Assembly (NCBI GenBank): GCA_964509565.1
Contig: CAZDXE010000001.1
Span: 3,670-67,669, forward strand
From: an uncultured Dehalococcoidales bacterium
GTDB taxonomy: Bacteria > Chloroflexota > Dehalococcoidia > GIF9 > AB-539-J10
Direction of reading: 5' to 3'
Length of the DNA stretch: 64,000 nt
In this document: one piece after another, positions 1 to 64,000 of the stretch
Numbering within the stretch: position 1 is the first letter of the stretch
How the letters are laid out: each line of letters begins with the position of its first letter
The notes under the pieces: model-generated
Told to the model about the DNA's origin: nothing
Seen by the model: only the letters and a program-made list of their open reading frames with translations
Database searches by the model: none
Program-made: the position numbers and the translations under genes

Positions 1-301
1 TGGGAACAGCTATGATTATGAAATCGCCTTTCCCTATCTCTTTTGCGTCCGCAGTGAAAATCAGATTAGTCGGCGGTTGAGAATTGGCAGTCGGGGCTTT
101 GTGAATGGATGGATTGAGTGCTGACTCTTGATTAGCAGGCTTAAGATTCTTTAGTTGCTTTACTCTTTGGGCATCGGTGTCAAAGCCAATTACCCTCAGG
201 CTTTTGGAAAAAGCCTCTGCCAGGGGTAACCCCACGTATCCCAGGCCAACAATACACACTACAGAGTTAGTTAGTCGATAATCATCAATCTGATAGCTCA
301 C
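1..301 (-). CDS. UDP-glucose/GDP-mannose 6-dehydrogenase family protein, N-terminal part; gene runs off the window start
   Basis: Minus-strand translation from GTG (299-301) gives VSYQIDDYRLTNSVVCIVGLGYVGLPLAEAFSKSLRVIGFDTD..., a Rossmann GxGYVG NAD-binding N-terminus typical of UDP-sugar dehydrogenases. TAA lies one codon upstream of the GTG, and AAGGAG sits 8 nt upstream. Not in the ORF track because it is truncated by the window edge. Confidence 0.72.
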   Translation of the reverse strand, partial: MSYQIDDYRLTNSVVCIVGLGYVGLPLAEAFSKSLRVIGFDTDAQRVKQLKNLKPANQESALNPSIHKAPTANSQPPTNLIFTADAKEIGKGDFIIIAVP

Positions 302-522
302 CAGTTAACTCCTTTCAGGTATTTTGGGAAGCCTGTGATAATACGTGCTGTTTCGCTCGCCATTCCATAAATTCGTTCAGAATCATCATCTGTAATATAG
401 CCCAAATCCCTGGAGATATAAAATTGACTCTGGATTTCAGCTCCCGACCCCAGGGCGATATACATAAATTGAATGAATTCTTTATCGGTTTGTATTGCAT
501 ATCCTTTAGCAATGTTGCTCAT
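298..522 (-). pseudogene. Four-helix-bundle protein (TIGR02436-type, formerly '23S rRNA intervening sequence protein'), N-terminally truncated fragment
   Basis: The 74-aa ORF MSNIAKGYAIQ..EFIQFMYIALGSGAEIQSQFYISRDLGYI matches the C-terminal two helices of this family, which has NIAEG and IA.GS motifs. Only 23 nt separate it from the upstream epimerase stop, so the N-terminal ~45 aa of the usual ~115-120 aa protein cannot be encoded. Confidence 0.5.
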
Positions 523-544
523 TGCGTTCTATTTTCATTCCTGG

Positions 545-1495
545 CTATTCGGCTATCCGCTGCAGACTATTGATACTTTCTCTTAGTCCTTCTTTCAGAC
601 TGTATTTCGGGTTGTAGCCAAATGTCCTGGCGCGGGAGATATCCGCCAGGCTGTGTTTCACATCGCCTGCTCTCGGCTCTTCATGGGTTGGCACAACGTT
701 ATTGCCTGCAAATCCAATAATAATTTCAGCTAGCTGATTTATGCTGGTTTTCTCCCCTTTGCCAATATTAAAAACGCCGCTGGCTTCAGCTTCTGCCGCC
801 AGGATGTTTGCCTCCACTACGTCCCTGACAAAGGTGAAATCCCTGCTCTGCTCCCCGTCTCCAAAAATGACAGGAGCTTTTCCCTGAGAAACACTGGTTA
901 TGAATCTGGGAATTACCGCAGCGTACTGGGAATTCGGGTCCTGGCCTGGACCATAAACATTAAAGTATCTCAGGCAGGCAGCAGAAAGTCCGTAAACCTC
1001 TTGAAAGACCTGGCAGTAATATTCCCCGGCAACTTTGGTTACAGCATAGGGAGATTGAGGATTGGGTGGCATATCTTCCCTCTTGGGCAGGGTTGGAGTA
1101 TCACCGTATACAGAGGAGGATGAGGCATAAACCACTTTCTTGACGCCACTATCTCTCGCTGCCAGGAGCACATTTAAAGTTCCAGTCATGTTTACCTCAT
1201 GTGAAGCCAGAGGATTCTTTACACTTCGAGGAACGCTGGGGAGAGCCGCCTGGTGGAATATAAAATCGGCTCCACAAAACACTTTCTGCAACAAAGGCAA
1301 ATCGGTAATGCTACCCTTTATAAAATCCGCATTGCTATGCTCTGTTGAATTAAGCAGAGCAGCGATGTTTTCTTGTTTTCCAGTAGAGAGGTCATCGAGG
1401 ATAGTTACATGATAGCCCCGCTTCACTAATTCATTGGCTAGATGTGAACCTATGAATCCAGCACCACCGGTGACTATCACTCTCTTGTTTTTAAC
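545..1495 (-). CDS. NAD-dependent epimerase/dehydratase (extended SDR; UDP-sugar 4-epimerase, WbpP/Gne-like)
   Basis: VIVTGGAGFIGSHLANEL glycine-rich NAD motif, YxxxK region, about 315 aa. The likely start is MVKNKRV; the ORF-track N-terminal extension MCKIWF.. is probably not translated. Confidence 0.85.
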   Translation of the reverse strand, partial: VKNKRVIVTGGAGFIGSHLANELVKRGYHVTILDDLSTGKQENIAALLNSTEHSNADFIKGSITDLPLLQKVFCGADFIFHQAALPSVPRSVKNPLASHEVNMTGTLNVLLAARDSGVKKVVYASSSSVYGDTPTLPKREDMPPNPQSPYAVTKVAGEYYCQVFQEVYGLSAACLRYFNVYGPGQDPNSQYAAVIPRFITSVSQGKAPVIFGDGEQSRDFTFVRDVVEANILAAEAEASGVFNIGKGEKTSINQLAEIIIGFAGNNVVPTHEEPRAGDVKHSLADISRARTFGYNPKYSLKEGLRESINSLQRIAE

Positions 1496-1683
1496 CATTT
1501 CTGTTAATAAACAGCATATGCTGCTATTGATAAACCAAATCTTACACAATCGAATAGTTTGTTACAATATGTGCAAATTAAGCATAGAGCCAGCAAATCA
1601 GCCAGCACAAGCGGTTGCACTCCTATACTAATTATGCTACATTACACGAGATTCGTCGATTGTTGTGTGAAGTTGAAAAGATA

Positions 1684-2469
1684 ATGGAAAGTGTGTCAGT
1701 AAAAGAACTCCTGGAAGCAGGTGCTCACTTCGGTCATCAGACCAGTTATTGGCATCCCAAGATGAAGGAATATATCTTCACGCAGCGCAATGGGATACAC
1801 ATAATAGATTTGGAGCAAACAGTCAAGATGCTGAACGAAGCATGCGCCTTCGTCAAAGAGTTGATTTCCAGTGGACAAAGCATTTGTTTTGTAGGCACCA
1901 AGAGACAGGCTCAGCAAGTCATAGAGGAGGAAGCTAAGAGATGTGGTGCATATTATGTCAACCAAAGATGGCTTGGCGGGATGTTGACTAATTTCACCAC
2001 TATACAAACTCGGATTGATTATCTGGTTCGCCTGGAAGACAGAAAGGAGAAGGGCGAATTTGATTATCTACCTAAAAAGGAAAGCTCAAAATTGGAAAAG
2101 AAAATCATGCACATGAATGGCCAATTGGGAGGATTTAAGGAGATGACTTCTATCCCCGGGGCTATCTTCATTGCGGACCCTATCAAGGATAAAATCGCCT
2201 TCGCTGAGGCCAAAAAACTGGACGTTCCTGTGATAGCTGTTACAGATACTAACTGCAACCCCGACGGTATTGATTACCCCATCCCTGCCAATGATGATGC
2301 CATTAAAACAATCAGGTTAATTTGCTCCAAAATAGCTGATGCCGTGCTCGAGAGCCGGGAAATACCAGTTCCCCCTGAGGAGACAGGAAATCCCGAATTG
2401 ACATCTCTGGAGTCAGAGGAGCCTATAGAAATTATGGGTTCTTACACATTTGAACCAGATCAAGATTAA
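1684..2469 (+). CDS. rpsB: 30S ribosomal protein S2
   Basis: MESVSVKELLEAGAHFGHQTSYWHPKMKEYIF... is a canonical S2 N-terminus. Start placed at the ATG at 1684, not the upstream ORF-track extension. Confidence 0.95.
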   Translation: MESVSVKELLEAGAHFGHQTSYWHPKMKEYIFTQRNGIHIIDLEQTVKMLNEACAFVKELISSGQSICFVGTKRQAQQVIEEEAKRCGAYYVNQRWLGGMLTNFTTIQTRIDYLVRLEDRKEKGEFDYLPKKESSKLEKKIMHMNGQLGGFKEMTSIPGAIFIADPIKDKIAFAEAKKLDVPVIAVTDTNCNPDGIDYPIPANDDAIKTIRLICSKIADAVLESREIPVPPEETGNPELTSLESEEPIEIMGSYTFEPDQD

Positions 2470-2484
2470 ATCGAGGTTATTTGA

Positions 2485-2988
2485 ATGAAAATGTCAACTG
2501 AAATTATCAAGGAAGTAAGGGGAAGAACTAGCGCTGGTGTGCTTGAGTGTAAAAACGCGCTGCTGAAAACGGATGGAGATATAGAAAAAGCCATTGCGAA
2601 TTTAAGGAGTCGTGGATTAGCAATTGCCGAGAAGAAATCGTCACGTATGACCAGCAAGGGAATAATCGAAACATACATTCATCATACAGGGCAGATAGGG
2701 GTTTTGATAGAGATAAATTGCGAGACGGATTTTGTAACCCACACTGACGAATTCAAGCAACTTGCTCATGACATGGCTATGCAGGTAGCCGCTGCACACC
2801 CCCAATTTGTTACTGCGGAAGAAATACCGGCAGACGCAGATCTGGACCCGAAGGAAGTTTGCCTTCTTCTCCAACCTTTTATTAAAGACCCGGATAAGTC
2901 TGTGGAGGAAATTATTGCTGAAACGATAGGCAAGGTGGGCGAGAATATAAAGATACGCAGATTTGTCAGATTTGAAGTTGGCTGCTAG
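2485..2988 (+). CDS. tsf: Elongation factor Ts (short form)
   Basis: Immediately downstream of rpsB. N-terminal UBA-like GVLECKNALLKTDGDIEKAIANLR and the dimerisation core. GAGGT SD upstream. Confidence 0.9.
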   Translation: MKMSTEIIKEVRGRTSAGVLECKNALLKTDGDIEKAIANLRSRGLAIAEKKSSRMTSKGIIETYIHHTGQIGVLIEINCETDFVTHTDEFKQLAHDMAMQVAAAHPQFVTAEEIPADADLDPKEVCLLLQPFIKDPDKSVEEIIAETIGKVGENIKIRRFVRFEVGC

Positions 2989-3024
2989 TTAATTACACCT
3001 TTATTCCTCACCGAGGACAGTTTG

Positions 3025-3582
3025 ATGATTGAGGAAACACTTATCGACCTAAACTCAAAAATGCAGAAAGCTGTTGACGGTTTGGCACAAGAATTGACTA
3101 CAATCCGTACCGGACGTGCTAATCCAGCTCTAATTGAAAATATTGCGGTTGATTATCATGGAGCACTCGTTCCAATCCACCAAATTGCCAGTCTATCCAC
3201 ACCTGAAGCTAATCTAATCGTTATTCAACCATGGGACCGAACTTCAGTGAGTAATATTGAGAAAGCTATTCTCAAAGCGGATATTGGCCTTAATCCCATG
3301 AATGATGGCAATATAATTAGAGTGGTTATTCCACCTCTCAGTGAAGAGCGGCGCATAAAGCTAGCAAAGTCGGTATCCCAAAAAGTGGAAGAGCGGCGCG
3401 TGGTGCTGCGCAATGTAAGGCGTGATAGCATCGCAAAGTTGAAGGAGTTAGAGAAAAATAAAGAAATATCGCAAGACGAACTAAAAATTAGTATCAAAAA
3501 AGTTGATGGAATCAGCAATACTTTTATAGACAAGGCAAATAGCATAGGTTTAAATAAAGAAAGAGAAATAAAAGAAATATAA
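3025..3582 (+). CDS. frr: Ribosome recycling factor
   Basis: MIEETLIDLNSKMQKAVDGLAQELTTIRTGRANPALIENIAVDYHG... is a textbook RRF. The ATG at 3025 is preferred over the TTG at 3022. GAGGA SD. Confidence 0.93.
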   Translation: MIEETLIDLNSKMQKAVDGLAQELTTIRTGRANPALIENIAVDYHGALVPIHQIASLSTPEANLIVIQPWDRTSVSNIEKAILKADIGLNPMNDGNIIRVVIPPLSEERRIKLAKSVSQKVEERRVVLRNVRRDSIAKLKELEKNKEISQDELKISIKKVDGISNTFIDKANSIGLNKEREIKEI

Positions 3583-3689
3583 CCTCAACATTTACAGCGG
3601 ATTTGAATGAAGATCCCCCTATAACGTATGTGGCGTTCAAAAAAGATACCAGTTTGTTGCAATTTAGAAAAGAGCGGTGAGATAAAGTT

Positions 3690-4487
3690 ATGTCTAAGCA
3701 GAGAATTATCACCGCTGCTGTAGGTATCCCCGTTGTTATTTTCGCTGTTTGGATTGGCGATCCAGTATTTAGTTTGTTCATCGCTGCTGTGGCATTAACA
3801 GGCGCTTTCGAGCTCTATCACATGGCTCTCGGTCCAGGGCAACCCCTGATCTATATTGGCTTGCTATGGACACTAGCGCTTGCGTTGAGCCCTCACTACG
3901 CAAATATTTTACCTCTAGTCATGACAGCCACAATAGTAATTTCCTTGATTGGGCTATTGTGTTGTTCACCACGAGAAAGGGCATTTTATAACTGGGCGTG
4001 GATAGCTGCTGGTGCCCTGTACGTAGGATGGATGCTTAGCTACTGGCTCAACTTGCGACTTCTAGAAGGCGGCAGGTATTGGGTTTTCTTAGCTATGTTT
4101 ACCACATTTGCCAACGACACAGGCGCTTTTTTCGTAGGGAGAACATGGGGAAAGCAAAAATTAGCCTCTGCCATAAGCCCTGGCAAAACCTGGGGAGGAG
4201 CATTTGGTGGCTTTTTAAGTGCTATCGCAGTCGCCAGTATAGTATTTCTAATTCTTAATCGATTTGCCACTTTACCTTTTGGGTACTGGCAAATCCTACC
4301 TCTGGCCTGTCTTGTTAGCCTCTTTGCTCAACTTGGTGACCTGGTTGAATCTTTATTCAAGCGAAACATGGGGGTAAAAGAATCAGGTAGTTTACTGCCA
4401 GGACATGGGGGCATACTCGACCGTTTTGACAGTCTTATCTTTGTCGGAGCAATAGTATATTATTATGCAATATGGGTAACAGCATAA
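3690..4487 (+). CDS. cdsA: Phosphatidate cytidylyltransferase
   Basis: Multi-pass membrane protein with the CdsA signature region ...SPGKTWGGAFGGFLSAIAV... and C-terminal GHGGILDRFDS. Confidence 0.9.
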   Translation: MSKQRIITAAVGIPVVIFAVWIGDPVFSLFIAAVALTGAFELYHMALGPGQPLIYIGLLWTLALALSPHYANILPLVMTATIVISLIGLLCCSPRERAFYNWAWIAAGALYVGWMLSYWLNLRLLEGGRYWVFLAMFTTFANDTGAFFVGRTWGKQKLASAISPGKTWGGAFGGFLSAIAVASIVFLILNRFATLPFGYWQILPLACLVSLFAQLGDLVESLFKRNMGVKESGSLLPGHGGILDRFDSLIFVGAIVYYYAIWVTA

Positions 4488-5599
4488 AAAAAATAGCTGT
4501 CCTGGGCTCAACTGGCTCCATAGGCCAGCAAACACTGAACATTATTAGTGCCCTCGACACAAGATTTCGTGTAATTGGCTTAACAGGTGGAAACAATCTC
4601 AGGCTTCTGGAAAGGCAAATTAAGGAATTTAGACCTGAGATGTTTTATTCTTCCGCTAAACCTGATTTCGACTGTAGCAGCAAATTCCTCTCCATGGAGG
4701 AAATAGCTAGTCACCCTGATGTTGACCTGGTTGTTGTAGCTACTTCAGGCAAGGAAGGATTGAACCCCACTCTGGCAGCTCTACGGGCAGGTAAAACGGT
4801 GGCTTTAGCTAACAAGGAAATACTGGTAATGGCAGGAGAAATTATCACTCGCGAAGCCAGCCTCCATCAAACTCAAATTCGACCTATCGATAGTGAACAC
4901 AGCGCTATCTGGCAATGCTTGCGTGGCGAAGAAAGCAAACCACAAAAAATATTTCTAACTGCCTCTGGTGGGCCCTTTTATCACTATTCCCAGTCACAAC
5001 TAAATAAAGTAACAGTGAAACAGGCCCTTGCTCACCCTACATGGAAAATGGGGAAGAAAATCACCATTGATTCGGCAACACTTATGAACAAAGGACTTGA
5101 AGTTATTGAAGCTCACTGGCTTTTTGATATTCCTATGGATAGCATTGAAATATTGATTCATCCACAAAGCATTATTCATTCTATGGTGGAATTTGTAGAT
5201 GGTTCAGTGAAAGCACAGCTTAGCTTTCCCGATATGAGATTACCTATCCAATATGCTCTCTGTTATCCGGACAGGCTATCCAATTTAGAATTACCTCGTC
5301 TGGATATGAACAAAGTTCAATCGATGAAGTTTGAGCCGATAGACCTGAATGAATTCCCCTGTCTTGCACTAGCACTTAATGCTGGTAGGCAAGGAGGAAC
5401 TTACCCCACTGTGCTTTGTGCTGCCGGTGAAGTGGCTGTGGAGCTTTTCCTTAACGAGGATATCAGTTTTATCGACATAGCTACAATAGTGGAGAAAACG
5501 CTGGAGCAACACCAGAGCATTATTCAACCATCTGTAGAGGAAATTCTGGCTGCTGATATCTGGGCTAGAGAATGTGTAAGGAAACGGAGAGCAAAGTAA
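4472..5599 (+). CDS. dxr: 1-deoxy-D-xylulose 5-phosphate reductoisomerase
   Basis: KKIAVLGSTGSIGQQTLNII NADPH-binding N-terminus and conserved Dxr core. Overlaps the cdsA 3' end by 16 nt. Confidence 0.93.
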   Translation: MGNSIKKIAVLGSTGSIGQQTLNIISALDTRFRVIGLTGGNNLRLLERQIKEFRPEMFYSSAKPDFDCSSKFLSMEEIASHPDVDLVVVATSGKEGLNPTLAALRAGKTVALANKEILVMAGEIITREASLHQTQIRPIDSEHSAIWQCLRGEESKPQKIFLTASGGPFYHYSQSQLNKVTVKQALAHPTWKMGKKITIDSATLMNKGLEVIEAHWLFDIPMDSIEILIHPQSIIHSMVEFVDGSVKAQLSFPDMRLPIQYALCYPDRLSNLELPRLDMNKVQSMKFEPIDLNEFPCLALALNAGRQGGTYPTVLCAAGEVAVELFLNEDISFIDIATIVEKTLEQHQSIIQPSVEEILAADIWARECVRKRRAK

Positions 5600-5602
5600 G
5601 AA

Positions 5603-6919
5603 ATGGATATTCCTATAGCAATTATACTTTTCATTATAGCTCTCTTCCTTATAATCTCACTTCATGAGCTAGGACATTTCATTACTGCCAAGCGCCTTGG
5701 AGTAGAGATAGAAGAATTTGGCTTTGGTTTTCCCCCACGGCTTTTCAGCATTAAGCGAGGTGAGACGGTATATTCACTTAATGCAATACCAGTAGGAGCC
5801 TTTGTCAGGAGCGTTGGCGAGGATGACCCCACAGTGCCACGAAGCCTAGCTAGCAAAGGCCCGTGGAGCAGGTTAGCGATCTATGCAGCAGGCCCATTAG
5901 TTAATGTTCTTTTAGCCTTCATTTTGATTAGCGCTTTCCTTGCATTACCTGTAAACGTGGTAGCCGGCAACGGAGTTATGGTGCACTCCGTGATGGAAAA
6001 TTCGGTGGCAGAAGAGGCTGGTATTGAAGCTGGAGATATAATTCTAGAAATAGATGGGGTGCACATACACAAATGGGGAGACATGCAGAATATAATTAAT
6101 TCAAGTAAGGAAGGCCAGAAATTAACCTTCCGCTTGCAAAAAGATAAAAGCTCCTATGAAACTAAATTGCAACCTCAATATGACTCTGAGTTAGGTCGGC
6201 GGCTCATTGGTGTTCTGTTAGGCTGGAATATAGTAAACAAAGTACTGGAAAGCTCGCCAGCGGATAAGGCTGGTATTATTCCTGGAGATACCATATTGGG
6301 CATTAATGGGCAGGCTGTATATAGCAAAGAAGCTATGTCTGCTGTTCTGAGTGCCGTTGAAGAAGGACAGGAAATACAACTAACTTTGCTCAGGGGAGAA
6401 GAAGCAGTTACGGTTAGCATGGTTAATGAATTAGACTCTGCTCAACAGAACATGGGTGCTGAATTACTTTGGGTGAATGAAACTCACATGGAAAAAGAGC
6501 GAATTCCTATAGGGGAAGCAGTCTATGCAGGAGCTAGCTATGTTATTCATATGCCTGCCATGTTAGTAGCCGCTATTCCGTTAATAAGAGAGGATCCAGG
6601 CAAAGCTCTGGTTGGGCCGATAGGAGCTGGCCAATTAACTGTAGAAGTAGTAAAGACATTTGGCTTCAGCAATATAATATTTATGGCTGGCATTATTAGC
6701 CTGGGAGTCGCTCTGTTTAATTTCTTCCCATTTCCCCCGCTGGATGGAGGAGGCATGCTTGTTGCATTTATTGAGGGGATTAGACGAGGGAAACGTCTCT
6801 CCCGTCGCACTGTACGATTAGCTCAAACTATAGGAACTGCAACGTTAGTTGCACTTATGATTATGATAACATTTAAGGATATACTACGCCTAATTCAGGG
6901 CGGAGGTTTTGGATTATGA
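5603..6919 (+). CDS. rseP: RIP (site-2) zinc metalloprotease RseP family with PDZ domains
   Basis: HELGHF (HExxH) in the first TM helix, two PDZ-like segments, C-terminal LDGG motif. Canonical position after dxr. Confidence 0.88.
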   Translation: MDIPIAIILFIIALFLIISLHELGHFITAKRLGVEIEEFGFGFPPRLFSIKRGETVYSLNAIPVGAFVRSVGEDDPTVPRSLASKGPWSRLAIYAAGPLVNVLLAFILISAFLALPVNVVAGNGVMVHSVMENSVAEEAGIEAGDIILEIDGVHIHKWGDMQNIINSSKEGQKLTFRLQKDKSSYETKLQPQYDSELGRRLIGVLLGWNIVNKVLESSPADKAGIIPGDTILGINGQAVYSKEAMSAVLSAVEEGQEIQLTLLRGEEAVTVSMVNELDSAQQNMGAELLWVNETHMEKERIPIGEAVYAGASYVIHMPAMLVAAIPLIREDPGKALVGPIGAGQLTVEVVKTFGFSNIIFMAGIISLGVALFNFFPFPPLDGGGMLVAFIEGIRRGKRLSRRTVRLAQTIGTATLVALMIMITFKDILRLIQGGGFGL

Positions 6920-7962
6920 CGCGCCGTATTACCATGCCCTTGAGGATTGGTAAAGTAACGATTGGTGGTACTGCCCCAATTGCAGTACAATCGATGACTA
7001 AAACTAATACTCGGGATGTGCAGGCTACAATAAACCAGATTAGGAACCTGGAAGAGCATGGCTGTGAAATAATTCGCCTGGCAGTGCCGGATGAACAAGC
7101 TGCTGAAAGCATCTCTGCTATAAAAAAGAGTGTTTCATCCCCTCTCATTGCCGATGTTCATTTTGATTATCACATAGCTTTAGCTGCCATAAGTGCTGGT
7201 GCTGATGGAATTCGACTTAACCCGGGCAATATTCGTGATAGGGATCAAATGATGAAGGTAATAGCTGCTGCTAAAGAAAGTGAAACACCTATTCGCATCG
7301 GGGTAAATGCAGGCAGTTTACCTCCTGATTTCGAACCCGAAATTTCGTTAGCTGAACGGATGGTTGACCTGGCAATGGAGCAGATAAAATTCATGGAGAG
7401 CCTGGATTTTAATTTGATTAAAATATCGCTTAAGGCTTTCGATGTGCCTGCTACTATACAAGCTTACCAGATGATTGCTGCTAGAACATCTTACCCTTTG
7501 CATCTGGGTATCACTGAAGCTGGACTTCCTCGAGACGGTGCTATAAGAAGCGCTATAGGCATTGGCGTGCTTCTATACCAGGGCATTGGTGATACTATTC
7601 GTGTCTCCCTTAGTGCTAACCCCTGTGAGGAAGTATCTGCTGCTTATGAAATTCTGAAAAGTCTGAAACTGCGTCAGCGGGGCCCAACGCTGGTATGTTG
7701 TCCTTCCTGTGGCAGGAGTGAAACAGATGTGATTAAATTAGCCCAGGAAGTAGATAAATATCTGAAAAAGATACGTGAACCAATTAAGGTAGCGGTTATG
7801 GGTTGCATAGTCAACGGCCCCGGAGAAGCTAAAGATGCTGATGTGGGTATTGCCTGTGGCAAGGGTAAAGGTGCTATATTCAGGAAGGGTAAAGTGGTAA
7901 AGACAGTGAGCGAGGAGAAATTCCTGGAATCGCTGGAAAAGGAGATAGAAAAAATTGTTTAA
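6916..7962 (+). CDS. ispG: 4-hydroxy-3-methylbut-2-en-1-yl diphosphate synthase (IspG/GcpE)
   Basis: IGKVTIGGTAPIAVQSMTKT..., C-terminal CPSCGR..GC cluster motif. 4-nt overlap with rseP. Confidence 0.93.
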   Translation: MTRRITMPLRIGKVTIGGTAPIAVQSMTKTNTRDVQATINQIRNLEEHGCEIIRLAVPDEQAAESISAIKKSVSSPLIADVHFDYHIALAAISAGADGIRLNPGNIRDRDQMMKVIAAAKESETPIRIGVNAGSLPPDFEPEISLAERMVDLAMEQIKFMESLDFNLIKISLKAFDVPATIQAYQMIAARTSYPLHLGITEAGLPRDGAIRSAIGIGVLLYQGIGDTIRVSLSANPCEEVSAAYEILKSLKLRQRGPTLVCCPSCGRSETDVIKLAQEVDKYLKKIREPIKVAVMGCIVNGPGEAKDADVGIACGKGKGAIFRKGKVVKTVSEEKFLESLEKEIEKIV

Positions 7963-7987
7963 ATTCAGGACTATGAGGCTTTAAAGA

Positions 7988-9703
7988 ATGCGTTTTTCTA
8001 AACTTTTTGGCAAAACTTCACGACAAACTCCAGCGGAAGCTGAGGGCATAAGTCATCAGTTGTTGCTCAGAGCAGGCATGATAGCCCAGATAGCTTCCGG
8101 AATCTATTCCTATTTACCCCTGGGCTGGCGAGTACTCAAAAAAATAGAACAGATAATCAGGGAGGAAATTAATATAACAGGCGGGCAAGAATTGATGCTG
8201 CCAGTGCTGCAGCCTTTTCAGCTATGGCAGCAATCAGGTCGTTATGTTTCCTTCGGTGAATCCCTGTTTACGCTGAAGGATAGAAAAGAACATGACCTGG
8301 TTTTGGGCCCTACTCACGAGGAGGTTATCACAGAGCTTGTTCATCGCTATGTGCAAAGTTATCGTGATCTCCCACTACTGCTGTATCAAATACAAACTAA
8401 GTTCCGTGACGAGCCTCGCCCCCGTGGCGGATTGCTGAGAGTTCGCGAATTTATCATGAAAGATCTCTACAGTTTTGATATTACTGGAGCTGGACTGGAT
8501 GAAAGCTATAAAAAAATGGCTCAAGCTTACAAGAATATTTATGCTCGCTTGGGCTTGCCTGTTCTGATGGTAGAAGCTGATAGTGGTGCCATAGGCGGCA
8601 AAGAATCCCATGAGTTTATGGTTATCACTGACTCTGGAGAAGATGAAATTATTTATTGTTCCAGTTGTGGCTATACTGCTAATACAGAAAAGGCTCAATT
8701 TGCTAAAACAGAGATAGCTACTGGAGGCATGTTACCTCTGGAAGAAATATCCACCCCAGGCACAAAAACTATAGAAGAAGTAGCTAGTTTTATTGGTGTG
8801 CCTGCAAATCAGACGCTTAAAGCCGTGTTTTACTCTGCTGATGACGAATTTATTATTGTAGTTATACGAGGCGACCTGGAAGTAAATGAAATAAAGTTAC
8901 GGAATGCACTGAAGTGTTCTGAACTTAGATTAGCCACAGAGGGTGAAGTAAATGAGGCAGGCATAGTGGCTGGTTTTACCTCACCTGTAGGAGTAAAAGG
9001 TATCAGAGTTATTGCTGATGACTCACTCACTTTGGGTTCGAATTTTATTGTTGGGGCTAACAAAATAGGATACCACTTCAGAAATGCCAATTACCCTAGA
9101 GATTTTCAGGTTGATTTTATAGCTGATATTGCCTTGGCTCGTGCTGGGTATAAATGTTCTAACTGTGACAACAAACTATCCTCTGCACACGGTATTGAAG
9201 TGGGGCACATATTCAAATTGGGTACGTTTCTCAGTGAGAAACTAGGAGCGAGTTTCCTCAATAGCGATGGTATACTTCAGCCTGTAATCATGGGTTGCTA
9301 TGGCATTGGGTTGGGACGTCTTTTAGCCGCAATAATAGAGCAAAGCCATGATGATAAAGGAATTATTTGGCCACTCTCTGCTGCTCCTTATCAAACCTGC
9401 CTTTGCTCACTTTGTATGGATGATTCTGTGATCGCCTCTGTATCAGAAGACGTCTATCAAAAACTAAATAAGGAAGGAATCGAAGTTCTCTATGATGACC
9501 GGGATGAATCCCCTGGAGTTAAGTTCAACGATGCTGACCTTTTAGGCATACCTCTGCGCTTGACCTTAAGCCCACGCACCTTAAAAAAGCAAAGCATAGA
9601 GATAAAATGGCGCACAGAAAAGGAATTTCAACTTTTGTCTCTGGATAATATTGCCTCAACAATTAAAACACTGTTGAGGGAGAAAACTAGTCTCTTAAAG
9701 TAG
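7988..9703 (+). CDS. proS: Prolyl-tRNA synthetase
   Basis: Class II aaRS motifs with ProRS-specific LLRAGMIAQIASGIYSYLPLGWRVLKKIE. 571 aa, bacterial type with an editing-domain insertion. Confidence 0.93.
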   Translation: MRFSKLFGKTSRQTPAEAEGISHQLLLRAGMIAQIASGIYSYLPLGWRVLKKIEQIIREEINITGGQELMLPVLQPFQLWQQSGRYVSFGESLFTLKDRKEHDLVLGPTHEEVITELVHRYVQSYRDLPLLLYQIQTKFRDEPRPRGGLLRVREFIMKDLYSFDITGAGLDESYKKMAQAYKNIYARLGLPVLMVEADSGAIGGKESHEFMVITDSGEDEIIYCSSCGYTANTEKAQFAKTEIATGGMLPLEEISTPGTKTIEEVASFIGVPANQTLKAVFYSADDEFIIVVIRGDLEVNEIKLRNALKCSELRLATEGEVNEAGIVAGFTSPVGVKGIRVIADDSLTLGSNFIVGANKIGYHFRNANYPRDFQVDFIADIALARAGYKCSNCDNKLSSAHGIEVGHIFKLGTFLSEKLGASFLNSDGILQPVIMGCYGIGLGRLLAAIIEQSHDDKGIIWPLSAAPYQTCLCSLCMDDSVIASVSEDVYQKLNKEGIEVLYDDRDESPGVKFNDADLLGIPLRLTLSPRTLKKQSIEIKWRTEKEFQLLSLDNIASTIKTLLREKTSLLK

Positions 9704-12164
9704 TGCCCAACTCTTGATGTAACCTATCAAGCATTTGCTGCTGTATTTTGTCAATCTGTTTCTCAGTTAAAGTACGCTTAGTTGATTGATAGATAATTCT
9801 TATAGCAAATGATTTCTTACCTTCTGGTATCTGTTTACCTGTGTAAAGATCAAAAAGAGTAGCATTCTTGACCAATGGGAAGTCTTGTATTATATTCTCC
9901 ACCTGCTGAAAAGCTGCTTGTTTATTTATTACCAATGCAATATCTCTGGTTATACTGGGAAACTGAGAGATAGGCTGGTATCGCTTTACCATACTTGCTT
10001 TGCTCATTAGTTTCTCTATATCCATCTCAATGAGGCAAACAGTGCTAGAGAGTTCGAATGCTTGTGCTACTCCGGGGTGTAAATTACCCACAACACCCAC
10101 TTTGTCTTTGCCAAGGATGACATCAGCACTTTTACCAAGGAATAAGCTTTCATCCTCACTGGGCTCAAACGCTGGAGCGAGCCCTAATTGTTTTAATAAT
10201 CCTTCTGCAATTCCCTTAGCATCGAAAAAATCGAACGATTCTCTATTACCACGCCACGATAATTCTCTTCTTGAATCGCTGAACGCAATACAAAGCATCT
10301 CTTTCTCTTGAGGTAATTCCTTCTTATGATGTGGGAATTGCTTTAGTTCCTTTTCGCCAGTTTCAAGATTTTGCTTCTTTGCACTAGCAGAGGAATGTTG
10401 TGGTAAGAAAATCTTGCCAATTTCAAATAACCTTATACCAGCTTCTTCATGCTTTTGATTACTTGCCAGTGTTGTTAGAAGACCAGCACGCAAGGTAGTA
10501 CGTAAGTATTCTTGTTCTTTTGTCATTGGGTTAGCTATTTGCAGAGGGGTAATCATTAGTTCGAATTTTGAGGAAAGTTTCTGAAGTTTTTCTAAGCTGG
10601 TCAAGGAATAGGTTAATATTTCTTGAAACCCCCAACCTGCCAGAGTATTGCGTAATTTCTGTTTGAAGCTACGTTGTGGCGTCAATCTTTGTGGTGGTAG
10701 AGAAGCGCTAAGCCGGGTTATGGGAATTTTATCGTAACCGATAATGCGGATTACTTCTTCTACAAGATCGGCAGTGCACTTTATATCACTACGCCAGTAT
10801 GGAGCAAGCACCGAGACTCCTGAGGGCACTGAATCAGCTTTTTGACATTCAAAGCCCATGGTATTCAATATTCTGAGAATTTCATTAGCGTTCACCTTCA
10901 AGCCTGAAAGTCGTTTTACCTCCTTAGGCGAGAGCAAAATGGCATTTGGTGTTGGTTTACCCGGGTAAACATCAATTATCCCTTCGGCGGCTTTGCCACC
11001 AGTTAGCTGCAGAAGCAATTGTGTCGCTCGTTTCAAGGCTACTGCTGGCAGATCTGGATTTAGTCCTTTGTCAAAGCGAATTGAAGCTTCACTTTTTAAA
11101 TTAAGCTGTTTAGCACTTCGTCGGATAGTGCCCCTGTTGAAATTTGCTGACTCGAGAAGAATAGCAGTAGTTGTATCAGTAACTTCCGTATCAAGCCCAC
11201 CCATGAGCCCAGCAATGGCAACTGGTTTTTCTATATCAGCGATGACCAGAGTATCCTGATTAAGGGTTCTCTCGATCTCATCCAGGCTCACTATAATTTC
11301 ACCACCTTTGGCGCGGCGGATGATAATTTGTTTACCATTTAGTTTATGATAATCAAAAGTGTGGAGAGGCTGGCCATATTCCAACATCACATAATTGCTG
11401 GCATCAACAACATTATTTATTGGACGCATCCCATAACTCCTCAGATATTGTTGTAGCCAGTCAGGCGACGGAGCGATTGTAACTCCAGTAATCAAGCTGG
11501 CACAATATCTGGGACATAAAACTGGCTCAATGATGTCAACAGAGATGAATTGGCCTATTGGTTTCTCAGCTTCCTCATAGCAAATTTGAGGTAAGTGAAG
11601 TGGTTTATCAGTTAAAGCAGCAATTTCCCTTGCAATGCCAATCATGGATAAGCAATCCGGGCGATTGGGAGTTACATCCAAATCGAAAATTACATCGCCC
11701 AGGTAATCATTCAACGGCATGCCTACGGGAGCTTCTGGTGACAGCACCAGAATATTGTCATGATTTTCGGAGATTCCCAATTCTTTTTCTGAGCAAACCA
11801 TGCCCTCTGATAAAATCCCGCGAATTCTAGTCGGTTTTAATAGCGCAACTTTTCCCGTATGACCATCGATAAGCTTAGCCCCTGTCTGGGCAAATGGAAC
11901 TTTCTGCCCTGCTCTGATATTAGGAGCGCCACAAATTACGGTAATTTGCTGAGGGCCAAGATTAACAGTTGCCAGATGCAGTTTATCGGCATTTGGATGA
12001 GGATTTACAGCAGTTACATGCCCCACTACCACATTATCCCAGTTACTGCCTATGGTTTGTATATCTTTGACTTCCATGCCAGCCATAGTTAACTTACTAG
12101 CTAATTCTTGATGCTCGGGGATTATGTCAACATAATCGCTCAGCCATTTAAGAGAAGTACGCAT
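9687..12164 (-). CDS. pheT: Phenylalanyl-tRNA synthetase beta subunit
   Basis: MRTSLKWLSDYVDI.. N-terminus and B3/B4, B5 and FDX-ACB domains. 825 aa. Convergent 17-nt overlap with the proS 3' end. Confidence 0.93.
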   Translation of the reverse strand: MRTSLKWLSDYVDIIPEHQELASKLTMAGMEVKDIQTIGSNWDNVVVGHVTAVNPHPNADKLHLATVNLGPQQITVICGAPNIRAGQKVPFAQTGAKLIDGHTGKVALLKPTRIRGILSEGMVCSEKELGISENHDNILVLSPEAPVGMPLNDYLGDVIFDLDVTPNRPDCLSMIGIAREIAALTDKPLHLPQICYEEAEKPIGQFISVDIIEPVLCPRYCASLITGVTIAPSPDWLQQYLRSYGMRPINNVVDASNYVMLEYGQPLHTFDYHKLNGKQIIIRRAKGGEIIVSLDEIERTLNQDTLVIADIEKPVAIAGLMGGLDTEVTDTTTAILLESANFNRGTIRRSAKQLNLKSEASIRFDKGLNPDLPAVALKRATQLLLQLTGGKAAEGIIDVYPGKPTPNAILLSPKEVKRLSGLKVNANEILRILNTMGFECQKADSVPSGVSVLAPYWRSDIKCTADLVEEVIRIIGYDKIPITRLSASLPPQRLTPQRSFKQKLRNTLAGWGFQEILTYSLTSLEKLQKLSSKFELMITPLQIANPMTKEQEYLRTTLRAGLLTTLASNQKHEEAGIRLFEIGKIFLPQHSSASAKKQNLETGEKELKQFPHHKKELPQEKEMLCIAFSDSRRELSWRGNRESFDFFDAKGIAEGLLKQLGLAPAFEPSEDESLFLGKSADVILGKDKVGVVGNLHPGVAQAFELSSTVCLIEMDIEKLMSKASMVKRYQPISQFPSITRDIALVINKQAAFQQVENIIQDFPLVKNATLFDLYTGKQIPEGKKSFAIRIIYQSTKRTLTEKQIDKIQQQMLDRLHQELGTTLRD

Positions 12165-12192
12165 ATTACTAACTGTTTATTAATTTTTAGAA

Positions 12193-13236
12193 TTAAAATT
12201 GCTTCAAGAATCTGAGATCGTTATTATAAAAGAGTCGTATGTCATCTATGCCATAACATAGCATAGGGATTCGTTCTACCCCCATACCAAAGGCAAACCC
12301 ACTGTATTTTTCAGGGTCAATGGCAACGCGTCTAAGGACATTAGGGTGCACCATTCCAGCACCTAATATCTCAAGCCATCCACTATAACCACATAAACGG
12401 CAACCATTCCCATGGCAATTTAAACATTCAACTGCTACTTCCACTCCTGGCTCAACAAAAGGAAAGTAATCACACCTGAAGCGCACTTTCCTTTCCTCAC
12501 CAAAAAGGCAATGGCAAAATTCAAACAAAGTACCTTTCAAATCAGCCATGGTGATATTCGTGTCTATGGCTAATCCTTCAACCTGGTAAAACATAGATTC
12601 ATGCGTAGCATCCGTGGCCTCATAGCGATAAGTCCGCCCGGGCACTAGTACTCTTATCGGCGGGCGTTCTTTTTCCATAACTCGTATTTGCATTGGAGAA
12701 GTATGTGTGCGCAAGAGCCTGGCTGGGTCACCAGTTTCTTCGGAATCTACCCACAAGGTAGCGAACATATCTCGTGCTGGATGTTCTGGCGGTATGTTTA
12801 GAGCTTCAAAATTATAGTAGTCCCACTCCACGTCTGGTCCTTCAGCTATTTGAAATCCCATCCGTGTGAAAATACTACAAATTTCATCAAGCGTTTGGGT
12901 CACGGGGTGGAGTCGCCCTGTGGGAATAAGTTGTCCTGGCAAAGTAATATCTAAGCCTTCTTGTTTCAAAAAAGAAGCCATGTGATCTTCTTCCAAAAGC
13001 TTCTTTTTCTCAGCCAGGCGCAATTCTAAGTCCACCTTGATTTCGTTAGCCAGAGAACCTGTTTTTCTCCGCTCATCTAAAGACAGGCTGGCTAACGAAC
13101 GCAGAGTTTGAGTTAGTTTACTTTTCTTGCCTGTGCAGCGAACTCTCCAAGATTCAAGTTCCTTAAGCTCACTAACTTGTTTTAATTCGTTTAGGGCTTC
13201 CAGATGAAGTTTTTCAAGCGACTTTATCATTTGCAT
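12193..13236 (-). CDS. pheS: Phenylalanyl-tRNA synthetase alpha subunit
   Basis: Class II catalytic core (..[32 protein letters not shown]..). Upstream of pheT. Confidence 0.93.
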
Positions 13237-13585
13237 CTTTAGATGAAACAGAGGTCAATAGTTTAGCGAATTCTTCAGGGTCATTGACTGCTATCTCAGC
13301 TAACATCTTACGATTTATCTCTACCTTAGCCTTCTTTAAGTTTGCTATAAATTGGCTATAGGAGAGCCCTTGAATTCGTGCCGCAGCGTTAATACGCGCA
13401 ATCCACAACTTTCTAAAATCGCCTTTTCGCTCACGTCGATGACAGTAAGCGTAGTCTAAAGCATGGAGCATAGATTCATGTGCCTGCCTATACAGGTTAT
13501 GCCTTGCCCCATGATGTCCCTTGGTTAGTTCAAGCACTTTTTTATGGCGCTGATGAGTGATTTTACCGCTTCTAGCTCGTGGCAA
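13214..13585 (-). CDS. rplT: 50S ribosomal protein L20
   Basis: [33 protein letters not shown].. aligns to L20 from its first residues. I place the start at the TTG at 13583-13585, 5 nt after an AAGGAGG SD. The ORF-track start at 13600 would include the SD in the coding sequence. Confidence 0.88.
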
Positions 13586-13603
13586 GATTCCTCCTTTCAA
13601 GCC

Positions 13604-13801
13604 TTATCCGTAAGGTAAAAGCTTTCTTATTCGTTTCCTATCTACTGGTGAAGTAGAAATAAGCTCATCATAAAGACGTTTGGCTCTCGGAGCCTTTCTC
13701 CGTCTAAAATGACTTTTGCCGCATTTAGTGCGTAATAGCTTACCCCCGCCTGTTATATGAAAGCGATGCTTCGCTCCCTTGTGAGTTTTAAGTTTTGGCA
13801 T
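13604..13801 (-). CDS. rpmI: 50S ribosomal protein L35
   Basis: MPKLKTHKGAKHRFHITGGGKLLR... is a canonical L35. Sits between infC and rplT. Confidence 0.9.
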   Translation of the reverse strand: MPKLKTHKGAKHRFHITGGGKLLRTKCGKSHFRRRKAPRAKRLYDELISTSPVDRKRIRKLLPYG

Positions 13802-14336
13802 TTGATTTCACCTTCATAGATTTTTTAGTAGAAGGAGCTGAAAAAGTTAAAGCTATACTCCTCCTGTCCTTAACAGGTTGGTTGCTGGCTACAGCTTCTT
13901 CTTTCAGTGCCTCTGCTACTCTTTTTAATACTTTCCAGCCCATCTCTGGATAAATAATCTCCCGTCCTCTAAATCTCACTGATATCTTTACTTTATTGCC
14001 TTCGCCTAACAATTTCCTAACTGCCCTGATTTTCGCTTGTAAATCATGATCCTCAATTTTTGGACGAAAGCGAATTTCCTTCAGCAAACCAACTTTTTGT
14101 CCCTTCTTCGACTTGCGTTCTTTTTTAGCCTGCTCGTATTTATATTTTCCGTAATCAAGAAGCCTACACACTGGAGGCGTCGCTGACGGCGCTATTTCCA
14201 CCAAATCAAGACCACGCTCCTGAGCAGCTTGTAATGCTTCCAATCTGGGCAATATGCCCAGCTGCTCTCCCTTTTCACCTATGAGCCTAACTTCCCTGGC
14301 TCTAATCTTTTGGTTAACTGCTATATATTTAGCTAT
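13788..14336 (-). CDS. infC: Translation initiation factor IF-3, with inferred non-AUG start
   Basis: The track ORF starts at TTG (14250-14252), inside the conserved IF3 N-domain. Reading the same frame upstream by hand gives ..TIAKYIAVNQKIRAREVRLIGEKGEQLGI-LPRLEALQAAQERGLDLVEIAP.., which matches the IF3 N-terminus. There is no in-frame ATG, GTG or TTG upstream before a stop. An ATA at 14334-14336 lies 12 nt after GGAGGG. infC is known to use AUU/AUA-type starts for autoregulation. Confidence 0.78.
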   Translation of the reverse strand: MAKYIAVNQKIRAREVRLIGEKGEQLGILPRLEALQAAQERGLDLVEIAPSATPPVCRLLDYGKYKYEQAKKERKSKKGQKVGLLKEIRFRPKIEDHDLQAKIRAVRKLLGEGNKVKISVRFRGREIIYPEMGWKVLKRVAEALKEEAVASNQPVKDRRSIALTFSAPSTKKSMKVKSNAKT

Positions 14337-14361
14337 AGTACTTTCACTCCCTCCTGAAAAT

Positions 14362-16107
14362 TTAAGCCTTGGATTGTATGGCTGCTACTATCCTCGTTTT
14401 AATCTGCAGTAAATCTTCTAAACTTATATTCTTGCCATCCCTTAAGCGAAGCGACGCGCTGGACGAAGTTGCTTCTTTATCGCCAACTATGAGCATGTAT
14501 GGTATTTTTTGCAACTGAGCCTCGCGTATTTTTAGATTCATTCTTTCGGAGCGGTTATCAACCTCAGTGCGAATACCCTCTTTCCTGAATTCAACTCCTA
14601 TTTGTTGCGCATAATCGATATGGCGATCTGCTATAGGTATTATTATAGCCTGAATCGGTGCTAACCATACAGGAAAAGCACCACCATAGTGCTCAATCAG
14701 GCAAGCTAAGAAACGTTCCATGCTGCCTAAAACTGTACGATGCACCATTATTACATTATGCTCTAATCCATCATCTCCAATGTAACAGACATTGAAGCGT
14801 CGCGGCAAGTTGAAGTCGACCTGTATGGTAGGGCCTTGCCATGCATGCCCTAAAGCATCTCTAAGTTTGATGTCAATCTTAGGACCATAGAAAACTCCCT
14901 CACCCGGATCTATATTGTAAGGCAGTTCAAGTTCCTGTAGAACACTCTCCAAAGATTCTGTAGCCTGCTCCCACATCTGAATGCTCCCCGTGTATTTCTC
15001 TGGGCGTGTGGACAATAGCACTTCGTAATCCGGGAAACCAAAAGTAGACATCATAAATTGTGCTAACCTCACAACTCCTATCACCTCTTCTTCCAATTGG
15101 TCAGGGCGACAAAAAATATGTGCATCATCTTGAGTAAACCCTCTTACCCTGGCTAAACCATGTAAAACGCCAGCTCGCTCATAGCGATACACTGTACCTA
15201 ATTCTGCATAGCGTAATGGTAAATCGCGATAGCTACGCATATGGCTCTTAAAAATCAAGATATGCCCCAGACAATTCATGGGTTTTATTATGTATTGTTG
15301 CCCCTCTACTTCCATTGGTGAATATAAATAATCTCGATAAAAATCCCAATGCCCACTAGTTTTCCATAAATCTAGCCTCGCTACATGCGGAGTGTAGACA
15401 ATACTATAACCTCTACTAATATGTTCTCTTCTCCAGAGGTCCTCAACAATCTGCCGTACCAAAGCGCCCTTGGGGTGCCAACAAATTAGGCCTGGCCCAA
15501 TTTCTTCGTGAATGCTATAGAGATCAAGTTCTTTGCCTAATTTTCTATGGTCACGTTTAGCAGCCTCTGTCTGCCGCGTCAAGTAATTTTCAAGTTCGGC
15601 CTGACTATCAAAGGCAACTCCATAAATTCTCTGAAGCATGGGACGTTTCTCATCGCCCCTCCAGTATGCTCCAGCTATATGGGTAAGCTTGAGAGCTTTT
15701 ATTTCACCTGTAGAAGCTACATGGGGGCCACGACACAGGTCAGTAAAATCGCCTTGTTTATAGATAGTCACTGAGCTATCAGGAAGGTCAGCGATGAGTT
15801 CCAGTTTGTAAGGTTGAGTGGCAAATAGTTGCCGTGCCGTTTCCTTATTTATTTCCTCGCTGGTAAAAGGCAAATTAGCATCAATAATTTTCTTCATTCT
15901 ATCTTCAATCACAGGCAAATCTTTGGGCTTCAATGGACGCGATAGGTCAAAATCATAATAAAAACCATCTTCGATCGCTGGTCCAATACCAAACTTAACC
16001 TCGGGGAAAAGAGATTGTATTGCTTGGGCCATGACATGCGCAGCAGAGTGACGCATCTTTGACAATTTTTCTTCTGGCTCCACCTTAGATTTCGTCTCGC
16101 AATTCAA
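14362..16107 (-). CDS. thrS: Threonyl-tRNA synthetase (short form lacking the N-terminal TGS domain)
   Basis: RHSAAHVMAQAI editing-domain motif, class II core and C-terminal anticodon-binding domain. 581 aa against about 640 for the E. coli-type enzyme. Confidence 0.92.
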   Translation of the reverse strand: MNCETKSKVEPEEKLSKMRHSAAHVMAQAIQSLFPEVKFGIGPAIEDGFYYDFDLSRPLKPKDLPVIEDRMKKIIDANLPFTSEEINKETARQLFATQPYKLELIADLPDSSVTIYKQGDFTDLCRGPHVASTGEIKALKLTHIAGAYWRGDEKRPMLQRIYGVAFDSQAELENYLTRQTEAAKRDHRKLGKELDLYSIHEEIGPGLICWHPKGALVRQIVEDLWRREHISRGYSIVYTPHVARLDLWKTSGHWDFYRDYLYSPMEVEGQQYIIKPMNCLGHILIFKSHMRSYRDLPLRYAELGTVYRYERAGVLHGLARVRGFTQDDAHIFCRPDQLEEEVIGVVRLAQFMMSTFGFPDYEVLLSTRPEKYTGSIQMWEQATESLESVLQELELPYNIDPGEGVFYGPKIDIKLRDALGHAWQGPTIQVDFNLPRRFNVCYIGDDGLEHNVIMVHRTVLGSMERFLACLIEHYGGAFPVWLAPIQAIIIPIADRHIDYAQQIGVEFRKEGIRTEVDNRSERMNLKIREAQLQKIPYMLIVGDKEATSSSASLRLRDGKNISLEDLLQIKTRIVAAIQSKA

Positions 16108-16155
16108 TCAAAAATTCCATCCACTCATCTTTATATTCTACTGTTTCGTCTAACA

Positions 16156-16228
16156 TGGGCGATACTGGATTTGAACCAGTGACCTCTGCGATGTCAACGC
16201 AGCGCTCTAACCACTGAGCTAACCGCCC
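16156..16228 (-). tRNA. tRNA-Val (anticodon GAC)
   Basis: The reverse complement folds as a cloverleaf: acceptor GGGCGGT/ATCGCCC (one G-U pair), D-arm GCTC..GAGC, anticodon stem CTGCG/CGCAG with loop TTGACAT, T-arm ACTGG-TTCAAAT-CCAGT. Discriminator A, CCA not encoded. The overlapping 67-aa ORF (16085-16288) is spurious. Confidence 0.9.
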
Positions 16229-16404
16229 CAAGTGACGATTGTAGCAAACGCATATACGTAGGTCAAGAAAAAGTCTCTTCCAACACAAGGTGAGTCTGAG
16301 AGAAAAGGCAACTTAATTACAATTGAAGCATACAACCCATCATAAACCCTGGAAACATACAAACAATCGAATAAATCAGGCAATGAGGCTGGTTTCCTTG
16401 AGTC

Positions 16405-17191
16405 CTATCTCTTTTGCTCCTGTATTATGTTGCCCCCATCAATCACTATTTCCGTCCCCGTTATGTATTTCGATTCCTCTGAAGCTAGAAACACCGCAAG
16501 ATCGCCAACTTCGTCTATTGACCCCATCCTGCCAAATGGTATGGAATCTGAGAATTCTTTCAGATATTCATCCAGGGACATACCCATCTCGCTTGCTGAC
16601 TCCCGCATCCCAGGTGTGTCTATATAGCCAGGGCATATAGCATTAACATTTATACTATGTTCCGCTACCTCAAGTGCCAGCGCTCTGGTAAACCCGGATA
16701 CAGCTCCTTTGGAAGCTGAATAAATCGTTTCCCTCTTAGCAGCAACCATCGGCCCAGTCACAGATGATATATTAATAATCTTTCCGTATTTTTGCTTTAT
16801 CATGCCCTGAATCACAGCCTTTGTGCAGTTCCATACCCCTTTGATATTGATATCTATAACGCTATCCCGAACATCATCTGGCATCTCAACAAATAGCATT
16901 TCAGGATATACTCCTGCATTATTGACGAGTATATCCACTCTCCCAAACTGCTTTAATACTTGCTGCACTGCTAAATTTACTTCAGCGGCATTGGCCACAT
17001 CTACCTTGAATGCAATTGCTTTTCGTCCCAAGTCGCTTATGCCTTTCGCAGTTTTTCTGACCGTATCATGTCGGCCAAAGAGAGCCACAGTCGCGCCTTC
17101 CCGTGCCAGCGCCCTCGCTATGCCTTCGCCAATACCTGCTGCTGCCCCCGTGACAATGCTTACTCTACCTTTCAACCTCTGCGTATCCATT
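16405..17191 (-). CDS. SDR-family oxidoreductase (3-oxoacyl-ACP reductase-like)
   Basis: VSIVTGAAAGIGEGIARALAREGATV glycine motif, NNAG, and the S..Y..K catalytic region. Start placed at the ATG at 17189-17191, preceded by GGAGG; the ORF-track extension is not used. Confidence 0.85.
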
Positions 17192-17627
17192 GCTACGTTA
17201 ACCTCCTCTCTCTTTTTAGCTGGAAGGAACTGGGGTCTCTGGATCTTATAGCTCAAATTGAACCAGAAGAACCATGCCCTGCTTGTTTCAACTCAAGGAG
17301 AAGCATAGCAAACATGTGACAGGAGAATAAAGTAAGTCTGTAAATCAGGTGATTAAGAATTATAGAGATCACGATTTTGACAGGAAATTACCAATCGGTT
17401 TTTAGAAGAGCTTACTTCAAGAGAGTAGTACATGGGACTTGGGGGAACATTGCCCAGTAATGCATTTGCAGCCGCAGCACTAAGAGCAATGTTAGAGCAT
17501 GCCATGACTGAATCAGCATATGAGCACCTGGTTCACTTTGCTAAGGTGTTTAGCGAATTCGCGGACGAGTTAAACGGATGAAAAAGGTTAGTATGTTTAC
17601 CCTGCGAATGGGTATGTTCCATATGTA

Positions 17628-17703
17628 TGGTCGGGGTGAGAGGATTTGAACCTCCGGCCTCATGGTCCCAAACCATGCGCGCTACCAACTGCGCTACACC
17701 CCG
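17628..17703 (-). tRNA. tRNA-Pro (anticodon TGG), 3' CCA encoded
   Basis: Reverse complement CGGGGTGTAGCGCAGTTGGTAGCGCGCATGGTTTGGGACCATGAGGCCGGAGGTTCAAATCCTCTCACCCCGACCA. Anticodon loop TTTGGGA gives TGG with G37. The overlapping 61-aa ORF is spurious. Confidence 0.9.
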
Positions 17704-17794
17704 ACAAAATCCCCACAAGAATAACAGATTTCATGAGGGAACTCATTTCATAACAAGAATATAACTTAGTAGCTCGGCAGGGTCAAAAAATAGT

Positions 17795-18520
17795 TTATCT
17801 ACAATCGGGGCAAACATCAAAGAAATCCAATGGCAAACCAGCTTTCCCTCGCATATATTCCACCTGCTCTTCGGGAACCCAGTAGTTACCGCAGATTTTA
17901 CATTTCTTCAACTTGAATTCCTTTTTCCAATTGCGGGCATAGAGGGTTCTGGTATCTCCCCTATCCTCTATTTTTATAGCCCCAGTAGGGCAAACATAAG
18001 CACAAGAGCCACAACCTATACAAGCTGAAGAAGGCTCAAAAAAAGGTGGTGCCACTTCCCTATTCACCCCACGATTAACCAGGCTAATAGCACTTCTCTC
18101 TACAACTTGTTCACAAGCCCTAACACATAAGCCGCAAAGAATGCAATCTTTATCCTCCAGGTATTCAGGGTCAAATGGCGCTTGCTCAATGCCCATACTG
18201 GAAGCCAGTTCTTTTATAACCTTATTTTGAGAACAGCGAGCCAGGAGTAATTCCATTATCACTTTGCGGTTACTTATAACACGAGCTGAATTAGTTTTAA
18301 CTTCAAGTCCTTCTTCTATTGGGTAAATACAGGAAGTTACTAAACGGGAACGGCCATTTTTGAATATTTCCACCATACAGAGACGGCAAGCTCCATAAGA
18401 AGCTAAATTTTCATGGTAGCAGAGAGTAGGTATATTGATACCTTTCTCTCTGGCTACTTCGAGTATTGTTTGCCCTTCTTCTGTTTCTATCTTCTTTCCA
18501 TCAATATTGAGTGTTATCAT
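17795..18520 (-). CDS. HoxU/NuoG-N-terminal-like iron-sulfur protein ([2Fe-2S] plus two [4Fe-4S]), with no catalytic hydrogenase or formate dehydrogenase domain
   Basis: N-terminal plant-type 2Fe-2S motif C..(x10)..C..C...(x13)..C (TLCYHENLASYGACRLCMVEIFKNGRSRLVTSC), then CILCGLCVRAC and CIGCGSCAYVCP 4Fe-4S motifs, and a C-terminal Cys-rich tail. No H-cluster motifs. 241 aa. Confidence 0.8.
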   Translation of the reverse strand: MITLNIDGKKIETEEGQTILEVAREKGINIPTLCYHENLASYGACRLCMVEIFKNGRSRLVTSCIYPIEEGLEVKTNSARVISNRKVIMELLLARCSQNKVIKELASSMGIEQAPFDPEYLEDKDCILCGLCVRACEQVVERSAISLVNRGVNREVAPPFFEPSSACIGCGSCAYVCPTGAIKIEDRGDTRTLYARNWKKEFKLKKCKICGNYWVPEEQVEYMRGKAGLPLDFFDVCPDCR

Positions 18521-18527
18521 TCTTGGT

Positions 18528-20414
18528 TTACCTTATGCCCACAGCTCCCAATTTACAAACATCTTTACAGATACCACACTTGATGCATTTACTCTGATCC
18601 AGAGCTACTGGTTTTTTCTTGCCCTTGAAAGCTATAGCTTCCACGGGGCAAGCTTTTTCACAAAGTCGACAACCTGGGCATTTATCCTCTTTTATGTAAT
18701 ATTGAATCAAGGCTTTACACACACCGGCGGGACATTTCTTCTCTTTGATGTGTGCTTCATATTCATCTCCGAAATAACGGATAGTGGAGAGCACTGGATT
18801 AGGGGCAGTTTTACCCAAAGCGCATAATGAGCAATCCTGCAAAGTAGCAGATAAACGCTCCAAAAGTTCAATATCTCCCTCTTTCCCTTTCCCTTCAGTG
18901 ATGTTATTTAATATCTGGCGCATTCTTTTTATGCCCTCACGACAGGGAACACACTTGCCACACGATTCTTCCTCCAGAAAAGTGAGGAAATATTTAGCGG
19001 TATCCACCATACAAGTATCCTCGTCCATAACAATCATGCCACCTGACCCCATCATTGAGCCTGCCTTGCTCAGTTCATCGAAATCCACAGGCATATCAAG
19101 CATGCTTTCAGGAATAACACCACCAGATGGGCCTCCAGTCTGTACACCTTTGAATTTTCTCCCATCTTTTATGCCTCCGCCAATATCATAAATAACTTCC
19201 CGTAGTGTCATTCCCATAGGCACCTCTACCAGCCCAGTATTGTTTACCTTACCCACCAGTGAGAAAATTTTTGTTCCTTTACTTCCTTCAGTGCCTATAG
19301 CTTTAAACCAATCAGCGCCTTTATTAACTATTAAAGGCACATTTGCCAGGGTTTCCACATTATTCAAGTTACTGGGTTTATCCCACAGACCTTTTTCCAC
19401 CGTGTGAGTGTATTTAGCTCTGGGCTCTCCGGCCCTACCTTCCAGAGACGCCATTAAGGCAGTTGATTCGCCGCAAACAAAAGCGCCACCACCTCTGTTA
19501 ATGTGAACAACAAAGTCAAAGCCAGAGCCAAGGATATTTTCACCTAAAAAACCTAGCTGTCCTGCCTGCTCTATGGCTATCGTGGCATTTTCCACCGCTA
19601 AAGGATATTCGTTACGCACATAAATATAGCCTTCGTGAGAGCCAATAGCATAAGCGCATATTATTAATCCTTCAAGAACACTATGAGGATTACCTTCGAG
19701 TAGGCTTCTGTCAGAGTAAACTCCTGGGTCACCCTCATCACAATTAGCGATAACATACTTGGGTTCTCCTGTAGCGTTACGGCAGAATTGCCATTTCTGC
19801 CCCGTAGGAAATCCTCCGCCCCCACACCCCCTCAACCCTGAACGTTTGATCTCCTCTATCGTCTCTTCCGGAGTCAATTCAAAGAATACTTTAGCTAAAG
19901 CCGAATAGCCACCCAACGCAATATAATCCTCAATATTGTTAGGATCAATTTCGCCATTATTGCCAAAAACGATTCTTTTCTGTCTTTTATAAAAAGGTAT
20001 CTCGGCAGGATGTATATATTTTTTTCCGCTGGCAGGGTCAATATACAGCAACCTGTCAACAATCCTGCCGTCGATAACAGTATCCTTTATAATTTGAGAT
20101 ATATCCTTTACCTCCACCTTTTGATAAAAAACATCGCCGGGCTGGATGATAACAATCGGTCCTCGTTCGCAAAAGCCATGACACCCTGTAGTTTTTATGT
20201 TAACTTTATCAGTGAGATTCTGAGTTGCTACCTCCTGTCTAAGAGCCTCTGTAACCTCTACACACCCACTAGCATGGCATCCTGTGCCATTGCACACGGT
20301 AATGAGCGACTTGTCTCTCTCCCCTTCTTTTTTCGCCTGTACCTTCTTTTTTAGATTTTCTAAATCGCGTAAAGAGTTAATCTTGCCCACTAGCAAACTC
20401 CCATAATTATTCAT
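18528..20414 (-). CDS. NuoF/HoxF/HndC-like NAD(P)H-binding flavoprotein with N-terminal [2Fe-2S] and C-terminal 2x[4Fe-4S] domains
   Basis: 628 aa. N-terminal thioredoxin-like 2Fe-2S region ([14 protein letters not shown]..), the 51-kDa NADH/FMN core ([13 protein letters not shown].., ..CGESTAL..), and C-terminal CPxCxxCxxAC ferredoxin motifs. Confidence 0.85.
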
Positions 20415-20898
20415 ATTTACTTAATATTGAGGCAACTTGACCAGTGTTTACTTGTCCAAAATACTTGCCATCAATCCTTACCACCGGGCCCAGGGCACAA
20501 CATCCCATACAATTCACCGTTTCTAGCGTGAACTTAAAGTCACCAGTCGTTTCCCCGGCGTTAATTTCTAATCTTCGCTCAATTTGCTCCAACACTTTAG
20601 ATGCACCTCTAACATGGCAGGCAGTTCCCAGACAAACGCTAACTGTATGTCTGCCCTTAGGTTCAAGGCTAAAAGTTTTGAAGAAAGTAGCTACGCTATA
20701 CACCCGGCTTAACGGAATATCCACAACCTCACTTACCTGCACTAAAGCTTCCTTGGGTAAATAGTGAAAGCTGGACTGGATATCCTGCAATATAGCAATC
20801 AACTGGCCTTCTTCAGCCTTATATTTATCAATAATGGCAGTAACTTCCTGCTTATCCATAATTTCATTGTGAGCAGTGCCTGATTTTTCCCTGGTCAT
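20407..20898 (-). CDS. NuoE/HoxE/HndA-like thioredoxin-like [2Fe-2S] ferredoxin subunit
   Basis: 163 aa with the C-x4-C..(x35)..C-x3-C pattern ([21 protein letters not shown]) of 24-kDa subunit homologs. Overlaps neighbours by 8 and 4 nt. Confidence 0.85.
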
Positions 20899-21815
20899 TG
20901 AGCAGCTTTCTCCTTGATTCTGGCATATTCCTTGTTTACTCTCTGCTGTATTTTATCCACCAGCTCCGGTGTAAGATGTCTGAATCTCCCCTGGGGTTTC
21001 AGATAATCTATAACAGGGCGCAGCTGTGGCGGGTCATAATTCAAGCTATATTTTCCATTCTCTACTTCATAAAGGGGGAAAACACCTGTTTCTACTGCCA
21101 GCCTGCCCAGCTTTATGGTCATATCGGTAGGAATTCGCCAGCCTGTAGGGCAAACAGCAAATACGTGAAGGTAACTTGGGCCCTCAATTGCTATTGCCTT
21201 TTTTACCTTGTTCATAAGGTCGAAGGGATAGCTTGCAGAGGCAGTAGCTACGTAGGCAATATCATGAGCTACAGCGATAGCTGGCATATTTTTCTTCCAT
21301 GTGCTTTGCCCAAAACTGGTTTTGCCCGCTGGTTGGGTGGTAGTTGAAGCACCGAATGGAGTGGCACTCGACCTTTGAATACCTGTATTCATGTAAGCCT
21401 CGTTATCAAGGCAAACATAAAGAAAATCATGTCCTCTCTCAAAAGCGCCAGATAAGGCCCCGAGGCCAATATCAAAAGTTGCTCCATCTCCACCTATAGC
21501 TACTACCTTAGCTCTGGGCAAAGAAGCTCCTTTGCGAGCCAGAGCTTTTCTGGCAGATTCTATGCCTGTAGCTACCGGGGCAGCATTCTCAAATAAGGTA
21601 TGAATCCAGGGAACCTCCCACGCAGTATAAGGAAGTTGCGAGGATATAATTTCCATGCAGCCAGTGGACATAACAACGATCACATCTCGCCCTAAAGCTT
21701 TCATTACAAGCTTCAACGCCAGAGCCTCGCCACACCCTGAACAGGCACGATGTCCCGGGGTAAAGCTTTGCCTCTTTGTTACCAGACGAGGTGCATATAT
21801 GCTCAGAGTTTCCAT
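20895..21815 (-). CDS. porB: Pyruvate/2-oxoacid:ferredoxin oxidoreductase beta subunit (TPP-binding)
   Basis: ..VIVVMSTGCMEI..AIGGDGATFDIG.. TPP/Mg-binding GDG motif. 306 aa. Confidence 0.88.
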   Translation of the reverse strand: METLSIYAPRLVTKRQSFTPGHRACSGCGEALALKLVMKALGRDVIVVMSTGCMEIISSQLPYTAWEVPWIHTLFENAAPVATGIESARKALARKGASLPRAKVVAIGGDGATFDIGLGALSGAFERGHDFLYVCLDNEAYMNTGIQRSSATPFGASTTTQPAGKTSFGQSTWKKNMPAIAVAHDIAYVATASASYPFDLMNKVKKAIAIEGPSYLHVFAVCPTGWRIPTDMTIKLGRLAVETGVFPLYEVENGKYSLNYDPPQLRPVIDYLKPQGRFRHLTPELVDKIQQRVNKEYARIKEKAAQ

Positions 21816-22990
21816 TATTTCTCCCTTACATCAAACACTTCGACTTCACCAAGTTTGCCTTGACTAGCTTTATCCATTCCACGATGTATCATATTTTGAA
21901 AGTCTTCAACTGAAATATCTCTACCACCCAATCCGCCGATAAAACCAATAACCTGTGGCCTTTCTTTCAAATGATATAAGGCAGCCTGTACTTCAGAGCA
22001 AACAGGCCCTGGCCCACCAACGGAAAGGGCACGGTCAAGAACGATGAGCAATTTTGCTTGACCTACAGTTTGGCGGAATTGCTCAAAGGGAAATGGCCGC
22101 CACAGGCGTAATCTCACCAGGCCCACTTTCTCTCCCGCTTTCTTGAGTCTATCTATAGCTTCCATGGCCACTTCGCTGAAACTTCCCATAGTCAGAAGTA
22201 AAACATCTGCATCCTCTGCTCCATAGGTTTCCACAGGCGAATAGTTACGTCCGAATTCTTCTCCAAACTTTTGCCATACCTGGGTAATCACCTTTAGTGA
22301 GTTTCGCAAAGCCATATCATGCGCTACCTTAGCCTCAGTATAAAGGTCAGGTAGAGCAAAATCTCCCATAGCTACTGGATTATTCACATCGAGAACAAAA
22401 GGATGATGATATTTGGGAAGAAATCCAGTTACCTTCTCCTGTTCAGGAAGCAAGACAGCTTCAATAACATGTGATAGGTGAAAACCATCAATATGAATCA
22501 TGGTAGGAAGAAGAACCGCAGGGTCTTCAGCAATGTGGAAAGCACATACAGTCAAATCGAAAGACTGTTGAGCATTCTCAGCAAATATCTGAACCCAGCC
22601 TGTATCGCGAACAGACATAACGTCGGAGTGGTCTCCCCAGATACTTAACGGTACTGACAACGCCCTGTTGCATACAGACATAACTATAGGTAGCCGCATC
22701 CCTGATGCTACATATACTACTTCGTGCATTAGCTCCAGTCCCTGACCAGAGGTAGCGATGAAAGTCCGCCCGCCTGCTGCCGAAGAGCCAAGGCAGGCAC
22801 TCAATGCTGAGTGCTCTGATTCAACAGGTATATAATTTGCATCCAGTTCCCCATTAGCAACCAATTGTGCCACCCGTTCTACAATATGGGTCTGAGGAGT
22901 AATAGGGTAAGCCGCACAGACGTCAATATTAGCCATCTTGACTGCTTCCGCTATGGCAAAGGAAGATTCAAAAGCTACTCTTCTCTCCAT
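21815..22990 (-). CDS. porA: Pyruvate/2-oxoacid:ferredoxin oxidoreductase alpha subunit
   Basis: 391 aa. AIAEAVKMANIDVCAAYPITPQT.. pyrimidine-binding domain. 1-nt overlap with porB. Confidence 0.88.
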   Translation of the reverse strand: MERRVAFESSFAIAEAVKMANIDVCAAYPITPQTHIVERVAQLVANGELDANYIPVESEHSALSACLGSSAAGGRTFIATSGQGLELMHEVVYVASGMRLPIVMSVCNRALSVPLSIWGDHSDVMSVRDTGWVQIFAENAQQSFDLTVCAFHIAEDPAVLLPTMIHIDGFHLSHVIEAVLLPEQEKVTGFLPKYHHPFVLDVNNPVAMGDFALPDLYTEAKVAHDMALRNSLKVITQVWQKFGEEFGRNYSPVETYGAEDADVLLLTMGSFSEVAMEAIDRLKKAGEKVGLVRLRLWRPFPFEQFRQTVGQAKLLIVLDRALSVGGPGPVCSEVQAALYHLKERPQVIGFIGGLGGRDISVEDFQNMIHRGMDKASQGKLGEVEVFDVREK

Positions 22991-22993
22991 TTT

Positions 22994-23878
22994 CTATGCC
23001 TCAACCATAGTTATGGCTCCCGTCCAGCACTCACGGGCACAAATGCCACATCCTTTACAATAAAATTCATCAGCTTCAAAATAACCCTCCGCATCCTGGC
23101 GAATACAATCTTCAGGGCAAAAGAGAGCACACATACCACATTTAATACATTTCACGTTATCTCTCACAGGGCGTTCTGATTTCCAATATCCAGTTTGGTA
23201 GCTCCTGGCATTCCCCATCTCAGTTACTACAAAACCAGGATTTAGCTCTTTCCATGATAGGCTTTTCTCGACAGGGTAGACTTTTTTGGGTTTCTTAGCG
23301 CCAGGGATTGATTCCATTATAAGAGCTTCTTCATATGCTCTGCTGCAAGCCTTAACATTGATTTCACTTAGTTTGCCAAATCTTTCTTGCAGCGGCTGAG
23401 TTAAAGATTCCAGATTAACCATACCAGTTGCCTTTATCAGGGCTCCTAACATAGCAGTATTGACAATAGGTCTCTTCAGTATATCCCGGGCAATAGCAGT
23501 AGCATCTACTACTGCTAATTTCCATGGGCCACCAATTTCCGAATTTACGATGGCTAATCCTTTTGAGCTATTTACTACGAGAACGCCGCCATCCTTGAGC
23601 CCATGGGTAACATCGATAATACCAAGCAAGCCAGGATCTAATATCACAACGACATCAGGTTCAGCAATAGCAGCCCTGGATCTGATAGGTTTATCTATAC
23701 TTACGCGATTGAAAGCTATGACGGGAGCCCCTCTCCTCTCAGGGCCGAAGCTGGGGAAAGCTTGAGCAATTTTGCCTTCCTTTATTGCAGTTGAAGCCAG
23801 AAGTTCCGCCGATGTTACCGCTCCCTGTCCTCCTCTGCCATGCCAGCGAATCTCTATAATATTATCCATCACTTGCAA
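22994..23878 (-). CDS. Pyruvate:ferredoxin oxidoreductase gamma-delta fusion (PorG plus 2x[4Fe-4S] PorD)
   Basis: N-terminus IEIRWHGRGGQGAVTSAELLA.. is gamma-type. C-terminus CIKCGMCALFCPEDCI...CKGCGICARECWTGAI is the delta ferredoxin. 4 nt upstream of porA. Confidence 0.85.
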   Translation of the reverse strand: MQVMDNIIEIRWHGRGGQGAVTSAELLASTAIKEGKIAQAFPSFGPERRGAPVIAFNRVSIDKPIRSRAAIAEPDVVVILDPGLLGIIDVTHGLKDGGVLVVNSSKGLAIVNSEIGGPWKLAVVDATAIARDILKRPIVNTAMLGALIKATGMVNLESLTQPLQERFGKLSEINVKACSRAYEEALIMESIPGAKKPKKVYPVEKSLSWKELNPGFVVTEMGNARSYQTGYWKSERPVRDNVKCIKCGMCALFCPEDCIRQDAEGYFEADEFYCKGCGICARECWTGAITMVEA

Positions 23879-23887
23879 CTTCTACTC

Positions 23888-23959
23888 TACCCCTGAAGGG
23901 ACTCGAACCCTTGCACCTGGCTCCGGAGGCCAGCGCTCTATCCTCTGAGCTACAGGGGC
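23888..23959 (-). tRNA. tRNA-Arg (anticodon CCG)
   Basis: Reverse complement GCCCCTGTAGCTCAGAGGATAGAGCGCTGGCCTCCGGAGCCAGGTGCAAGGGTTCGAGTCCCTTCAGGGGTA. Anticodon loop CTCCGGA gives CCG. Good cloverleaf; CCA not encoded. Confidence 0.87.
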
Positions 23960-24172
23960 GGGAGATATACTCTACCACCATCAAGTAATTTAATCAAACA
24001 AACTGCGAGGAACCTATTTAGTGGCTCAATGCACATAAAATCTGCGATGGCAAAAACGAAATTGCCAGATAGCATTTCCTTGTTATTTACTTTTATGGTA
24101 TATTTTAGTTTATAATATAGATTGAATGGCGTAATATGTATTATAAAGTAACATGATTAGGAGGGTTGTTAA

Positions 24173-25858
24173 ATGAAATTACTATCTCGGCTGCTTATTG
24201 CTCTACTTGCCTGCCTTATTGCCATTCCTGCGATGGCTACACCAGTTCAAGCTGCTGACATTTCCAGTATGTCGCTACATCCGAGTAGCGGCACAGTTGG
24301 AGAGGAAGTGTATATTACAGGCTCATGTGAGAGCAGTGATGATTATTGGGTATACTACCAGCTGAATACCAACGAATGGGTAGAAGTGCTGGAGGATAAT
24401 GACTTTGACTTTGACTCGAATGGGGAGGACTATGAATACAGCACCAAGGATGAGAAATTCCTCATCCCCGAGAGCTGCAGTGGAAAACACGCAATCACGA
24501 TTTGCGATAAAGACCTGGGGAGTTCAGTGGATGATGATGATGAAGTTGAAGACGATGAAAAATATTCAAAAGACTTCACTGTAAAGCCAAAAGTAGAAAT
24601 AATAGAGATAGCAGGCGACGAAATAGATGACCCCGATGATGCCAGAGGAGCAACGGGAATCGAAGTCACGGTGAAAGGCACCGGGTTCGGTGAGGATGAA
24701 GAGGATATCGATATATTGTTCGAGGGCGAAGTAGTATCAGATGAACAATTTGAAGCAGATGAATATGGCACATGGGAAGGAACCTTTGAGGTGCCCACTG
24801 CTACCAAGGGCGACCATGATGTTTCAGCCGAGGGTCATGATACCGATGAGGATGATGTCGAGGAAGCTACCTTTGAGGTAATGCCTGGTATAAGCGTGGA
24901 TCCGAAAAGTGGCTCACATGGTGAGACTGTAACTGTAACAGGCAACGGATTTGGAGAGGACGAAAGAAATATTAAAATACTGTTTGATGATGACACGATA
25001 GCCAGTGGCATCGAGGCTGATGAGGATGGCTGCTGGGAGGAGACTTTTGATGTGCCTCAATTTGCCAAAGGCAAATATGATATAACGGCCGAGGGTAGTT
25101 ATACTGATAAAGACGACATTGACGAAGTGGAATTTGAGATAGTGCCCGGATTAACATTGTCTCCTGTCCAAGGGAATGTGGGGACAACCTTATCCGTCAG
25201 CGGTAGTGGCTTCCCCAAGAACACGTCAGTAGTTATTACCTATGATGGAGTGACCAAGGGTAGCAGCACTACCCAGAGCAACGGCAGCTTTTCAGGCGTG
25301 AGCTTTGAGGCTACACATATTCAGACAACACACACTACAAAACATCCAGTGGTAGCTACTGGTGGTTCTACTACGCTTACCATCAACTTCACCATGGAAT
25401 CAGTTGCACCACCTGCCCCTACTCTCACATCTCCAACCGCTGAGGAAAGGGTCGGCTCCGTAATAGGCAGTAAATTTACTCCTGCATTCGAATGGCAAAC
25501 CGTAGTGGACGACAGTGGAATCAACTATTATAGCTTGCAAATAGCCAGCAATGTAGATTTTACTACGGAAGCTATACTATTTTCGCGGAATTTAACAGTG
25601 GCAGAGTTGGCTGCCGGCACAGGATCAAATACAATTAGTTATGCCCTTCCCAAAGATAGCGCTTTACTTTACGGCACCTACTATTGGAGAGTAAAAGCAA
25701 TTGACAATGCTCAGAATGAATCCGCATGGAGTGTTGCTCATTCCTTCAAGACCGGGCTTTTGCCCTTCTGGGCGCTTATATCTATTGCTTCTCTAATAGC
25801 AGTGCTCATTGGCGCTCTAGTTTATCTCCTCATCAAGAGGGGAGGGTCTTATGATTAA
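24173..25858 (+). CDS. Secreted, C-terminally membrane-anchored, highly acidic cell-surface protein with tandem IPT/TIG-like Ig-fold repeats and a C-terminal FN3-like domain
   Basis: Sec signal peptide (MKLLSRLLIALLACLIAIPAMATPVQA/AD). Three repeats of roughly 75 aa with the G.TVTV.G.GFGEDE..I.ILF....V.....EADE.G.WE.TF.VP....G..D..AEG pattern and more than 30% D/E. An FN3-like segment (YYWRVKAIDNAQNESAWS). A C-terminal hydrophobic helix plus KRGGSYD tail. Strong AGGAGGG SD. TTGAAT-N17-TAAAGT promoter-like sequence upstream. Confidence 0.7.
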   Translation: MKLLSRLLIALLACLIAIPAMATPVQAADISSMSLHPSSGTVGEEVYITGSCESSDDYWVYYQLNTNEWVEVLEDNDFDFDSNGEDYEYSTKDEKFLIPESCSGKHAITICDKDLGSSVDDDDEVEDDEKYSKDFTVKPKVEIIEIAGDEIDDPDDARGATGIEVTVKGTGFGEDEEDIDILFEGEVVSDEQFEADEYGTWEGTFEVPTATKGDHDVSAEGHDTDEDDVEEATFEVMPGISVDPKSGSHGETVTVTGNGFGEDERNIKILFDDDTIASGIEADEDGCWEETFDVPQFAKGKYDITAEGSYTDKDDIDEVEFEIVPGLTLSPVQGNVGTTLSVSGSGFPKNTSVVITYDGVTKGSSTTQSNGSFSGVSFEATHIQTTHTTKHPVVATGGSTTLTINFTMESVAPPAPTLTSPTAEERVGSVIGSKFTPAFEWQTVVDDSGINYYSLQIASNVDFTTEAILFSRNLTVAELAAGTGSNTISYALPKDSALLYGTYYWRVKAIDNAQNESAWSVAHSFKTGLLPFWALISIASLIAVLIGALVYLLIKRGGSYD

Positions 25859-25909
25859 ATTAAAGATCGCATAAACTATAATTTATGTGACTTTTATACG
25901 TGGCGCACA

Positions 25910-25927
25910 TTACTTTATGTAAAGTAA
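25910..25927. promoter_or_regulatory. Perfect palindrome TTACTTTA-TG-TAAAGTAA upstream of the tubulin-like gene (candidate operator/promoter element)
   Basis: An 8+8 inverted repeat with a 2-nt spacer, 21 nt upstream of the ATG at 25948. It shares the TAAAGTAA octamer with the region 24143-24150 upstream of the surface-protein gene. Confidence 0.35.
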
Positions 25928-25947
25928 TTTAAACGAGGAGGATTAAA

Positions 25948-27123
25948 ATGAAATTAACAGTTATTGGATTAGGACAATGTGGTTGCCGCATTGCTGACCA
26001 GTTTGCCAGGCTTAATTCCAAGGCACAAGTTGAGCGCAGGGCAACCATAGCGCCAGACATAGTCGCTGTGAACAGCGACCAGGCAGATTTAACTGGATTG
26101 AGATTTATTAAGAAAGACTATATGCATAGTATACTCATCGGTTTACGCCAGACATTGGGGCATGGCGTGGGCAAGATAAATGAAATAGGCGCCCAATTAG
26201 CCAGAGAAGATGGGGATAAGGTGATGGATGCTATAAAGGCAGAGCCAACGTTTTATGAAACACATGCTTTTCTGCTCATTGGTGGTGCTGCTGGTGGCAC
26301 TGGCTCAGGCGCATTACCTGTGATTGCTCAGATGATTAAGGAGAGGTATCTCAATAAACCGATTTATGCCCTTGTTGTATTACCATTTGAACATGAAATT
26401 AGCAGTGAGACCAGAAGCGTATACAACACAGCCACCTGTCTCAAATCCATATATGATGTAGCCGATGCCGTTTTCCTGGCTGATAACCAGAGGTATGTTA
26501 GAAAAGATGCCAGTCTGGCTAATAACATAGAAAAAATAAACCGTCATATTGCAGAACCCTTCTATGACTTGATGTGCGCTGGCGAAATAACTAAGCGCAA
26601 ATTCGTGGGCTCCAGAACTGTAGATGCAGGAGACATTATTGCCACACTGGAAGGCTGGACAGCTATTGGAATTGGTAGAACTCCGCTGCCGTCATTTCGT
26701 TTCCCATGGGAAATAAAGAAGAAAAGCTTCCACGAGAAAGCTATGGAAAGCTTTCGAGGCTCTCAGGCCCTGGATGCTACACTATCTGACCTCTCTATTG
26801 GCTGCGACCCTAATGATGCTGCCAGAATTACATATATTATATCTGGACCAGCCAAGGAAATGAACATGGATATGGTCAAAGGCGTTAGCGAGTATCTCAA
26901 AGAGATATCGCCCACTGCTTTAATCAGAGGCGGTGACTTCCCTGGTGAAAAACACTTTATCGATATCACATTGATATTATCTCAGCTCTCTTCCGTGCCT
27001 AAAATAAAGGACCTTTATGAGAAAGCTGTCAAATATGGACAGGAGCATAAAGGTCAAATAGAGGAAAGTCACAAAAAAATTCAATCCATGGCTGATGTAG
27101 GCAAGGAATTGCCCACATTGTAA
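25948..27123 (+). CDS. Tubulin/FtsZ-superfamily GTPase, CetZ-like and non-canonical (not the division FtsZ)
   Basis: N-terminal MKLTVIGLGQCGCRIADQF has the T1 loop GQCG, as in tubulin GQCGNQ and CetZ GFGQAGG. T4 signature IGGAAGGTGSGALPVIAQMIKE matches tubulin/CetZ GGGTGSG, against FtsZ GGGTGTG. A GHGVG motif and ..FLADNQRY.. (T7-like DN) follow. From memory, the N-terminal roughly 230 aa align along their length with Haloferax CetZ1. GAGGAGG SD. Confidence 0.75.
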   Translation: MKLTVIGLGQCGCRIADQFARLNSKAQVERRATIAPDIVAVNSDQADLTGLRFIKKDYMHSILIGLRQTLGHGVGKINEIGAQLAREDGDKVMDAIKAEPTFYETHAFLLIGGAAGGTGSGALPVIAQMIKERYLNKPIYALVVLPFEHEISSETRSVYNTATCLKSIYDVADAVFLADNQRYVRKDASLANNIEKINRHIAEPFYDLMCAGEITKRKFVGSRTVDAGDIIATLEGWTAIGIGRTPLPSFRFPWEIKKKSFHEKAMESFRGSQALDATLSDLSIGCDPNDAARITYIISGPAKEMNMDMVKGVSEYLKEISPTALIRGGDFPGEKHFIDITLILSQLSSVPKIKDLYEKAVKYGQEHKGQIEESHKKIQSMADVGKELPTL

Positions 27124-27140
27124 TAAGCAGGTTGCTTATT
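27122..27140 (+). terminator. Hairpin overlapping the tubulin-like gene stop (AATAAGCA-GGT-TGCTTATT) followed by TTCTGTG
   Basis: An 8-bp perfect stem with a 3-nt loop and a U-rich tail, immediately 3' of the TAA at 27121-27123. The next gene at 27164 has its own AGGAG SD. Confidence 0.4.
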
Positions 27141-27163
27141 TCTGTGACAGGAGAGCTTGATCT

Positions 27164-28273
27164 ATGGACAGCGAAATTGCACAAAGGCAAGAGAAAGCTC
27201 AAAAGCTGATAAGAGACAGTGGCTACGGGGCATTGGTATTGTCTGTTGCGGAAAACATACAGTACCTTACAGGTGTGACAGAGCCCAGTGTACATGCATG
27301 CAGTGTCGTTATAGCCACCCAGCAAAGTCAACCAGTGTTAGCAGTGATGTGGCTTGATAAAGAGTTTGCCCAAAAACAGGCAAAAGACATTGATATCAAA
27401 ACATACACTCCTTACACTCAAGGCACAATAATAATAGAAACACTCAAGCATCTCGGTGTCACGAAGGGGAAAATTGGCATGGATGATACTTCCCTTGAAG
27501 TGCTAGGGAACTCTTTGAGACGAGCGTTATCAAACATTGAACTTGTAAATGCTACTGAGGAAGCAGAGGGGTTGAGATCGGTGAAAACTGAGGAGGAAAT
27601 CAGTTTCATCCAGAAAGCCTGTGCAATTGCAGATGAGGGGATGAAGATTGCTCTAGAGTCTCTGAAACCAGGGGTGACAGAAATTCAAGTCGCTTCCTTG
27701 GCAGAACACCATATGATAACACTGGGCTCCGACAGGTTGAAGCACCCCACTATTCTAGGCTCTGGACCTCGAGCTAAGCTTCCCCATGCCTGGGCAACTC
27801 AGAAACAAATAGAAAACGGGGAAGTGGTCGCGATAGATTTGGGGGCAGTCTATAATGGCTACTGCTCAGATATAGCTCGGACCGCCGTTGTTGGTAAGCC
27901 AACCGCAGAGCTAAAAGATGCCTTTAACGCCTTCCGCATTGCACAGGACACAGTTTTGCAGCAACTCCGCCCTGGCGTAGCCATCGGAGAAATTCAAATT
28001 GCAGCCGAAGAGGCTACAAAAGCTACCGGGTATCGACTGCTAGCTCATGTGGGGCATAATGTTGGCCTACAAGTCGAAGAGCATCCTTTCCTGGAATCAT
28101 CCACCGCAGCAGACCCAGATTCGAAAATTGAGAAAAATATGGTCGTGGCTTTCTTCCAGGGTTCTATACAGGCGAAACAAAACCTCGGTATTAGGCTGGA
28201 GGATACCGCAGTCATAACAGAATCCGGGGCAAAAATGCTAACTACCTATCCCAGGAACCTATTCTTCCAGTGA
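27164..28273 (+). CDS. M24-family metallopeptidase (Xaa-Pro aminopeptidase/prolidase-like)
   Basis: Creatinase-like N-domain plus the pita-bread domain with metal ligands (..DLGAVYNGYCSDIARTAVVG.., HVGHNVGLQVEE.., ..GIRLEDT..). Confidence 0.85.
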   Translation: MDSEIAQRQEKAQKLIRDSGYGALVLSVAENIQYLTGVTEPSVHACSVVIATQQSQPVLAVMWLDKEFAQKQAKDIDIKTYTPYTQGTIIIETLKHLGVTKGKIGMDDTSLEVLGNSLRRALSNIELVNATEEAEGLRSVKTEEEISFIQKACAIADEGMKIALESLKPGVTEIQVASLAEHHMITLGSDRLKHPTILGSGPRAKLPHAWATQKQIENGEVVAIDLGAVYNGYCSDIARTAVVGKPTAELKDAFNAFRIAQDTVLQQLRPGVAIGEIQIAAEEATKATGYRLLAHVGHNVGLQVEEHPFLESSTAADPDSKIEKNMVVAFFQGSIQAKQNLGIRLEDTAVITESGAKMLTTYPRNLFFQ

Positions 28274-28409
28274 TAAGACTTTTCACCAGCAGCCACCATG
28301 TCCAGTAGATACGTGCATACGGCAATAGCACCTCAGTGGCTGTTTCTAATTCCAGTTTCTCCTCTCTCAATAATATGCTAATGACTCCACAGCCTCTAGA
28401 ATTTTCAGG

Positions 28410-29429
28410 TCAAAGAAAGATTTTCAGAATGTAAGCAATGATCCAACCCAGAATGCCGCATGCGGGAAAAGTAAAAATCCAGGTCAACACGATATCTCTG
28501 GCTATCCCCCACCGTACTGCAGAAAGACGCCTCGTGGCCCCCACCCCCATAATGGCAGAACTCACACAATGCGTGGTGCTTACTGGAATGCCATAATGCG
28601 AAGCAAGCTCAATGACAGTAGACGCCGATGCCGTTGCTGTAAATCCCTGGACAGGACGTAAGGTAGTCATCTTTAACCCTAATGTTTTGATGACTCGCCA
28701 TCCACCAATAGCAGTGCCAAAGCTAATTGAAGCCGCAGAAACAACTATGACCCACCACGTATTAGAATCTAACAATGAGAGGTGCTGCCATAAACTACTA
28801 TCATAATAAGGAGAAGTTACCAGCGCCATCATAATCAAGCCAATAGGCATTTGCCCATCGTTCTTACCATGGCTATAGGCCAGGAAGGCCGACGAAAGTA
28901 TATGTAACTTACTAAAAATACTTCGTATCTTTGACGGTCTGGTTTTTTGGAAGAGCCATAATATGGCTAACATTGCCAAAAAACCGCCTCCAAAACCCAG
29001 AAGGGGGGCAAAACCGACTGCCGAAAATACTCTTGCAAGAGTTCTCCAAATGATGATTTTCGTGCTCATCATAGCCATGCCAGCTCCCACCAACCCCGCT
29101 ACTAATCCGTGGGTCAAACTAATAGGCATGCCATAATGTGTAGTAACAACAGCCCAGATGATAATCGCCATAACGCCAGAAAGAACAATGCCCATAGTCA
29201 AAAATTCAGGGTCAATAATCCCCTTGCCGATAGTTATCGCCACCGCATTACCCGTGGCTGCTCCAGCGAATTCAAAAAAGGCTGCCATGATTATGGCAGC
29301 ACGAGGAGAAAGGGTGCGGGTGCCGATTACCGTAGCAACAGAATTGGCAGCGTCATTAAAACCATTGGCTATGCCAAAGCCAACAGCTGCTGTAATTATT
29401 AAAATTAACAGTATTTGAGGGTTAGGCAT
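28410..29429 (-). CDS. Inorganic phosphate transporter, PiT family
   Basis: GFNDAANSVATVIGTR.. and a repeated ..HGKNDGQ.. PiT signature. Multi-TM. Confidence 0.88.
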   Translation of the reverse strand: MPNPQILLILIITAAVGFGIANGFNDAANSVATVIGTRTLSPRAAIIMAAFFEFAGAATGNAVAITIGKGIIDPEFLTMGIVLSGVMAIIIWAVVTTHYGMPISLTHGLVAGLVGAGMAMMSTKIIIWRTLARVFSAVGFAPLLGFGGGFLAMLAILWLFQKTRPSKIRSIFSKLHILSSAFLAYSHGKNDGQMPIGLIMMALVTSPYYDSSLWQHLSLLDSNTWWVIVVSAASISFGTAIGGWRVIKTLGLKMTTLRPVQGFTATASASTVIELASHYGIPVSTTHCVSSAIMGVGATRRLSAVRWGIARDIVLTWIFTFPACGILGWIIAYILKIFL

Positions 29430-30078
29430 ACTTCAATACTATACCTTCGAGCACATTGGCCACATCTTCTCCCCTATCAGTAGCATCCTCCAAATGTTGA
29501 TATATCTCACGCCATTTAATTATCCTGCACGCATCAGTGCCATTTTTGAACAGTTCAGTTTGGGCACTATGATGTATATCATCGGCTTCGTTTTCCAGGC
29601 TGTTAATTTCCACACACTGCTCTAGAATTTGCGGGAATTGGTTATGGTGTCGCAAACAAGGCATCACTTCGTTTAGTTTATCAGCGACTCTGGATATGAT
29701 CATGGTTAGTTCTTGCGCCCTTGCAGTGGGTTTGGTAACCCCATAAAGGAAAGCAGTTCTGCCTGCAGCCTCGATAAAATCCATCATATCGTCCAGGCTG
29801 TGGGCAAGGGAAGCGATATCTTCTCTATCGATAGGAGTCACAAAGGTGCGATGCAGTCGCTGCATTATCTCATGCGTTATAACATCACCATGGCTTTCCA
29901 TATCTTTGAGTCCTTTTGCTTTCATTTCAACATCTGTATAATTTTCGAATAGGTCAACAAGTTTTCCTGCAGCAAGAACCAGGTTAGCAGTATCCTGTTC
30001 AAACAAGTCATAAAATTTAGTATCTCTAGGTGTCAATAAAAATTTAGGCAAGGCACACCTCCTTTCCCTCAGCGCCAA
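29422..30078 (-). CDS. DUF47 (PhoU-like) phosphate-transport regulator associated with PiT
   Basis: ..KFYDLFEQDTANLVLAAGKLVDLF.. is a typical TIGR00153/DUF47 N-terminus. 8-nt overlap with the PiT gene. The exact start is uncertain. Confidence 0.8.
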   Translation of the reverse strand: MALRERRCALPKFLLTPRDTKFYDLFEQDTANLVLAAGKLVDLFENYTDVEMKAKGLKDMESHGDVITHEIMQRLHRTFVTPIDREDIASLAHSLDDMMDFIEAAGRTAFLYGVTKPTARAQELTMIISRVADKLNEVMPCLRHHNQFPQILEQCVEINSLENEADDIHHSAQTELFKNGTDACRIIKWREIYQHLEDATDRGEDVANVLEGIVLKYA

Positions 30079-30125
30079 GGATATCAGTAAACACAGATGG
30101 TCTCCTACTTTTATGCAATGTTATA

Positions 30126-31466
30126 TCATAACATAGGTTTCCCCCACCAAGCTTTCAACCTGGCATCAATTTCCACTTCATAACCCTGGTCACCGGGAAT
30201 GTAATAGCGCTTGCCTTTAAGAGAGTGCGGCAAATTCTGTTGCTTTACAAAATGTCCAGGGTAATCATGGGCATATTTATAGCCCTGTCCATATCCAATC
30301 TGACGCATCAAAGATGTCGTAGGGTTACGTAACCAAAGTGGCACCGGTTCATTGCGGCTGTGCTCTAAATCCTGTTGCACTCGAGAATAAGCCTGATATA
30401 AAGAGTTGCTTTTAGGAGCCGAGGCCAGAAATACCACTGCCTCAGCCAGAGCCAGATTGGCCTCGGGCATACCAACAAAATGAACTGCTTGCTGAGCAGC
30501 TACGGCTAACACCAGAGCTTGTGGGTCAGCCATACCTACATCTTCACAAGCGAAACGCACTAAACGACGAGCAATATAAAGAGGGTCCTCTCCACTTTCA
30601 ACCATACGACCCAACCAATATAAGGCGGCATCAGGGTCAGAACCACGCAGAGACTTATGCAGGGCAGACATAATCTCATAGTGCTGATCACCACTCTTGT
30701 CATAAGGTAATGCCCGATGTTGTAATGCATCCTCAACGTCTGGCAATTTTATTCGGCGATTACCATCATTATCAGGCAAAGTAACAGACACCGCCATCTC
30801 CAAAACATTAAGAGCTACCCGAGCATCGCCATTGGACATGGTCACCAGGTGATTAAAAGCTTCCTCATCCATAGTTACTTTCAACGCTCCCAGCCCCTGT
30901 TCACTATTTTTTAGAGCTCGCTCTACAATGAATCGAACCTGTTTATTTGTAAGCAAGTTTAATTGAAAAACCCGACACCGCGAAAGTAAAGGTGATACAA
31001 CTTCAAAAGAAGGATTTTCTGTAGTAGCCCCAATAAGAATCACCGTGCCATTTTCTACAAATGGAAGCACAGCATCTTGCTGTGCCTTATTAAAGCGATG
31101 AATTTCATCTATAAAAAAAATTGTTCGCTGTCCTGATAATTTTAATCTCTGCTCAGCTTCCCTGGTGATACGACGCAGATCAGCCACCCCAGCGCTAACA
31201 GCAGTCAAAGAGCTGAAATGCGATTTAGTATTCCGCGCTATAATACAAGCTAAACTTGTTTTACCACTCCCTGGGGGGCCCCAGAGAATCATTGATGGCA
31301 GGCAATTTGTTTCAATGCATCTTCTGAGCACCTTGCCTTTACCCAACAAGTGTTCCTGTCCCACAAAATCAGCGAAGCTCTGCGGGCGCATTTTTGCCGC
31401 CAAAGGCATAGCATCAGCCGAGTTCTCCTTTTGCTGCAAGTTGAAAAGAGGCATCTCCAAACCCAT
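30126..31466 (-). CDS. rarA: Replication-associated recombination protein A (RarA/MgsA AAA+ ATPase)
   Basis: Walker [15 protein letters not shown], Walker [16 protein letters not shown], arginine finger, C-terminal MgsA-specific domain. The ATG overlaps the AMMECR1 stop (TAATG). Confidence 0.9.
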
Positions 31467-31981
31467 TATTTAAATCTCTTCACCTGGAAACGGTAAAGCT
31501 TAACAGCATCAGCAGGTGATATTCCTGCCTTGAGTCGGCATATTTCGATCTGCCGCTCAACTGTGTCTATACCCTCCAGGTCGGGCAGTAAAAGACCCTT
31601 CCTGGAACCACTCTCCACAATCAATCCATATTCTTTAGGGTCAAGCTGATTCGCATCTTCAACTGGCTCTGGTTTAGTAAGAATATCCACGCTATACTCC
31701 AGTTCAGCTAACTCAGCTGCAACAATTGAGGGGAAACGAGGGTCTCTAGTAGCTGAACTAATAGCATTAGCTATAATTTCCTCAGCCACGTTATCCTTAG
31801 CTGGCTCAAAGGTGCCGATGCAGCCTCTTAGCACTCCATATTTGTGAATAGAAACAAAAACGCCAGCTCGTTTCTTCATTTCTGGGCTAAGCTCTTTCGG
31901 CTGAAGTATTGTGCTATCCCGAAGATAATTCTCTACCGTTTCCTTGGCTAATTTCACTATAGGGTTAAGTTCCTCTTTCAT
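31466..31981 (-). CDS. AMMECR1-domain protein (AmmeMemoRadiSam system component)
   Basis: ..[22 protein letters not shown].. conserved AMMECR1 core with the CxG motif. 171 aa. Confidence 0.85.
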
Positions 31982-32106
31982 AAATACCTCCTCATAATTA
32001 TACTATTCCGGCGTTAGTTCATTATAACTTTGTCTCTGAGCTTCTATTTAACTCTCTCCTTTTTTCTCCATCCCCCAATGGGACAAAATTAAACCGCATT
32101 TCACTT

Positions 32107-33126
32107 TCATCTTGATTTTGTCCTGAAATTAAGTTCGCTTCCACAAAATTTACATCTGGACTTATCCAGCCCCAATACTTCAGCACTATAGCCAATTCGT
32201 CGAACAATTAACTTACCACAAGAATAACAAACAGTATTTTCGTATTCGTGCCCTGAGACATTACCCAGATAGACAAACTTTAGCCCCGTTTTTTTGCCAA
32301 TCTGGTAAGCCTTTTCCAATGTAGATATTGGCGTAGGCATCAGGTGATTTAAATTACGCATAGGGTAAAAACGAGTTACATGCCAGGGAGTAAGTTCGCC
32401 CAGGTTATCCCGAATCCAGGCAGCAATACCGCTGAGTTGCTCCTCATCATCATTCATAGTAGGAACAATATTAGTTACCACCTCAACATGCATATCCCAT
32501 TTGTCTTTAGCTCGTTTAGCCATATCCAGAATGCCACGCCAGTGAGGGATTTTAGTTAATCGACGATAAAAGCCATCGTTAAAGCCTTTAACATCAACTC
32601 TCCATGCATCAAGGTAAGGGCCTATAGTATCTAAAGCCTCAGGAGTAATATAGCCATTGGTAACATAAGCAGTATAAAAACCATTTTCCTTAGCCAACCT
32701 GGCTGAATCCAGTGTATATTCAAACCATATGGAAGGTTCATTATAAGTCCAGGCAATTCCAACGCAATTATATTTCCTGGCTAATTCTATCTCTTTCTCT
32801 GGCAATAGCTGTTGTGAGGTGTCTGGAATATCAACACAGGAAATCTCCCAGTTCTGGCAATCCTGGCAATGGAAATTGCATCCCCATGTACCCAGGGAGA
32901 AAGCATTAGTCCCAGGGAAAAAGTGGAATAGAGGTTTCTTCTCAATAGGGTCGACTGCCAATGACGATACTTCAGCATAATTCATGGTATATAAAATGCC
33001 ATCACGATTAATACGCATGCGACAGACGCCCAATTTTCCCGGATTAATCAGGCAGCGCCACTGGCAAACATTACACCTTACCCTTCCTCCAGACAGTTTT
33101 TCATAAAGTATCGCTTCCCTCTCCAT
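32107..33126 (-). CDS. AmmeMemoRadiSam-system radical SAM activating enzyme
   Basis: N-terminal C..C.WRC zinc-ribbon-like motif, then radical SAM cluster CNFHCQDCQNW (CxxxCxxC), PflA-like fold. 125 nt upstream of the AMMECR1 gene on the same strand. Confidence 0.85.
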   Translation of the reverse strand: MEREAILYEKLSGGRVRCNVCQWRCLINPGKLGVCRMRINRDGILYTMNYAEVSSLAVDPIEKKPLFHFFPGTNAFSLGTWGCNFHCQDCQNWEISCVDIPDTSQQLLPEKEIELARKYNCVGIAWTYNEPSIWFEYTLDSARLAKENGFYTAYVTNGYITPEALDTIGPYLDAWRVDVKGFNDGFYRRLTKIPHWRGILDMAKRAKDKWDMHVEVVTNIVPTMNDDEEQLSGIAAWIRDNLGELTPWHVTRFYPMRNLNHLMPTPISTLEKAYQIGKKTGLKFVYLGNVSGHEYENTVCYSCGKLIVRRIGYSAEVLGLDKSRCKFCGSELNFRTKSR

Positions 33127-33153
33127 TATGAGCTATTATATCATCACTGATAA

Positions 33154-33750
33154 ATGCTTATTATTGGAATAACCGGCAACATCGGTAGCGGCAAAAGCAC
33201 AGTTTGCCAAATTCTGGCTAAACTCGGTGTTCCTACTATTGATGCCGATAAATTAGCACATGAGGTTTACAAACCGTATAGCCAAATCTGGCAGGAATTA
33301 ATCAACGTCTTTGGTAAAAATATTATGAAGGTGAACGGAGAAATCGACCGCCAAAAATTAGGGCAACTAGTCTTTTCCAGTCCTCATGCTCTAGCTCAAC
33401 TAAACCGAATAGTGCACCCCCGCATATATTGTATGGTTCAAGAGAGAATCGAAAATTACAGCCGCCAGGGAGTTGAAGCTGTCACAGTAGAAGCTGCTCT
33501 ACTCATCGAAGCGGGCTGGACAAAACTGGTAGATAGGGTATGGGTAGTAATAACCTCCGATAACACAGTACATCAAAGGCTCACCCAACACAAAGAAATA
33601 AGCACAGTGCAGATATTGTCCAGGCTCAGGTCACAGATGCCAGCAAGTGAAAAGATGAAATACGCCGACGAGATAATTTACAATGATGGCGATATAACTC
33701 AGCTCGAAACCAGGGTAACTGAACTCTGGCACACATTCAGCACGACGTAA
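33154..33750 (+). CDS. coaE: Dephospho-CoA kinase
   Basis: MLIIGITGNIGSGKSTV P-loop and ..DADKLAHEV.. Only 27 bp separate this start codon from the divergent radical-SAM gene start. Confidence 0.9.
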   Translation: MLIIGITGNIGSGKSTVCQILAKLGVPTIDADKLAHEVYKPYSQIWQELINVFGKNIMKVNGEIDRQKLGQLVFSSPHALAQLNRIVHPRIYCMVQERIENYSRQGVEAVTVEAALLIEAGWTKLVDRVWVVITSDNTVHQRLTQHKEISTVQILSRLRSQMPASEKMKYADEIIYNDGDITQLETRVTELWHTFSTT

Positions 33751-33763
33751 ATGTGTAGCGAAA

Positions 33764-35368
33764 TTAGTACTGTTTTATCCAAACTTTGCTCAAATCGGCA
33801 ATACCTAGCGGGTTAAATTCGTAATCCTGAACATAGGGTTTAACCAATGTATAGTTAATGCCAAACCATAACGGTAAGCAAGGAGCTGCCTCTATCACCT
33901 CCTGTTCAGCTTGCTGATACATGCTCAAGCGAATAGAGTTATCCTGTTCAATGGCAGCTTGAGTAAGCAACTTATCCAGCTCAGGATTGCTATAGCCAAA
34001 AATATTATTCTCGCTTCCAGTGTAAAACAGGTTATCCAAAAAATTATGTGGGTCGGGATAATCAGCCACCCAACCAAGCATAAACATCTCATCTCTCTCC
34101 TGCTTTATGTAATAAAGGTAATTCTCTGGCTCCAGTTGCCTTACCATTACTTCAACCCCAATATCCTGCTGCCACCCCTGGACAATAGCGCCCAGAGAAT
34201 CTGGAATATCATTACCATAACCTGAAACGGTGATGGTAATGGGCGGTAGATTCGAAGCGCTACCATATTTCGAAGCAGCAATAAATTCCGTTGCCTTTGC
34301 TACGTTGTAGTTAAGGCCTTCAAAATTTTCACTATAACCTGGCATGCCAGGTGGCAAAATGCCCTTAGCTTCAGTTACCATATCCCTTAATATCAACCTA
34401 ACAATGCGTCCCTTATCCACAGCACTGCAAAAAGCACGGCGAATATTAATATCATCGAAAGGAGCCCTGGTGATATCAAAGCCTATATAATAAAGGCTAA
34501 GCTCAGGCGTTATATCTAATTCCTGGTAAAATGGTTCACTTTTATCTCTAACCTGGTCGATGTAATACATGGAAACAGAAGTGATATCAATTTCGTCCTT
34601 CTCATACATAGTCATAGGCATACCCGACAGGAAATGAAAAATAACCTGTTTCACTCCGGCTGGTTGGCCGTAATAAAGCTCATTTCGTCGCAAAATCAAT
34701 TGCTGTTCCGGCTTCCATTCCTCCAGCTTGAAAGGGCCAGTCCCATCTGGCTGACGCCACCAATTTTCCCCAGTTTCCACGTTAACTCTATCAACAACAA
34801 ATGCAGTAGGATATGTCAACTTGCACAGGAAATAAGCTTTAGGAGCATCACTGGTTACCTCAAGGGTATAATCATCAAGGACTTTTACTCCTGAGATTTC
34901 TCCAACCTCGCCAGTTAGCATATCACTGGCGCCCACAATATCACCCAGATAAGTAGCTGCTGTTTGAGAGTCGGTAGCCGGGTCACAAGCACGTTCCCAG
35001 GAATATTTAAAATCGGTAGCCTTTACCTCTCTGCCACTATGAAACTTTACTTCGTGGCGAAGATAGAAAGTGTATGTTTTACCATCCTCGCTTCTCTCCC
35101 ACCTCTCTGCGATATCAGGCACCACATTTAGATTCTCATCAAGACGAACCAGGCCGCTAAAGATTTGCATGATATAGGCATGTGACGTCATTTCGCTGGA
35201 AATCGCTGGGTCAAGCGTTACAGGGCTACTGCCGCAAAGATCAAGGACATCATGGTTGAGTGATAATCCTTCAGGTTGACAACCGAGTGAAGGCAACAGC
35301 AATAGGACACACATAATGAGAGGTACCAGAATAGATTGCCAGATTTTTTTCATCATTTTGCTCTTCAC
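33764..35368 (-). CDS. ABC transporter substrate-binding protein, family 5 (oligopeptide/dipeptide/nickel OppA/DppA-like), lipoprotein
   Basis: Signal/lipobox LLLLPSLGC. SBP_bac_5 architecture. 534 aa. Confidence 0.85.
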   Translation of the reverse strand: MKSKMMKKIWQSILVPLIMCVLLLLPSLGCQPEGLSLNHDVLDLCGSSPVTLDPAISSEMTSHAYIMQIFSGLVRLDENLNVVPDIAERWERSEDGKTYTFYLRHEVKFHSGREVKATDFKYSWERACDPATDSQTAATYLGDIVGASDMLTGEVGEISGVKVLDDYTLEVTSDAPKAYFLCKLTYPTAFVVDRVNVETGENWWRQPDGTGPFKLEEWKPEQQLILRRNELYYGQPAGVKQVIFHFLSGMPMTMYEKDEIDITSVSMYYIDQVRDKSEPFYQELDITPELSLYYIGFDITRAPFDDINIRRAFCSAVDKGRIVRLILRDMVTEAKGILPPGMPGYSENFEGLNYNVAKATEFIAASKYGSASNLPPITITVSGYGNDIPDSLGAIVQGWQQDIGVEVMVRQLEPENYLYYIKQERDEMFMLGWVADYPDPHNFLDNLFYTGSENNIFGYSNPELDKLLTQAAIEQDNSIRLSMYQQAEQEVIEAAPCLPLWFGINYTLVKPYVQDYEFNPLGIADLSKVWIKQY

Positions 35369-36585
35369 CTATTAAGATGCCTGTTGAAACCAGTAACGGG
35401 GTTAATTGACGACACGGCAACTGTGCCAGGGTGTAACAATACTGTTTCCGCTGGAACCGCTGGAGTCACTAATGTTTCTCGCCAGCATACATCAAGCCCA
35501 TCCACATCAAAACCGTAAATTTCAGTCAAAGCTTCATCATAAGTGCTGCCATATTTAAGTATCGTTAGTAAGTTGAGCATTTTTTGCTGGCCATAATTAT
35601 GCAAGAGATATTCCACCAGGCTATAACTCTCAGCATACGAAAGGCAGGCTTTATCAGTCTCGGCAGAAAATAAACTGCACAAACTACGCACCGAAATCAA
35701 TTCGCCCTCTGAGATAGCACTATTTAGCCGCGTGCGGAAATAAGAACCCAGTTCACCCTGGTTATACATAGCCAATCCTTCATCAAGCCACGTAGGAAGC
35801 CTGCCATAAGGGCTGAAGGTCGTTTGGTGAACAACCAGGTGAGTCAATTCATGAACTAGAGCCTCCTTGCCCCAATCAATGTTATCAGGTGAAATGCCAA
35901 TGGCAATTATACTAAATTCAGTAAAGGCAACACCGCCTGTCCATTCCTGAGGAAAAATCATGGCTTCCTGTAAATCCATGGCTGAGGCATAAACATATAT
36001 CTTGATAGGTTTTTGTGGATAGGTGCCAAGATCTCGAGTTAATCTGTCAAGCCCCTGCTGACAGGCATCCATTAACTCCAAGGCAAAGGAGTCATCTCCT
36101 TTATACCAGAAAAGTGTTAGCTCATTATTTTCACCCTCAAGAGCCTGCGATTCATCAGGGAATTTACTACTGGTCAAACTTTGCCATTGATAACGATCAT
36201 CATCAAAGTGAATTACAGCAGGCAAAGTTTCAATTTCGTTTCCAATAGCATCCCTGATTGTCCACCAGTATGTTACAGTAGCCCCGGAAGGTAAGCTTGA
36301 TTTCCTCATATCCCATGTCCAGCTAGTCTTTATTTTGCTTGCTGGAGTAAAATCAGGCCAACCCTCACTGATAACTCGTGCGTAGTTCATTTTATCCACA
36401 TAATACTTGAGACGAGCATCGACAATATCAGCCTCACTCTCAGCTTCGATGTTGAAGACAAGCGCAACGGGAAAACGCAGCTCCACATCACTATCTAAAA
36501 CCACAATACCGCTATCAGCCTTAACAAAAGAAGATGTGCATATTGAAAAGAGTGCTAAAGCCATCAGGATGATTCGTTTAATCAT
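35365..36585 (-). CDS. Secreted hypothetical protein with peptidase-MA-like HExxH...E zinc-binding motif
   Basis: Signal peptide MIKRIILMALALFSICTSSFVKA. ..ALVHELTHLVVHQ...WLDEGLAMYNQ.. is HExxH plus a downstream Glu, as in gluzincins. Start and stop overlap neighbours by 4 nt on both sides. Confidence 0.6.
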   Translation of the reverse strand: MIKRIILMALALFSICTSSFVKADSGIVVLDSDVELRFPVALVFNIEAESEADIVDARLKYYVDKMNYARVISEGWPDFTPASKIKTSWTWDMRKSSLPSGATVTYWWTIRDAIGNEIETLPAVIHFDDDRYQWQSLTSSKFPDESQALEGENNELTLFWYKGDDSFALELMDACQQGLDRLTRDLGTYPQKPIKIYVYASAMDLQEAMIFPQEWTGGVAFTEFSIIAIGISPDNIDWGKEALVHELTHLVVHQTTFSPYGRLPTWLDEGLAMYNQGELGSYFRTRLNSAISEGELISVRSLCSLFSAETDKACLSYAESYSLVEYLLHNYGQQKMLNLLTILKYGSTYDEALTEIYGFDVDGLDVCWRETLVTPAVPAETVLLHPGTVAVSSINPVTGFNRHLNR

Positions 36586-37686
36586 TTCTCTTCGCCTACT
36601 TTGGAACGGAGATAAGCAGCGATAAACTTATCCAAATCACCATCCAATACAGCTTCAGCATTACCGGTTTCGCAACCAGTGCGATGATCCTTCACCATCT
36701 TATATGGATGAATGACATAGCTTCTAATTTGATTTCCCCACTCAACTTTGACCTGTTCACCCTTGAGCCTGGCTTTTTCCTTTTTCTTATTCTCACGCTC
36801 TAACTCAAGAAGACGCGTATAAAGTATTTTTAAAGCAGCTTCTTTGTTCTGGTGCTGTGATCTCTCACCCTGGCAGGAAGATGTTAACCCTGTAGGCAAG
36901 TGAGTTATCCTAACAGCGCTGCTTGTTTTCTGCATATGTTGCCCTCCAGGGCCGCTGGATCTGAAAGTATCTATTCTTAAATCCTCCTGGTTGATTTGAA
37001 TATCCAATTCCTTGTCTGCTTCGGGAAGAACCTCCACCATGGCAAAAGAGGTATGTCTGGCATGGTCGGCATCAAAAGGGGAAAGACGAACCAATCTATG
37101 GACACCATGCTCACATTTAAGATAGCCATAAGCGTAATCTCCTTTAATTTCTATAATGGCACTTTTGATGCCCGCTTCCTCGCCAGGAGAGACATCCAGA
37201 ATTTCGCTGTGGTAGTTACGTCTCTCTACCCATCGCAAATACATCCTGAACAACATACTGGTCCAATCCTGAGATTCTGTGCCTCCCGCGCCAGCATGAA
37301 AAGCTACTATGGCATTCCTGGTATCATACTCGCCGCTAAGAACTAATTGATTCTCTAATCGTTCGAACTGAGCGGTTATTTGCTGCAGTTCTTGCTGCAC
37401 CTCCTTCTCAAGAGAATGATCGTCTTCCTCAATAGCCAGATCAACCATCTCACAAAGATCAGTGACCTGTTTTTCTATCTCGCACCAGCTAGAAACTAGA
37501 CTCTGTTCCACTCTGAGGTGACGCATAGTAGCTTGAGCTTTGACTGGGTCATGCCAAAAATTAGGGCCAGCTGATTCTGTCTCTATCCTGGCAATCTCCT
37601 TTTCTTTTCCTGAAATGTCAAAGATGCACCATTATATCTGAAATCTGGTGACGTAGCGTTTCCAGCCGTTCTTTTTCTTCCTGCAT
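36582..37686 (-). CDS. prfB: Peptide chain release factor 2, requiring programmed +1 frameshift
   Basis: Frame 0 from the ATG at 37684-37686 (SD AAGGAG) encodes MQEEKERLETLRHQISDIMVHL and then hits TGA within CTT TGA C. A +1 shift continues DISGKEKEIARIE..., which joins the 314-aa track ORF. That ORF carries RF2 motifs (..SGPGGQHMQKTSSAVRITHLPTG.., GGQ) and an SPF-type domain. Confidence 0.9.
37617..37623 (-). other. RF2 autoregulatory +1 frameshift site CTT-TGA-C
   Basis: On the minus strand, CAT CTT TGA CAT: codon 22 is Leu (CTT), followed by in-frame UGA and then C. This is the same heptamer used in E. coli prfB. A weak GGTG SD-like sequence lies 5 nt upstream. Confidence 0.85.
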
Positions 37687-37721
37687 TTGTGCTCCTTTTA
37701 CTAATTAAAATAGTTTTCCTG

Positions 37722-38480
37722 CTACTTCGGTTCAGAGGATAATTTGCCGGCGGCGGCAAGGTGAGCCAGACGAGTAGGTTCAGGAAGGCGATACCCACGA
37801 CAGCACTTCATCACCCAATTTAGAGCCATTGTAAGGTTAACTTTATGGCCTACAGAGACATAAATTGGCTTTACTTTGACCTTAGTTCTCAATGCCGCTC
37901 CAACAATTTCTCCACTGTTAATCAATCCAGCAAAAGAGCCAGCTTCCTCCCCTACAAGCTCATGCTTGCCACACAGAATAGATTTAGCACAACCTATAGT
38001 AGGTATGTCAAGGAAAAGCCCTAAATGCGAAGCAAGCCCTAACTTCCTGGGATGTGCAATACCTTGGCCATCAACCAGAACAATGTCAGGAGTATTATAC
38101 AGCATTTCACAAACAGCCAATATTACGGGGCACTCTCGAAAAGATAGTAGTCCTGGTATATAAGGCAAAGTAACCTTGCTTTTGGTCACTTTAACTTCCA
38201 CTATGTTAAGTTCGGGGTACCCAAGTACTACCACTGCCCCTCGGGCCATGCCATGAGAATCTGGAGAAGATATATCCACGCCGGCAACAAGTTGTGGATT
38301 AATATCCTTATCAGTAATCACTACCTTACTTGCCAGCTTTAATTGTATTTCCCTGGCTTTGGCAAGGCTTACATCCCACCTGTGTAGATTGTTTATTTTC
38401 ACACCAACTTGAATTATAAGATAGTTTCCCCTGAAAACAAATACTCCAGCGTTCCGATTTGCCAATACTATTTTACCCAT
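37722..38480 (-). CDS. nfi: Endonuclease V (deoxyinosine 3' endonuclease)
   Basis: ..LVAGVDISS..ARGAVVVLGYP..LPYIPGLLSFRECP..PDIVLVDGQGIAHPRKLGLASHLG..IPTIGCAKS.. aligns to EndoV throughout. The true start may be the internal GTG at about 38402, since E. coli Nfi begins near the equivalent of WDVSLAKA. Confidence 0.82.
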   Translation of the reverse strand: MGKIVLANRNAGVFVFRGNYLIIQVGVKINNLHRWDVSLAKAREIQLKLASKVVITDKDINPQLVAGVDISSPDSHGMARGAVVVLGYPELNIVEVKVTKSKVTLPYIPGLLSFRECPVILAVCEMLYNTPDIVLVDGQGIAHPRKLGLASHLGLFLDIPTIGCAKSILCGKHELVGEEAGSFAGLINSGEIVGAALRTKVKVKPIYVSVGHKVNLTMALNWVMKCCRGYRLPEPTRLAHLAAAGKLSSEPK

Positions 38481-38549
38481 AAAGTATATTTCGCTATACT
38501 ATCCACATAGAGGATAAGAAATTTTTAAAGCAAGGAGGAGAGAAGACAG

Positions 38550-39932
38550 ATGAATTTTGCTGAGCTAAGTTTCAAGGAAGCCCCTAAAATCGTTACACAG
38601 ATACCAGGTCCAAAGACAAAATCCTTGATGGAAAAGGTCATGTCGTTTGACAGCAACTATGTATCATATCCCAGGACACTGCCTATAGCCATAGAAGAAG
38701 GCAAGGGAGCAACAATTAAAGATGTGGATGGCAACATATACATTGACCTTTTTGCAGGCATAGGAGTACTGAATTTTGGCTATTCAAATCCTTACATACT
38801 GAAATATGTCAGACAGCAGGAAGACAAATTAATTCATTGCCTTGATTTCCCTACGCCAACAAGACTTGAGTTTCTTCAAAAGTTAAGCGAGACTGCGCCG
38901 CTAGGCCTGAAAAATAATTGTAAAATTTTCCTTTGCGCCCCAACTGGTTCAGAGGCGGTAACAGCAGCAATCAGATTGGCTAAACTGCAAACAAAACGCA
39001 ACACCATACTATCATTTTGGGGAAGTTATCACGGTGCGAATGGCGAATCTTTCGCTGCAAGTTCGTGGACGGGTGGTTACAAAAGCCAGCACCTCCCAAT
39101 GCTTCCAGACACACATTTTGTCCCCTTCCCTTATTGTTACAGGTGCCCATTCGGGAAAAATTACCCTGGTTGTAATTTAGAGTGTTTCGAATTTCTCAAA
39201 AAGGTGTTGAAAAACGGCTTTTCAGGTGTTTGTAAACCCGCTGCTGTAATTTTAGAATCAGTTCAAGGTGAAGGTGGAATTCATATTCCACCCCGTGAAT
39301 ATGTGCAGGAACTCAGGAGAATTACTGAAGAGGAAGGCATCCTCTTAATATTTGATGAAGTCCAGTGTGGAATGTGTAGAACAGGCAAAATGTGGGCTTG
39401 TGAATACTATGGGGTAACTCCAGATATTATGACTTCAGCAAAATCACTTGGTGGCATAGGGCTTCCCTTAGCGGCAGTTTTCTATAAAAAAGAGCTGGAT
39501 AATTGGCCACCCGGAACCAGCATAGGGACCTTTAGAGGAAATGCGCTGGGAGTAGCTGCCGGGCTAGGAGCTTTAGATTTCATTAGAGAAACAGATTTAT
39601 TGAGCCATGTTGAAACAATCAGCAAGATATTAAACAACGGATTGAACAAACTGAAAGATAAATATGAGGTAATAGGCGAAGTGCGGCAGCAAGGATTAAT
39701 GGCTGCAATTGAATTTGTCAAAGATAGAAAAACCAAGGAGCCATGGAAGGAATTTCTTGATGCTGTGTTGATAGAATGCCTTAGGCGAGGCTTATTCCCA
39801 TGGAAGGCAGGCTACTATTTTAATGTTCTTCGTTTACTGCCTCCACTTGTTATTACTGAAGAATTAATGAATAAATCAATTACAATTCTTGGAGAAGTAA
39901 TTGACGATATAATAAAAAAGGAGGAACTATAG
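38550..39932 (+). CDS. Class-III (omega-amine) PLP-dependent aminotransferase
   Basis: ..[38 protein letters not shown].. with the conserved PLP-lysine region. 460 aa. AAGGAGGAG SD. Confidence 0.88.
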   Translation: [460 protein letters not shown]

Positions 39933-39934
39933 AA

Positions 39935-41284
39935 ATGATCAAAGGAGCAAAAGTAGGAGAGAAAAGACCTGTACCTGGAGAAAAAGGGAAGCAATTACTT
40001 AAATTGAGGAATGAATATGTTCCTCGCGGTGGGTTCCACACAGCACCCATTTTTATTGCCAAGGGCAAAGGTGCCATAACTGAAGATGTTGATGGGAATG
40101 AGTATATCGACTTCTGTGGTGGCATTGCTTGTCTCAATACAGGACATTGCCATGAGAAAGTCGTCGCAGCAGTAAAGGACCAAGTAGATAAATTCATGCA
40201 CGTCTCCTTCAATGTGTTCATGTACGAATCATTTGTTCAACTAGCGAAGGAAATTTGTGAAAGCACACCGGGCAATTTCCCCAAAAAAGCATACTTTTTC
40301 AATAATGGAGCTGAGGCTGTTGAAAACGCAGTTAAAATAGCCAGAAGATATACTGGTAGATACAACATACTTGCATTCGAACACGCATTTCATGGAAGAA
40401 CTCTACTCACCATGGGGTTGACCAGCAAGGTAAAGTACTACAAGTATGGTTTCGGTATAACCGACATAGGAATTATGCGAGTTCCTTATGCTTATTGCTA
40501 CAGGTGCCCACATAAATTAAGCTATCCTACATGTGGAATGCATTGCCTCAACAGAATCGAGGATATGTTCAAAACCTATTCTCCAGCTGACAGCATTGCG
40601 GCAATACTCGTAGAACCAGTTTTAGGCGAGGGAGGATATGTTATTCCACCAAAAGAATTTATCAAAGGGCTAAGAGATCTGTGTAACAAATATGACATCC
40701 TCTTCATAGCCGATGAAATACAAGCTGGCATGGGGCGCACAGGGAAAATGTGGTCAATAGAACATTTCGATGTTGTCCCTGACCTGATGACAATAGGTAA
40801 AAGTCTATCAGGTGGAATGGTCTTAACAGGCACCGTAGGACGGGCAGACGTAATGGATTCAGTTGAAACAGGAGGAATAGGTGGAACATTCTCAGGTCAT
40901 CCGCCTGCGTGTGTGGCTGCGCTAGAAGTGCTGAAAGTGTTTAAGGAAGAGAAGCTCGTGGACAGATCCGCCATGCTGGGTAAACTTACCAAAGGTAGAT
41001 TGGAGGAAATGAAGAATAAATATAGCATAATAGGCAACGTTAATGGTATCGGAAGCATGCTGGGGCTTGAATTAGTCAAAGATCGAAAAACAAAACAACC
41101 TGCAGCAGCCGAAACTAAAGAGATAATGAAAAACTGTCACGAGCACGGCTTAATGATTATGAACTGTGGTACGCTTGGTAATGTTCTTCGTTTCATTTAC
41201 CCATTGGTAATCAAAGAGGAAGAATTGATGAAGGGATTAGATATATTAGAAAATGCCATAAAGGAGACAAGTAAATCCATATAA
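39935..41284 (+). CDS. Class-III PLP-dependent aminotransferase (paralog of upstream gene)
   Basis: ..FIADEIQAGMGRTGKMWSIEHFDVVPDLMTIGKSLSGG.. 449 aa. Starts 2 nt after the upstream paralog's stop. Confidence 0.88.
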   Translation: MIKGAKVGEKRPVPGEKGKQLLKLRNEYVPRGGFHTAPIFIAKGKGAITEDVDGNEYIDFCGGIACLNTGHCHEKVVAAVKDQVDKFMHVSFNVFMYESFVQLAKEICESTPGNFPKKAYFFNNGAEAVENAVKIARRYTGRYNILAFEHAFHGRTLLTMGLTSKVKYYKYGFGITDIGIMRVPYAYCYRCPHKLSYPTCGMHCLNRIEDMFKTYSPADSIAAILVEPVLGEGGYVIPPKEFIKGLRDLCNKYDILFIADEIQAGMGRTGKMWSIEHFDVVPDLMTIGKSLSGGMVLTGTVGRADVMDSVETGGIGGTFSGHPPACVAALEVLKVFKEEKLVDRSAMLGKLTKGRLEEMKNKYSIIGNVNGIGSMLGLELVKDRKTKQPAAAETKEIMKNCHEHGLMIMNCGTLGNVLRFIYPLVIKEEELMKGLDILENAIKETSKSI

Positions 41285-41311
41285 AATAAACCGGGGATTT
41301 AAGGATCAAAT

Positions 41312-41389
41312 TAGCTAAAGGCAATCACGGACTTGAGCTCAGTAAAGAAAACAGGGAGCCATAATTATTTCGAGGATTGCCTTTAGCTA
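41312..41389 (+). promoter_or_regulatory. Structured 5' leader or intergenic element bounded by a 15-bp perfect inverted repeat (TAGCTAAAGGCAATC ... GATTGCCTTTAGCTA), upstream of the AOR gene
   Basis: Arms at 41312-41326 and 41375-41389 enclose a 48-nt interior containing the palindrome TGAGCTCA. It lies 30 nt before the AOR SD (AGGAGG) and is too long-looped to be a simple intrinsic terminator. Confidence 0.35.
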
Positions 41390-41420
41390 TGAAGTTGATT
41401 TCAATAAAAGAGGAGGTAAG

Positions 41421-43151
41421 ATGGACGGATTCTACAACAAAATTTTGCGCATTAATGTTAGCAAGAAATCATTTGAACAGGAACCGGTCAGCGATGAAAT
41501 CTACCAAACATTATTAGGAGGCAAAGGCCTTGCCACACATCTGCTGGTGAACAACACAAAAGCAGGAGTTGACCCTTTATCAGAAGGCAACGTGCTCATT
41601 TTCGCTACAGGGCCTGTTACAGACACGGCAGTTTGGGGCTCTTCCAGATATGGGGTATTCACCAAAGCTCCTTTAACGGGATTATATGCTGAATCTTATT
41701 CCGGGGGTAAAGTTGCTGAGCCGCTGAGTAGAACTGGCTATGACGCGATAATGATCGAAGGAGCTTCTAAAAACCCTGTTTATCTTGAGATTTCTGACGG
41801 AGATGTAAAATTTCATAATGCATCTCATATCTGGGGAAAGGACACCTACGAAACAGAGGATATTATAAAACAAGAAGTTGGCATAAAAAATGCAGGAGTT
41901 GTCGTTATAGGGCCCGCTGGTGAAAATTTGGTGCGATTCGCCTGCATCGAAAATGATTACTGGAGGTCGGCTGGCAGAACAGGAGTTGGAGCAGTAATGG
42001 GCTCTAAGAAAATTAAGGGCATCGCCTTCCATGGTAACAAGAAGAGGAAAGTGGCAAACCCCGACTTACTTAAGAAGCTGAGTACGGAACTAAAAGATAT
42101 AGGCAAAGATAATCCTGGAGCAAAGAACTACAGAAGTTTTGGGACATTACAAATGGTACCTATCATGAACAAAGTTGGGGCATTCCCCACAAAATACTGG
42201 CATGCAGGAACTTATGATAAATGGCAAAACTTAACTCAGGATGCCTTACAGAAGAAAGCTAAAGTACGATCACACGCATGCCCAAGATGTTTTATGGGCT
42301 GTGGAAGGTTGACTGAGGTGCTTGAAGGCAGGCACAAGGGACTAAAACAGGAATTAGATTATGAAACTGTAGGTGCTTTTGGTGGAGTATGCCTGATAGA
42401 TGATATCGTGGAAGTTGTGTATCTAAACGATATATGTGACAGATTGGGCATGGATACCATAACTGCAGGCAACCTGGCAGGTTTTACCATAGAAGCTTCT
42501 CACTTAAAAGATATCGGAGAGAAAATTGAATATGGAGATGTTGACGCTATTGCTGCTTTGTTAAATAAAATGGCAATGAAAGAAGGTATCGGGGCTATTC
42601 TGGCCGAAGGCATAAAACATGCCAGCAAAGAATGGGGCCTCGAGGATTTGGCTATTCATGTCAAAGGAATGGAACCTGCATGCTATGATCCAAGGGTTTT
42701 GTATGGAATGGGTTTAGCATTTGCCACTTCGGACAGAGGCGCATGTCATTTAAGAGCAACTTTCTATAAAGCAGAGCTTTCAGGGGCGATATCCCCAACT
42801 GCAGTCGAGGGTAAAGCAGAGATGCTTATCGATTTCGAAGATAGGCACAATCTTTTCGACGCCCTGATTTTGTGCAGATTTTTCAGAGACCTGTACCCGT
42901 GGGAAAAAATTTCAACAGTCATAAACGCAACTACGGGAATGGAGCTAGATAAGAAGCAACTGCAGAAAGTGGCTTCAGCTATTGCAAATAAGGTTAGGGA
43001 GTTTAACCTGCGCGAGGGAATGAATAAAGAGATAGACGAAACACTGCCAAAGAGATTTTTCGAGGAAAAACTTGAGGATAGTGGCAAGGTATTACCCAAA
43101 GCTAGTTTTGACAGGATGTTATCTGATTATTATAAACTCAAAGGGTGGTAA
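41421..43151 (+). CDS. Aldehyde:ferredoxin oxidoreductase (tungsten/molybdopterin AOR family)
   Basis: MDGFYNKILRINVSKKSFEQEPVSDEIYQTLLGGKGLATHLL.. N-terminal AFOR_N domain and C-terminal AFOR_C with the Cys ligands of the [4Fe-4S] cluster (..CPRCFMGCG..). 576 aa. Confidence 0.9.
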   Translation: MDGFYNKILRINVSKKSFEQEPVSDEIYQTLLGGKGLATHLLVNNTKAGVDPLSEGNVLIFATGPVTDTAVWGSSRYGVFTKAPLTGLYAESYSGGKVAEPLSRTGYDAIMIEGASKNPVYLEISDGDVKFHNASHIWGKDTYETEDIIKQEVGIKNAGVVVIGPAGENLVRFACIENDYWRSAGRTGVGAVMGSKKIKGIAFHGNKKRKVANPDLLKKLSTELKDIGKDNPGAKNYRSFGTLQMVPIMNKVGAFPTKYWHAGTYDKWQNLTQDALQKKAKVRSHACPRCFMGCGRLTEVLEGRHKGLKQELDYETVGAFGGVCLIDDIVEVVYLNDICDRLGMDTITAGNLAGFTIEASHLKDIGEKIEYGDVDAIAALLNKMAMKEGIGAILAEGIKHASKEWGLEDLAIHVKGMEPACYDPRVLYGMGLAFATSDRGACHLRATFYKAELSGAISPTAVEGKAEMLIDFEDRHNLFDALILCRFFRDLYPWEKISTVINATTGMELDKKQLQKVASAIANKVREFNLREGMNKEIDETLPKRFFEEKLEDSGKVLPKASFDRMLSDYYKLKGW

Positions 43152-43356
43152 GTATACCTTCCCCAAGATACTCATAACTCGGAATACTGTGGCCGGAGAA
43201 TATGAATCTCCGACCACATGTTAGATCATGCAACTATAAATTTTTACCAATTCCTGGTAAGGAGCATGCCATTCAGGTCAATTGCGGTAAACCTATATTT
43301 CAAATTTAGGTCTCTTTCTACTACTAGATTTGCTACCATTTTCTCTTTCCACTGAA

Positions 43357-44454
43357 CTAAAGGTGAATTGACCCGTGGGCAGGTGATCCATGGCTATCGA
43401 AGAATCCAGCTAACTCATCCCGTTTAAATTGAGGTAAATCGCATACTCCTGCTATAGTGTGTATCTTCAGTCCTTTTTTCGCTTCCACTATTTTCCCTAT
43501 GACGTTGGCATTAATCCCAATTTTATGTAGCCCTTCCAACAATCTGGAAGTCTCGGAAGAAGGCAGTGTAATAATCAAGGCTCCCGATGCTAATAAACCA
43601 AGAGGGTCAATTTCAAATTTGCCACAGATAGCCTTGCACTCAGCCAAAACAGGTATATTTTCCCCTTCCACCAAAATGCCAACCTGTGCTGCAGTAGCTA
43701 TTTCCAAAAGCCCTGTAGCTAATCCACCCTCGGTAGGGTCATGCATTGAGTGCACAGTCACCATTGAGCACGCAGTTAGTGCCTCCTTGACCACGCTAAT
43801 CCCTGGGGAAAAGAGGTAATTTGCCGCACGCTGGACCAAATTTTTATTTAACCCTGCGGAGAGAAGAGCTTTCTCTGCTTCCTGTGCCAGTACAGCCGTC
43901 CCCTCGATGGCAATTCCCTTTGTAAGCACAACATCGTCGCCCAACATGGCTCCAGATGTAGTTATTATAGACCCTTCCTCAGCTTCCCCCAGCATACACC
44001 CAACCACCACAGGGCGATTGAAATCATAAGTTATCTCAGTATGTCCCCCTACAAGAGTAACCCCCAGAGAATTACAAGCAGAAAGTACCTGGTCGAAAAT
44101 CTTTTCCGCTTCCTGATGGGTTGATTGTTCAGGAAGGAGAATGGTCGCCAGAAACCAGCGTGGCTTCACTCCCATAGTAGCGATGTCATTGGCATTAACA
44201 TGAACCACATACCAACCAATAAAATCAGTAGCAAATGTCACCGGGTCCGTTTTAGCCACCAATAATTTGTGACCGCATTTTATCACCGCCGCGTCTTCGC
44301 CAATACGAGGACCGAGAATGACCTGCTCATCCTCTATCTTAATTTTATCCAGAAAATTTCTAAGTAAGTCTGATGGGAGTTTACCGACATTCAAAGAATC
44401 CATTTTAAAATTTTGATTATAGTTGCATATCTCGAAGGTGGGGTAACAACCCAC
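43357..44454 (-). CDS. AIR-synthase-related (PurM-like superfamily) protein of unknown function
   Basis: PurM-like N and C domains (..GEDAAVIKCGHKLLVAKTDPV.., ..HDPTEGGLATGLLEIA..). Lacks the HypE C-terminal PRIC Cys motif, so it is not assigned to HypE, ThiL or SelD. 3 nt downstream of iorB. Confidence 0.72.
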   Translation of the reverse strand: MGCYPTFEICNYNQNFKMDSLNVGKLPSDLLRNFLDKIKIEDEQVILGPRIGEDAAVIKCGHKLLVAKTDPVTFATDFIGWYVVHVNANDIATMGVKPRWFLATILLPEQSTHQEAEKIFDQVLSACNSLGVTLVGGHTEITYDFNRPVVVGCMLGEAEEGSIITTSGAMLGDDVVLTKGIAIEGTAVLAQEAEKALLSAGLNKNLVQRAANYLFSPGISVVKEALTACSMVTVHSMHDPTEGGLATGLLEIATAAQVGILVEGENIPVLAECKAICGKFEIDPLGLLASGALIITLPSSETSRLLEGLHKIGINANVIGKIVEAKKGLKIHTIAGVCDLPQFKRDELAGFFDSHGSPAHGSIHL

Positions 44455-44457
44455 CTC

Positions 44458-45102
44458 TTATTTTGCCCGATACTTATCTATGCCCTCTTCATTTAACTCG
44501 ACATCGCCAATGCCCATTTCAAGAGCCTTTAAGTTCAATTTCATCTTTCCGTGCGGAAAGATATTCCACATTTCATTCTCAACATCCGCCCTTTCCAGAA
44601 CAAGTTGGCCTGAACCAATGAGAGCTCCTACCATAATAATATTCACAACTATGGGAGCGCCCAGTTTCGATGCTATACTTGTAGCATCTACAAGCCAGAC
44701 TAACTTAGAAAGCTTTACAATTGCTTCCTTAAGTTCATCACAACCAGGGTATTCCTCTTTTTCTGAAAGTGCTCCTATTGTCAAGATAGGATGTGTATTG
44801 GTTACACACACTACTCCTGGGTTTCCATATCGCTGTAGCATCCTTAAAGTCTCCAGAGGTTCAAGTCCGAGAATAAGATGAGCTTTACCTTGTGGAATTA
44901 GCGGCCCATAATGCCCTTTAGTAAATATCCTGAGGGTACTAAAAACGGCGCCGCCCCTCTGGCTAGCCCCAAATGTTTCTCCTATAGTGACATGATAGCC
45001 CTTCTTCATCAACGCATTACCTATTAAGCCTGAGATTAAGATGTTCCCTTGACCCCCAACTCCACAAATAATCAGGTTTAATGGGTCACAAGAAATAGCC
45101 AT
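44458..45102 (-). CDS. iorB: Indolepyruvate (aromatic 2-oxoacid):ferredoxin oxidoreductase beta subunit
   Basis: ..LIICGVGGQGNILISGLIGNALMKKGY.. is a typical IorB N-terminus. 214 aa. 1-nt overlap with iorA. Confidence 0.88.
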   Translation of the reverse strand: MAISCDPLNLIICGVGGQGNILISGLIGNALMKKGYHVTIGETFGASQRGGAVFSTLRIFTKGHYGPLIPQGKAHLILGLEPLETLRMLQRYGNPGVVCVTNTHPILTIGALSEKEEYPGCDELKEAIVKLSKLVWLVDATSIASKLGAPIVVNIIMVGALIGSGQLVLERADVENEMWNIFPHGKMKLNLKALEMGIGDVELNEEGIDKYRAK

Positions 45103-47018
45103 TATTTTATATTCTCCTTAACGATAGCTTTATATGGGCATATATCAACACAGACTCCACACCCAGTACAAACTTCCTCCAGCACTTGTGCCTTATCAAC
45201 CTCCTTATCATGGAATAAAGCAGGACACTGAAACTCCCTGTAGCAAAACCCGCACTTTCCCCCCCCACATTTTTCTGGATCAACCCAAACTCTATACGGG
45301 CGGGCCCGCTCCTCTTTCATTCGAACCAATTCACACTTTCTACGTAAAATCAGGACCTTAGGCCCATTCTCATCTTTCAGCAACTCACAGAGAGTGATTG
45401 TGGTCCCCTTTATATCAAAAGGGTCTCTCACTTGTACTTTGCACCCTATAGCACGACAAAGGCTCTCAATAGACACTACGGGGGCTGGGTCCTGAGTGGC
45501 AGTTCTACCTGTCCCTGGGTGAGGTTGGAAACCAGTCATTCCCGTAGCACCATTATCTAGCACTAACAGCGTCATGCTCGACTTGTTATAAACAGCGTTA
45601 ATTAACGCTGGGATTGATGCGTGAAAAAATGTTGAGTCGCCGCATATCCCAATAGACGGCTGTTCCGACCCTAAAGAGGCAAGCTGGCCAAAACCACAGG
45701 CCGACCCTGCTCCTGAGCCCATGCAATGCACTATATTGCTCTGGTGAGGGCCATAGGGAAATACGTCCAGTGTGTAACAACCAATATCACCAACCACCAC
45801 CACCTTTCTACCATCACGTTTTATGGCCTTCTTTAAAGAGAGAAAGCTAGCCCGATGAGGGCACCCAGGGCACCAGAGCATGCCGCGGTCAATGACCAGC
45901 GGCTTAGCTGTATCCTGAACCATCTGCTCATAACTAGTTTCTCTCGCCCGATATTGCAATTTCAAGATTTCAGCCAGGGCGCATATTATTCCATCCGGTG
46001 TTATCTCACCGACAGGGTTTATATGGCCAGAATCTTTACCATATATTTCCAGGGGCAGTACCGTATCTAAATACAATGTTGCTGTTTCTCTCACGTGAGC
46101 TTCGACAAAAGGATCCACTTCCTCTGCCACGAGTACCCTGGTTGTCAATTTTAAGTATTTAGCAACAAATTTCTTGGGGAACGGCCACAGAGTCACCAGT
46201 TTCAGAATTCCCACTGATTCACTCAAGCCCAGTGTTTCTACAGCCTCAAGAGAGCATGGCCAGCCACTACCACTACAGATTATCAGCAGCTCTGGTTGCT
46301 CTGGTCCTGTATATGAATTGAAAGGGCTGGACTCAAACATCTCTTGAACCTTGAGCATCTTCTCATGCAAAATGGCATGTTTCGGTGTAGTCGGGAAGGG
46401 AATATAGTGTTTAGTGGTATCGAATACAGCTTTCTTCTCTGGCCGGGATATTTTCCCGAGCTTGACATCACCATGTGAATGGGACAGTCGTGTATAGCTC
46501 CTCAAGAAACACCAGCATTTCAACTCCTCAGATAAATCAAATGCCCACCTGGTCAAATCCTTGGCCTCCTGCACATCTGTTGGCTCTAAAAGGGGGGCAC
46601 TGGCTATTTTAGTTATCCAGCGTGTATCAGCTTCATCATCACTGGAATGAGCTTGCGGATCATCACATACAACTACCAGCAATGCTCCTCCCCCATCACC
46701 TATACCTGTCAGGTTAAGGTGCGTCAAGAAATCCATTGCTACACTTGCACCAGCATTCTTCATGGCAGCAAGTCCTCTCAATCCAGAAAAAGCTGCTGAC
46801 GCTGCTACTTCTGTAGCTACCTTCTCATTGACAGACCATTCCACATGAATACCAATATTTTTAGCAACTGTGGCAAGTGTTCCAATAATTTCTGAGGAAG
46901 GCGTCCCTGGATAAGCAGCGCAGAAGTGCACTCCTGCCTCAAGTGCACCCCTGGCTATTGCTTCATTGCCAAGCAGCAGCGCAGAAGTGTCTGCTTCTTG
47001 CCCCATGATGTCTCGCAT
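45102..47018 (-). CDS. iorA: Indolepyruvate:ferredoxin oxidoreductase alpha subunit (TPP, 2x[4Fe-4S])
   Basis: ..LLLGNEAIARGALEAGVHFCAAYPGTPSSEI.. N-terminus, TPP domain, and C-terminal CxxCxxCxxxCP ferredoxin motifs (CTGCGVCVDICPYKAI). 638 aa. Confidence 0.9.
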   Translation of the reverse strand: MRDIMGQEADTSALLLGNEAIARGALEAGVHFCAAYPGTPSSEIIGTLATVAKNIGIHVEWSVNEKVATEVAASAAFSGLRGLAAMKNAGASVAMDFLTHLNLTGIGDGGGALLVVVCDDPQAHSSDDEADTRWITKIASAPLLEPTDVQEAKDLTRWAFDLSEELKCWCFLRSYTRLSHSHGDVKLGKISRPEKKAVFDTTKHYIPFPTTPKHAILHEKMLKVQEMFESSPFNSYTGPEQPELLIICSGSGWPCSLEAVETLGLSESVGILKLVTLWPFPKKFVAKYLKLTTRVLVAEEVDPFVEAHVRETATLYLDTVLPLEIYGKDSGHINPVGEITPDGIICALAEILKLQYRARETSYEQMVQDTAKPLVIDRGMLWCPGCPHRASFLSLKKAIKRDGRKVVVVGDIGCYTLDVFPYGPHQSNIVHCMGSGAGSACGFGQLASLGSEQPSIGICGDSTFFHASIPALINAVYNKSSMTLLVLDNGATGMTGFQPHPGTGRTATQDPAPVVSIESLCRAIGCKVQVRDPFDIKGTTITLCELLKDENGPKVLILRRKCELVRMKEERARPYRVWVDPEKCGGGKCGFCYREFQCPALFHDKEVDKAQVLEEVCTGCGVCVDICPYKAIVKENIK

Positions 47019-47115
47019 TTTATCTCCTTGTTTAACCAGCTATGTTATTCACTTGATGTTATGTCATATTTCCTTAATATTCTATCATTAATGGCAGATT
47101 AAATACCCTCACCAC

Positions 47116-47894
47116 TCATTTCCCTAACACCACCCCCGTTGGGTCTATTTCCTGTCGTAATATTATTAAATTCTCTTCACTGGGCATATAGCTTATTTCA
47201 ACTTTATCTGGTATGACAATTTCGAAACCGCTATTCTGCCTTACCTCATCTATACTCACCCCCGGATGCAGGGAAATCAATTTCAGTCTTTTCGTTTCCT
47301 CATCAAAACCATAGACAGCTAGTTGGGTAATAACTCGGTAGGGCCTGATCCTCTAGCCAACCCTGCCCTTTCCCTACCTCCTGGGCCATCCAGGTAGCCA
47401 GCAGTGGTCAGAAAATCAACCTTATTGACAAAACTCCTTTTACATTGATTAGCAATAATGTAAATAGTTTTGTTTGAGAAAGAACCCACATTATTAGCAC
47501 CACCACTGCCAGGTAGGCGAACTTTGGGCCTGTCATGATCGCCTATGACGGTGGTATTAAGATTGCCATACATATCCATCTGTGCGCCTACCAGAAATCC
47601 ATAATCTGCATATCCTGCCTGTGAAAGCGACATAACATCATGCATACTGGAAGCGCTTATAGCCCTGTAGATAGTTCTAGAATCACCTACAGAGATAGGC
47701 AACTCATTCATCAGAGGCCCCAGCCCACCAGCCTCAAATATTATGAATAAATCAGGCGCATGCGTTTTTTGAGCCAGCATAGAAGCTATCATAGGAAGTC
47801 CTGTGCCCACAAAGACAGATTTCTTGTTCTCCAACATTTTGGAGCCATTGCACGCCAATAATTCTCGTAAATTATACCTGGTTTTTGTTGCCAT
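47116..47894 (-). pseudogene. Glutaconate-CoA-transferase subunit B-like (CoA-transferase beta) gene interrupted by a frameshift
   Basis: The track ORF (47319-47894, 191 aa) ends ..LPGSGGANN..GLARGSGPTELLPN* and lacks the family's C-terminal roughly 70 aa. A hand translation in a different reading frame downstream to the TGA at 47116 gives the expected C-terminus RVITQLAVYGFDEETKRLKLISLHPGVSIDEVRQNSGFEIVIPD..LRQEIDPTGVVLGK. The junction is within ggccctaccgagttattacc (about 47345-47325). Confidence 0.7.
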
Positions 47895-47932
47895 ACCTTT
47901 AACTCCCCCTATTTGACACTAATTCTAAGATT

Positions 47933-48943
47933 TCATTTGTATGATATGGCCTTCATCGGCTCCTCATAAGACTCTCTTCTCTTTAAATAATCCAACTTTT
48001 TTGCACCACCACAGGCTTCCAGATAATCCTCAAAATTGGCAATGCTGTAGACATATTTTTGCAGATACTCATCTGCACCCTCCTCAGTTCTGGACAATTT
48101 CAACCATTCAGCTATATGCTCTTCATCAAACCAATACAAACCGGGCATCTCGGAAGGGTGTGCGCTATACGGAATCTCAACTACAGCATCTACTACCAAA
48201 AAAGGTATACTTGTTTTCCAGGGCTCTCTCCTGATAACTTCATTATCAACAATCTCCTCAGTAGTTATTATTAATCTTCGAGCACATCTGGAAAGTTCAA
48301 AATCCTCCACCAGGTGACCATCTATTTGGGCATTGCCATAGATATCACATCGGTGAACATGAATAAACGCCGCATCAGGGTAGGCTGCTGGAATCAAATT
48401 GATTGGTTTGCCGCTAAAGGGATCCTGGATTACCTTACAGGAGCTGTATTTGCCGGTGTCAGTGCCAAGTAAGTTGCGGCTAGGTATAAATGGCAGGCCC
48501 ATCATCCCAGCTAACCATCGCAATTGGTACCCAGCATTGCTGGTTTCAGCAATGACTTTACATCTCCCGCTTTCCACCATCCTTCTTGAAGCCGGAGATA
48601 AACCTCTAAGCTCATGGCCAAAACTGTAAGCCACCTCTGCCCTATTTACACAGCCAGAAGCCACCAGAATGTCAATATCGTGGACCGCTGTTTTACCAGC
48701 CATAATCAGATTGCGCTTCCTCTGTCTGATTATCTCATAGACAACAGCCATGGACACTCTTATATGTCCAAACCCTCCACTGGCTATAAAATCTCCATCA
48801 TGAACGAATTTGGCAACGGCCTCTTTAACTGACATGGTCTTATCCTTTAATTCACGTGACTTATTATTTAGCACCCATTCCCTGGCCTCGTCCGGATCAT
48901 GCCACCCTATAAGTTCACCTTTGCCCTCCTGTAATATTTGCAT
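47933..48943 (-). CDS. Glutaconate-CoA-transferase subunit A-like (family I CoA-transferase alpha)
   Basis: ..KFVHDGDFIASGGFGHIRVSMAVVYEIIRQ.. CoA-transferase alpha N-domain. 336 aa. The start may be the internal Met (MSVKEAV..). Confidence 0.8.
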   Translation of the reverse strand: MQILQEGKGELIGWHDPDEAREWVLNNKSRELKDKTMSVKEAVAKFVHDGDFIASGGFGHIRVSMAVVYEIIRQRKRNLIMAGKTAVHDIDILVASGCVNRAEVAYSFGHELRGLSPASRRMVESGRCKVIAETSNAGYQLRWLAGMMGLPFIPSRNLLGTDTGKYSSCKVIQDPFSGKPINLIPAAYPDAAFIHVHRCDIYGNAQIDGHLVEDFELSRCARRLIITTEEIVDNEVIRREPWKTSIPFLVVDAVVEIPYSAHPSEMPGLYWFDEEHIAEWLKLSRTEEGADEYLQKYVYSIANFEDYLEACGGAKKLDYLKRRESYEEPMKAISYK

Positions 48944-48970
48944 TTTATTTATCTACTTTGCAACGCTTGT

Positions 48971-49900
48971 TTAGTAACCTACTTTATCCAGTCCTTTAAG
49001 CCCCAGAAGCTGTCTTGTTTCATCAGGGGTAGCTATATCAATGTCCAGCTCCCTGGCAATGCGGGTGATTTTCCCCACCTGCTCAGCGCTACTTTTAGCC
49101 AGTATTCCTTTGCCGACATACAGGCTATCTTCCAGGCCAACTCTGACATTGCCTTTCATAACTAACGCAGCAGTGCATATGGGGAGCTGAAAATGGCCAG
49201 CAGCACACACTGACCAGACAAAATCATCACCAAAAGCATGTGTGGCTGTTTCATGCAAAAATACCAGATTATCGACAGAGGGAGGTATTCCTCCCATAAT
49301 TCCCATGACAAACTGAAGATAAAGGGGTTTTTTGAGGAATCCTTTCTTTACCAGGTAAAGCAAATTGTTAATCATGCCGACATCGTAGATTTCCAATTCA
49401 GGTTTGGTATTGCTCTCTTCAAAAGTCCGAGCGAATTCCTGTAGAGACTTAAATGTATTGGGGAAGATGAAATCTTCAGTCATCCTCAAATATTGCTTTT
49501 CCCACGAATATTTCCACTCCTTTATCTGCATTCGTTCGGGAAGGTCGAAAAGGCCAAAGTTTATGGAGCCAGCATTGAATGAAGCTAATTCTGGTTTAAA
49601 GGTGGGAACCACTTTTAACCTCTCCTTTATAGGCATACCCAAGCCTCCACCAGTGGTTGTGCATACAACGAGATTACATTTGCTTTTTATCCTGGCTAAT
49701 ATTTCGCGGAAGAGGTTCATGTCTGAACTGGGCTGACCTGTTTTTGGGTTACGTATATGTATGTGAACTACACTGGCTCCGGCATCATAAGCTTCAATTG
49801 CTTGTTCAGCAATTTGCTCTGGCGTGATAGGCAGGTAAGGGCTCATGCTGGGAGTATGTATACCACCAGTGATCGCTGCGGTTATTATTACTTTAGCCAT
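48971..49900 (-). CDS. BKACE-family beta-keto acid cleavage enzyme (3-keto-5-aminohexanoate cleavage enzyme-like, DUF849)
   Basis: MAKVIITAAITGGIHTPSMSPYLPITPEQIAEQAIEAYDAGASVVHIHIRNPKTG.. matches the Kce/BKACE TIM-barrel N-terminus. Confidence 0.85.
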   Translation of the reverse strand: MAKVIITAAITGGIHTPSMSPYLPITPEQIAEQAIEAYDAGASVVHIHIRNPKTGQPSSDMNLFREILARIKSKCNLVVCTTTGGGLGMPIKERLKVVPTFKPELASFNAGSINFGLFDLPERMQIKEWKYSWEKQYLRMTEDFIFPNTFKSLQEFARTFEESNTKPELEIYDVGMINNLLYLVKKGFLKKPLYLQFVMGIMGGIPPSVDNLVFLHETATHAFGDDFVWSVCAAGHFQLPICTAALVMKGNVRVGLEDSLYVGKGILAKSSAEQVGKITRIARELDIDIATPDETRQLLGLKGLDKVGY

Positions 49901-49921
49901 AGTAAATCCTCCTCCGCTTTT

Positions 49922-50890
49922 CTAAACTATTCCATTACTGTCAGGGCGACTTCGTATTTCTTCAATGAAATCAAGCACTACTTTGTCAAAATCTGAGTAC
50001 ATAGCTTGCCAACCCCATTCCTCCCTCGCTTTGCTATCGTCGAAGATATCTACAGTAGAAGTACGAAAGTAATTCATTACATCAGGGTCAGGTTTGTAAC
50101 TTATGTGAGACTCCGGAATGTATTTCTTCACTACCTGTTCGATTTCTTTAGCTGTTCGAGTTGGTACCACACCAGCAACATTGTAGTTCACGGTTTTGAT
50201 TTCCTCGACAGGAGCATGATACATCATGTCTACAGACCTGGCTGCATCCTTAAAATACAGGACAGGACACTTTGTGTCTTCGCTGACGTAGCACTTAAAA
50301 GGTTTGCCCAAAGCTGGATACTCAATCATCCAGGCATTCCATTGTGCCACGCCGGGGGTTCTAACGCCTGGGCCAATCACTGAGGGAAAGCGCACTGACC
50401 TGAAATCCAGACCAAATTTGGAACGGTAGAACCTGCCCAAACACTCGCAATATAGTTTGCCACAACCATACATTGTTGTAGGTCGCTGAAGCGTCGTATC
50501 TGTAATTACAGGGGAGCAATCCAATCCGTATGTGGACAAAGTACTGGTGAAAATTACCTTGCTCGCTTTCAAAAGGCGAGCAGCCTCCAATACATTTACC
50601 ATCCCAACGACATTCACTTGAAAGGAAGCCCATGGATTCGCATTGGAAGGCACACTCAGCATTCCGCCCAGGTGGTAGATGCCTTCAATATTGTAATCCC
50701 TGACAACATTGAACACTTCAGGCCAATTAGCCAGGTTCCCCTGCGCTATTTTGACTTTATCATGAATATCACTAATACGAGCATAATTCGGGGCGACGTC
50801 AAACAGAACAACGTCCTCACCTTTATTGACAAGTATATGTGCTAATTCAGTACCAACAAAACCAGTTCCTCCAGTAATAAGAACTGCCAT
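49922..50890 (-). CDS. NAD-dependent epimerase/dehydratase-family (extended SDR) dehydrogenase, possibly an L-threonine 3-dehydrogenase-like beta-hydroxy acid dehydrogenase
   Basis: MAVLITGGTGFVGTELAHILV.. and a Y..K catalytic pair. GGGAGGTG SD. 21 nt upstream of the BKACE gene on the same strand. Confidence 0.78.
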   Translation of the reverse strand: MAVLITGGTGFVGTELAHILVNKGEDVVLFDVAPNYARISDIHDKVKIAQGNLANWPEVFNVVRDYNIEGIYHLGGMLSVPSNANPWASFQVNVVGMVNVLEAARLLKASKVIFTSTLSTYGLDCSPVITDTTLQRPTTMYGCGKLYCECLGRFYRSKFGLDFRSVRFPSVIGPGVRTPGVAQWNAWMIEYPALGKPFKCYVSEDTKCPVLYFKDAARSVDMMYHAPVEEIKTVNYNVAGVVPTRTAKEIEQVVKKYIPESHISYKPDPDVMNYFRTSTVDIFDDSKAREEWGWQAMYSDFDKVVLDFIEEIRSRPDSNGIV

Positions 50891-51082
50891 CTATATACAC
50901 CTCCCTCTAATTCATTAAGATATTTTTATCTCTTAATAGTTGGAGTATCAACAGCATGGCTCATGTCCAGAGGACTCCACCTTACAATACCCTCAGAATA
51001 GTGATCTCCGCCTCGTGGCAGCCATTTTTGAGATACAGAGTCTTATTTTCCACACTTGTTAGCATAGATAGAAACTAATATT

Positions 51083-51934
51083 TTACTTCTTGACTAATTC
51101 GGCCAGCTTCTCAGCTTCTCCTTGAATCATTTTATAGCAATGTATATCTTCCGGGAATTTGCTTTCTCTAATATCGCTTATGTAATCTTGAAAAGCGTTC
51201 ACCATGTCTTCAGCTATATGAGCGTATCGCTTGACAAATTTAGGTTTGAAAGCCTGCCAGATACCCAGCATATCATGTGCAATAAGTAGCTGCCCATCAC
51301 AATAGATACCGGCACCAATACCATATACCGGTATTTCAAGGTCTTCGGTTATAAATTTGCCCACTTCAGGAGCTACTGCCTCTAAAAGTAAAAGTTGCGC
51401 ACCTGCTTCCTGAAGTGCTCTAGCATCCTTAATTACCTCATTTGCAGTTTCCGCTGTGCGCCCCTGAGCTTTATAGCCGCCAAATTGCCCCGTGCTTTGT
51501 GGGGTTAAGCCAATATGGCCACAAACAACCATCCCTGCATCAACAACTGCTTTTACTACTTTTGTGACCCGACGCCCTCCCTCCAGCTTGATAGCATCAA
51601 CTCCAGCTTCCTTATAGAACCTGCCTGCATTCCTGACAGCTTCTTCTGGCGTTGTCTGATAAGATAAAAAAGGCATATCGCCCATTACAAAAGTGTTGGG
51701 GGCTCCTCTGCGAACAGCTTCCGCATGCACAATGCATTGGTCCATAGTAACGGGGATAGTTCCTGCTGTATATCCATAAATGAGCATGCCTACCGAGTCT
51801 CCCACCAGAATCATATCTATGCCCGCCTGTTCCTGAAACTGCGCCATTGGGTAATCGTAGCAAGTTAGCCACGTAACTTTTTCGCCTTCTTTCTTCATCT
51901 TTTGAAAATCTATCAGGCCCTTCTTCTTCTGCAT
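51083..51934 (-). CDS. panB: 3-methyl-2-oxobutanoate hydroxymethyltransferase (ketopantoate hydroxymethyltransferase)
   Basis: Aligns along its length with PanB: ..TCYDYPMAQF..ILVGDSVGM..VRRGAPNTFVMGDMPF..AIKLEGG..VCGHIGLTPQS..GGYKAQGRT.. Confidence 0.88.
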   Translation of the reverse strand: MQKKKGLIDFQKMKKEGEKVTWLTCYDYPMAQFQEQAGIDMILVGDSVGMLIYGYTAGTIPVTMDQCIVHAEAVRRGAPNTFVMGDMPFLSYQTTPEEAVRNAGRFYKEAGVDAIKLEGGRRVTKVVKAVVDAGMVVCGHIGLTPQSTGQFGGYKAQGRTAETANEVIKDARALQEAGAQLLLLEAVAPEVGKFITEDLEIPVYGIGAGIYCDGQLLIAHDMLGIWQAFKPKFVKRYAHIAEDMVNAFQDYISDIRESKFPEDIHCYKMIQGEAEKLAELVKK

Positions 51935-51967
51935 TTAATCATCTCCTTTCTTTTTAAATAGCATGAA

Positions 51968-52921
51968 CTATGGTTTTGGAATCGCCAGGTCCTCAGGTCC
52001 CTGGTCTGACAGGATTGCCTCAGGGAAGTTTTCTTGAATAAGTTCGTGGATGATACAAGCATACTTCACCTTCTCCCTGGCCCAATTGGCCAGCATCTCT
52101 CTATCTACCCAGGGTTTATAAAGTGCTTGAGGCCCCACTGCGAGTGCTGGTCCGGGCTCTATTTTGAAGTAACAGGGAGCCGACACCCTGACCATTTCGG
52201 GCGCTTCGTAAAAACGCATAAATCCACCATAGGATTCAGCTAATATGATGTGTACATCTATTGGTATATCTACAGCCTGGCGAATAGATGCAAACTGGGG
52301 TAGAGTCAAATCCCCCAGTGGATTAAAGGTGCCTGCTCCCAGCTCTTCCAGAAGCTTACCACCGGCAGCGGAGGCATGCCCGGCATAAATAGAGACTTTG
52401 AAAACTACATCTGCGGGGATGTCACCATTTTTCCTCATCATATTGAGCATTCTAAGTAGCCCTTCATCGACAACCAGGAAACCTCGAATTCCTATGTCAA
52501 TGCAGCGCATTATATCGGCAACAACATACTTCAATTGGTCGGAACCTCGGTAACGGATTCCAGAAAGGGCGCCCTCATAATTATCGATTTGTCTTCCCAC
52601 GTCCCAAGACCGACGGGGCCCTGGATTAATTATCACTTCCAATTTTGCATCGGCAGCTAACTGAGCAAAGTCTTTTAACTCCTCCTTATCCAAAAGGGTC
52701 GCACCCATAACTACTGAAATCAAGCGGTGAATAGCAATATTTCGCTTCCTCATCTCATCTATCATGGCCTCCAATACATTAGGTCTCTCCAAACCGGATA
52801 TTTCCATCCTGTACCAGGCTCCATCAGGAAAACGCTTCTTGCTGGTCGTCAGATCATAAGCATCCCGGCTTGGTATGCCAACCTTTTCCATCGCTCTGGC
52901 AGCTCTATTTAAATTACCCAT
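51968..52921 (-). CDS. Conserved hypothetical protein (317 aa), function unknown
   Basis: Long ORF with a G-rich SD (AAAAAGGGGGGGAA) and no motif I can assign. Co-oriented, 33 nt upstream of panB. Confidence 0.5.
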   Translation of the reverse strand: MGNLNRAARAMEKVGIPSRDAYDLTTSKKRFPDGAWYRMEISGLERPNVLEAMIDEMRKRNIAIHRLISVVMGATLLDKEELKDFAQLAADAKLEVIINPGPRRSWDVGRQIDNYEGALSGIRYRGSDQLKYVVADIMRCIDIGIRGFLVVDEGLLRMLNMMRKNGDIPADVVFKVSIYAGHASAAGGKLLEELGAGTFNPLGDLTLPQFASIRQAVDIPIDVHIILAESYGGFMRFYEAPEMVRVSAPCYFKIEPGPALAVGPQALYKPWVDREMLANWAREKVKYACIIHELIQENFPEAILSDQGPEDLAIPKP

Positions 52922-53361
52922 ATTTATTAATTCCCCCCCTTTTTTTATTCTTACTTAAGTTAGCCCCGCAATTTAAACTACCATCCAATCATAATACCAC
53001 TCACCCCCTTTTTTCTAAGATTTCCCCTCTTCTATTACAAGGCTCATTTCAAGTGTACCTCAAAAAAAATGTGGAGGTCAATACATGGTGAAAATCCCAT
53101 TTTTTCGACATGCTTTGCTTAACTACCGGCTACAGTTTCTCATCTGATGCTTCGAGGAAGTTTCTCCTAAAGGGCAAACCTTGATACAGCTACCTTTACA
53201 ATACTGGAAGTCATTAAACTTGTGACAGGCGTTCTATATAAGTACATGCTGGCGTAACATAGCATACCGCTTTGGTAGCGAAGTCTGGGCGCACTGAAAA
53301 TAGCGCCTGCCTATTCCTGCAACGCGTTGTTGAGAAGACATGGCGCAGCCTGAGGGCATCC

Positions 53362-53616
53362 TCATATTATATCCAAAATGTTTCCAACCGCGTCTTCACC
53401 ACCACTTAGTATATCTAAATCATATATCTCCGTATATCCACAATTGTTACATGAAGCAAAGATATATCGGTTGTGTTGAATATTAAAAATCTTTGAAACT
53501 CCTGTTCCCGCCATCGCTAAGCTCTTGACGCTTGCACCCGTATTGTGGCACTGCGGGCATTTGAATCTGTGATATAGGCGAACTTCTCGCCATTCTATTT
53601 CTCCTTCCCATTTAGG
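53362..53616 (-). pseudogene. Remnant or disrupted small zinc-ribbon protein gene (MqsA/YgiT-like CxxC...CxxCG fold)
   Basis: The 85-codon minus-strand frame 53362-53616 encodes ..EWREVRLYHRFKCPQCHNTGASVKSLAMAGTGVSKIFNIQHNRYIFASCNNCGYTEIYDLDILSGGEDAVGNILDII*. It has no ATG, GTG or TTG start before the zinc-binding pair. An ATG at 53601-53603 with a perfect AAGGAG SD is in the +1 frame and terminates after 36 codons. Confidence 0.3.
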
Positions 53617-54055
53617 TTAACAGAATAATTCAAGTGGGTCACTTGTTCTTTTGTTCCCGTTCAATGTTATCTACTATAGCCTTTTTTAGCCATTGGGTTA
53701 GCGTTTTTTGGTAATGGCCGCCATATGAGCTTGGTGGCTGACAAAGCCTGGACACGGTGATTAGGTCGGTGAAGTATGAGTGCATTTTGAAGTTGCACAG
53801 GGATTTTATTTATGATTAGAGTGAATCTATTGGCTAATCAAAAAGGAGAGTTTGCCTTGTCAATAGTAAGGGGCCTCACTAGATTCTCACAACTTTATCT
53901 GTCTAATCGTAGGGATGCAGTCTACTACAGCGATAAGCAACTTTGCATTTTTAGCTATTGCTCTAGTAAAAGATTTCGCCGCTCATCTAATCTCATGCTG
54001 GCAAGTTTATTGTAGTTTGTTTTTTCCTTGGAGCCTGCAGGCTCTGGTCGAACAT

Positions 54056-54091
54056 CGAAGCACAGGGGCTCATGTTGGCCCCTGTGCTTCG
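54056..54091. terminator. Strong hairpin (14-bp perfect stem CGAAGCACAGGGGC / GCCCCTGTGCTTCG, 8-nt loop), 5 nt downstream of the saccharopine-dehydrogenase-family gene stop
   Basis: Seen directly. Lies just 3' of the minus-strand stop at 54097. The flanks are not strongly U-rich on either strand, so it may be a factor-dependent or bidirectional terminator, or an RNA-stability element. Confidence 0.45.
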
Positions 54092-54096
54092 GATTT

Positions 54097-55329
54097 CTAT
54101 GATATGGTTACGTCTTTCGAGTGTGTTTCCGTGAATTTCACTGGAGCGCCCATGTCAGCCATCCGCTTCATAAACCTCATCGGCTCAAGGCATTCTGGGG
54201 CGATTATTCCCCTGTTCGCCTCGCCTGCCATGCACATTTTTGCTCCTACAATTGCTGACAGGGCGACACCGATTTTCGTCGTCCCAAATTTGTGATAGTA
54301 TCCAAGAGTTTCTTCAGTGGTCGCGTTCGACCTGGCCAATTTGTAAATGACGTTTTCGCCTGATTTACTTCCTTTCACCTCCACCAGCATACAGTGACGA
54401 TGTTTAACAGGAGCGCCAGCAGTTCTTTCATCCTCAGTAAAGAACATGTCGCTCGGAGCATGCACCATCTTCAATAAGACATCGATCGGTGCAACTTTGG
54501 CACCACGTACATCAATGGCCTCTTTGCTGGCAAATCCCATCTTAACCAGTGAGCCTGCTGTAGGATCTACGGGGTATTTGAAGGTGCAATTCTTAATGCC
54601 TTTGCCAATGAAATGTGGCAGCGTTACCGATTCGTCATGTGCGTGGTGGCATACTGTGACTGGGCCAACCTGGTTGGGGAAATCATATTCCTCGCAACCG
54701 CTGAAGGGAAGGTGTTTCGTGTATTTTCCATCAATGAATCCTGCTGCCTCGATGGCATAATCCGTTAGTGCTACTTCAGGAGACCATGTTGGTTGCCATG
54801 CACTGACTATTTCCTTAGATTTTTCTAGAGCCTTGCCGGCGAGTCTAATGTGTATCTCATCAACTCGATCCAGTTTGTCTGCTGCATATCGAGCCATTAC
54901 GTTTGTTACTCCCGGGGTTGCACCACAGCTGATCAAGGCAGTCAATCCAATCCTCTTGAATTCATCGTTGAGTGTAAGTGGTTGGTCTTGCATGATTTCC
55001 GACTTGAACGGCTCGCTATAAGCCGCATCTACGTAGTGCGCGCCGCATCTCACAGCGGCTTGCATTACGTTAAAGTCGAACTGAAGCAGAGTCAGATTGA
55101 TGATGACATCGACTCCTTTAGCTGCTGCCTCGACGCTTTCAACAGAAGAGGCATCTATTTTTACGGTTCTGATTTTGCCACTCTTTATTCGATCCTTTAC
55201 CTTGTTAGCCAGATTAAGGTCGATATCACCTAGCACTATTTCGGATATATCATTATCCCTGGCCAAGATCGATGCGCAAGGGCCACCCTGAGCTCCGGCT
55301 CCTACTATCAGTACTTTCTTACCGCTCAT
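54097..55329 (-). CDS. Saccharopine-dehydrogenase-family NAD(P)-binding protein (lysine-6-dehydrogenase/carboxynorspermidine-synthase-like)
   Basis: KKVLIVGAGAQGGPCASILARD Rossmann N-terminus and the Sacchrp_dh architecture. 410 aa. Confidence 0.78.
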   Translation of the reverse strand: MSGKKVLIVGAGAQGGPCASILARDNDISEIVLGDIDLNLANKVKDRIKSGKIRTVKIDASSVESVEAAAKGVDVIINLTLLQFDFNVMQAAVRCGAHYVDAAYSEPFKSEIMQDQPLTLNDEFKRIGLTALISCGATPGVTNVMARYAADKLDRVDEIHIRLAGKALEKSKEIVSAWQPTWSPEVALTDYAIEAAGFIDGKYTKHLPFSGCEEYDFPNQVGPVTVCHHAHDESVTLPHFIGKGIKNCTFKYPVDPTAGSLVKMGFASKEAIDVRGAKVAPIDVLLKMVHAPSDMFFTEDERTAGAPVKHRHCMLVEVKGSKSGENVIYKLARSNATTEETLGYYHKFGTTKIGVALSAIVGAKMCMAGEANRGIIAPECLEPMRFMKRMADMGAPVKFTETHSKDVTIS

Positions 55330-55392
55330 GCGATTCTCCTTTCATGATTACTGCTCTTCTTTGCAGTTATCGCTGTCAATGTTGACCATGCG

Positions 55393-57096
55393 TTAATCTA
55401 CCGCTGCTCCTTTCTGGTGCACGGTTGTAGTGCTCCACGGATTCATCCAGGATACAGGACCACCCATCGAGTTTACCCAGCCTTCCAGCTTGTCGGTTCT
55501 GTACGCAGAAATCATGTCTGGTCTTACCAAGAAAGCGTAAGGTAAATCCTCAGCCATGAGTGCTTGCATTTCATACAGAGTTGCTTTGAGTCCTGGCAGA
55601 TCGGAGGCGGTATGCATTTCCTCCCACAGTTCATTAAAGCGTGGGTTATTCCAATAGGAGGCGTTCCACCAGTCACCTCCGGATCCCCAGCCTACCGCCA
55701 TGGTCCATATCCACTCCGAGTAGGGATCAGGAGCTGGTTCTTCTCCGGTGATGCCAATCTCATATTGATCCGATTCTGGATCGTAGAGGAAATCTAAAAA
55801 CGTGTCCGGATCCAATGTCTTGAAGTCAACGGCTATGCCTATTTCCGGAAGCATCTCCCCTATCACAGTGCCCATTTTGACACCGGGGGTACTTCCCGAC
55901 GAACAGCTGAGTTCGAAGATGAGGTTTTCCCCTGTGGCGGGATCATTTCTCACTCCATCCCCATCTGTATCTGTGTATCCAGCTTGCTCCAGGGTTTCCT
56001 TAGCTTTGCTGGGGTTATATGCATACTGTGGCAAGTTCGGGTTGTGCATTGGGCTCTCGTTGTATACCCAAGCATCGTATGGCTGTGCATATCCAAGATA
56101 TACTAAATCAATAATTCGCTGACGGTCGATGCCATACAGAATGGCATGCCGTACATTCTTATCCTGAAGTGGTGTGTCCTTATGGAGGTTAAACGATAAC
56201 CAGGTTAGGCCCATACCTGGCAATATCTCAAGGTTGATGTCTGGATTCTCCTGTATATCTTTGATAGCGATCGCGGGGATAACGGCGCCTGCAACCGTAT
56301 CTATTTCTCCGCTGTGTAGTGCCAGAAGCATGCCGTCGAGATTGGTGTAGTACCTGAAAAGTACTTTGTCCACGTAAGGCCTTTGCCCCCAGTATTCTTC
56401 GTTTGGCGCGAGCCACATGTATTGGTCACGTACAAACTCTTTCAATTTGAATGGACCTGTTCCGATTGCTTCTTCATTTGGATACTGTAATATGTCATCT
56501 TTGTATGGTTCGAAAATATGTTTGGGTATTATCGGGTAGTATTTCCACCACGCGGGGAAGTGGACGGTCGTTAATGGGGAAGCGTGTACAAGCTTGATTG
56601 TGTAATCATCGATGACCTGGATGTCGTCAAAAGTATTTGTGACGCTACTCCACCCTGGGATGGTGCAAAAATACTTGGCGAAAAACTCAACGTCATACGC
56701 CGTAAAAGGTTCACCGTCATGCCACTTTGCATTTTCTACAAGGTGTAGCGTATAGGTCTTACGGTCTTCTGACACTTCGTAGCTTTGTACCAATCTCGGC
56801 TCGAATTTGTAGAAGTCAGCATCCGGCCCAGCCGCATAGTAGGCTAGATTGTCATACACGAGCCGTATGAAAAGGCAGCCCCAGTTCGTCCACTCGAGCG
56901 CGGGGTCCATCGCTGTGCTCTCCATGCCACCAGTGAAACCAACGCCTAATTCTCCTCCATATAGTTCTACCTCCTCACCTTCGCCATCTTCTTCAGGGGC
57001 TAGTGGAGCACATTGCATCATTGGGGCAGCTAAGCTAACCAGCAAAATCACTGTTCCAACTAGTGCTAGTAGGCTTCTTCTCTTTTGCATCTTCAT
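55393..57096 (-). CDS. ABC transporter substrate-binding protein, family 5 (oligopeptide-binding, OppA-like)
   Basis: Signal peptide MKMQKRRSLLALVGTVILLVSLAAP and the SBP_bac_5 fold. 567 aa. Paralog of the gene at 33764-35368. Confidence 0.85.
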   Translation of the reverse strand: MKMQKRRSLLALVGTVILLVSLAAPMMQCAPLAPEEDGEGEEVELYGGELGVGFTGGMESTAMDPALEWTNWGCLFIRLVYDNLAYYAAGPDADFYKFEPRLVQSYEVSEDRKTYTLHLVENAKWHDGEPFTAYDVEFFAKYFCTIPGWSSVTNTFDDIQVIDDYTIKLVHASPLTTVHFPAWWKYYPIIPKHIFEPYKDDILQYPNEEAIGTGPFKLKEFVRDQYMWLAPNEEYWGQRPYVDKVLFRYYTNLDGMLLALHSGEIDTVAGAVIPAIAIKDIQENPDINLEILPGMGLTWLSFNLHKDTPLQDKNVRHAILYGIDRQRIIDLVYLGYAQPYDAWVYNESPMHNPNLPQYAYNPSKAKETLEQAGYTDTDGDGVRNDPATGENLIFELSCSSGSTPGVKMGTVIGEMLPEIGIAVDFKTLDPDTFLDFLYDPESDQYEIGITGEEPAPDPYSEWIWTMAVGWGSGGDWWNASYWNNPRFNELWEEMHTASDLPGLKATLYEMQALMAEDLPYAFLVRPDMISAYRTDKLEGWVNSMGGPVSWMNPWSTTTVHQKGAAVD

Positions 57097-57384
57097 CTCC
57101 TTTTTCTAAATTTTGTCTAGTGGTTCCCAGGCTGCTTTATTGTAAAACTTTTGGAAAATGTGTGTCACTAACCTATCTGAACTAAATCACACCCTATCTC
57201 ATCCCATATTTTAGGAACTCACTCCAAATCAGCACTACTCTGGTCTTCTCCACTCATAACAATTTGTTTTCCCAATAACGGATGGGAACTTCCAGAACAA
57301 CACAATTTTAGGGAGGAGATAAGGCACTCCTCAGCGTCCCAATTCTACAGGCAGGGTTTCTCTCCTCCTCTCCCCTGCCCGTTT

Positions 57385-57723
57385 CTAGTCTTCTCTTTTT
57401 ACCTCGACTTTTATGTCTCTGACAAGTTTGACTCCAAGTCCGCCGAGCTTACCTCCTGCGGTGATAACAAATATCATGAGCATAAACCATAGCATCATGT
57501 TCGTAATCTGACTAATTTCTGTACCCGAAAATACTTCAACTTCTACCGTGGGCATTCCCCCACCGCCTGATATTGGGATAGTGATGTTGTTCATTTCAAA
57601 TATCGCTGGAGGAACTGTTGCTTCTGTAAAAACATTGAATACAGAACACGCTGCCAGGATTATTGAAATTGCGCCCACCGCAAGCAGGACATAACCAATC
57701 GTTTTGTCAGCCTTTATCCGCAT
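57385..57723 (-). CDS. Small hypothetical membrane protein (two predicted TM helices)
   Basis: ORF only. The hydrophobic segments are VLLAVGAISIILAACSVF and MMLWFMLMIFVITAGG. Confidence 0.35.
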   Translation of the reverse strand: MRIKADKTIGYVLLAVGAISIILAACSVFNVFTEATVPPAIFEMNNITIPISGGGGMPTVEVEVFSGTEISQITNMMLWFMLMIFVITAGGKLGGLGVKLVRDIKVEVKRED

Positions 57724-58002
57724 TTATACCTCCTCGAACTATAATTCCGGCCAGGGCAGTAGGTCCTGCCATGACGGATAGTGCTTCAATCTGCTACCCA
57801 TCATCAGGGTTACCCTGGCCAAATCTATTCTAGGCTTCAGTCATTAGAGCGTCAAACACAAATCAGGTATCACCGTCACCCTCTTCATCAACAGGCTTGA
57901 CTGCTGTGAACATGTGTCTTGTTAGTGAGTCTATCAAAATTCATTGATTGGCTCGAGCGCTGGCAACAACAGTGCTTGTTGTATTATGATTACCACACAA
58001 CC

Positions 58003-59271
58003 ATGTTTCGTAAATCAAAGAACCGCATTTTCTATGGCTGGATCATAGTTGCAGGAGCTTCTGGCCTCGTATCGTTGATATGGGGTTGTGACGGCACCTA
58101 TGGTATCTTTTTACCCGAACTGGCAACTGACTTAGGTTGGACAAACACTGTCCTTTCCGGGGCGTATTCAATGGGGTGGATTGTGGCTAATGGTCTCGGA
58201 ATCATAGCAGGAAGAGCCAATGATAAATATGGCCCTCGCCTTGTTATCACGTTTTCCGTTGCTGTCACCAGCGTCGGCTTTGGGTTACTATATTTGACGA
58301 AGAATCCCTGGCAACTGTATTTGTACTATGGCCTTATCGCGAATATTGGTATGGGTTTTCTGGGAGTTCCAGTGATGTCAACAGTTTCCCACTGGTTTGT
58401 AAAGAAAAGAGGAATGGCCTTGGGAATCACGCAGGCGGGAGTAGGTTTTGGGGCATTTGTAATGCCGCCTCTTGTTCAGATGTTAATCACTCGTTTTGGA
58501 TGGCGGATATCCTACTTGATTATTGCCGGGGTCATTCTAGGCGTAGGTCTCCCTGTTTCCAGACTGATGCGACTTGACCCAGCAGAGAAAGGGCTTCACC
58601 CAGATGGTGCTGAAGCTGAAATAGCGAACGAGCAAGGCGAAGTGGCTGTAACTAACTCCGAAGGATTTTCTTTTAGACAGGCCTTGAGAACAACTCAATT
58701 GTGGCTGATGTTCGCGATTTACGTTATTTCTTCTCTCCGTATCGGGGTGATGGTACATCTAAAAGCGTATATGGTCAGTTTTAATATTCCGGAGATGACT
58801 GCTGCCACCATCATAGGTATTCGCAGCGGAGCTCGAATGGTAGGCACGCTCATCATCAGCAAACTTTCTGATAGAATTGGAAGAAGACGACCGCTGGTCA
58901 TTTGTTTTACTGTAATCGCGACTATGTCTGTGTGGCTTATTTTCATAAGAGAGCCGTGGCAATTCTACGCGTACTCCATAGCCAGTGGTTTATTTGGAGC
59001 AGGCTCCGTGCTACTGACGGCGATGGTGGCTGATTGGTTTGGGATGAAAGCAAACGGAAGCATTCTCGGGCTGCTGTATATTGCGACGGGAATAGGAGCC
59101 TCAACTGCACCGTTGCTCATCGGTTACTTAGTAGATACCAGGGGCGACTACCAGCTTGCTTTTACTGTGTTAGCCATCGCGGCCCTGGCACCTGTACTAT
59201 TATCGTTTGCTCTCAAGCGCCCTGAAAAAGGCGACTACACTATCAAGAACGATTTGTCAAGAAGTCAGTAA
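58003..59271 (+). CDS. MFS transporter (oxalate/formate-antiporter-like family)
   Basis: Twelve predicted TM segments and an N-terminal ..RIFYGWIIVAGA.. typical of OFA-type MFS proteins. The start is placed at the internal Met (MFRKSKNRIFYGW); the ORF-track 5' extension lacks any signal. Confidence 0.78.
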   Translation: MFRKSKNRIFYGWIIVAGASGLVSLIWGCDGTYGIFLPELATDLGWTNTVLSGAYSMGWIVANGLGIIAGRANDKYGPRLVITFSVAVTSVGFGLLYLTKNPWQLYLYYGLIANIGMGFLGVPVMSTVSHWFVKKRGMALGITQAGVGFGAFVMPPLVQMLITRFGWRISYLIIAGVILGVGLPVSRLMRLDPAEKGLHPDGAEAEIANEQGEVAVTNSEGFSFRQALRTTQLWLMFAIYVISSLRIGVMVHLKAYMVSFNIPEMTAATIIGIRSGARMVGTLIISKLSDRIGRRRPLVICFTVIATMSVWLIFIREPWQFYAYSIASGLFGAGSVLLTAMVADWFGMKANGSILGLLYIATGIGASTAPLLIGYLVDTRGDYQLAFTVLAIAALAPVLLSFALKRPEKGDYTIKNDLSRSQ

Positions 59272-59389
59272 TATTGGTTGCTGTGGAGTTTTAGCAGGTC
59301 AGGATTGATATAAGAGTGGGAGACCCCTCGGGATTCTGAATGGCCTCTTGGAAAACTAATTTTATCGGACTTTTAGCCTTGAAGGAATG

Positions 59390-59463
59390 TCGGGGTGAGA
59401 GGATTTGAACCTCCGACCACCTGAACCCCATTCAGGTGCGCTACCAGGCTGCGCTACACCCCG
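59390..59463 (-). tRNA. tRNA-Pro (anticodon GGG)
   Basis: Reverse complement CGGGGTGTAGCGCAGCCTGGTAGCGCACCTGAATGGGGTTCAGGTGGTCGGAGGTTCAAATCCTCTCACCCCGA. Anticodon loop ATGGGGT. CCA not encoded. Acceptor and T arms are identical to the tRNA-Pro(TGG) at 17628-17703. Confidence 0.88.
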
Positions 59464-59544
59464 TTGCTCAACACCCTGTATAATATGCTATCATAGTGGG
59501 GTTGCCAAGGCAACGAGATTATTAGATATAGAGGTTTGTGATCT

Positions 59545-60771
59545 TTGGGCAAGAAGAATAAGAAAGTTGAACCTCAGCATATCCCTAGCAAGCGCCAGCT
59601 TTCCAAGTGGCAACGCCAGGCGAAGATACGAAAGTTTATATTAATTGGCACGGCTGTTTTCCTGGCTGGCATCACAGGTTACATAAGCTACGGATATTAC
59701 AATGACAAAATAAAGCCCCTCAAGCAAACTGTAATAGAGGTAAACGATGCTTCGTTCACTATGGAATACTACGTGGACACCCTTGAAATCTACATCAGGA
59801 ATAGTCAACCAGACCAGGTTTATTATATGGCTAACATGGCAGCCAACCAGATTATCCAGGATGAATTGATCAGACAGGGGGCGAGTGCCCTGGGGATAGA
59901 TATTAGCCACCAGGAGGTAGCTGAACGAATAAAAGAAAATAACTTGCCCGATGAAGATATATATCAAGATATGGTGATTGCCAGCTTACTAAGAGAAAAT
60001 CTGCAACAGTATTTCGCTTCCCAGCTACCTGATAAAATGGAGCAGGCGCACGCTCAAGTGATGCTTGTAGAGAGCCAGCAAGTAGCCGATGATGTAATAT
60101 CTAAAATTGAAAACGGGGGCAATTTCACCGCATTGATTGACGAATTCTCCTGCTACCACACAACTGAAGGTGATTTGGGCTGGTTACCTCAAGAATTTAT
60201 GCCTGATTCCCTCATCGGAGATGCTGTCTTCAGCACAGACTCTGGCAAAGTAAGCAAAATCGAGGATGGGCCAATAATGAAGAATATCGGCTATTGGCTC
60301 ATAGAGATTACCGATAAAGATGAGGAAAAAGGCATAAAATCCAGGGCAATGCTGTTAGGCAGTAAACAAGAGGCTGACGAAATCAAAGATGAGCTAAGCG
60401 ATGACAATTTTGCTGAATTGTCCGATGCGCATTCCCAATATAGGGGCGGAGAGGATGGTGGCGAGCTTGGCTGGCTAAAACAAGGAGATATGAACAGTGA
60501 TGCTTTTGATGAAGTGGCTTTTAACCTTCCACTAGCTGAGATAAGCGAGCCAGTTCAGGATAAATCAGCTCAAACCAGCGGTGGCTACTGGATAATAAAT
60601 GTTCTGGAAAGAGGCGAGCACGACATTGAGGACATTAAGGAAAGGCTGATAAATAATGAGTTTTTAGAGTGGTTTACAGAACAAGAGGAAAATAGCACCA
60701 TAAACAATTACCTCAATGAGGAAGAGAAACTCTGGGCTATAAGCAAAATCACTAAGGCTATATCAGGATGA
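59545..60771 (+). CDS. Membrane-anchored parvulin-type peptidyl-prolyl cis-trans isomerase (PrsA/SurA-like foldase)
   Basis: TTG start with AGAGG upstream. An N-terminal TM helix (FILIGTAVFLAGITGYISYGYY). Two rotamase-like segments (..GDLGWLPQEFMPDSLIGDAVFS.. and ..GELGWLKQGDMNSDAFDEVAFNLPLAEISEPVQ..). Confidence 0.72.
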   Translation: MGKKNKKVEPQHIPSKRQLSKWQRQAKIRKFILIGTAVFLAGITGYISYGYYNDKIKPLKQTVIEVNDASFTMEYYVDTLEIYIRNSQPDQVYYMANMAANQIIQDELIRQGASALGIDISHQEVAERIKENNLPDEDIYQDMVIASLLRENLQQYFASQLPDKMEQAHAQVMLVESQQVADDVISKIENGGNFTALIDEFSCYHTTEGDLGWLPQEFMPDSLIGDAVFSTDSGKVSKIEDGPIMKNIGYWLIEITDKDEEKGIKSRAMLLGSKQEADEIKDELSDDNFAELSDAHSQYRGGEDGGELGWLKQGDMNSDAFDEVAFNLPLAEISEPVQDKSAQTSGGYWIINVLERGEHDIEDIKERLINNEFLEWFTEQEENSTINNYLNEEEKLWAISKITKAISG

Positions 60772-62057
60772 AGAATATTCACATCGGTTTGTTGGGGTTG
60801 GGGACTATCGGCACCGGCGTGGCTGAACTATTGCTCAGCAAGGCTGACAAGTTGGCAGAACAGATAGGGATTCCACTAACTTTGCAAAAGATACTGGTGC
60901 ACGATACAAATAAACAGCGCTCAATAAAACTGGAGCCTCACATGCTAAGTAATCATGTTGAGGATGTTATCAACAATCCCGAGGTAAATATAATAATTGA
61001 AGTCATAGGGGGTGAGCACCCTGCATTAGAATATATAAAGCAAGCCATCAGCAACGGCAAACATGTGGTTACTGCTAACAAGGAAGTGATTGCCAAACAT
61101 GGATACGAGCTATTATCTTTAGCCCGAAAATATAACGTGGACCTTCGATACGAGGCAAGCGTAGGCGGTGGCATACCGCTTATCTCGCCTTTCCAGCAAG
61201 ACCTGGCAGCCAATGACATATCAGCCATCTATGCCATACTCAATGGCACTACGAACTACATTCTAACCCAGATGTCACAAGAGGGATTGGATTTTGCTTC
61301 AGCCTTAAAACGAGCTCAGAAACTAGGTTATGCCGAAGCTAATCCAACAAATGACATTGAAGGCATAGACGCTGCTTACAAGCTGGCTATTCTGTCTGGC
61401 TTAGCTTTCCACACCAACGTAAACCCCGGAGATATATACCGCGAGGGAATCTCCCGCCTTCAAGCTAAAGACTTCTGTTATGCTAAAGAGTTCGGCTATG
61501 CTATAAAGCTCCTGGCTATCGCCAAGAGAGATGGCGAAGCCATTGAATTACGTGTCCACCCCGTTTTTATTCCTGAAGACTCCCAATTAGCCAAAGTCGA
61601 TGACGTTTATAATGCCATTCAAGTAGAAGGTAATTTGACCGGCAAGCTGATTTTTTATGGGCAAGGGGCAGGAGCCCTGCCTACTTCCAGCGCAATCATG
61701 GCTGATGTATTAGCCATAGCCAGGAATATCTATCATGGAAGAAGTAACACTTCTAAAATAGAATTAGAGCAGAAGCTGAGCATTAAACCCATGTCTGACC
61801 TGAAGATACATTACTACTTCAGGCTGACTGTGATTGACCGCCCTGGCGTGCTGTCCAAAATCTCCACAGTTTTGGGCAATAATTCCATTGGCATTTCTTC
61901 GGTGATTCAAAAAGAGAGTAACTCAAAGTCCCAAACTGCGGTGCTTGTTATCATGACTCATATAGCTGAAGAAAAAGCAGTGCAGAGGGCTCTAGAGGAA
62001 ATAAAAAATTTGAAGGTAGTGAAAGAAGTCAGCAACTTCATTAGAGTTGAAGAATGA
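60768..62057 (+). CDS. hom: Homoserine dehydrogenase
   Basis: IGLLGLGTIGTGVAELL NAD(P)-binding N-terminus, catalytic domain (..GGGIPLI..), C-terminal ACT domain. ATGA overlap with the upstream gene. Confidence 0.9.
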   Translation: MKNIHIGLLGLGTIGTGVAELLLSKADKLAEQIGIPLTLQKILVHDTNKQRSIKLEPHMLSNHVEDVINNPEVNIIIEVIGGEHPALEYIKQAISNGKHVVTANKEVIAKHGYELLSLARKYNVDLRYEASVGGGIPLISPFQQDLAANDISAIYAILNGTTNYILTQMSQEGLDFASALKRAQKLGYAEANPTNDIEGIDAAYKLAILSGLAFHTNVNPGDIYREGISRLQAKDFCYAKEFGYAIKLLAIAKRDGEAIELRVHPVFIPEDSQLAKVDDVYNAIQVEGNLTGKLIFYGQGAGALPTSSAIMADVLAIARNIYHGRSNTSKIELEQKLSIKPMSDLKIHYYFRLTVIDRPGVLSKISTVLGNNSIGISSVIQKESNSKSQTAVLVIMTHIAEEKAVQRALEEIKNLKVVKEVSNFIRVEE

Positions 62058-63109
62058 AACAAGGCGTTCTAAAGAGATATCGTGATTTCCTTCCAGTCAC
62101 CACAAATACGCCTCTAATTACACTGGGCGAAGGAGATACGCCTCTAATAAGATCTCTATCCATGGAAAAGGAGCTTGGCTGTGGTGAACTCTATTTCAAG
62201 TTTGAAGGATGTAATCCCACGGGCTCATTCAAAGACCGGGGCATGGTCGTAGCTGTAGCTAAAGCTGTGGAGAGCAATAGCCGCAGTATTATTTGTGCTT
62301 CCACCGGTAATACCAGCGCTTCAGCGGCCGCTTACGGAGCTCGCTTCGGGCTCAAAACTATCGTTGTCATACCTCAAGGGGAAATAGCCATGGGGAAATT
62401 AGCCCAGGCTGTTGTCTATAATGCCCGGATTATAAGCATAAAGGGTAACTTTGACCAGGCACTCCAAATAGTGCGCAGTTTAACCGAAAAATATCCTGTC
62501 ACTTTGGTCAACTCAATAAACCCCAATCGCATTGAAGGACAGAAAACAGCAGCTTTTGAAATTGTAGACGAGCTGGGCGACGCTCCCGACTATCTCTTTA
62601 TTCCCGTAGGCAATGCTGGCAACATCACTGCTTACTGGAAAGGATTTGTAGAATACGCTCGCGCTGGTAAAGCGAGCCATAGTCCGAAGATGATGGGATT
62701 TCAAGCTGCTGGTGCTGCTCCAATAGTGCAGGGAAAAATTATCAAGCGACCCCAGACCATTGCTACAGCTATCCGCATTGGCAACCCTGCCAGCTGGCAG
62801 AGGGCAGTAGCAGCACGAGATGAATCAGATGGCATCATCGATTGCGTTACTGACGATGAAATTATCAACGCCTATAAATTAGCAGCAACCAGGGAAGGAA
62901 TCTTCTGCGAACCAGCCTCTGCTGCCTCCCTGGCTGGACTTATCAAGATGACAGCAAAGGGAAAATTCTCCGATAAAAGAATAGTTTGCGTCTTTACTGG
63001 AACAGGGTTAAAAGACCCCGACATACCAGCCAAATTCGCCAAAGTACCAACAGAGCTTCCTGCTGACCTGGCTGCTGTTGAGAAGGCTCTGTCCGGAGTA
63101 ATTTCGTAA
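62054..63109 (+). CDS. thrC: Threonine synthase
   Basis: ..FKFEGCNPTGSFKDRGM.. PLP-lysine motif and fold-type II core. 351 aa. ATGA overlap with hom. Confidence 0.92.
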   Translation: MKQGVLKRYRDFLPVTTNTPLITLGEGDTPLIRSLSMEKELGCGELYFKFEGCNPTGSFKDRGMVVAVAKAVESNSRSIICASTGNTSASAAAYGARFGLKTIVVIPQGEIAMGKLAQAVVYNARIISIKGNFDQALQIVRSLTEKYPVTLVNSINPNRIEGQKTAAFEIVDELGDAPDYLFIPVGNAGNITAYWKGFVEYARAGKASHSPKMMGFQAAGAAPIVQGKIIKRPQTIATAIRIGNPASWQRAVAARDESDGIIDCVTDDEIINAYKLAATREGIFCEPASAASLAGLIKMTAKGKFSDKRIVCVFTGTGLKDPDIPAKFAKVPTELPADLAAVEKALSGVIS

Positions 63110-63131
63110 AGCCCGCAAGTAGATTTAAGAA

Positions 63132-63698
63132 ATGGTAGATCAGGACAAAATTAAACTTGCTGCAGTTTCTATAATCGAAGCCATCGGCGAGGATCCCAAC
63201 AGAGAAGGCCTGAAAAACACGCCAAAGCGTATTGCTGAAATGTATGCTGAGCTTTTCTCAGGTATGGATGCCGATCCAAAAGCTGAGTTAACGGTAGGAT
63301 TTGACGAAAATCATCGAGAGTTAATAATCTTGAGAGATATCCCCTTTTACTCTATGTGCGAGCATCATTTGCTTCCATTCTATGGAGTAGCTCATGTAGG
63401 CTATATTCCTGGTAAAGATGGCAAGGTAGTAGGGATAAGCAAGTTAGCCAGGGTAGTGGAAATTTTCGCCAGACGCCCGCAGCTTCAGGAAAGAATGACC
63501 AGGCAGATTGCTGATGCTATATTCGAAACTATTCAACCAGATGGCGTAGCCGTAGTTATCCAGGCAGAACATCTATGCATGACTATGCGAGGAATCAAAA
63601 AACCAGGAGCAAATGCAATAACTTCAGCAATAAGAGGAAGTTTCCGCAGCAAAGCAGTTACACGCTCTGAATTTCTATCCTTAATTAAGGGCAGGTGA
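63132..63698 (+). CDS. folE: GTP cyclohydrolase I
   Basis: ..[46 protein letters not shown].. is canonical FolE. Confidence 0.92.
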
Positions 63699-63713
63699 TT
63701 AATTTTTTTGCCA

Positions 63714-64000
63714 TTATTCGTGGCGCAACGATTCAATAGGATCAAGGCGCGCCGCTCTAAAGGCAGGATAGAGACCCGAGGCAAGTCCAACACAAATTGC
63801 CACTCCTACTGCCATGGCAACAACGTCTCCCGGGAGTATGGCTGGAAAAGGAAAACCCATATTCGCCAATACACCAGTGCTGATCTTAATTGCACCCCAT
63901 CCCAAAGCTACTCCTATAGCGCCCCCACAGAGGCTTAGCACAGCAGCTTCAGTAAGGAACTGGGTTAAAATATCACGACGTTTGGCTCCCACTGCTTTTC
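63714..64000 (-). CDS. FtsX-like ABC transporter permease (MacB/LolE family), C-terminal part; gene continues past the window end
   Basis: ..ILTQFLTEAAVLSLCGGAIGVALGWGAIKI...RAARLDPIESLRHE is the conserved C-terminal TM3-TM4 and RLDP tail of FtsX-domain permeases. Confidence 0.75.
   Translation of the reverse strand, partial: KAVGAKRRDILTQFLTEAAVLSLCGGAIGVALGWGAIKISTGVLANMGFPFPAILPGDVVAMAVGVAICVGLASGLYPAFRAARLDPIESLRHE

Follow-up and report, generated by a model that had tools for sequence, protein, structure and literature searches.

Escherichia coli degrades 4-aminobutyrate (GABA) through succinate semialdehyde to succinate by means of gabT-gabD and puuE-yneI. The aldehyde:ferredoxin oxidoreductase (AOR) of Pyrococcus furiosus favours aldehydes derived from amino acids. 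Among the GabT-like class-III enzymes, PH1423 of P. horikoshii acts on L- and D-ornithine and L- and D-lysine, and more weakly on 5-aminovalerate, 6-aminohexanoate and GABA, with 2-oxoglutarate as acceptor (PMC9986279, table 3). Earlier work on Dehalococcoidia and neighbouring MAGs had inferred amino-acid degradation via aminotransferases together with aor and iorAB (PMC8359207).

We examined a 64-kb stretch of DNA (the window) whose host, as had been proposed, belongs to the Dehalococcoidia, the nearest genome being the MAG AUK195 at ~90% nucleotide identity. The original prediction grouped six genes at 38550-47018 into a single 8.5-kb block of amine and amino-acid fermentation. While the coordinates and family assignments of all six genes agree with Pfam, NCBIfam and ORF positions, the block resolves into separate units (two transaminase genes, AT1 and AT2, followed by AOR; a PurM-like gene; and iorAB), and its boundary truncates an operon, as minus-strand genes at 47117-50890 precede iorAB. 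On balance we favour a reading in which the co-directional AT1-AT2-AOR genes (38.5-43.2 kb) form a presumably co-transcribed operon of a fermentative, non-dehalogenating Dehalococcoidia bacterium and would convert omega-amino compounds via aldehydes to acids and reduced ferredoxin. The PLP-dependent omega-transaminases would take the terminal amino group from imported amino compounds and pass it to 2-oxoglutarate, giving an aldehyde or semialdehyde and glutamate. AOR would then irreversibly oxidise the aldehyde to the carboxylic acid and pass two electrons to ferredoxin, thereby taking the role of the NAD(P)-dependent semialdehyde dehydrogenases (e.g. GabD) of aerobes.

The second transaminase, AT2 (39935..41284, plus strand; Aminotran_3, Pfam E 8e-124), is a predicted GabT/PuuE-like omega-amino-acid:2-oxoglutarate transaminase. 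It scores 494.3 against the GabT equivalog TIGR00700, 12 bits short of the cutoff (506.65), matches the PDB entries 6wj8 (E 1e-112) and 1sf2 (E 1e-110), and conserves all functional residues of E. coli GabT for substrate and cofactor (I50, R141, E211, D239, Q242, K268, T297 and R398). Its substrates are most likely GABA-type omega-amino acids (4-aminobutyrate, 5-aminovalerate), which would yield succinate or glutarate semialdehyde. The first transaminase, AT1 (38550..39932, plus strand; class-III PLP enzyme, Aminotran_3, Pfam E 2e-95), ends 2 nt before AT2 (TAG-AA-ATG), with the AT2 ribosome-binding site inside its 3' end. The predicted spacing of this paralogous pair is thus confirmed, but at 35% identity they are distant paralogues and not a recent duplication. 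The AT1 subfamily carries four cysteines and lacks the carboxylate-binding Arg141 of GabT, having HGAN where GabT has HGRT, with K, D, Q, E, T and R398 conserved. Every NCBIfam match of AT1 is below cutoff, the highest being PRK05769, 'acetyl ornithine aminotransferase family' (404 bits). The best solved relative is the ornithine/lysine omega-aminotransferase PH1423 (7vno; 289 bits over residues 14-452). The AT1 clade is narrow, with identities of 66-91% and then a drop to about 50%, where the few matches with a source name are archaeal MAGs. AT1 is probably an omega-transaminase acting on a substrate without a distal carboxylate, most likely an amine of this kind or an ornithine-, lysine- or diamine-type basic amino acid. 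Both transaminases fall outside the ArgD, BioA and HemL equivalog families (268 and 320 against TIGR00707 argD, cutoff 410).

The AOR gene (41421..43151, plus strand; AFOR_N and AFOR_C) belongs to the AOR clade of the tungstopterin family, and comparison with the P. furiosus enzyme indicates that its Fe-S, pterin and catalytic residues are intact. The metal is presumably tungsten, W or Mo not being readable from sequence. Domain searches of the 64-kb window detected no tungsten or molybdopterin cofactor genes and no tungstate transporter; the window likewise holds no ferredoxin gene, no glutamate dehydrogenase gene and no obvious onward route for succinate or glutarate. Elsewhere in the window are a 2-oxoacid:ferredoxin oxidoreductase, two SBP_bac_5 proteins and M24 and MA-type peptidases; the predicted PFOR, two Opp-like binding proteins and two peptidases are therefore present, but the PFOR is multi-subunit and not single-chain.

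The 136-nt spacer between AT2 and AOR contains the structured leader that had been proposed for AOR. It folds into a plus-strand hairpin (41313..41388) whose arms, 41313-41326 and 41375-41388, extend to ~15 bp (-36.1 kcal/mol, z = -4.0; equally good folds in 0 of 200 shuffles) and are unique in the window. In five relatives the stem is conserved and the loop has diverged, the stem changes being solely A-U to G-U and U-A to U-G. The hairpin matches no Rfam family, including the Moco/tungsten-cofactor riboswitch, and a terminator scan found no canonical terminator in the spacer; the hairpin could nevertheless separate transcripts. Upstream of AT1, a consensus scan identified a plus-strand promoter-like site (TTTACC-17-TATACT, 38472..38500) that alone is not above chance. 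Its sequence is conserved in two relatives (L092 and L093) up to window position 38502, right before the AT1 deletion, and relatives without AT1 retain the site, there upstream of AT2. The AOR and PurM-like genes converge, and an imperfect palindrome read from the sequence between them (GTGGCCGGAGA...TCTCCGACCAC, 43189..43217) is possibly a bidirectional terminator; it was not among the output of the terminator scan.

The best available evidence for an amine-to-aldehyde-to-acid route, the reading that had been predicted, is the recurrent pairing, in other organisms, of class-III transaminases of different lineages with this AOR clade; the intact AOR ligands, the GabT residues of AT2 and the placement of the transaminases outside ArgD, BioA and HemL also support the prediction. 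A class-III transaminase lies upstream of an AOR orthologue (45-95% identical) on the same strand in 9 of 23 informative metagenome loci (L092, L093, L094, L095, L099, L108, L112, L113 and L119), in about seven distinct arrangements. The paired transaminases include AT2-type and AT1-type enzymes as well as others that are 47-48% or 29% identical. AT1 has been deleted, leaving a 24-codon remnant, in L009, L092 and L093, and AT2 in L099; in each of these relatives at least one transaminase still precedes AOR. Uptake genes accompany the pair in two arrangements (AT - TRAP DctPQM - AOR in L119, and Liv-type ABC transporter - AT - AOR - FrhB-like - IorAB in L112), which argues for catabolism. A transaminase is missing from roughly half of the distinct contexts in which AOR orthologues occur, for example Fe-ADH / 2-hydroxyacid dehydrogenase / GAPDH-like / PGK / AOR / SDR in L110, L115 and L118, or YbeY upstream of AOR in L097, L098 and L105. 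This indicates that the AOR clade is a general aldehyde oxidiser rather than a dedicated partner.

The PurM-like gene (AIRS/AIRS_C; 43357..44403, minus strand, longest ORF to 44454) encodes a HypE/ThiL-like protein of the PurM superfamily by Pfam and PDB comparison, with all Pfam and NCBIfam matches below cutoff and HypE, then ThiL, as best PDB matches. Its tight coupling to iorAB in the original prediction was an artefact of the longest ORF, which begins at a GTG (44454). Alignment of 21 sequences places the start at an ATG (44403; consensus MxxLPVGKLP), leaving 54 nt before the gene that hold a G+C-rich hairpin together with a TATAAT box. A functional coupling is opposed by this intergenic sequence and by the related genome loci: iorAB lies beside the PurM-like gene in 1 of 80 (L009), and the other 79 have no iorAB match, some being on contigs too short to show one. 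The 440 relatives of the protein are nearly all from Dehalococcoidia or Chloroflexota, and the neighbours of the gene in other genomes are unrelated housekeeping genes. It is this gene, and not iorAB as had been stated, that is convergent to AOR, and it is an independent, Dehalococcoidia-wide gene outside the Ior unit.

The iorAB genes had been joined to the transaminases and AOR, but they seem to form the end of a separate, strain-variable transcription unit. This minus-strand unit runs from an SDR/epimerase-type dehydrogenase (49922-50890, Pfam) through a BKACE beta-keto-acid cleavage enzyme (48971-49900; passes NF053538, 433.1 against 430) and CoA-transferase alpha (47933-48943, Pfam) and beta (47117-47894, Pfam; frameshifted at ~47345) to IorA (45102..47018; TPP_enzyme_C, POR_N and Fer4, with a TPP-binding domain and two 4Fe-4S motifs; TIGR03336 581.2, cutoff 650.9) and IorB (44458..45102; POR gamma-type domain, PF01558; TIGR03334 153, cutoff 205.8), the iorA stop and iorB start overlapping by 1 nt. 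Window positions 44481-53910 have no counterpart in L092, where the alignment jumps from 44480 to 53911; iorAB is missing beside the PurM-like gene in at least two close relatives (L092 and L122), and the adjacency is missing at most AOR loci. IorAB may feed a shared ferredoxin pool from arylpyruvates and would not be mechanistically tied to the transaminases.

A different role for AOR, proposed for Pyrococcus, is mainly to scavenge aldehyde side products of POR and IOR, with the transaminases merely helping to supply 2-oxoacids or glutamate and no direct hand-off. The substrate preference of P. furiosus AOR, the presence of IorAB and a POR-type enzyme in the same window, the co-directional L112 cluster of AT2-like, AOR and IorAB genes, and the many AOR contexts without a transaminase are compatible with this explanation. 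We regard it as unlikely because GabT-type class-III enzymes use omega-amino groups and give aldehydes directly, the aromatic amino-acid transaminases that form 2-oxoacids are class I, and L092 and L122 have lost the iorAB adjacency, which most AOR loci lack. Acetogen AORs reduce carboxylic acids using reduced ferredoxin and transaminations are reversible, so on general knowledge the flux could be reversed, with the transaminases aminating aldehydes to amines or omega-amino acids. Uptake systems in related operons, absence of downstream biosynthetic genes, and nearby peptide-uptake and peptidase genes suggestive of catabolism make this highly improbable.

The adjacency could also be incidental if AT1 and/or AT2 had no connection with AOR and were biosynthetic or housekeeping enzymes (acetylornithine or LysW-lysine transaminase, or an ornithine transaminase serving proline synthesis). 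The best NCBIfam match of AT1 is PRK05769, both enzymes match argD models, and PMC9986279 (table 3) lists TK2101, the PH1423 homologue from T. kodakarensis, among the ornithine omega-aminotransferases, the title of the paper cited there linking it to growth without exogenous proline. We give this little credence: the argD-type scores are far under cutoff, AT2 keeps the GabT-specific residues, either gene is deletable in close relatives, and the pairing recurs, at times with transporters. Just as doubtful is the idea that AT1, like PH0138, PH0782, TK1211 or Ile 2-epimerase, belongs to the PLP-dependent amino-acid racemases and epimerases in the GabT-like subgroup and converts D-amino acids from peptidoglycan or necromass. 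Its top solved relatives include an alanine/serine racemase (9wqz, 248 bits), a broad-specificity racemase (9wrf) and Ile 2-epimerase, and NCBIfam LeuMetRace scores 298 bits, but 7vno scores higher, the LeuMetRace cutoff is 800 bits, and an AT1-type gene directly upstream of AOR in L099, which lacks AT2, better fits an aldehyde former.

The transaminase-AOR operon that we favour is an ordinary, already anticipated type of anaerobic amino-acid catabolism, and the claim that it is notable in a Dehalococcoidia-like genome is weak given that the same metabolism was inferred earlier for Dehalococcoidia MAGs (PMC8359207). As in E. coli gabT-gabD and puuE-yneI, the transaminase gene adjoins the gene for the presumed oxidiser of its aldehyde, and AT2 aligns end to end with the E. 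coli enzymes (E 1e-110 to 1e-112). AT2 differs from E. coli GabT in a four-cysteine insert (CYRCx8Cx3C), and its partner is not an NAD(P)-dependent aldehyde dehydrogenase but a ferredoxin-linked AOR of the tungstopterin family. AT1 shares the GabT-like subgroup of PH1423 and TK2101, keeping the PLP lysine, D/Q/E/T and R398, whereas PH1423 has Arg after the HG motif (FHGRT; YHGAN in AT1) and lacks the four-cysteine motif. IorAB resembles the Thermococcales/Methanobacterium type in an alpha subunit with TPP and two [4Fe-4S] domains, a POR gamma-type domain in the beta subunit and an overlapping stop/start, but its subunits are under the equivalog cutoffs (581 vs 651; 153 vs 206), and its genes are strain-variable and stand behind BKACE and CoA-transferase genes and not beside an arylacetate-CoA ligase. 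Within the PurM superfamily (HypE, ThiL, SelD and PurM), the PurM-like protein has AIRS and AIRS_C domains and a HypE-like DPTEGG motif but lacks the C-terminal cysteine of HypE and the N-terminal Cys/Sec-Lys motif of SelD; its equivalog scores are all far under cutoff, and the genes around it have no link to hydrogenase, thiamine or purine genes. The AOR has the two-domain architecture of P. furiosus AOR (1aor) and FOR (1b25), keeps the equivalents of the Fe-S cysteines, E313, H448 and both pterin-binding Asp motifs, and shares a setting of peptide and amino-acid fermentation. It is bacterial and 576 aa long (605 aa in 1aor), and it shares an operon with omega-transaminases; to our knowledge, no such genetic link is described for Pyrococcus.

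ORF listing with Pfam and NCBIfam scans confirmed all six genes that the original prediction had joined in a single amine and amino-acid fermentation block. On the plus strand lie the tandem class-III aminotransferase genes AT1 (38550-39932) and AT2 (39935-41284), both Aminotran_3, and the aldehyde:ferredoxin oxidoreductase gene AOR (41421-43151; AFOR_N and AFOR_C); the minus strand carries a PurM-like gene (43357-44454 as the longest ORF; AIRS and AIRS_C) and genes for IorB-like (44458-45102; POR gamma-type domain) and IorA-like (45102-47018; TPP and Fer4 domains) proteins. The wider content expected of the window, namely two SBP_bac_5 binding proteins, M24 and MA-type peptidases and a 2-oxoacid:ferredoxin oxidoreductase, was likewise present. 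This oxidoreductase is multi-subunit and NuoE/NuoF-like genes come next: at 18528-23878 (minus strand), gamma-delta, alpha and beta genes are followed by co-directional genes for NuoE-like, NuoF-like and small 2Fe-2S/4Fe-4S proteins, a set that may specify a complex joining 2-oxoacid oxidation to NAD(H). The host is an uncultured Dehalococcoidia bacterium; several metagenome assemblies contain the same contig, and the nearest genome is MAG AUK195, at ~90% nucleotide identity. Because promoter and terminator scans of 37.4-48 kb gave counts no better than chance, operon boundaries were not set from these scans alone. Elsewhere in this bacterial genome, a tubulin/FtsZ-family protein with a CetZ_C domain, an archaeal-type family, is encoded at 25948-27123 (plus strand) adjoining a TIG/Ig-domain protein, and the prfB ORF (36582-37526, minus strand) starts at position 50 of the RF2 model with its first exon outside the listed ORF, as expected of the usual programmed +1 frameshift gene.

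AT2 has a full-length class-III (Aminotran_3) PLP fold (PF00202, 413.9 bits, profile positions 8-403 of 403) and the structures that it matches best are those of E. coli PuuE and GabT (E 1e-112 and 1e-110). Residue-by-residue alignment to 1sf2 demonstrated that AT2 keeps E. coli GabT K268, D239, Q242, T297, I50, R141, R398 and E211, of which R141 serves the omega-carboxylate while R398 and E211 form the alpha-carboxylate gate. As equivalog cutoffs were missed (494.3 versus 506.65 for the GabT model TIGR00700; 530.9 versus 676 for PRK06918), we file AT2 as GabT-like rather than GabT. AT1 is only 35% identical to AT2, indicating that the two are old paralogues, and reaches no curated NCBIfam cutoff. 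Among solved structures, its nearest relative is 7vno, P. horikoshii PH1423, listed in PMC9986279 (table 3) as an ornithine delta-aminotransferase that uses L/D-ornithine and L/D-lysine and, with weak activity, 5-aminovalerate, 6-aminohexanoate and GABA. Alignment to 7vno and BLASTP to AT2 showed that AT1 retains the PLP lysine, the D/Q/E/T residues and the R398 equivalent, with the motifs SAKSLGG, FDEVQCG, QGEGG, GTFRGN and NVLRLLPPL. The 2-oxoacid-binding arginine is kept, but the distal-carboxylate arginine, R141 of GabT, is lacking, AT1 having YHGAN versus (Y/F)HGRT in GabT and PH1423. Among the 120 closest AT1 homologues, none of the tallied motifs had Arg after (Y/F/W)HG (seven sequences gave no motif match), the commonest residues at this point being QT, AY and MT. 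Both transaminases contain a four-cysteine motif, CYRCx8Cx3C (AT1 residues ~195-211, window ~39130-39185; AT2 residues ~187-203, window ~40490-40545), which recurs in 114 of the 120 AT1 homologues and in several AOR-linked transaminases at other loci; over this segment only the four solved structures that match best were compared, and these have no cysteines there. The motif could bind a metal or an Fe-S cluster.

AOR (AFOR_N, 255 bits; AFOR_C, 369 bits) is most similar to P. furiosus AOR (E 7e-110) and keeps the four [4Fe-4S] Cys ligands, E313 and H448 (P. furiosus numbering) and both DxxGL(C/D)x pterin Asp motifs, with GL changed to GM and IL. The metal may be tungsten or molybdenum; no tungstate uptake or pterin synthesis genes occur within the 64-kb window. 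A structured leader ahead of AOR had been proposed and was borne out, as the 136-nt spacer between AT2 and AOR forms a long hairpin (-36.1 kcal/mol, z = -4.0). Its 15-bp core stem is conserved in five relatives (loci 78-91% identical) and its loop diverges; stem substitutions are only A-U to G-U and U-A to U-G, a pattern that fits a conserved RNA structure. The hairpin is not present at more distant AOR loci. A Moco/tungsten-cofactor riboswitch was rejected, since Rfam gave no match either at the gathering threshold or with E relaxed to 10, no other Rfam family of any relevance matched under these settings, and a dispersed repeat was rejected because the stem has one site only within the window.

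A metagenome scan with AOR recovered 38 loci (45-95% identity), 23 of which had enough upstream sequence to judge, and a class-III transaminase lay upstream of AOR on the same strand in nine of these 23. Related loci, numbered with the prefix L, showed the orders AT2-AOR (L092, L093), AT1-AOR (L099) and AT1 followed by an AT2-like gene (65%) and AOR (L094); in L095 and L108, a transaminase 47-48% identical to AT2 precedes AOR. Longer arrangements were a Liv-type ABC transporter, AT2-like gene (64%), AOR, FrhB-like gene, IorA and IorB (L112); a saccharopine-dehydrogenase-like gene, a different Aminotran_3 gene and AOR (L113); and an AT2-like gene, TRAP DctP/Q/M and AOR (L119). When near-duplicates were merged, ~7 distinct AOR arrangements had a transaminase and ~7 had none, counts that are not phylogenetically corrected and that leave out L107, which is too short to tell. 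The AOR operons of L110, L115 and L118 contain no transaminase and are of sugar-acid type (Fe-ADH, 2-hydroxyacid dehydrogenase, GAPDH-like, PGK, AOR, SDR). This pattern of loci with and without a transaminase points to AOR being a broad-specificity aldehyde oxidiser, repeatedly recruited behind aldehyde-forming enzymes. The enzymes ahead of it would most often be omega-transaminases, sometimes with uptake systems.

Comparison of the window with close relatives by blastn exposed indels in the transaminase genes. Window positions 38503-39860, corresponding to AT1, are missing from L009 (AUK195), L092 and L093, which keep the promoter-like region upstream and the last 24 codons of AT1 in frame (SKELMSKLIMILREVIGDIVKKEEL in the 24-letter comparison). 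Because this remnant persists in frame, AT1 was deleted in these relatives, and its recent insertion in the window is ruled out. In L099 the missing stretch is exactly AT2. At least one transaminase precedes AOR in all of these variants, and either of the two can be dispensed with, as would be expected of accessory catabolic genes.

The window itself encodes a saccharopine-dehydrogenase-family protein (54097-55329, minus strand) with a weak match to carboxynorspermidine synthase (69 bits versus a cutoff of 800), and a 28%-identical relative in L113 (3130-4299) is directly upstream of the class-III transaminase and AOR, a context that hints at lysine or polyamine metabolism feeding AOR. Beside the window gene, the 1.17-kb stretch 52922-54096 has no ORF of >73 aa, in an otherwise tightly packed genome, except one of 126 aa that starts at 53915 and extends into the antisense of the saccharopine-dehydrogenase-like gene. 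This stretch had no convincing Rfam match; its segment 53911-54075 is conserved in L092.

The proposed coupling of the PurM-like gene to iorAB was not upheld. Gene callers and 21 aligned homologues place its start at the ATG at 44403 (348 aa), leaving 54 nt after the iorB stop, within which are a G+C-rich hairpin and a TATAAT box. Only one of 80 fetched genome loci, some of them short contigs, has iorAB beside the PurM-like gene (AUK195), and it is absent from this position in L092 and L122; this synteny rules out a role as an Ior accessory. The 440 relatives (51-91% identity) are nearly all from Dehalococcoidia or Chloroflexota, and neighbour clustering identified a convergent PALP enzyme as the commonest neighbour (39 loci), followed by unrelated housekeeping genes. 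The protein resembles HypE/ThiL in sequence and falls short of every cutoff (thiL 113/184, hypE 110/252, selD 78/125, purM 39/236). Unlike HypE, which has a C-terminal Cys, the consensus C-terminus (FERDELARFLDS) has none, and the N-terminal Cys/Sec-Lys motif of SelD is absent from the N-terminus, LPVGKLP. An AlphaFold model (pLDDT 57, pTM 0.54) was too poor for structure search. We commit only to a putative PurM-superfamily ATP-dependent enzyme that is independent of the AT/AOR/Ior locus.

Similarly, iorAB is the end of a separate minus-strand unit, which comprises genes for an SDR (49922-50890), BKACE (48971-49900), CoA-transferase alpha (47933-48943) and a frameshifted CoA-transferase beta (47117-47894), with IorA last but one and IorB last. 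The IorAB architecture of two subunits, TPP, 2x[4Fe-4S] and a POR gamma-type domain is all present. Equivalog-level score was our proxy for arylpyruvate specificity and, because both subunits are under their cutoffs (IorA, TIGR03336, 581.2 versus 650.9; IorB, TIGR03334, 153 versus 205.8), action on arylpyruvates is something that we can only infer. In the CoA-transferase beta gene, one nucleotide of the intact AUK195 gene is deleted (GGCCC[T]TA), and five independent assemblies (L001-L005) share this deletion; the ORF stops at 47319 with 191 aa, the conserved final 67 aa run on in another frame to 47117, and the repaired protein spans the entire CoA_trans profile. Alignment of L092 skips from window position 44480 to 53911, so that 23 nt at the end of iorB are retained. 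The stretches affected in the comparison with L092 are 44481-53910 (iorB to a 317-aa gene), 54076-55811 and 56414-57938; the saccharopine-dehydrogenase-like gene is among the parts that find no match, and of the second SBP_bac_5 gene L092 keeps an internal fragment only, which suggests stepwise loss of accessory catabolic genes inside one species-level lineage. Given these gaps in L092, the lack of iorB beside the PurM-like gene in L122 and the beta frameshift, the SDR-to-IorB unit looks accessory and partly decaying.

BKACE narrowly exceeds the cutoff of an NCBIfam equivalog (433.1 versus 430) named 3,5-dioxohexanoate:acetyl-CoA acetone transferase, which is the triacetate lyase that takes part in the anaerobic breakdown of phloroglucinol (PMC10470551). 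A complete pathway around BKACE was rejected, since the model is barely passed and the neighbourhood has no recognisable cyclase-family (ring-opening) hydrolase, phloroglucinol reductase or enzyme of the 3-hydroxyacyl-CoA-dehydrogenase type; the 317-aa protein, considered as the missing hydrolase, shows a generic TIM-barrel fold only.

For AT1, AT2 and AOR, presumably co-transcribed, we judge a two-step mechanism to be, on balance, probable. Imported omega-amino compounds would be transaminated with 2-oxoglutarate as acceptor, AT2 taking GABA- or 5-aminovalerate-type acids and AT1 a basic amino acid or a substrate without a distal carboxylate; AOR would then oxidise the aldehyde or semialdehyde product to the acid, reducing ferredoxin. 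Alternatively, the adjacency may be incidental and AT1 and AT2 biosynthetic transaminases, a placement that the original prediction had named as its refutation. It was not found: both proteins are under the ArgD cutoff (TIGR00707, 268 for AT1 and 320 for AT2 versus 410), no BioA or HemL model is in the top 25 NCBIfam matches of either, and among solved structures BioA and HemL come far behind the GabT-type enzymes for both. Less probably, AT1 is instead a racemase. AOR might instead scavenge oxidoreductase side products. One relative, L112, carries AOR and IorAB in one operon. A loose functional tie between them remains plausible, whether by drawing on one ferredoxin pool or via aldehyde side products. 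Finally, flux through transaminase and AOR could run in reverse.

An extended form of the two-step mechanism, which we regard as improbable, would have the three genes AT1-AT2-AOR alone convert a diamine or basic amino acid into a dicarboxylate in four steps, for example putrescine to 4-aminobutanal, GABA, succinate semialdehyde and succinate, or lysine/cadaverine to the glutarate equivalent. AT1, having no Arg to bind the carboxylate, would act on the first amine, GabT-like AT2 would take the omega-amino acid formed by AOR, and one broad-specificity tungsten AOR would stand in for both NAD(P)-dependent dehydrogenases, PatD and GabD. Such a route would yield four reduced ferredoxins per substrate, and strains with only AT2-AOR or AT1-AOR would run shortened versions.

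If the transaminase-AOR pairing works as proposed, anaerobic Dehalococcoidia would oxidise amine-derived aldehydes via a ferredoxin-linked tungsten enzyme, not NAD(P)-dependent dehydrogenases. GABA-type compounds, polyamines or basic amino acids released from necromass would then be a source of low-potential electrons for them. This would sharpen metabolic models for a very abundant lineage of sediments and anoxic waters and give one clade of bacterial AORs a concrete class of candidate substrates. The general picture is unchanged, as these organisms are already taken to ferment amino acids by aminotransferases, AOR and IOR; degradation through aminotransferases and aor/iorAB has been inferred for Dehalococcoidia and co-occurring MAGs (PMC8359207), and all locus components belong to known families. 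Because searching the available literature for AOR together with GabT or succinic semialdehyde turned up no relevant link, which is absence of evidence only, the GabT-type/AOR pairing may be undescribed so far, though a modest extension. Its logic would be the same as that of gabT-gabD, except that here the oxidising partner would be a ferredoxin-linked tungstopterin enzyme.

Follow-up and report, generated by a model that had tools for sequence, protein, structure and literature searches.

The spacer between a class-III aminotransferase gene and the gene of an aldehyde:ferredoxin oxidoreductase (AOR) bears a perfect 15-bp inverted repeat. The repeat is under selection, its arms being maintained whatever the origin of the element. 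Our leading explanation, to which we give a probability of roughly 45%, is that a clade-specific palindromic insert has been kept as an intercistronic mRNA hairpin for processing, stability or insulation. Co-transcription with the neighboring genes, action at the RNA level and the specific mechanism (processing or stability) are inferred.

The inverted repeat and its operon

Re-reading of the sequence confirmed the 15-bp perfect inverted repeat that a preliminary description had reported, namely TAGCTAAAGGCAATC at 41312-41326 and its exact reverse complement GATTGCCTTTAGCTA at 41375-41389, together with the 48-nt interior between the arms and the TGAGCTCA palindrome at 41334-41341. Across the 64-kb window (the whole stretch of DNA analysed here), 41312-41389 is the only site (n = 1) with a perfect inverted repeat of at least 15 bp and a loop of up to 100 nt. 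Block shuffles of the window never yielded such a 15-bp repeat (0/100), and a 12-bp repeat appeared in 23% of them. In the other intergenic gaps of the window the longest perfect repeat measures 5-9 bp; a 14-bp repeat at 54056-54091 stands out as the single exception. The 15-bp repeat is far beyond chance. Its arms start 63 bp apart, the GC content of the stem is 40% and the tail 3' of the stem is UGAAGUUGAUUUC; the arm ends read AAAT/TAGC and GCTA/TGAA. The element can be described by the arm pattern GCTAAAGGCAAYC-N20-60-GRTTGCCTTTRGC. The features of the region are listed below.

38550..39932, + strand: class-III aminotransferase gene 1, 460 aa (Pfam Aminotran_3, E 1.8e-95), first gene of the operon
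39935..41284, + strand: class-III aminotransferase gene 2, 449 aa, GABA-transaminase-like (Pfam Aminotran_3, E 7.8e-124)
41303..41309, + strand: predicted outer helix, 5' strand GGAUCAA (minimum-free-energy fold and RNAalifold consensus)
41312-41326, + strand: left arm TAGCTAAAGGCAATC, 3/15 columns variable among 10 orthologs
41327-41374, + strand: interior, with predicted inner helix, small apical helix and TGAGCTCA at 41334-41341
41375-41389, + strand: right arm GATTGCCTTTAGCTA, 2/15 columns variable among 10 orthologs, with the pyrimidine run CCUUU
41395..41401, + strand: predicted outer helix, 3' strand UUGAUUU (minimum-free-energy fold and RNAalifold consensus)
41410..41416, + strand: Shine-Dalgarno GAGGAGG of the AOR gene (from the sequence), GGAGG unchanged in all orthologs, predicted mostly unpaired
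41421..43151, + strand: AOR family gene (aldehyde:ferredoxin oxidoreductase), 576 aa (Pfam AFOR_N, AFOR_C)

The two aminotransferase genes are 2 nt apart, and the left arm starts 27 nt downstream of the stop codon of the second. The first one matches the NCBIfam acetylornithine and diaminobutyrate transaminase models below their cut-offs, and the top NCBIfam match of the second is 4-aminobutyrate--2-oxoglutarate transaminase (494-531 bits, slightly below the cut-offs). The nearest homologues of the AOR belong to Dehalococcoidia/Chloroflexota MAGs. The operon probably turns an omega-amine into an aldehyde, and the aldehyde into an acid; an aminotransferase making the aldehyde and an AOR oxidising it would constitute a coherent pathway. 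The synteny of aminotransferase and AOR is kept in clades with and without the element, and the remaining window is housekeeping chromosome (tRNA synthetases, IF3, L20, RRF, EF-Ts, RF-2).

The element had been placed in the 5' leader of the AOR gene, a location that has to be revised, as it lies within a 136-nt intercistronic spacer, which begins right after the stop codon of a same-strand aminotransferase gene. Its distance to the ribosome-binding site, previously given as 30 nt, is actually 20 nt to the Shine-Dalgarno and 31 nt to the ATG (41421). The hairpin lies 7 nt from the A-rich run preceding the Shine-Dalgarno, and it includes neither the Shine-Dalgarno nor a U-tract. Near the operon start there is a sole promoter-like site (TTTACC-17-TATACT at 38472-38500), and scanning of the spacer between aminotransferase gene 2 and AOR detected no sigma-70-like promoter and no canonical terminator. 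Promoter-like and terminator-like consensus sites are not enriched in the window over shuffles.

Several other assignments of the spacer were tried and rejected. A sigma-54 promoter (TGGCAC-N5-TTGC, GG and GC 12 nt apart) would have to use GG at 41320-41321 and TTG at 41333-41335, with a spacing 3 nt too long and no GC where one is needed, while a promoter inside the loop (TTGAGC ... CATAAT) would have a 21-nt spacing and a -10 that is not conserved, in a stretch deleted in L082. An upstream ORF from the ATG at 41389 is not conserved coding sequence, its frame being shifted by a 2-nt indel between two clades. For an integron attC site, GTTGATT (41394-41400) fits the R' consensus GTTRRRY at 6/7 positions, but GTT becomes ATT in L084 and L131; there is no R'' RYYYAAC on the left, the flanks are conserved operon and no integrase is found nearby.

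As RNA, the 78-nt element has a predicted energy of -28.7 kcal/mol (z = -5.6), and the 7-bp outer helix lengthens the predicted structure to about 99 nt. Within the stem follows a 4-bp inner helix (CGGA/UUCG, 41328-41331/41369-41372), retained in the 88% clade, yet with a shifted register. The interior was originally thought to be multi-stem; the predicted fold is a nested rod instead, consisting of the inner helix and a small apical helix with no multi-branched junction. This long rod-like fold is retained by all orthologs, the deletion variant included (z = -4.6 to -6.7), and in 10/10 orthologs the + strand fold beats the - strand by 4-16 kcal/mol. The predicted fold of 10/10 orthologs also presents the near-continuous double-stranded RNA of about two helical turns with symmetric repeats that characterizes RNase III-type targets. 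In silico, the predicted accessibility from Shine-Dalgarno to AUG is 0.71 with the hairpin intact and 0.72 with the hairpin cleanly deleted.

Distribution and divergence among relatives

AOR loci were gathered from collections of genomes and assemblies. All 13 loci with an AOR 87-98% identical to that of the window (L081, L126, L127, L128, L129, L130, L001, L082, L083, L084, L131, L132, L133) contain the element. It is absent from four sister loci (L120 and L121, with an AOR identity of 84%, L122 with 82% and L002 with 80%), in which the same aminotransferase-AOR junction measures 32-37 nt and harbors a ribosome-binding site only. The upstream regions of 43 more distant AOR loci showed no comparable hairpin, and their longest perfect repeats were of 5-8 bp, apart from one unrelated 12-bp repeat. 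This distribution shows the element to be a recent, clade-restricted gain of about 100 nt in marine Dehalococcoidia, and no part of a regulation conserved among AOR genes; because the sister clades lack it, it is not essential for AOR expression. A derivation of the right arm from the ancestral spacer, based on a TTGCCT common to the sister loci, was rejected, since a 6-mer match is at chance level.

Some further observations were made on these loci. In L048, a Desulfatirhabdium MAG, the 200 nt upstream of AOR include a perfect inverted repeat of 12 bp (GGAAATGTCATT); its loop measures 65 nt, and 80 nt separate its end from the start of AOR. Unrelated to the element, it is the sole further long repeat in the 44 AOR upstream regions. 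In L082 and L083 (JGI 3300033388 and 3300033144; element region of L082 at 2892-3000), a single aminotransferase gene is located upstream of AOR, not two. The divergent gap between endonuclease V and aminotransferase gene 1 is 323 nt long in the 88% clade (L131, 6810-7132) and 69 nt long in the window (38481-38549), the extra sequence in L131 being unrelated to the hairpin element.

Rates of change were calculated from a 10-sequence ortholog alignment. In the arms 5/30 columns are variable (0.17 changes per site), in the interior 28/48 (0.75 changes per site), and the flanks show about 0.43 changes per site; the arms change approximately four times slower than the interior. Fourfold-degenerate sites, used as the neutral yardstick, gave 0.17-0.22 against L001 and 0.41-0.56 against L084, and the intergenic gap downstream of AOR, used as a control, gave 0.23 against L001 and 0.37-0.39 against L131/L133. 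The interior of the window differs at 15/48 positions from L001 and at 21/48 from L084, while the arms differ at 1/30 from L001 and likewise at 1/30 from L084/L133 (hand binomial for arm constraint, P ~4e-3 for L001 and ~2e-5 for L084/L133). These rates indicate that the arms are strongly constrained and that the interior evolves neutrally. L082 and L083 have lost 27 nt of the apex and have kept a 14-bp stem and the inner helix.

Counted by lineage, eight arm substitutions were inferred. In five of them a transition (A-to-G at L2, R2 and R11 of the arms, C-to-T at L4) turns the pair into G-U on the + strand and into an A.C mismatch on the - strand, although this wobble-compatible excess is weak (hand binomial against a 1/3 null, ~0.09). 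The pair-breaking 3/8 comprise a T-to-G at 41316 in two lineages and a G-to-A at the stem top. The 15-bp stem has zero double compensatory changes, and the outer helix has one compensatory pair (C-G replaced by U-A in L130 and in the 88% clade; other lineages show the intermediate C.A). Formal covariation was not significant among the seven distinct, shallow sequences, in which a single pair has changed on either side and 307/500 shuffles attain the observed score.

The T-to-G at 41316 (arm position L5) occurs in L081/L126/L127 and separately in L131/L132, with a G.A mismatch each time; its recurrence could represent a parallel change or a recombination patch. The flanking genes diverge to different degrees between the window and L084: aminotransferase 2 (39935-41284 in the window, 1519-2868 in L084) differs at 158/449 residues with a fourfold divergence of 0.57, and AOR at 70/576 residues with a fourfold divergence of 0.41. 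Between these two genes the arms are identical at 29/30 positions. The contrast between the two genes may reflect constraint of unequal strength, or recombination with a boundary close to the spacer.

A proposed intercistronic mRNA hairpin and its rivals

In the reading we prefer, a palindromic insert of roughly 100 nt, located between aminotransferase gene 2 and AOR in a three-gene operon, would be transcribed with the operon, from the + strand. The RNA would form a long rod made of the 7-bp outer helix, the 15-bp stem, the 4-bp inner helix and an apex that can be dispensed with. What selection maintains is the stem and not the loop, and therefore a cis-acting double-stranded determinant of mRNA processing or stability is most likely. 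The hairpin may be a target of RNase III-type or other double-strand-specific processing, an obstacle that stops 3' exonucleases and so stabilises the aminotransferase segment upstream of it, or an insulator before the AOR ribosome-binding site. With any of these options, expression of AOR would no longer be tied to that of the aminotransferase genes preceding it, and in none would the hairpin sense a ligand. RNA-level action on the coding strand is favoured, not proven. There is precedent in the Correia elements of Neisseria, palindromic elements that are co-transcribed in mRNAs and form hairpins bound by RNase III, which are then cleaved or protected (PMC2649163). Against the hairpin reading count the non-significant covariation, the weak wobble excess, the three pair-breaking arm changes and the sister clades that lack the element. 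The constraint on the 15-bp stem also counts against it, being tighter on each pair than a pure stability barrier would call for, which points to sequence-specific recognition.

It is unlikely that the element is a palindromic mobile element, selfish or in decay (of MITE, REPIN-like or Correia-like type), with the arms as terminal repeats and no host function. A MITE/REPIN-like origin is plausible, and an insertion of this kind is the simplest way to account for a 100-nt palindrome that arrived ready-made: relative to the sister clades there is an insertion of ~100 nt, and its anatomy is close to that of REPINs (two invariant inverted 15-mers, 63 bp, a less conserved spacer). The ends read TA...TA, compatible with a TA target duplication, although TAGCTA is itself palindromic, so that such a duplication is indistinguishable from the repeat, and the empty sites of the sister loci are too diverged for the boundaries to be placed. 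However, dead orthologous copies should decay uniformly, whereas here the arms are far below the neutral rate and the interior is neutral. A covariance model of the element (R1) was applied to the window, with filters off, and to 34 loci. The 64 kb of the window yielded no second copy, and ~200 kb of Chloroflexota loci and ~25 kb from three more loci of the clade yielded orthologous copies only. Plasmid and phage collections gave no blastn match to the spacer, no transposase and no RAYT (Y1 transposase) was found among the 30 window ORFs scanned, and the GTAG/CGTC tag is missing at the arm ends. A metagenome scan with the pattern GCTAAAGGCAA-N15-45-TTGCCTTTRGC returned 35 unrelated hairpins of heptamer-repeat or terminator-like type and overlooked JGI contigs in which orthologous copies are known, which makes it uninformative on dispersal; viral contigs gave 0 matches with the same pattern.

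It is improbable that the element works at the DNA level, with the arms as an inverted pair of binding sites for a sequence-specific protein such as a roadblock or a looping repressor. Such a protein would account for the strong conservation of both arm sequences, not of pairing alone, and for the lack of double compensatory changes in the 15-bp stem, and the centre-to-centre spacing of 63 bp is about six helical turns. Yet the apparently intact lineage of L082 and L083 shortens this spacing by 27 bp, changing the helical phase. Furthermore, the arm changes favour G-U on the + strand, which folds better in all orthologs. A search of the window with the arm motif found copies not above chance (no regulon), and a scan of ten ORFs around the operon (33764-47018) revealed no transcription-factor domain.

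We are equally doubtful about a terminator or attenuator without U-tract that would cause partial termination after the aminotransferase genes. The preliminary judgement that a simple terminator is unlikely was upheld, as a scan of 40800-41800 found none and the element has no U-tract and a large loop. A non-canonical variant gains some credit from this genome region, where canonical hairpin-plus-U-tract terminators are not enriched (15 found vs 17.7 expected) and where another strong U-tract-less hairpin 6 nt past a gene end (54056-54091) means that non-canonical terminators may be used. On the other side, a 48-nt interior, an AU-rich stem and no U-tract are unlike intrinsic terminators, which combine a GC-rich stem, a loop of 3-8 nt and a U-tract right behind the stem. 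Downstream of AOR, where the operon truly ends, there is no hairpin of this sort, and no promoter that AOR could call its own is recognisable in the gap.

The hairpin at 54056-54091 deserves a description of its own. It is a 14-bp perfect, GC-rich hairpin, CGAAGCACAGGGGC with a loop of 8 and GCCCCTGTGCTTCG, lacks a U-tract and is located 6 nt beyond the stop of a saccharopine-dehydrogenase-like gene (54097-55329, - strand). A second palindrome, GGAGCCTGCAGGCTC, is established at 54030-54045, and both edge a 1175-nt stretch (gap 52922-54096) without a Pfam-matching ORF. These palindromes (54030-54091) may indicate U-tract-less terminators in this genome.

A more elaborate scheme, a clade-specific translational switch of a novel type, would explain the conservation of both arm sequences and not of pairing alone, if true, and we hold it for quite improbable. 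In this model the 15-bp helix would lock away an anti-Shine-Dalgarno (GCCUUU), and a trans factor taking the left arm would free the right arm to pair with the AOR Shine-Dalgarno, turning AOR translation off; the factor would possibly be a small RNA or a protein responding to aldehyde/amine load or tungsten supply. When the left arm alone is scrambled in silico, the predicted accessibility of the Shine-Dalgarno falls from 0.71 to 0.44, since GCCUUU in the right arm, once released, is able to pair with the Shine-Dalgarno. The duplex of right arm and Shine-Dalgarno is weak, about -8 kcal/mol, and generic for any pyrimidine run.

The least probable reading is a ligand-sensing riboswitch (Moco/Tuco-type, as in the preliminary description, or of a new class) controlling AOR, which draws on the position upstream of a tungsten/molybdopterin enzyme gene and on a closing helix around an interior region. 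An Rfam covariance scan of 41100-41600 with E up to 10 gave only three snoRNA-model matches (E at least 0.7) and no RF01055; the whole window at the gathering threshold gave four tRNAs and nothing else, and an Rfam scan of 16 related AOR loci gave no riboswitch. The structure is confined to one shallow clade and is missing in the nearest sister loci (80-84%) and in the 43 other AOR loci. The Moco/Tuco reading had itself been staked on a covariance-model match and on conservation across AOR orthologs; it is refuted because neither was found. Independently of those searches, an interior with 28/48 variable columns that has lost 27 nt in L082 and L083 leaves no conserved aptamer core, the predicted fold is a rod and not a junction, and the hairpin contains neither Shine-Dalgarno nor terminator. 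Slow arms around a neutral interior are the opposite of a riboswitch, whose conserved part is the core inside the closing helix. In practice, one false riboswitch candidate is removed.

Should the mRNA hairpin indeed adjust AOR expression against that of the aminotransferases, the recruitment of a palindromic insert for post-transcriptional control would here have a date, given by the presence of the element at an AOR identity of at least 87% and its absence at 84% or less. The case would moreover come from an uncultured, slow-growing subsurface lineage (Dehalococcoidia) in which gene regulation is almost unknown.

Comparison with known palindromic elements and riboswitches

The element is a lineage-specific member of the familiar palindromic intercistronic hairpins, with a sequence family that is undescribed. 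With the Moco/Tuco riboswitch (RF01055) it shares the position upstream of a molybdopterin/tungstopterin enzyme gene, but has no match to the model and lacks the conserved interior, the multi-stem junction and the phylogenetic spread.

REPINs are REP doublets that form hairpins and are mobilised by RAYT transposases (PMC3116915, PMC3337134); their invariant 16-mers lie 71 bp apart with a less conserved spacer (PMC3116915), and REPs usually bear a GTAG or CGTC tag (PMC3733652). The likeness lies in the two invariant inverted stretches of ~15-16 nt (63 bp from start to start in the element, 71 bp in the REPIN), the less conserved spacer, the long hairpin predicted in ssDNA or mRNA and the extragenic location. 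However, REPINs are defined by their abundance in the genome and a cognate RAYT, whereas the element is single copy in the sequence examined and has neither RAYT nor tag. Conservation of the arms is seen among paralogous copies in REPINs, and among orthologous copies here.

Like the Correia elements (CREE/NEMIS), the element is an inverted-repeat-bounded sequence of ~100-150 nt that lies between or 5' of genes and, on our reading, would be part of the transcript; the long stem relies on symmetric ends, and the sequence is present in some lineages and missing at the same site in others. Correia elements differ in having 100-250 copies per genome and a conserved core, against one copy in the sequence examined here. 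They share no sequence similarity with the element, they belong to Neisseria and not to Chloroflexota, and action of RNase III is shown for Correia only.

Finally, intercistronic stem-loops set differential mRNA stability within operons, as the REP sequences of E. coli malEFG and the stem-loops of the Rhodobacter puf operon do. As in these systems, a stable hairpin is predicted between cistrons of one operon and would act whatever its loop sequence. The malEFG and puf hairpins are usually GC-rich, of ~10-15 bp and with small loops, whereas the element is AU-rich, with a perfect 15-bp stem, a 48-nt interior and flanking helices, and its per-site conservation exceeds what a simple stability barrier requires.

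Follow-up and report, generated by a model that had tools for sequence, protein, structure and literature searches.

A beta-keto-acid cleavage module joined to a pantoate-type module in an operon of an uncultured Dehalococcoidia bacterium

In the 64,000-nucleotide stretch of DNA analysed here (the window), an operon of an uncultured Dehalococcoidia bacterium combines a beta-keto-acid cleavage module of known type with a pantoate-type module, which comprises PanB, a 2-oxoacid oxidoreductase and a protein of 317 residues (U317). The types of component are familiar; their combination and the unnamed U317 family are undescribed. We show the gene content of the operon, the intact catalytic residues of its enzymes and the synteny statistics of its relatives, and we tentatively explain them as a composite operon, in which a core spanning pantoate, ketopantoate, ketoisovalerate and isobutyryl-CoA may carry an attached BKACE module. 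The first-pass annotation had placed six genes on the minus strand; all six were found at their positions, and Pfam and NCBIfam profile matches confirmed the domain calls. The features of the locus are as follows.

54055-54092, no strand: 16-bp GC-rich hairpin, directly following the stop codon of a saccharopine-dehydrogenase-like gene that lies upstream
51968-52921, minus strand: U317, ORF of 317 aa, TIM-barrel family, genomic partner of PanB
51083-51934, minus strand: panB, 3-methyl-2-oxobutanoate hydroxymethyltransferase, 283 aa (PF02548, TIGR00222)
50891-51082, minus strand: panB/SDR intergenic gap, 192 nt (from ORF coordinates)
49922-50890, minus strand: NAD-dependent extended SDR, TDH-like fold, loop GVAQW, 322 aa (PF01370)
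48971-49900, minus strand: BKACE (DUF849), long 310-aa subgroup, 309 aa (PF05853)
47933-48943, minus strand: CoA-transferase alpha, glutaconate-type, 336 aa (PF01144, 1POI_A)
47116-47894, minus strand: CoA-transferase beta, whole split gene, its two parts separated by a 1-nt deletion
47319-47894, minus strand: N-terminal ORF of beta, 191 aa (CoA_trans match)
about 47340 to 47116, minus strand: C-terminal 74 residues of beta, in the other frame
45102-47018, minus strand: IorA-like subunit of a 2-oxoacid:ferredoxin oxidoreductase, cluster member (TIGR03336, 581 bits)
44458-45102, minus strand: IorB-like subunit, overlapping the end of iorA (PF01558 in the precomputed list)
43357-44454, minus strand: AIR-synthase-related protein (ThiL/HypE/SelD-like; PF00586 and PF02769), membership uncertain

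Although the gene positions held, the span itself was revised, since beta is not a single ORF from 47894 to 47116 and the earlier boundary left out IorAB, whose iorA gene lies 97 nt downstream of beta. The hairpin is likely the upstream limit of the transcription unit. At the other end, the AIR-synthase-related gene starts 3 nt after iorB and scores under every NCBIfam cut-off; it was found in the related locus L001 and was not seen in L003.

The pantoate-type module includes a canonical enzyme. PanB scored 359 bits against PF02548 and 317.6 bits against TIGR00222 (cut-off, 207.55 bits), matched E. coli PanB (1M3U) with 226 bits and retained all of the aligned motifs GDS, DMPF, KLEGG, GHIGLTPQS and LEAV. 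With the equivalog cut-off passed and the active-site motifs retained, the earlier description as a bona fide PanB stands. Linkage to the oxidoreductase lends further weight to the accompanying idea that PanB hints at a branched 2-oxo acid. The IorA-like subunit, at 581 bits against a TIGR03336 cut-off of 651, appears to belong to the indolepyruvate:ferredoxin oxidoreductase family. PanB and U317 occur with a 2-oxoacid:ferredoxin oxidoreductase in almost every related cluster: IorAB in the window, L001, L003, L091 and L107, with the position of iorA conserved, and a four-subunit POR/VOR type instead in L002, L096, L098-L100 and L167-L171. The MttB-type clusters examined have neither type. The occurrence of two oxidoreductase architectures at the same position argues for a 2-oxo acid intermediate, and the substrate of PanB is itself a 2-oxo acid.

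U317 matched no family in Pfam or NCBIfam. The proposed annotation by HMM and structure prediction yielded a fold, but no family: the AF2 model (pLDDT, 81.7) is a TIM barrel, and structure searches returned generic barrels only (class II aldolases, a U32 peptidase, PanB and PrpB). We rejected an assignment to Peptidase U32, as there was no PF01136 match, two remote family members alone cross-hit, and no cysteine is invariant across subfamilies. The 2696 homologues of U317 are mostly more than 70% identical across phyla, and the family comprises 972 representatives of 50%-identity clusters. About 22 of 79 genome loci have U317 next to PanB, and 15 loci, none of these with PanB, have it near tandem DHDPS-Fae fusions. 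Other neighbors include MTHFR with a MetH-like protein, a Pterin_bind enzyme, homoserine dehydrogenase and Cys/Met PLP enzymes. Together, these gene neighbors point to folate one-carbon chemistry.

The SDR matched PF01370 with 124 bits, and its nearest solved structures are GalE-like L-threonine 3-dehydrogenases (3A1N, 160 bits). It retains GGTGFVG (residues 7 to 13), Asp31 and Tyr141/Lys145 (MYGCGK, residues 140 to 145). A comparison of TDH-like and sugar-epimerase signatures had been suggested; the SDR is TDH-like and lacks the threonine-binding loop, as GTTDY, the substrate loop in 5/5 aligned TDH structures, is GVAQW at residues 180 to 184. The SDR shares the NAD motif and Tyr-x3-Lys of L-threonine 3-dehydrogenase but not its substrate loop, and the replacement makes the JGI label "threonine 3-dehydrogenase" on relatives unsafe. 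The best NCBIfam match, over the full length, was D-erythronate dehydrogenase (DenD), at 98 bits and below cut-off, so that the SDR is closer to the 3-hydroxyl-oxidising threonine 3-dehydrogenases (160 bits) than to this 2-dehydrogenase. The loop subtype co-varies with PanB and U317: SDRs with GVAQW lie beside both in 12/12 loci with readable flanks, versus 0/7 loci for the KHVSQY loop of the MttB/3HCDH clusters (Fisher p = 2e-5, from counts that include many loci of related sediment metagenomes and are not phylogenetically independent). The SDR might plausibly act on pantoate, given the DenD match and the TRAP transporter with which sister clusters begin. TRAP binding proteins for "pantoate/D-erythronate" are documented (PMC5812351); against this, the TRAP binding protein of sister clusters is, among the binders compared, nearest to those of lactate and keto acids, at only 113 bits.

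In the second module, BKACE matched PF05853 over its full length (residues 3 to 301; 349.7 bits, cut-off 24.8). Aligned with 8RIO and 3LOT, its catalytic set is complete, with His46/His48 (H46-I-H48), Glu170, Tyr172 and R253-VGLED; roles have been described for the Zn-binding His-x-His and acidic ligand, the catalytic Glu171 of BKACE15, the adjacent Tyr and Arg254 (PMC11961710; flavophos preprint). Its structure matches were 3LOT (367 bits), 8RIO (269 bits) and the Kce structure 2Y7D (182 bits). The first-pass annotation had reserved the case that BKACE is the canonical Kce of lysine fermentation; its score with the Kce model NF052387, 276 bits, falls short of the 382-bit cut-off, and 2Y7D scored far below 3LOT, so this candidate was rejected. 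The dehydrogenase-acetyl-CoA-acetoacetate chemistry proposed at first pass is supported, since the SDR, a dehydrogenase of the beta-hydroxy-acid type, adjoins BKACE in 17 related loci of several cluster types and, where the flanks of relatives can be read, most contain an enzyme that handles acetoacetate, namely acetoacetate-CoA ligase (905 bits), thiolase (L002) or CoA-transferase. The product of BKACE is thus predicted to be acetoacetate, given the ligase and thiolase of the relatives and Glu54 in CoA-transferase beta.

Both CoA-transferase subunits matched CoA_trans (alpha, 116 bits with PF01144; beta, 80 bits). The label "glutaconate-type" is correct, as alpha is nearest to the glutaconate CoA-transferase GctA (1POI_A, 155 bits). 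Beta retains Glu54, within FEAGG, which we take to correspond to the catalytic Glu of GctB. The intact beta subunit assumed earlier was not found: the gene stops at 47319, and its last 74 residues (YRVITQLAVYGFDEE...GVVLGK*) are read in a different frame, with the stop at 47116-47118. Alignment with three relatives traces the split to the loss of 1 nt from a short stretch of C near 47336. Three assemblies made independently from the same population, L085-L087, show the identical split, and L086 has a split, frameshifted alpha gene as well, whereas beta is a single frame in L001, L003 and L107. Of the traits of a family I CoA-transferase, alpha, beta and the catalytic Glu are present, and the reading frame of beta is disrupted.

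The synteny comparison shows that the arrangement exceeds chance. The complete gene order recurs in L001 and L003, and rearranged versions were found in more than 10 further contigs; PanB, U317, SDR, BKACE and the oxidoreductase remain grouped in three arrangements that differ in gene order. Across these recurrences, identity ranges from 56 to 94% for U317, 44 to 93% for the SDR and 64 to 95% for BKACE. The close relative L091 keeps U317-PanB-SDR-IorAB and lacks BKACE and the CoA-transferase. Hence, the single BKACE-centred unit of six genes drawn at first pass does not hold, as the U317-PanB pair occurs in many phyla without a nearby BKACE and L091 has none. Module 2 (BKACE and CoA-transferase) is lost or decaying in this lineage; its absence from L091 and the frameshifted CoA-transferase genes of the window and L086 indicate that it is dispensable.

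Under the composite-operon explanation, two modules would have come together on at least three separate occasions in genomes of the Dehalococcoidia type. Module 1, a conserved core made up of U317, PanB, SDR and IorAB, would connect pantoate, 2-dehydropantoate, 3-methyl-2-oxobutanoate (ketoisovalerate) and isobutyryl-CoA reversibly. Here, the TDH/DenD-like SDR would perform the 2-hydroxy/2-oxo step, PanB would pass the hydroxymethyl group onto tetrahydrofolate or take it from there, and the oxidoreductase would convert the 2-oxo acid into its acyl-CoA or the reverse, with U317 as a putative metal-dependent TIM-barrel partner of PanB on the one-carbon/folate side. In module 2, BKACE and the GctAB-type CoA-transferase, BKACE would convert a small uncharged beta-keto acid and acetyl-CoA to an acyl-CoA and acetoacetate, and the CoA-transferase (acetoacetate-CoA ligase and thiolase in relatives) would turn acetoacetate into acetoacetyl-CoA. 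The simplest metabolite common to both modules might be an acyl-CoA with a short, branched chain, for example isobutyryl-CoA, and flux could run toward breakdown of pantoate after uptake or toward synthesis of pantoate or valine precursors from scavenged acids. In this two-module model, in which BKACE has no obligatory place in series with PanB, we infer the substrates of the SDR and BKACE, the flux direction and what U317 does.

The first-pass reading of one linear BKACE-centred catabolic pathway, probably for a branched substrate, is unlikely, yet it accounts for part of the data. The SDR would oxidise an imported beta-hydroxy acid, BKACE would use acetyl-CoA to cleave the resulting keto acid and acetoacetate would be activated by the CoA-transferase, while PanB, U317 and the oxidoreductase would handle the acyl-CoA or 2-oxo acid of the same substrate. 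The 17 SDR-BKACE loci, the acetoacetate-activating enzymes of most readable relatives and the five genes co-kept in three shuffled arrangements are consistent with it. Sister clusters begin with a TRAP transporter and a regulator (TetR or two-component), typical of catabolic operons. In addition, both the SDR and BKACE have context-specific active-site positions, those of BKACE being Gly13 and Cys80, which differ from the MttB-context enzymes. Since BKACE is also kept in most PanB-type clusters, it suggests a tighter sharing of pathway than the two-module model explains. However, we could write no chemically coherent single substrate for PanB, the oxidoreductase and BKACE in series, L091 lacks BKACE and the CoA-transferase, the latter is decaying in the window strain, and U317-PanB is kept across many phyla without BKACE.

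Less likely still is a chance or regulatory juxtaposition, in which a housekeeping U317-PanB pair for pantothenate or one-carbon metabolism lies beside an unrelated SDR-BKACE-CoA-transferase catabolic operon. PanB is canonical, and so is the type of the window U317, which neighbors PanB in many phyla. This U317 is 70 to 76% identical to that of other phyla, whereas the sister clusters have a paralogue at 56%; the pair in the window could thus be housekeeping. The 192 nt between panB and the SDR gene, the sole long gap within the cluster (68 nt in L091), would allow separate transcription of the two sides, and it holds a promoter-like match (50951-50922) of a kind no more frequent than in shuffled sequence. 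Against juxtaposition, the association turns up in three distinct arrangements whose sequences have diverged, and the GVAQW loop is exclusive to the PanB/U317 context.

It is improbable that BKACE is the 3,5-dioxohexanoate (triacetate) enzyme of anaerobic phloroglucinol degradation, with the SDR replacing 3-hydroxy-5-oxohexanoate dehydrogenase. BKACE scored 433.1 bits against the triacetate-enzyme model NF053538 (cut-off, 430), the related BKACE15 accepts 3,5-dioxohexanoate (PMC11961710), and the CoA-transferase suits the CtfAB role drawn in PMC10470551. Nevertheless, orthologues from five other contexts score 418 to 438 bits, so the model does not discriminate and cannot name the substrate. 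Annotated ORFs, which cover 21.8 to 64 kb, include no phloroglucinol reductase, cyclase-family hydrolase or 3HCDH-type dehydrogenase of the PMC10470551 cluster; the published dehydrogenase is of this last type, not an extended SDR, and PanB, U317 and the oxidoreductase would be left unexplained. A carnitine or quaternary-amine route, in which the SDR would oxidise a carnitine-like beta-hydroxy betaine and BKACE would release betainyl-CoA and acetoacetate, is very improbable: the nearest non-PanB SDR/BKACE relatives (75 to 76% identical) do lie in MttB-3HCDH-SDR-BKACE-AACS-ACD-TRAP clusters, and some PanB-type clusters continue into MttB and a corrinoid protein, but genes for MttB, a corrinoid protein or 3HCDH are absent from the ORFs annotated (21.8 to 64 kb), the MttB-context enzymes differ in the loop of the SDR and at positions 13 and 80 of BKACE, and the 3HCDH of MttB clusters scores far under carnitine dehydrogenase models.

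The composite operon can be compared with several known systems. BKACE pathways include those of lysine fermentation (Kce), carnitine (CdhC) and the phloroglucinol triacetate enzyme (PMC10470551; Bastard et al. 2014, through the NetSyn preprint). As in these, a dehydrogenase would supply the beta-keto acid, a Zn-dependent BKACE would form an acyl-CoA and acetoacetate with acetyl-CoA, and a CoA-transferase or ligase would provide activation. Unlike them, the dehydrogenase is a TDH-like extended SDR rather than 3HCDH-type or Kdd, BKACE scores below the lysine model's cut-off and only at the threshold of the triacetate model, their upstream enzymes are not nearby, and the module is joined to PanB, the TIM barrel U317 and a 2-oxoacid:ferredoxin oxidoreductase. 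The SDR resembles Thermoplasma volcanium TDH 3A1N, its top solved-structure match, in fold, length, NAD-binding motif and catalytic Tyr-Lys, and differs in the threonine-contacting loop. For U317, the nearest relatives are U32 peptidases and class II metal-dependent aldolases, with TM-scores of about 0.5 that indicate barrel-level likeness only; unlike U32, it has no direct Pfam match, and its invariant residues do not include the cysteine motif conserved in U32.

The pantoate branch of pantothenate synthesis consists of PanB and the ketopantoate reductase PanE/IlvC, and anaerobes can carboxylate acyl-CoA reductively by IOR/VOR. The cluster departs from this branch in lacking a PanE-type reductase, PanC and PanD, in having an extended SDR as putative reductase and U317 as a constant partner, and in the uptake and regulator genes, typical of catabolism, of its sister clusters. 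It resembles these systems in that a canonical PanB lies beside an oxidoreductase that could either supply or use up its 2-oxo acid substrate, and the adjoining SDR could perform the reductase step.

Six genes lie in one direction on the minus strand between 47116 and 52921. Their placement and domain calls in the first-pass annotation were confirmed, with two CoA_trans subunits and an NAD-dependent epimerase/dehydratase-fold dehydrogenase (SDR) called by Pfam/NCBIfam; the CoA-transferase beta gene, however, is not intact, since it carries a frameshift that had been missed. The cluster and its surroundings include the following features.

25948-27123, plus strand: tubulin/FtsZ-family protein with a CetZ C-terminal domain (PF00091, 112 bits; PF21011, 71 bits)
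38550-43151, plus strand: two class III aminotransferases, then an aldehyde:ferredoxin oxidoreductase
44458-47018, minus strand: IorAB, subunits of a 2-oxoacid:ferredoxin oxidoreductase
48971-49900, minus strand: BKACE, a DUF849 enzyme
49922-50890, minus strand: SDR, a TDH-like extended dehydrogenase
51968-52921, minus strand: U317, a 317-aa protein
53362-53611, minus strand: small zinc-ribbon-like gene (…KCPQCHNTGASVKSLAMAGTGVSKIFNIQHNRYIFASCNNCGYTEIYD…)
54055-54092: 16-bp GC-rich hairpin
54097-57096, minus strand: saccharopine-dehydrogenase-like protein and a family 5 solute-binding protein with a lipoprotein-like N-terminus

Intergenic gaps in the cluster measure 21-38 nt, apart from two longer ones: 97 nt ahead of iorA, and 192 nt separating panB from the SDR gene, which would allow U317 and panB to be transcribed separately from the remaining genes. 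A promoter and terminator scan performed no better than on shuffled sequence, one strong hairpin excepted. The GC-rich hairpin follows the upstream saccharopine-dehydrogenase-like gene and stands between this gene, with its solute-binding neighbor, and the cluster. The saccharopine-dehydrogenase-like protein had carboxynorspermidine synthase as its best match, far below the cut-off. An Rfam search for riboswitches or regulatory RNAs in the 1.1-kb gap upstream of U317 returned none, and the whole window gave four tRNAs only. This gap is otherwise ORF free but holds the zinc-ribbon-like gene, whose N-terminal part lacks an in-frame start and shares sequence with a 42-aa ORF read in a different frame; this strain may thus have a second frameshifted gene here. 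The aminotransferase and aldehyde:ferredoxin oxidoreductase genes converge on the cluster’s end and could supply it with beta-amino or omega-amino acids. CetZ is known as an archaeal family, and the CetZ-type protein, which adjoins an IPT/TIG-domain protein, is therefore unusual on a contig assigned to Dehalococcoidia.

The alpha subunit of the CoA-transferase was nearest to the glutaconate CoA-transferase GctA (1POI, 155 bits). In the beta gene, a stop follows 191 codons, and the last 74 residues lie in another frame, reaching 47116; alignment with three relatives indicated the loss of a single base in a short run of C near 47336. The same split was reproduced in three separate assemblies of the window’s population (L085-L087), and the gene is in a single frame in the related loci L001, L003, and L107; therefore, the lesion is real and specific to this lineage. 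Programmed frameshifting was rejected, as no slippery motif was seen at the deletion site and the relatives are in frame. In one of the three assemblies of the population (L086, 11560-11563, equivalent to window 47933-48943), the alpha gene is also split, into products of 201 and 125 aa, which suggests that decay of the CoA-transferase is still under way. The N-terminal part of beta retains Glu54 (in FEAGG), which we take to be the counterpart of the catalytic glutamate of GctB. Overall, the module formed by BKACE and the CoA-transferase is partly decayed in this strain.

The BKACE matched PF05853 with 350 bits and aligned over its whole length with 3LOT, 3E02, 3E49, and 8RIO, which are long BKACEs of about 310 aa, being 54% identical to 3LOT (367 bits) and 44% identical to BKACE15 of Paracoccus denitrificans (8RIO, 269 bits). 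The residues discussed for BKACE15 (PMC11961710; flavophos preprint) are its Zn ligands, the catalytic Glu171, Tyr173, and Arg254. The window enzyme retains their equivalents H46/H48, Glu170, Tyr172, and Arg253 (in Arg253-VGLED), and canonical BKACE chemistry is therefore expected. Its subgroup falls among the enzymes for small uncharged beta-keto acids. On the 3,5-dioxohexanoate model it scored 433.1 against a cut-off of 430, so that the NCBI triacetate label would fall on it by a 3-bit margin; since orthologs from five other gene contexts score 418 to 438, this label says little about the substrate. A phloroglucinol route (PMC10470551) was rejected because the NCBIfam call is nondiscriminating and the expected neighbors are missing, with no phloroglucinol reductase or cyclase-family hydrolase among the annotated ORFs of the stretch from 21.8 to 64 kb. 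Lysine fermentation, the ordinary pathway against which the first-pass annotation had set its proposal, is ruled out by the lysine Kce model (276, cut-off 382).

The best solved relatives of the SDR were GalE-like L-threonine 3-dehydrogenases (3A1N, 160 bits), and the SDR retains the NAD motif together with Asp31 and the Tyr141/Lys145 pair. Its loop reads GVAQW, and every aligned threonine dehydrogenase has GTTDY; the best NCBIfam match was D-erythronate dehydrogenase, full length but far below the cut-off (98 bits). The GVAQW loop adjoins PanB and U317 in 12 of 12 loci with readable flanks, and the KHVSQY loop belongs to MttB clusters, with PanB in 0 of 7 (Fisher P = 2e-5, for loci that come largely from related sediment metagenomes). 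The SDR loop type thus goes with the presence of PanB and U317.

The gene order was compared across 76 metagenome loci around SDR relatives, with further places added by exact look-up; the loci derive largely from related sediment metagenomes, and their counts overstate independence.

Gene architectures of the window and related loci
Type (a), quaternary amine (L092-L094): MttB-family methyltransferase, 3HCDH-type dehydrogenase, SDR, BKACE, acetoacetate-CoA ligase (905 bits), ADP-forming acyl-CoA synthetase, TRAP transporter
Type (b), PanB (L096-L100, L105, L167-L171): regulator, TRAP transporter, PanB, 56%-identical U317 paralog, SDR, BKACE, four-subunit POR/VOR-type 2-oxoacid:ferredoxin oxidoreductase
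Type (c) (L002): PanB, U317 (94% identical), 44%-identical SDR, four-subunit oxidoreductase, BKACE, acetoacetate-CoA ligase, thiolase
Type (d), window type (window, L001, L003, L107): U317, PanB, SDR, BKACE, CoA-transferase AB, IorAB
Type (e) (L091): U317, PanB, SDR, IorAB; BKACE and CoA-transferase absent

The SDR and BKACE form a module, and where flanks are readable an acetoacetate-activating enzyme usually stands alongside; therefore, acetoacetate is a product of the pathway, and the logic that linked BKACE, dehydrogenase, and acetoacetate in the first-pass annotation holds. The six-gene, BKACE-centered unit that it proposed does not: the cluster is composite, and its conserved core is centered on PanB and includes IorAB. 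The latter had been left out, but since two distinct oxidoreductase architectures occupy one place beside PanB and U317, IorAB belongs to the cluster. The set kept while all else varies consists of U317, PanB, the GVAQW-type SDR, and a 2-oxoacid:ferredoxin oxidoreductase, exactly the content of type (e). In type (d), the best related genome contig (L001) encodes a U317 96% identical to that of the window, whose source is an uncultured Dehalococcoidia bacterium. In type (b), PanB is 77 to 80% identical to the window’s and also passes the equivalog model, BKACE stands before or after the oxidoreductase, and MttB with a corrinoid protein is sometimes found downstream. A type (b) locus (L096) also carries, at 2742-2934 and 4 kb upstream of the 56% paralog, a short two-frame remnant of a canonical-type U317 (76 to 77% identical); hence, that genome has, or had, both U317 forms.

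The SDR and BKACE of type (a) are 75 to 76% identical to the window’s, and BKACE positions separate the PanB and MttB contexts, including Gly13 and Cys80 in the former versus Ala/Ser13 and Asn80 in the latter. Two further loci (L102-L103) have similar clusters of MttB, 3HCDH, TDH-like SDR, BKACE, acetoacetate-CoA ligase, ADP-forming acyl-CoA synthetase, and TRAP genes, with an MR/MLE enzyme, an IlvD/Edd dehydratase, and a RACo-type activase added in L102. Together with type (a), they have the appearance of anaerobic pathways for methylated amines, carnitine-like or other. A carnitine route was rejected, since the 3HCDH of the related clusters falls far short of the cut-offs for carnitine dehydrogenase and no MttB is among the annotated ORFs of the window. 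Of the carriers of a close BKACE relative, only Desulfoglaeba alkanexedens (L088; CP040098, 2743906-2762835; BKACE 71% identical) is cultured, and its locus is yet another gene context of this subgroup, with acyl-CoA dehydrogenase, MaoC hydratase, thiolase-like/DUF35, carboxyltransferase, enoyl-CoA hydratase, and HMGL-like genes as neighbors.

PanB is canonical both by model score (TIGR00222, 318 bits; cut-off, 208) and by the aligned active-site motifs of Escherichia coli PanB. Ketoisovalerate is one obvious metabolite common to PanB and a VOR/IOR-type enzyme, the apparent relation of the SDR to a 2-dehydrogenase of a 2,4-dihydroxy acid would suit a pantoate/2-dehydropantoate step, and “pantoate/D-erythronate” TRAP binding proteins are on record (PMC5812351). 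On these grounds, and given the constancy of the core and its isolated occurrence in type (e), the core was read as a pantoate axis, a tentative reading to which we give somewhat less than an even chance. The SDR would interconvert pantoate and 2-dehydropantoate, PanB would interconvert 2-dehydropantoate and ketoisovalerate, and the oxidoreductase would link ketoisovalerate to isobutyryl-CoA, with U317 as a putative partner on the one-carbon side. The attached BKACE/CoA-transferase module would convert a small beta-keto acid into an acyl-CoA and acetoacetate. As to direction, the transporters and regulators of the sister clusters suggest breakdown of an imported acid. Reductive carboxylation by IOR/VOR enzymes is known in anaerobes, and the pairing of CoA-transferase with IorAB also fits 2-oxo acid synthesis from scavenged acids by this reaction. 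The pantoate reading has two weak points: most PanB-type clusters retain a specialized BKACE although a series with PanB does not require one, and the SDR is nearer to 3-dehydrogenases than to 2-dehydrogenases. No single-substrate series using all the enzymes could be constructed from pantoate, pantothenate, D-apionate/erythronate, 3-hydroxy-4-methylpentanoate, 3-hydroxyvalerate, or 3-hydroxypropionate.

The most novel element of the locus is the unnamed TIM-barrel family of U317, which has no Pfam or NCBIfam match. Its homologs number 2,696 in a 90%-clustered database, most of them more than 70% identical, and give 972 cluster representatives at 50% identity; they range over Chloroflexota, Zixibacteria, Eisenbacteria, Bipolaricaulota, Acidobacteriota, Gemmatimonadota, Actinomycetes, and others, with a Bacillota branch at 36 to 38% identity. 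Among 79 genome loci, about 22 have PanB directly adjoining U317, always on one strand but with either gene first, and those outside Dehalococcoidia lack the SDR and BKACE. In 15 Anaerolineae loci, where PanB never occurs, U317 is followed by two tandem genes, each fusing a DHDPS-family aldolase to a Fae (formaldehyde-activating enzyme) domain. These DHDPS-Fae fusions lie within L004-L040 (for example, L040, 10075-11514 and 11904-13379). Further neighbors include MTHFR with a MetH-like protein, a Pterin_bind enzyme, a Cys/Met PLP enzyme, homoserine dehydrogenase, aldehyde dehydrogenase, transaldolase, nitroreductase-family proteins, and IorAB-like genes; a nitroreductase neighbor recurs in the Bacillota branch, together with aldehyde:ferredoxin oxidoreductases. 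The thread common to these neighborhoods is folate-linked one-carbon chemistry and aldehydes. Nothing relevant turned up in the literature on the U317 family, DHDPS-Fae fusions, or PanB-linked unknowns.

Thirteen residues are invariant in all three U317 subfamilies (Glu40, Arg66, Glu95, Arg146, Glu153, Lys175, His182, Asn200, Asp204, Asp222, His224, Arg236, and Lys253) and lie on, or just after, predicted barrel strands, a pattern that fits a metal-dependent enzyme binding an anionic substrate. A profile search against PDB sequences gave spurious matches only. Three assignments found no support: aldo-keto reductase, for which there were no such matches; core MetE, whose Zn-binding cysteines are absent; and U32 Fe-S hydroxylase, whose conserved cysteines are likewise absent. 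A more speculative and rather unlikely proposal is that U317 founds an undescribed family of metal-dependent TIM barrels, remotely like U32 and class II aldolases, acting with PanB, or with DHDPS-Fae fusions in Anaerolineae, in the tetrahydrofolate-linked transfer of one-carbon units onto or from 2-oxo acids. U317 might, for example, supply a missing step of pantoate formation or make or use methylene-tetrahydrofolate in a new way. The cluster of PanB, U317, SDR, BKACE, and oxidoreductase would then be a new pathway by which anaerobes connect a branched hydroxy acid with their one-carbon pool.

Should U317 be a missing pantoate or one-carbon enzyme of uncultured anaerobes in Chloroflexota, Zixibacteria, Eisenbacteria, and Bipolaricaulota, the metabolic reconstruction of those groups would change. 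The family merits experimental work, and the five-gene conserved cluster offers a concrete protein set for coexpression. Being large, conserved (about 70% identity across phyla), nameless in Pfam and NCBIfam, and persistently beside PanB and folate one-carbon genes, it weighs more than the BKACE side of the locus, where the ATP-free activation of beta-keto acids by BKACE modules is already known and what is new is another dehydrogenase partner.
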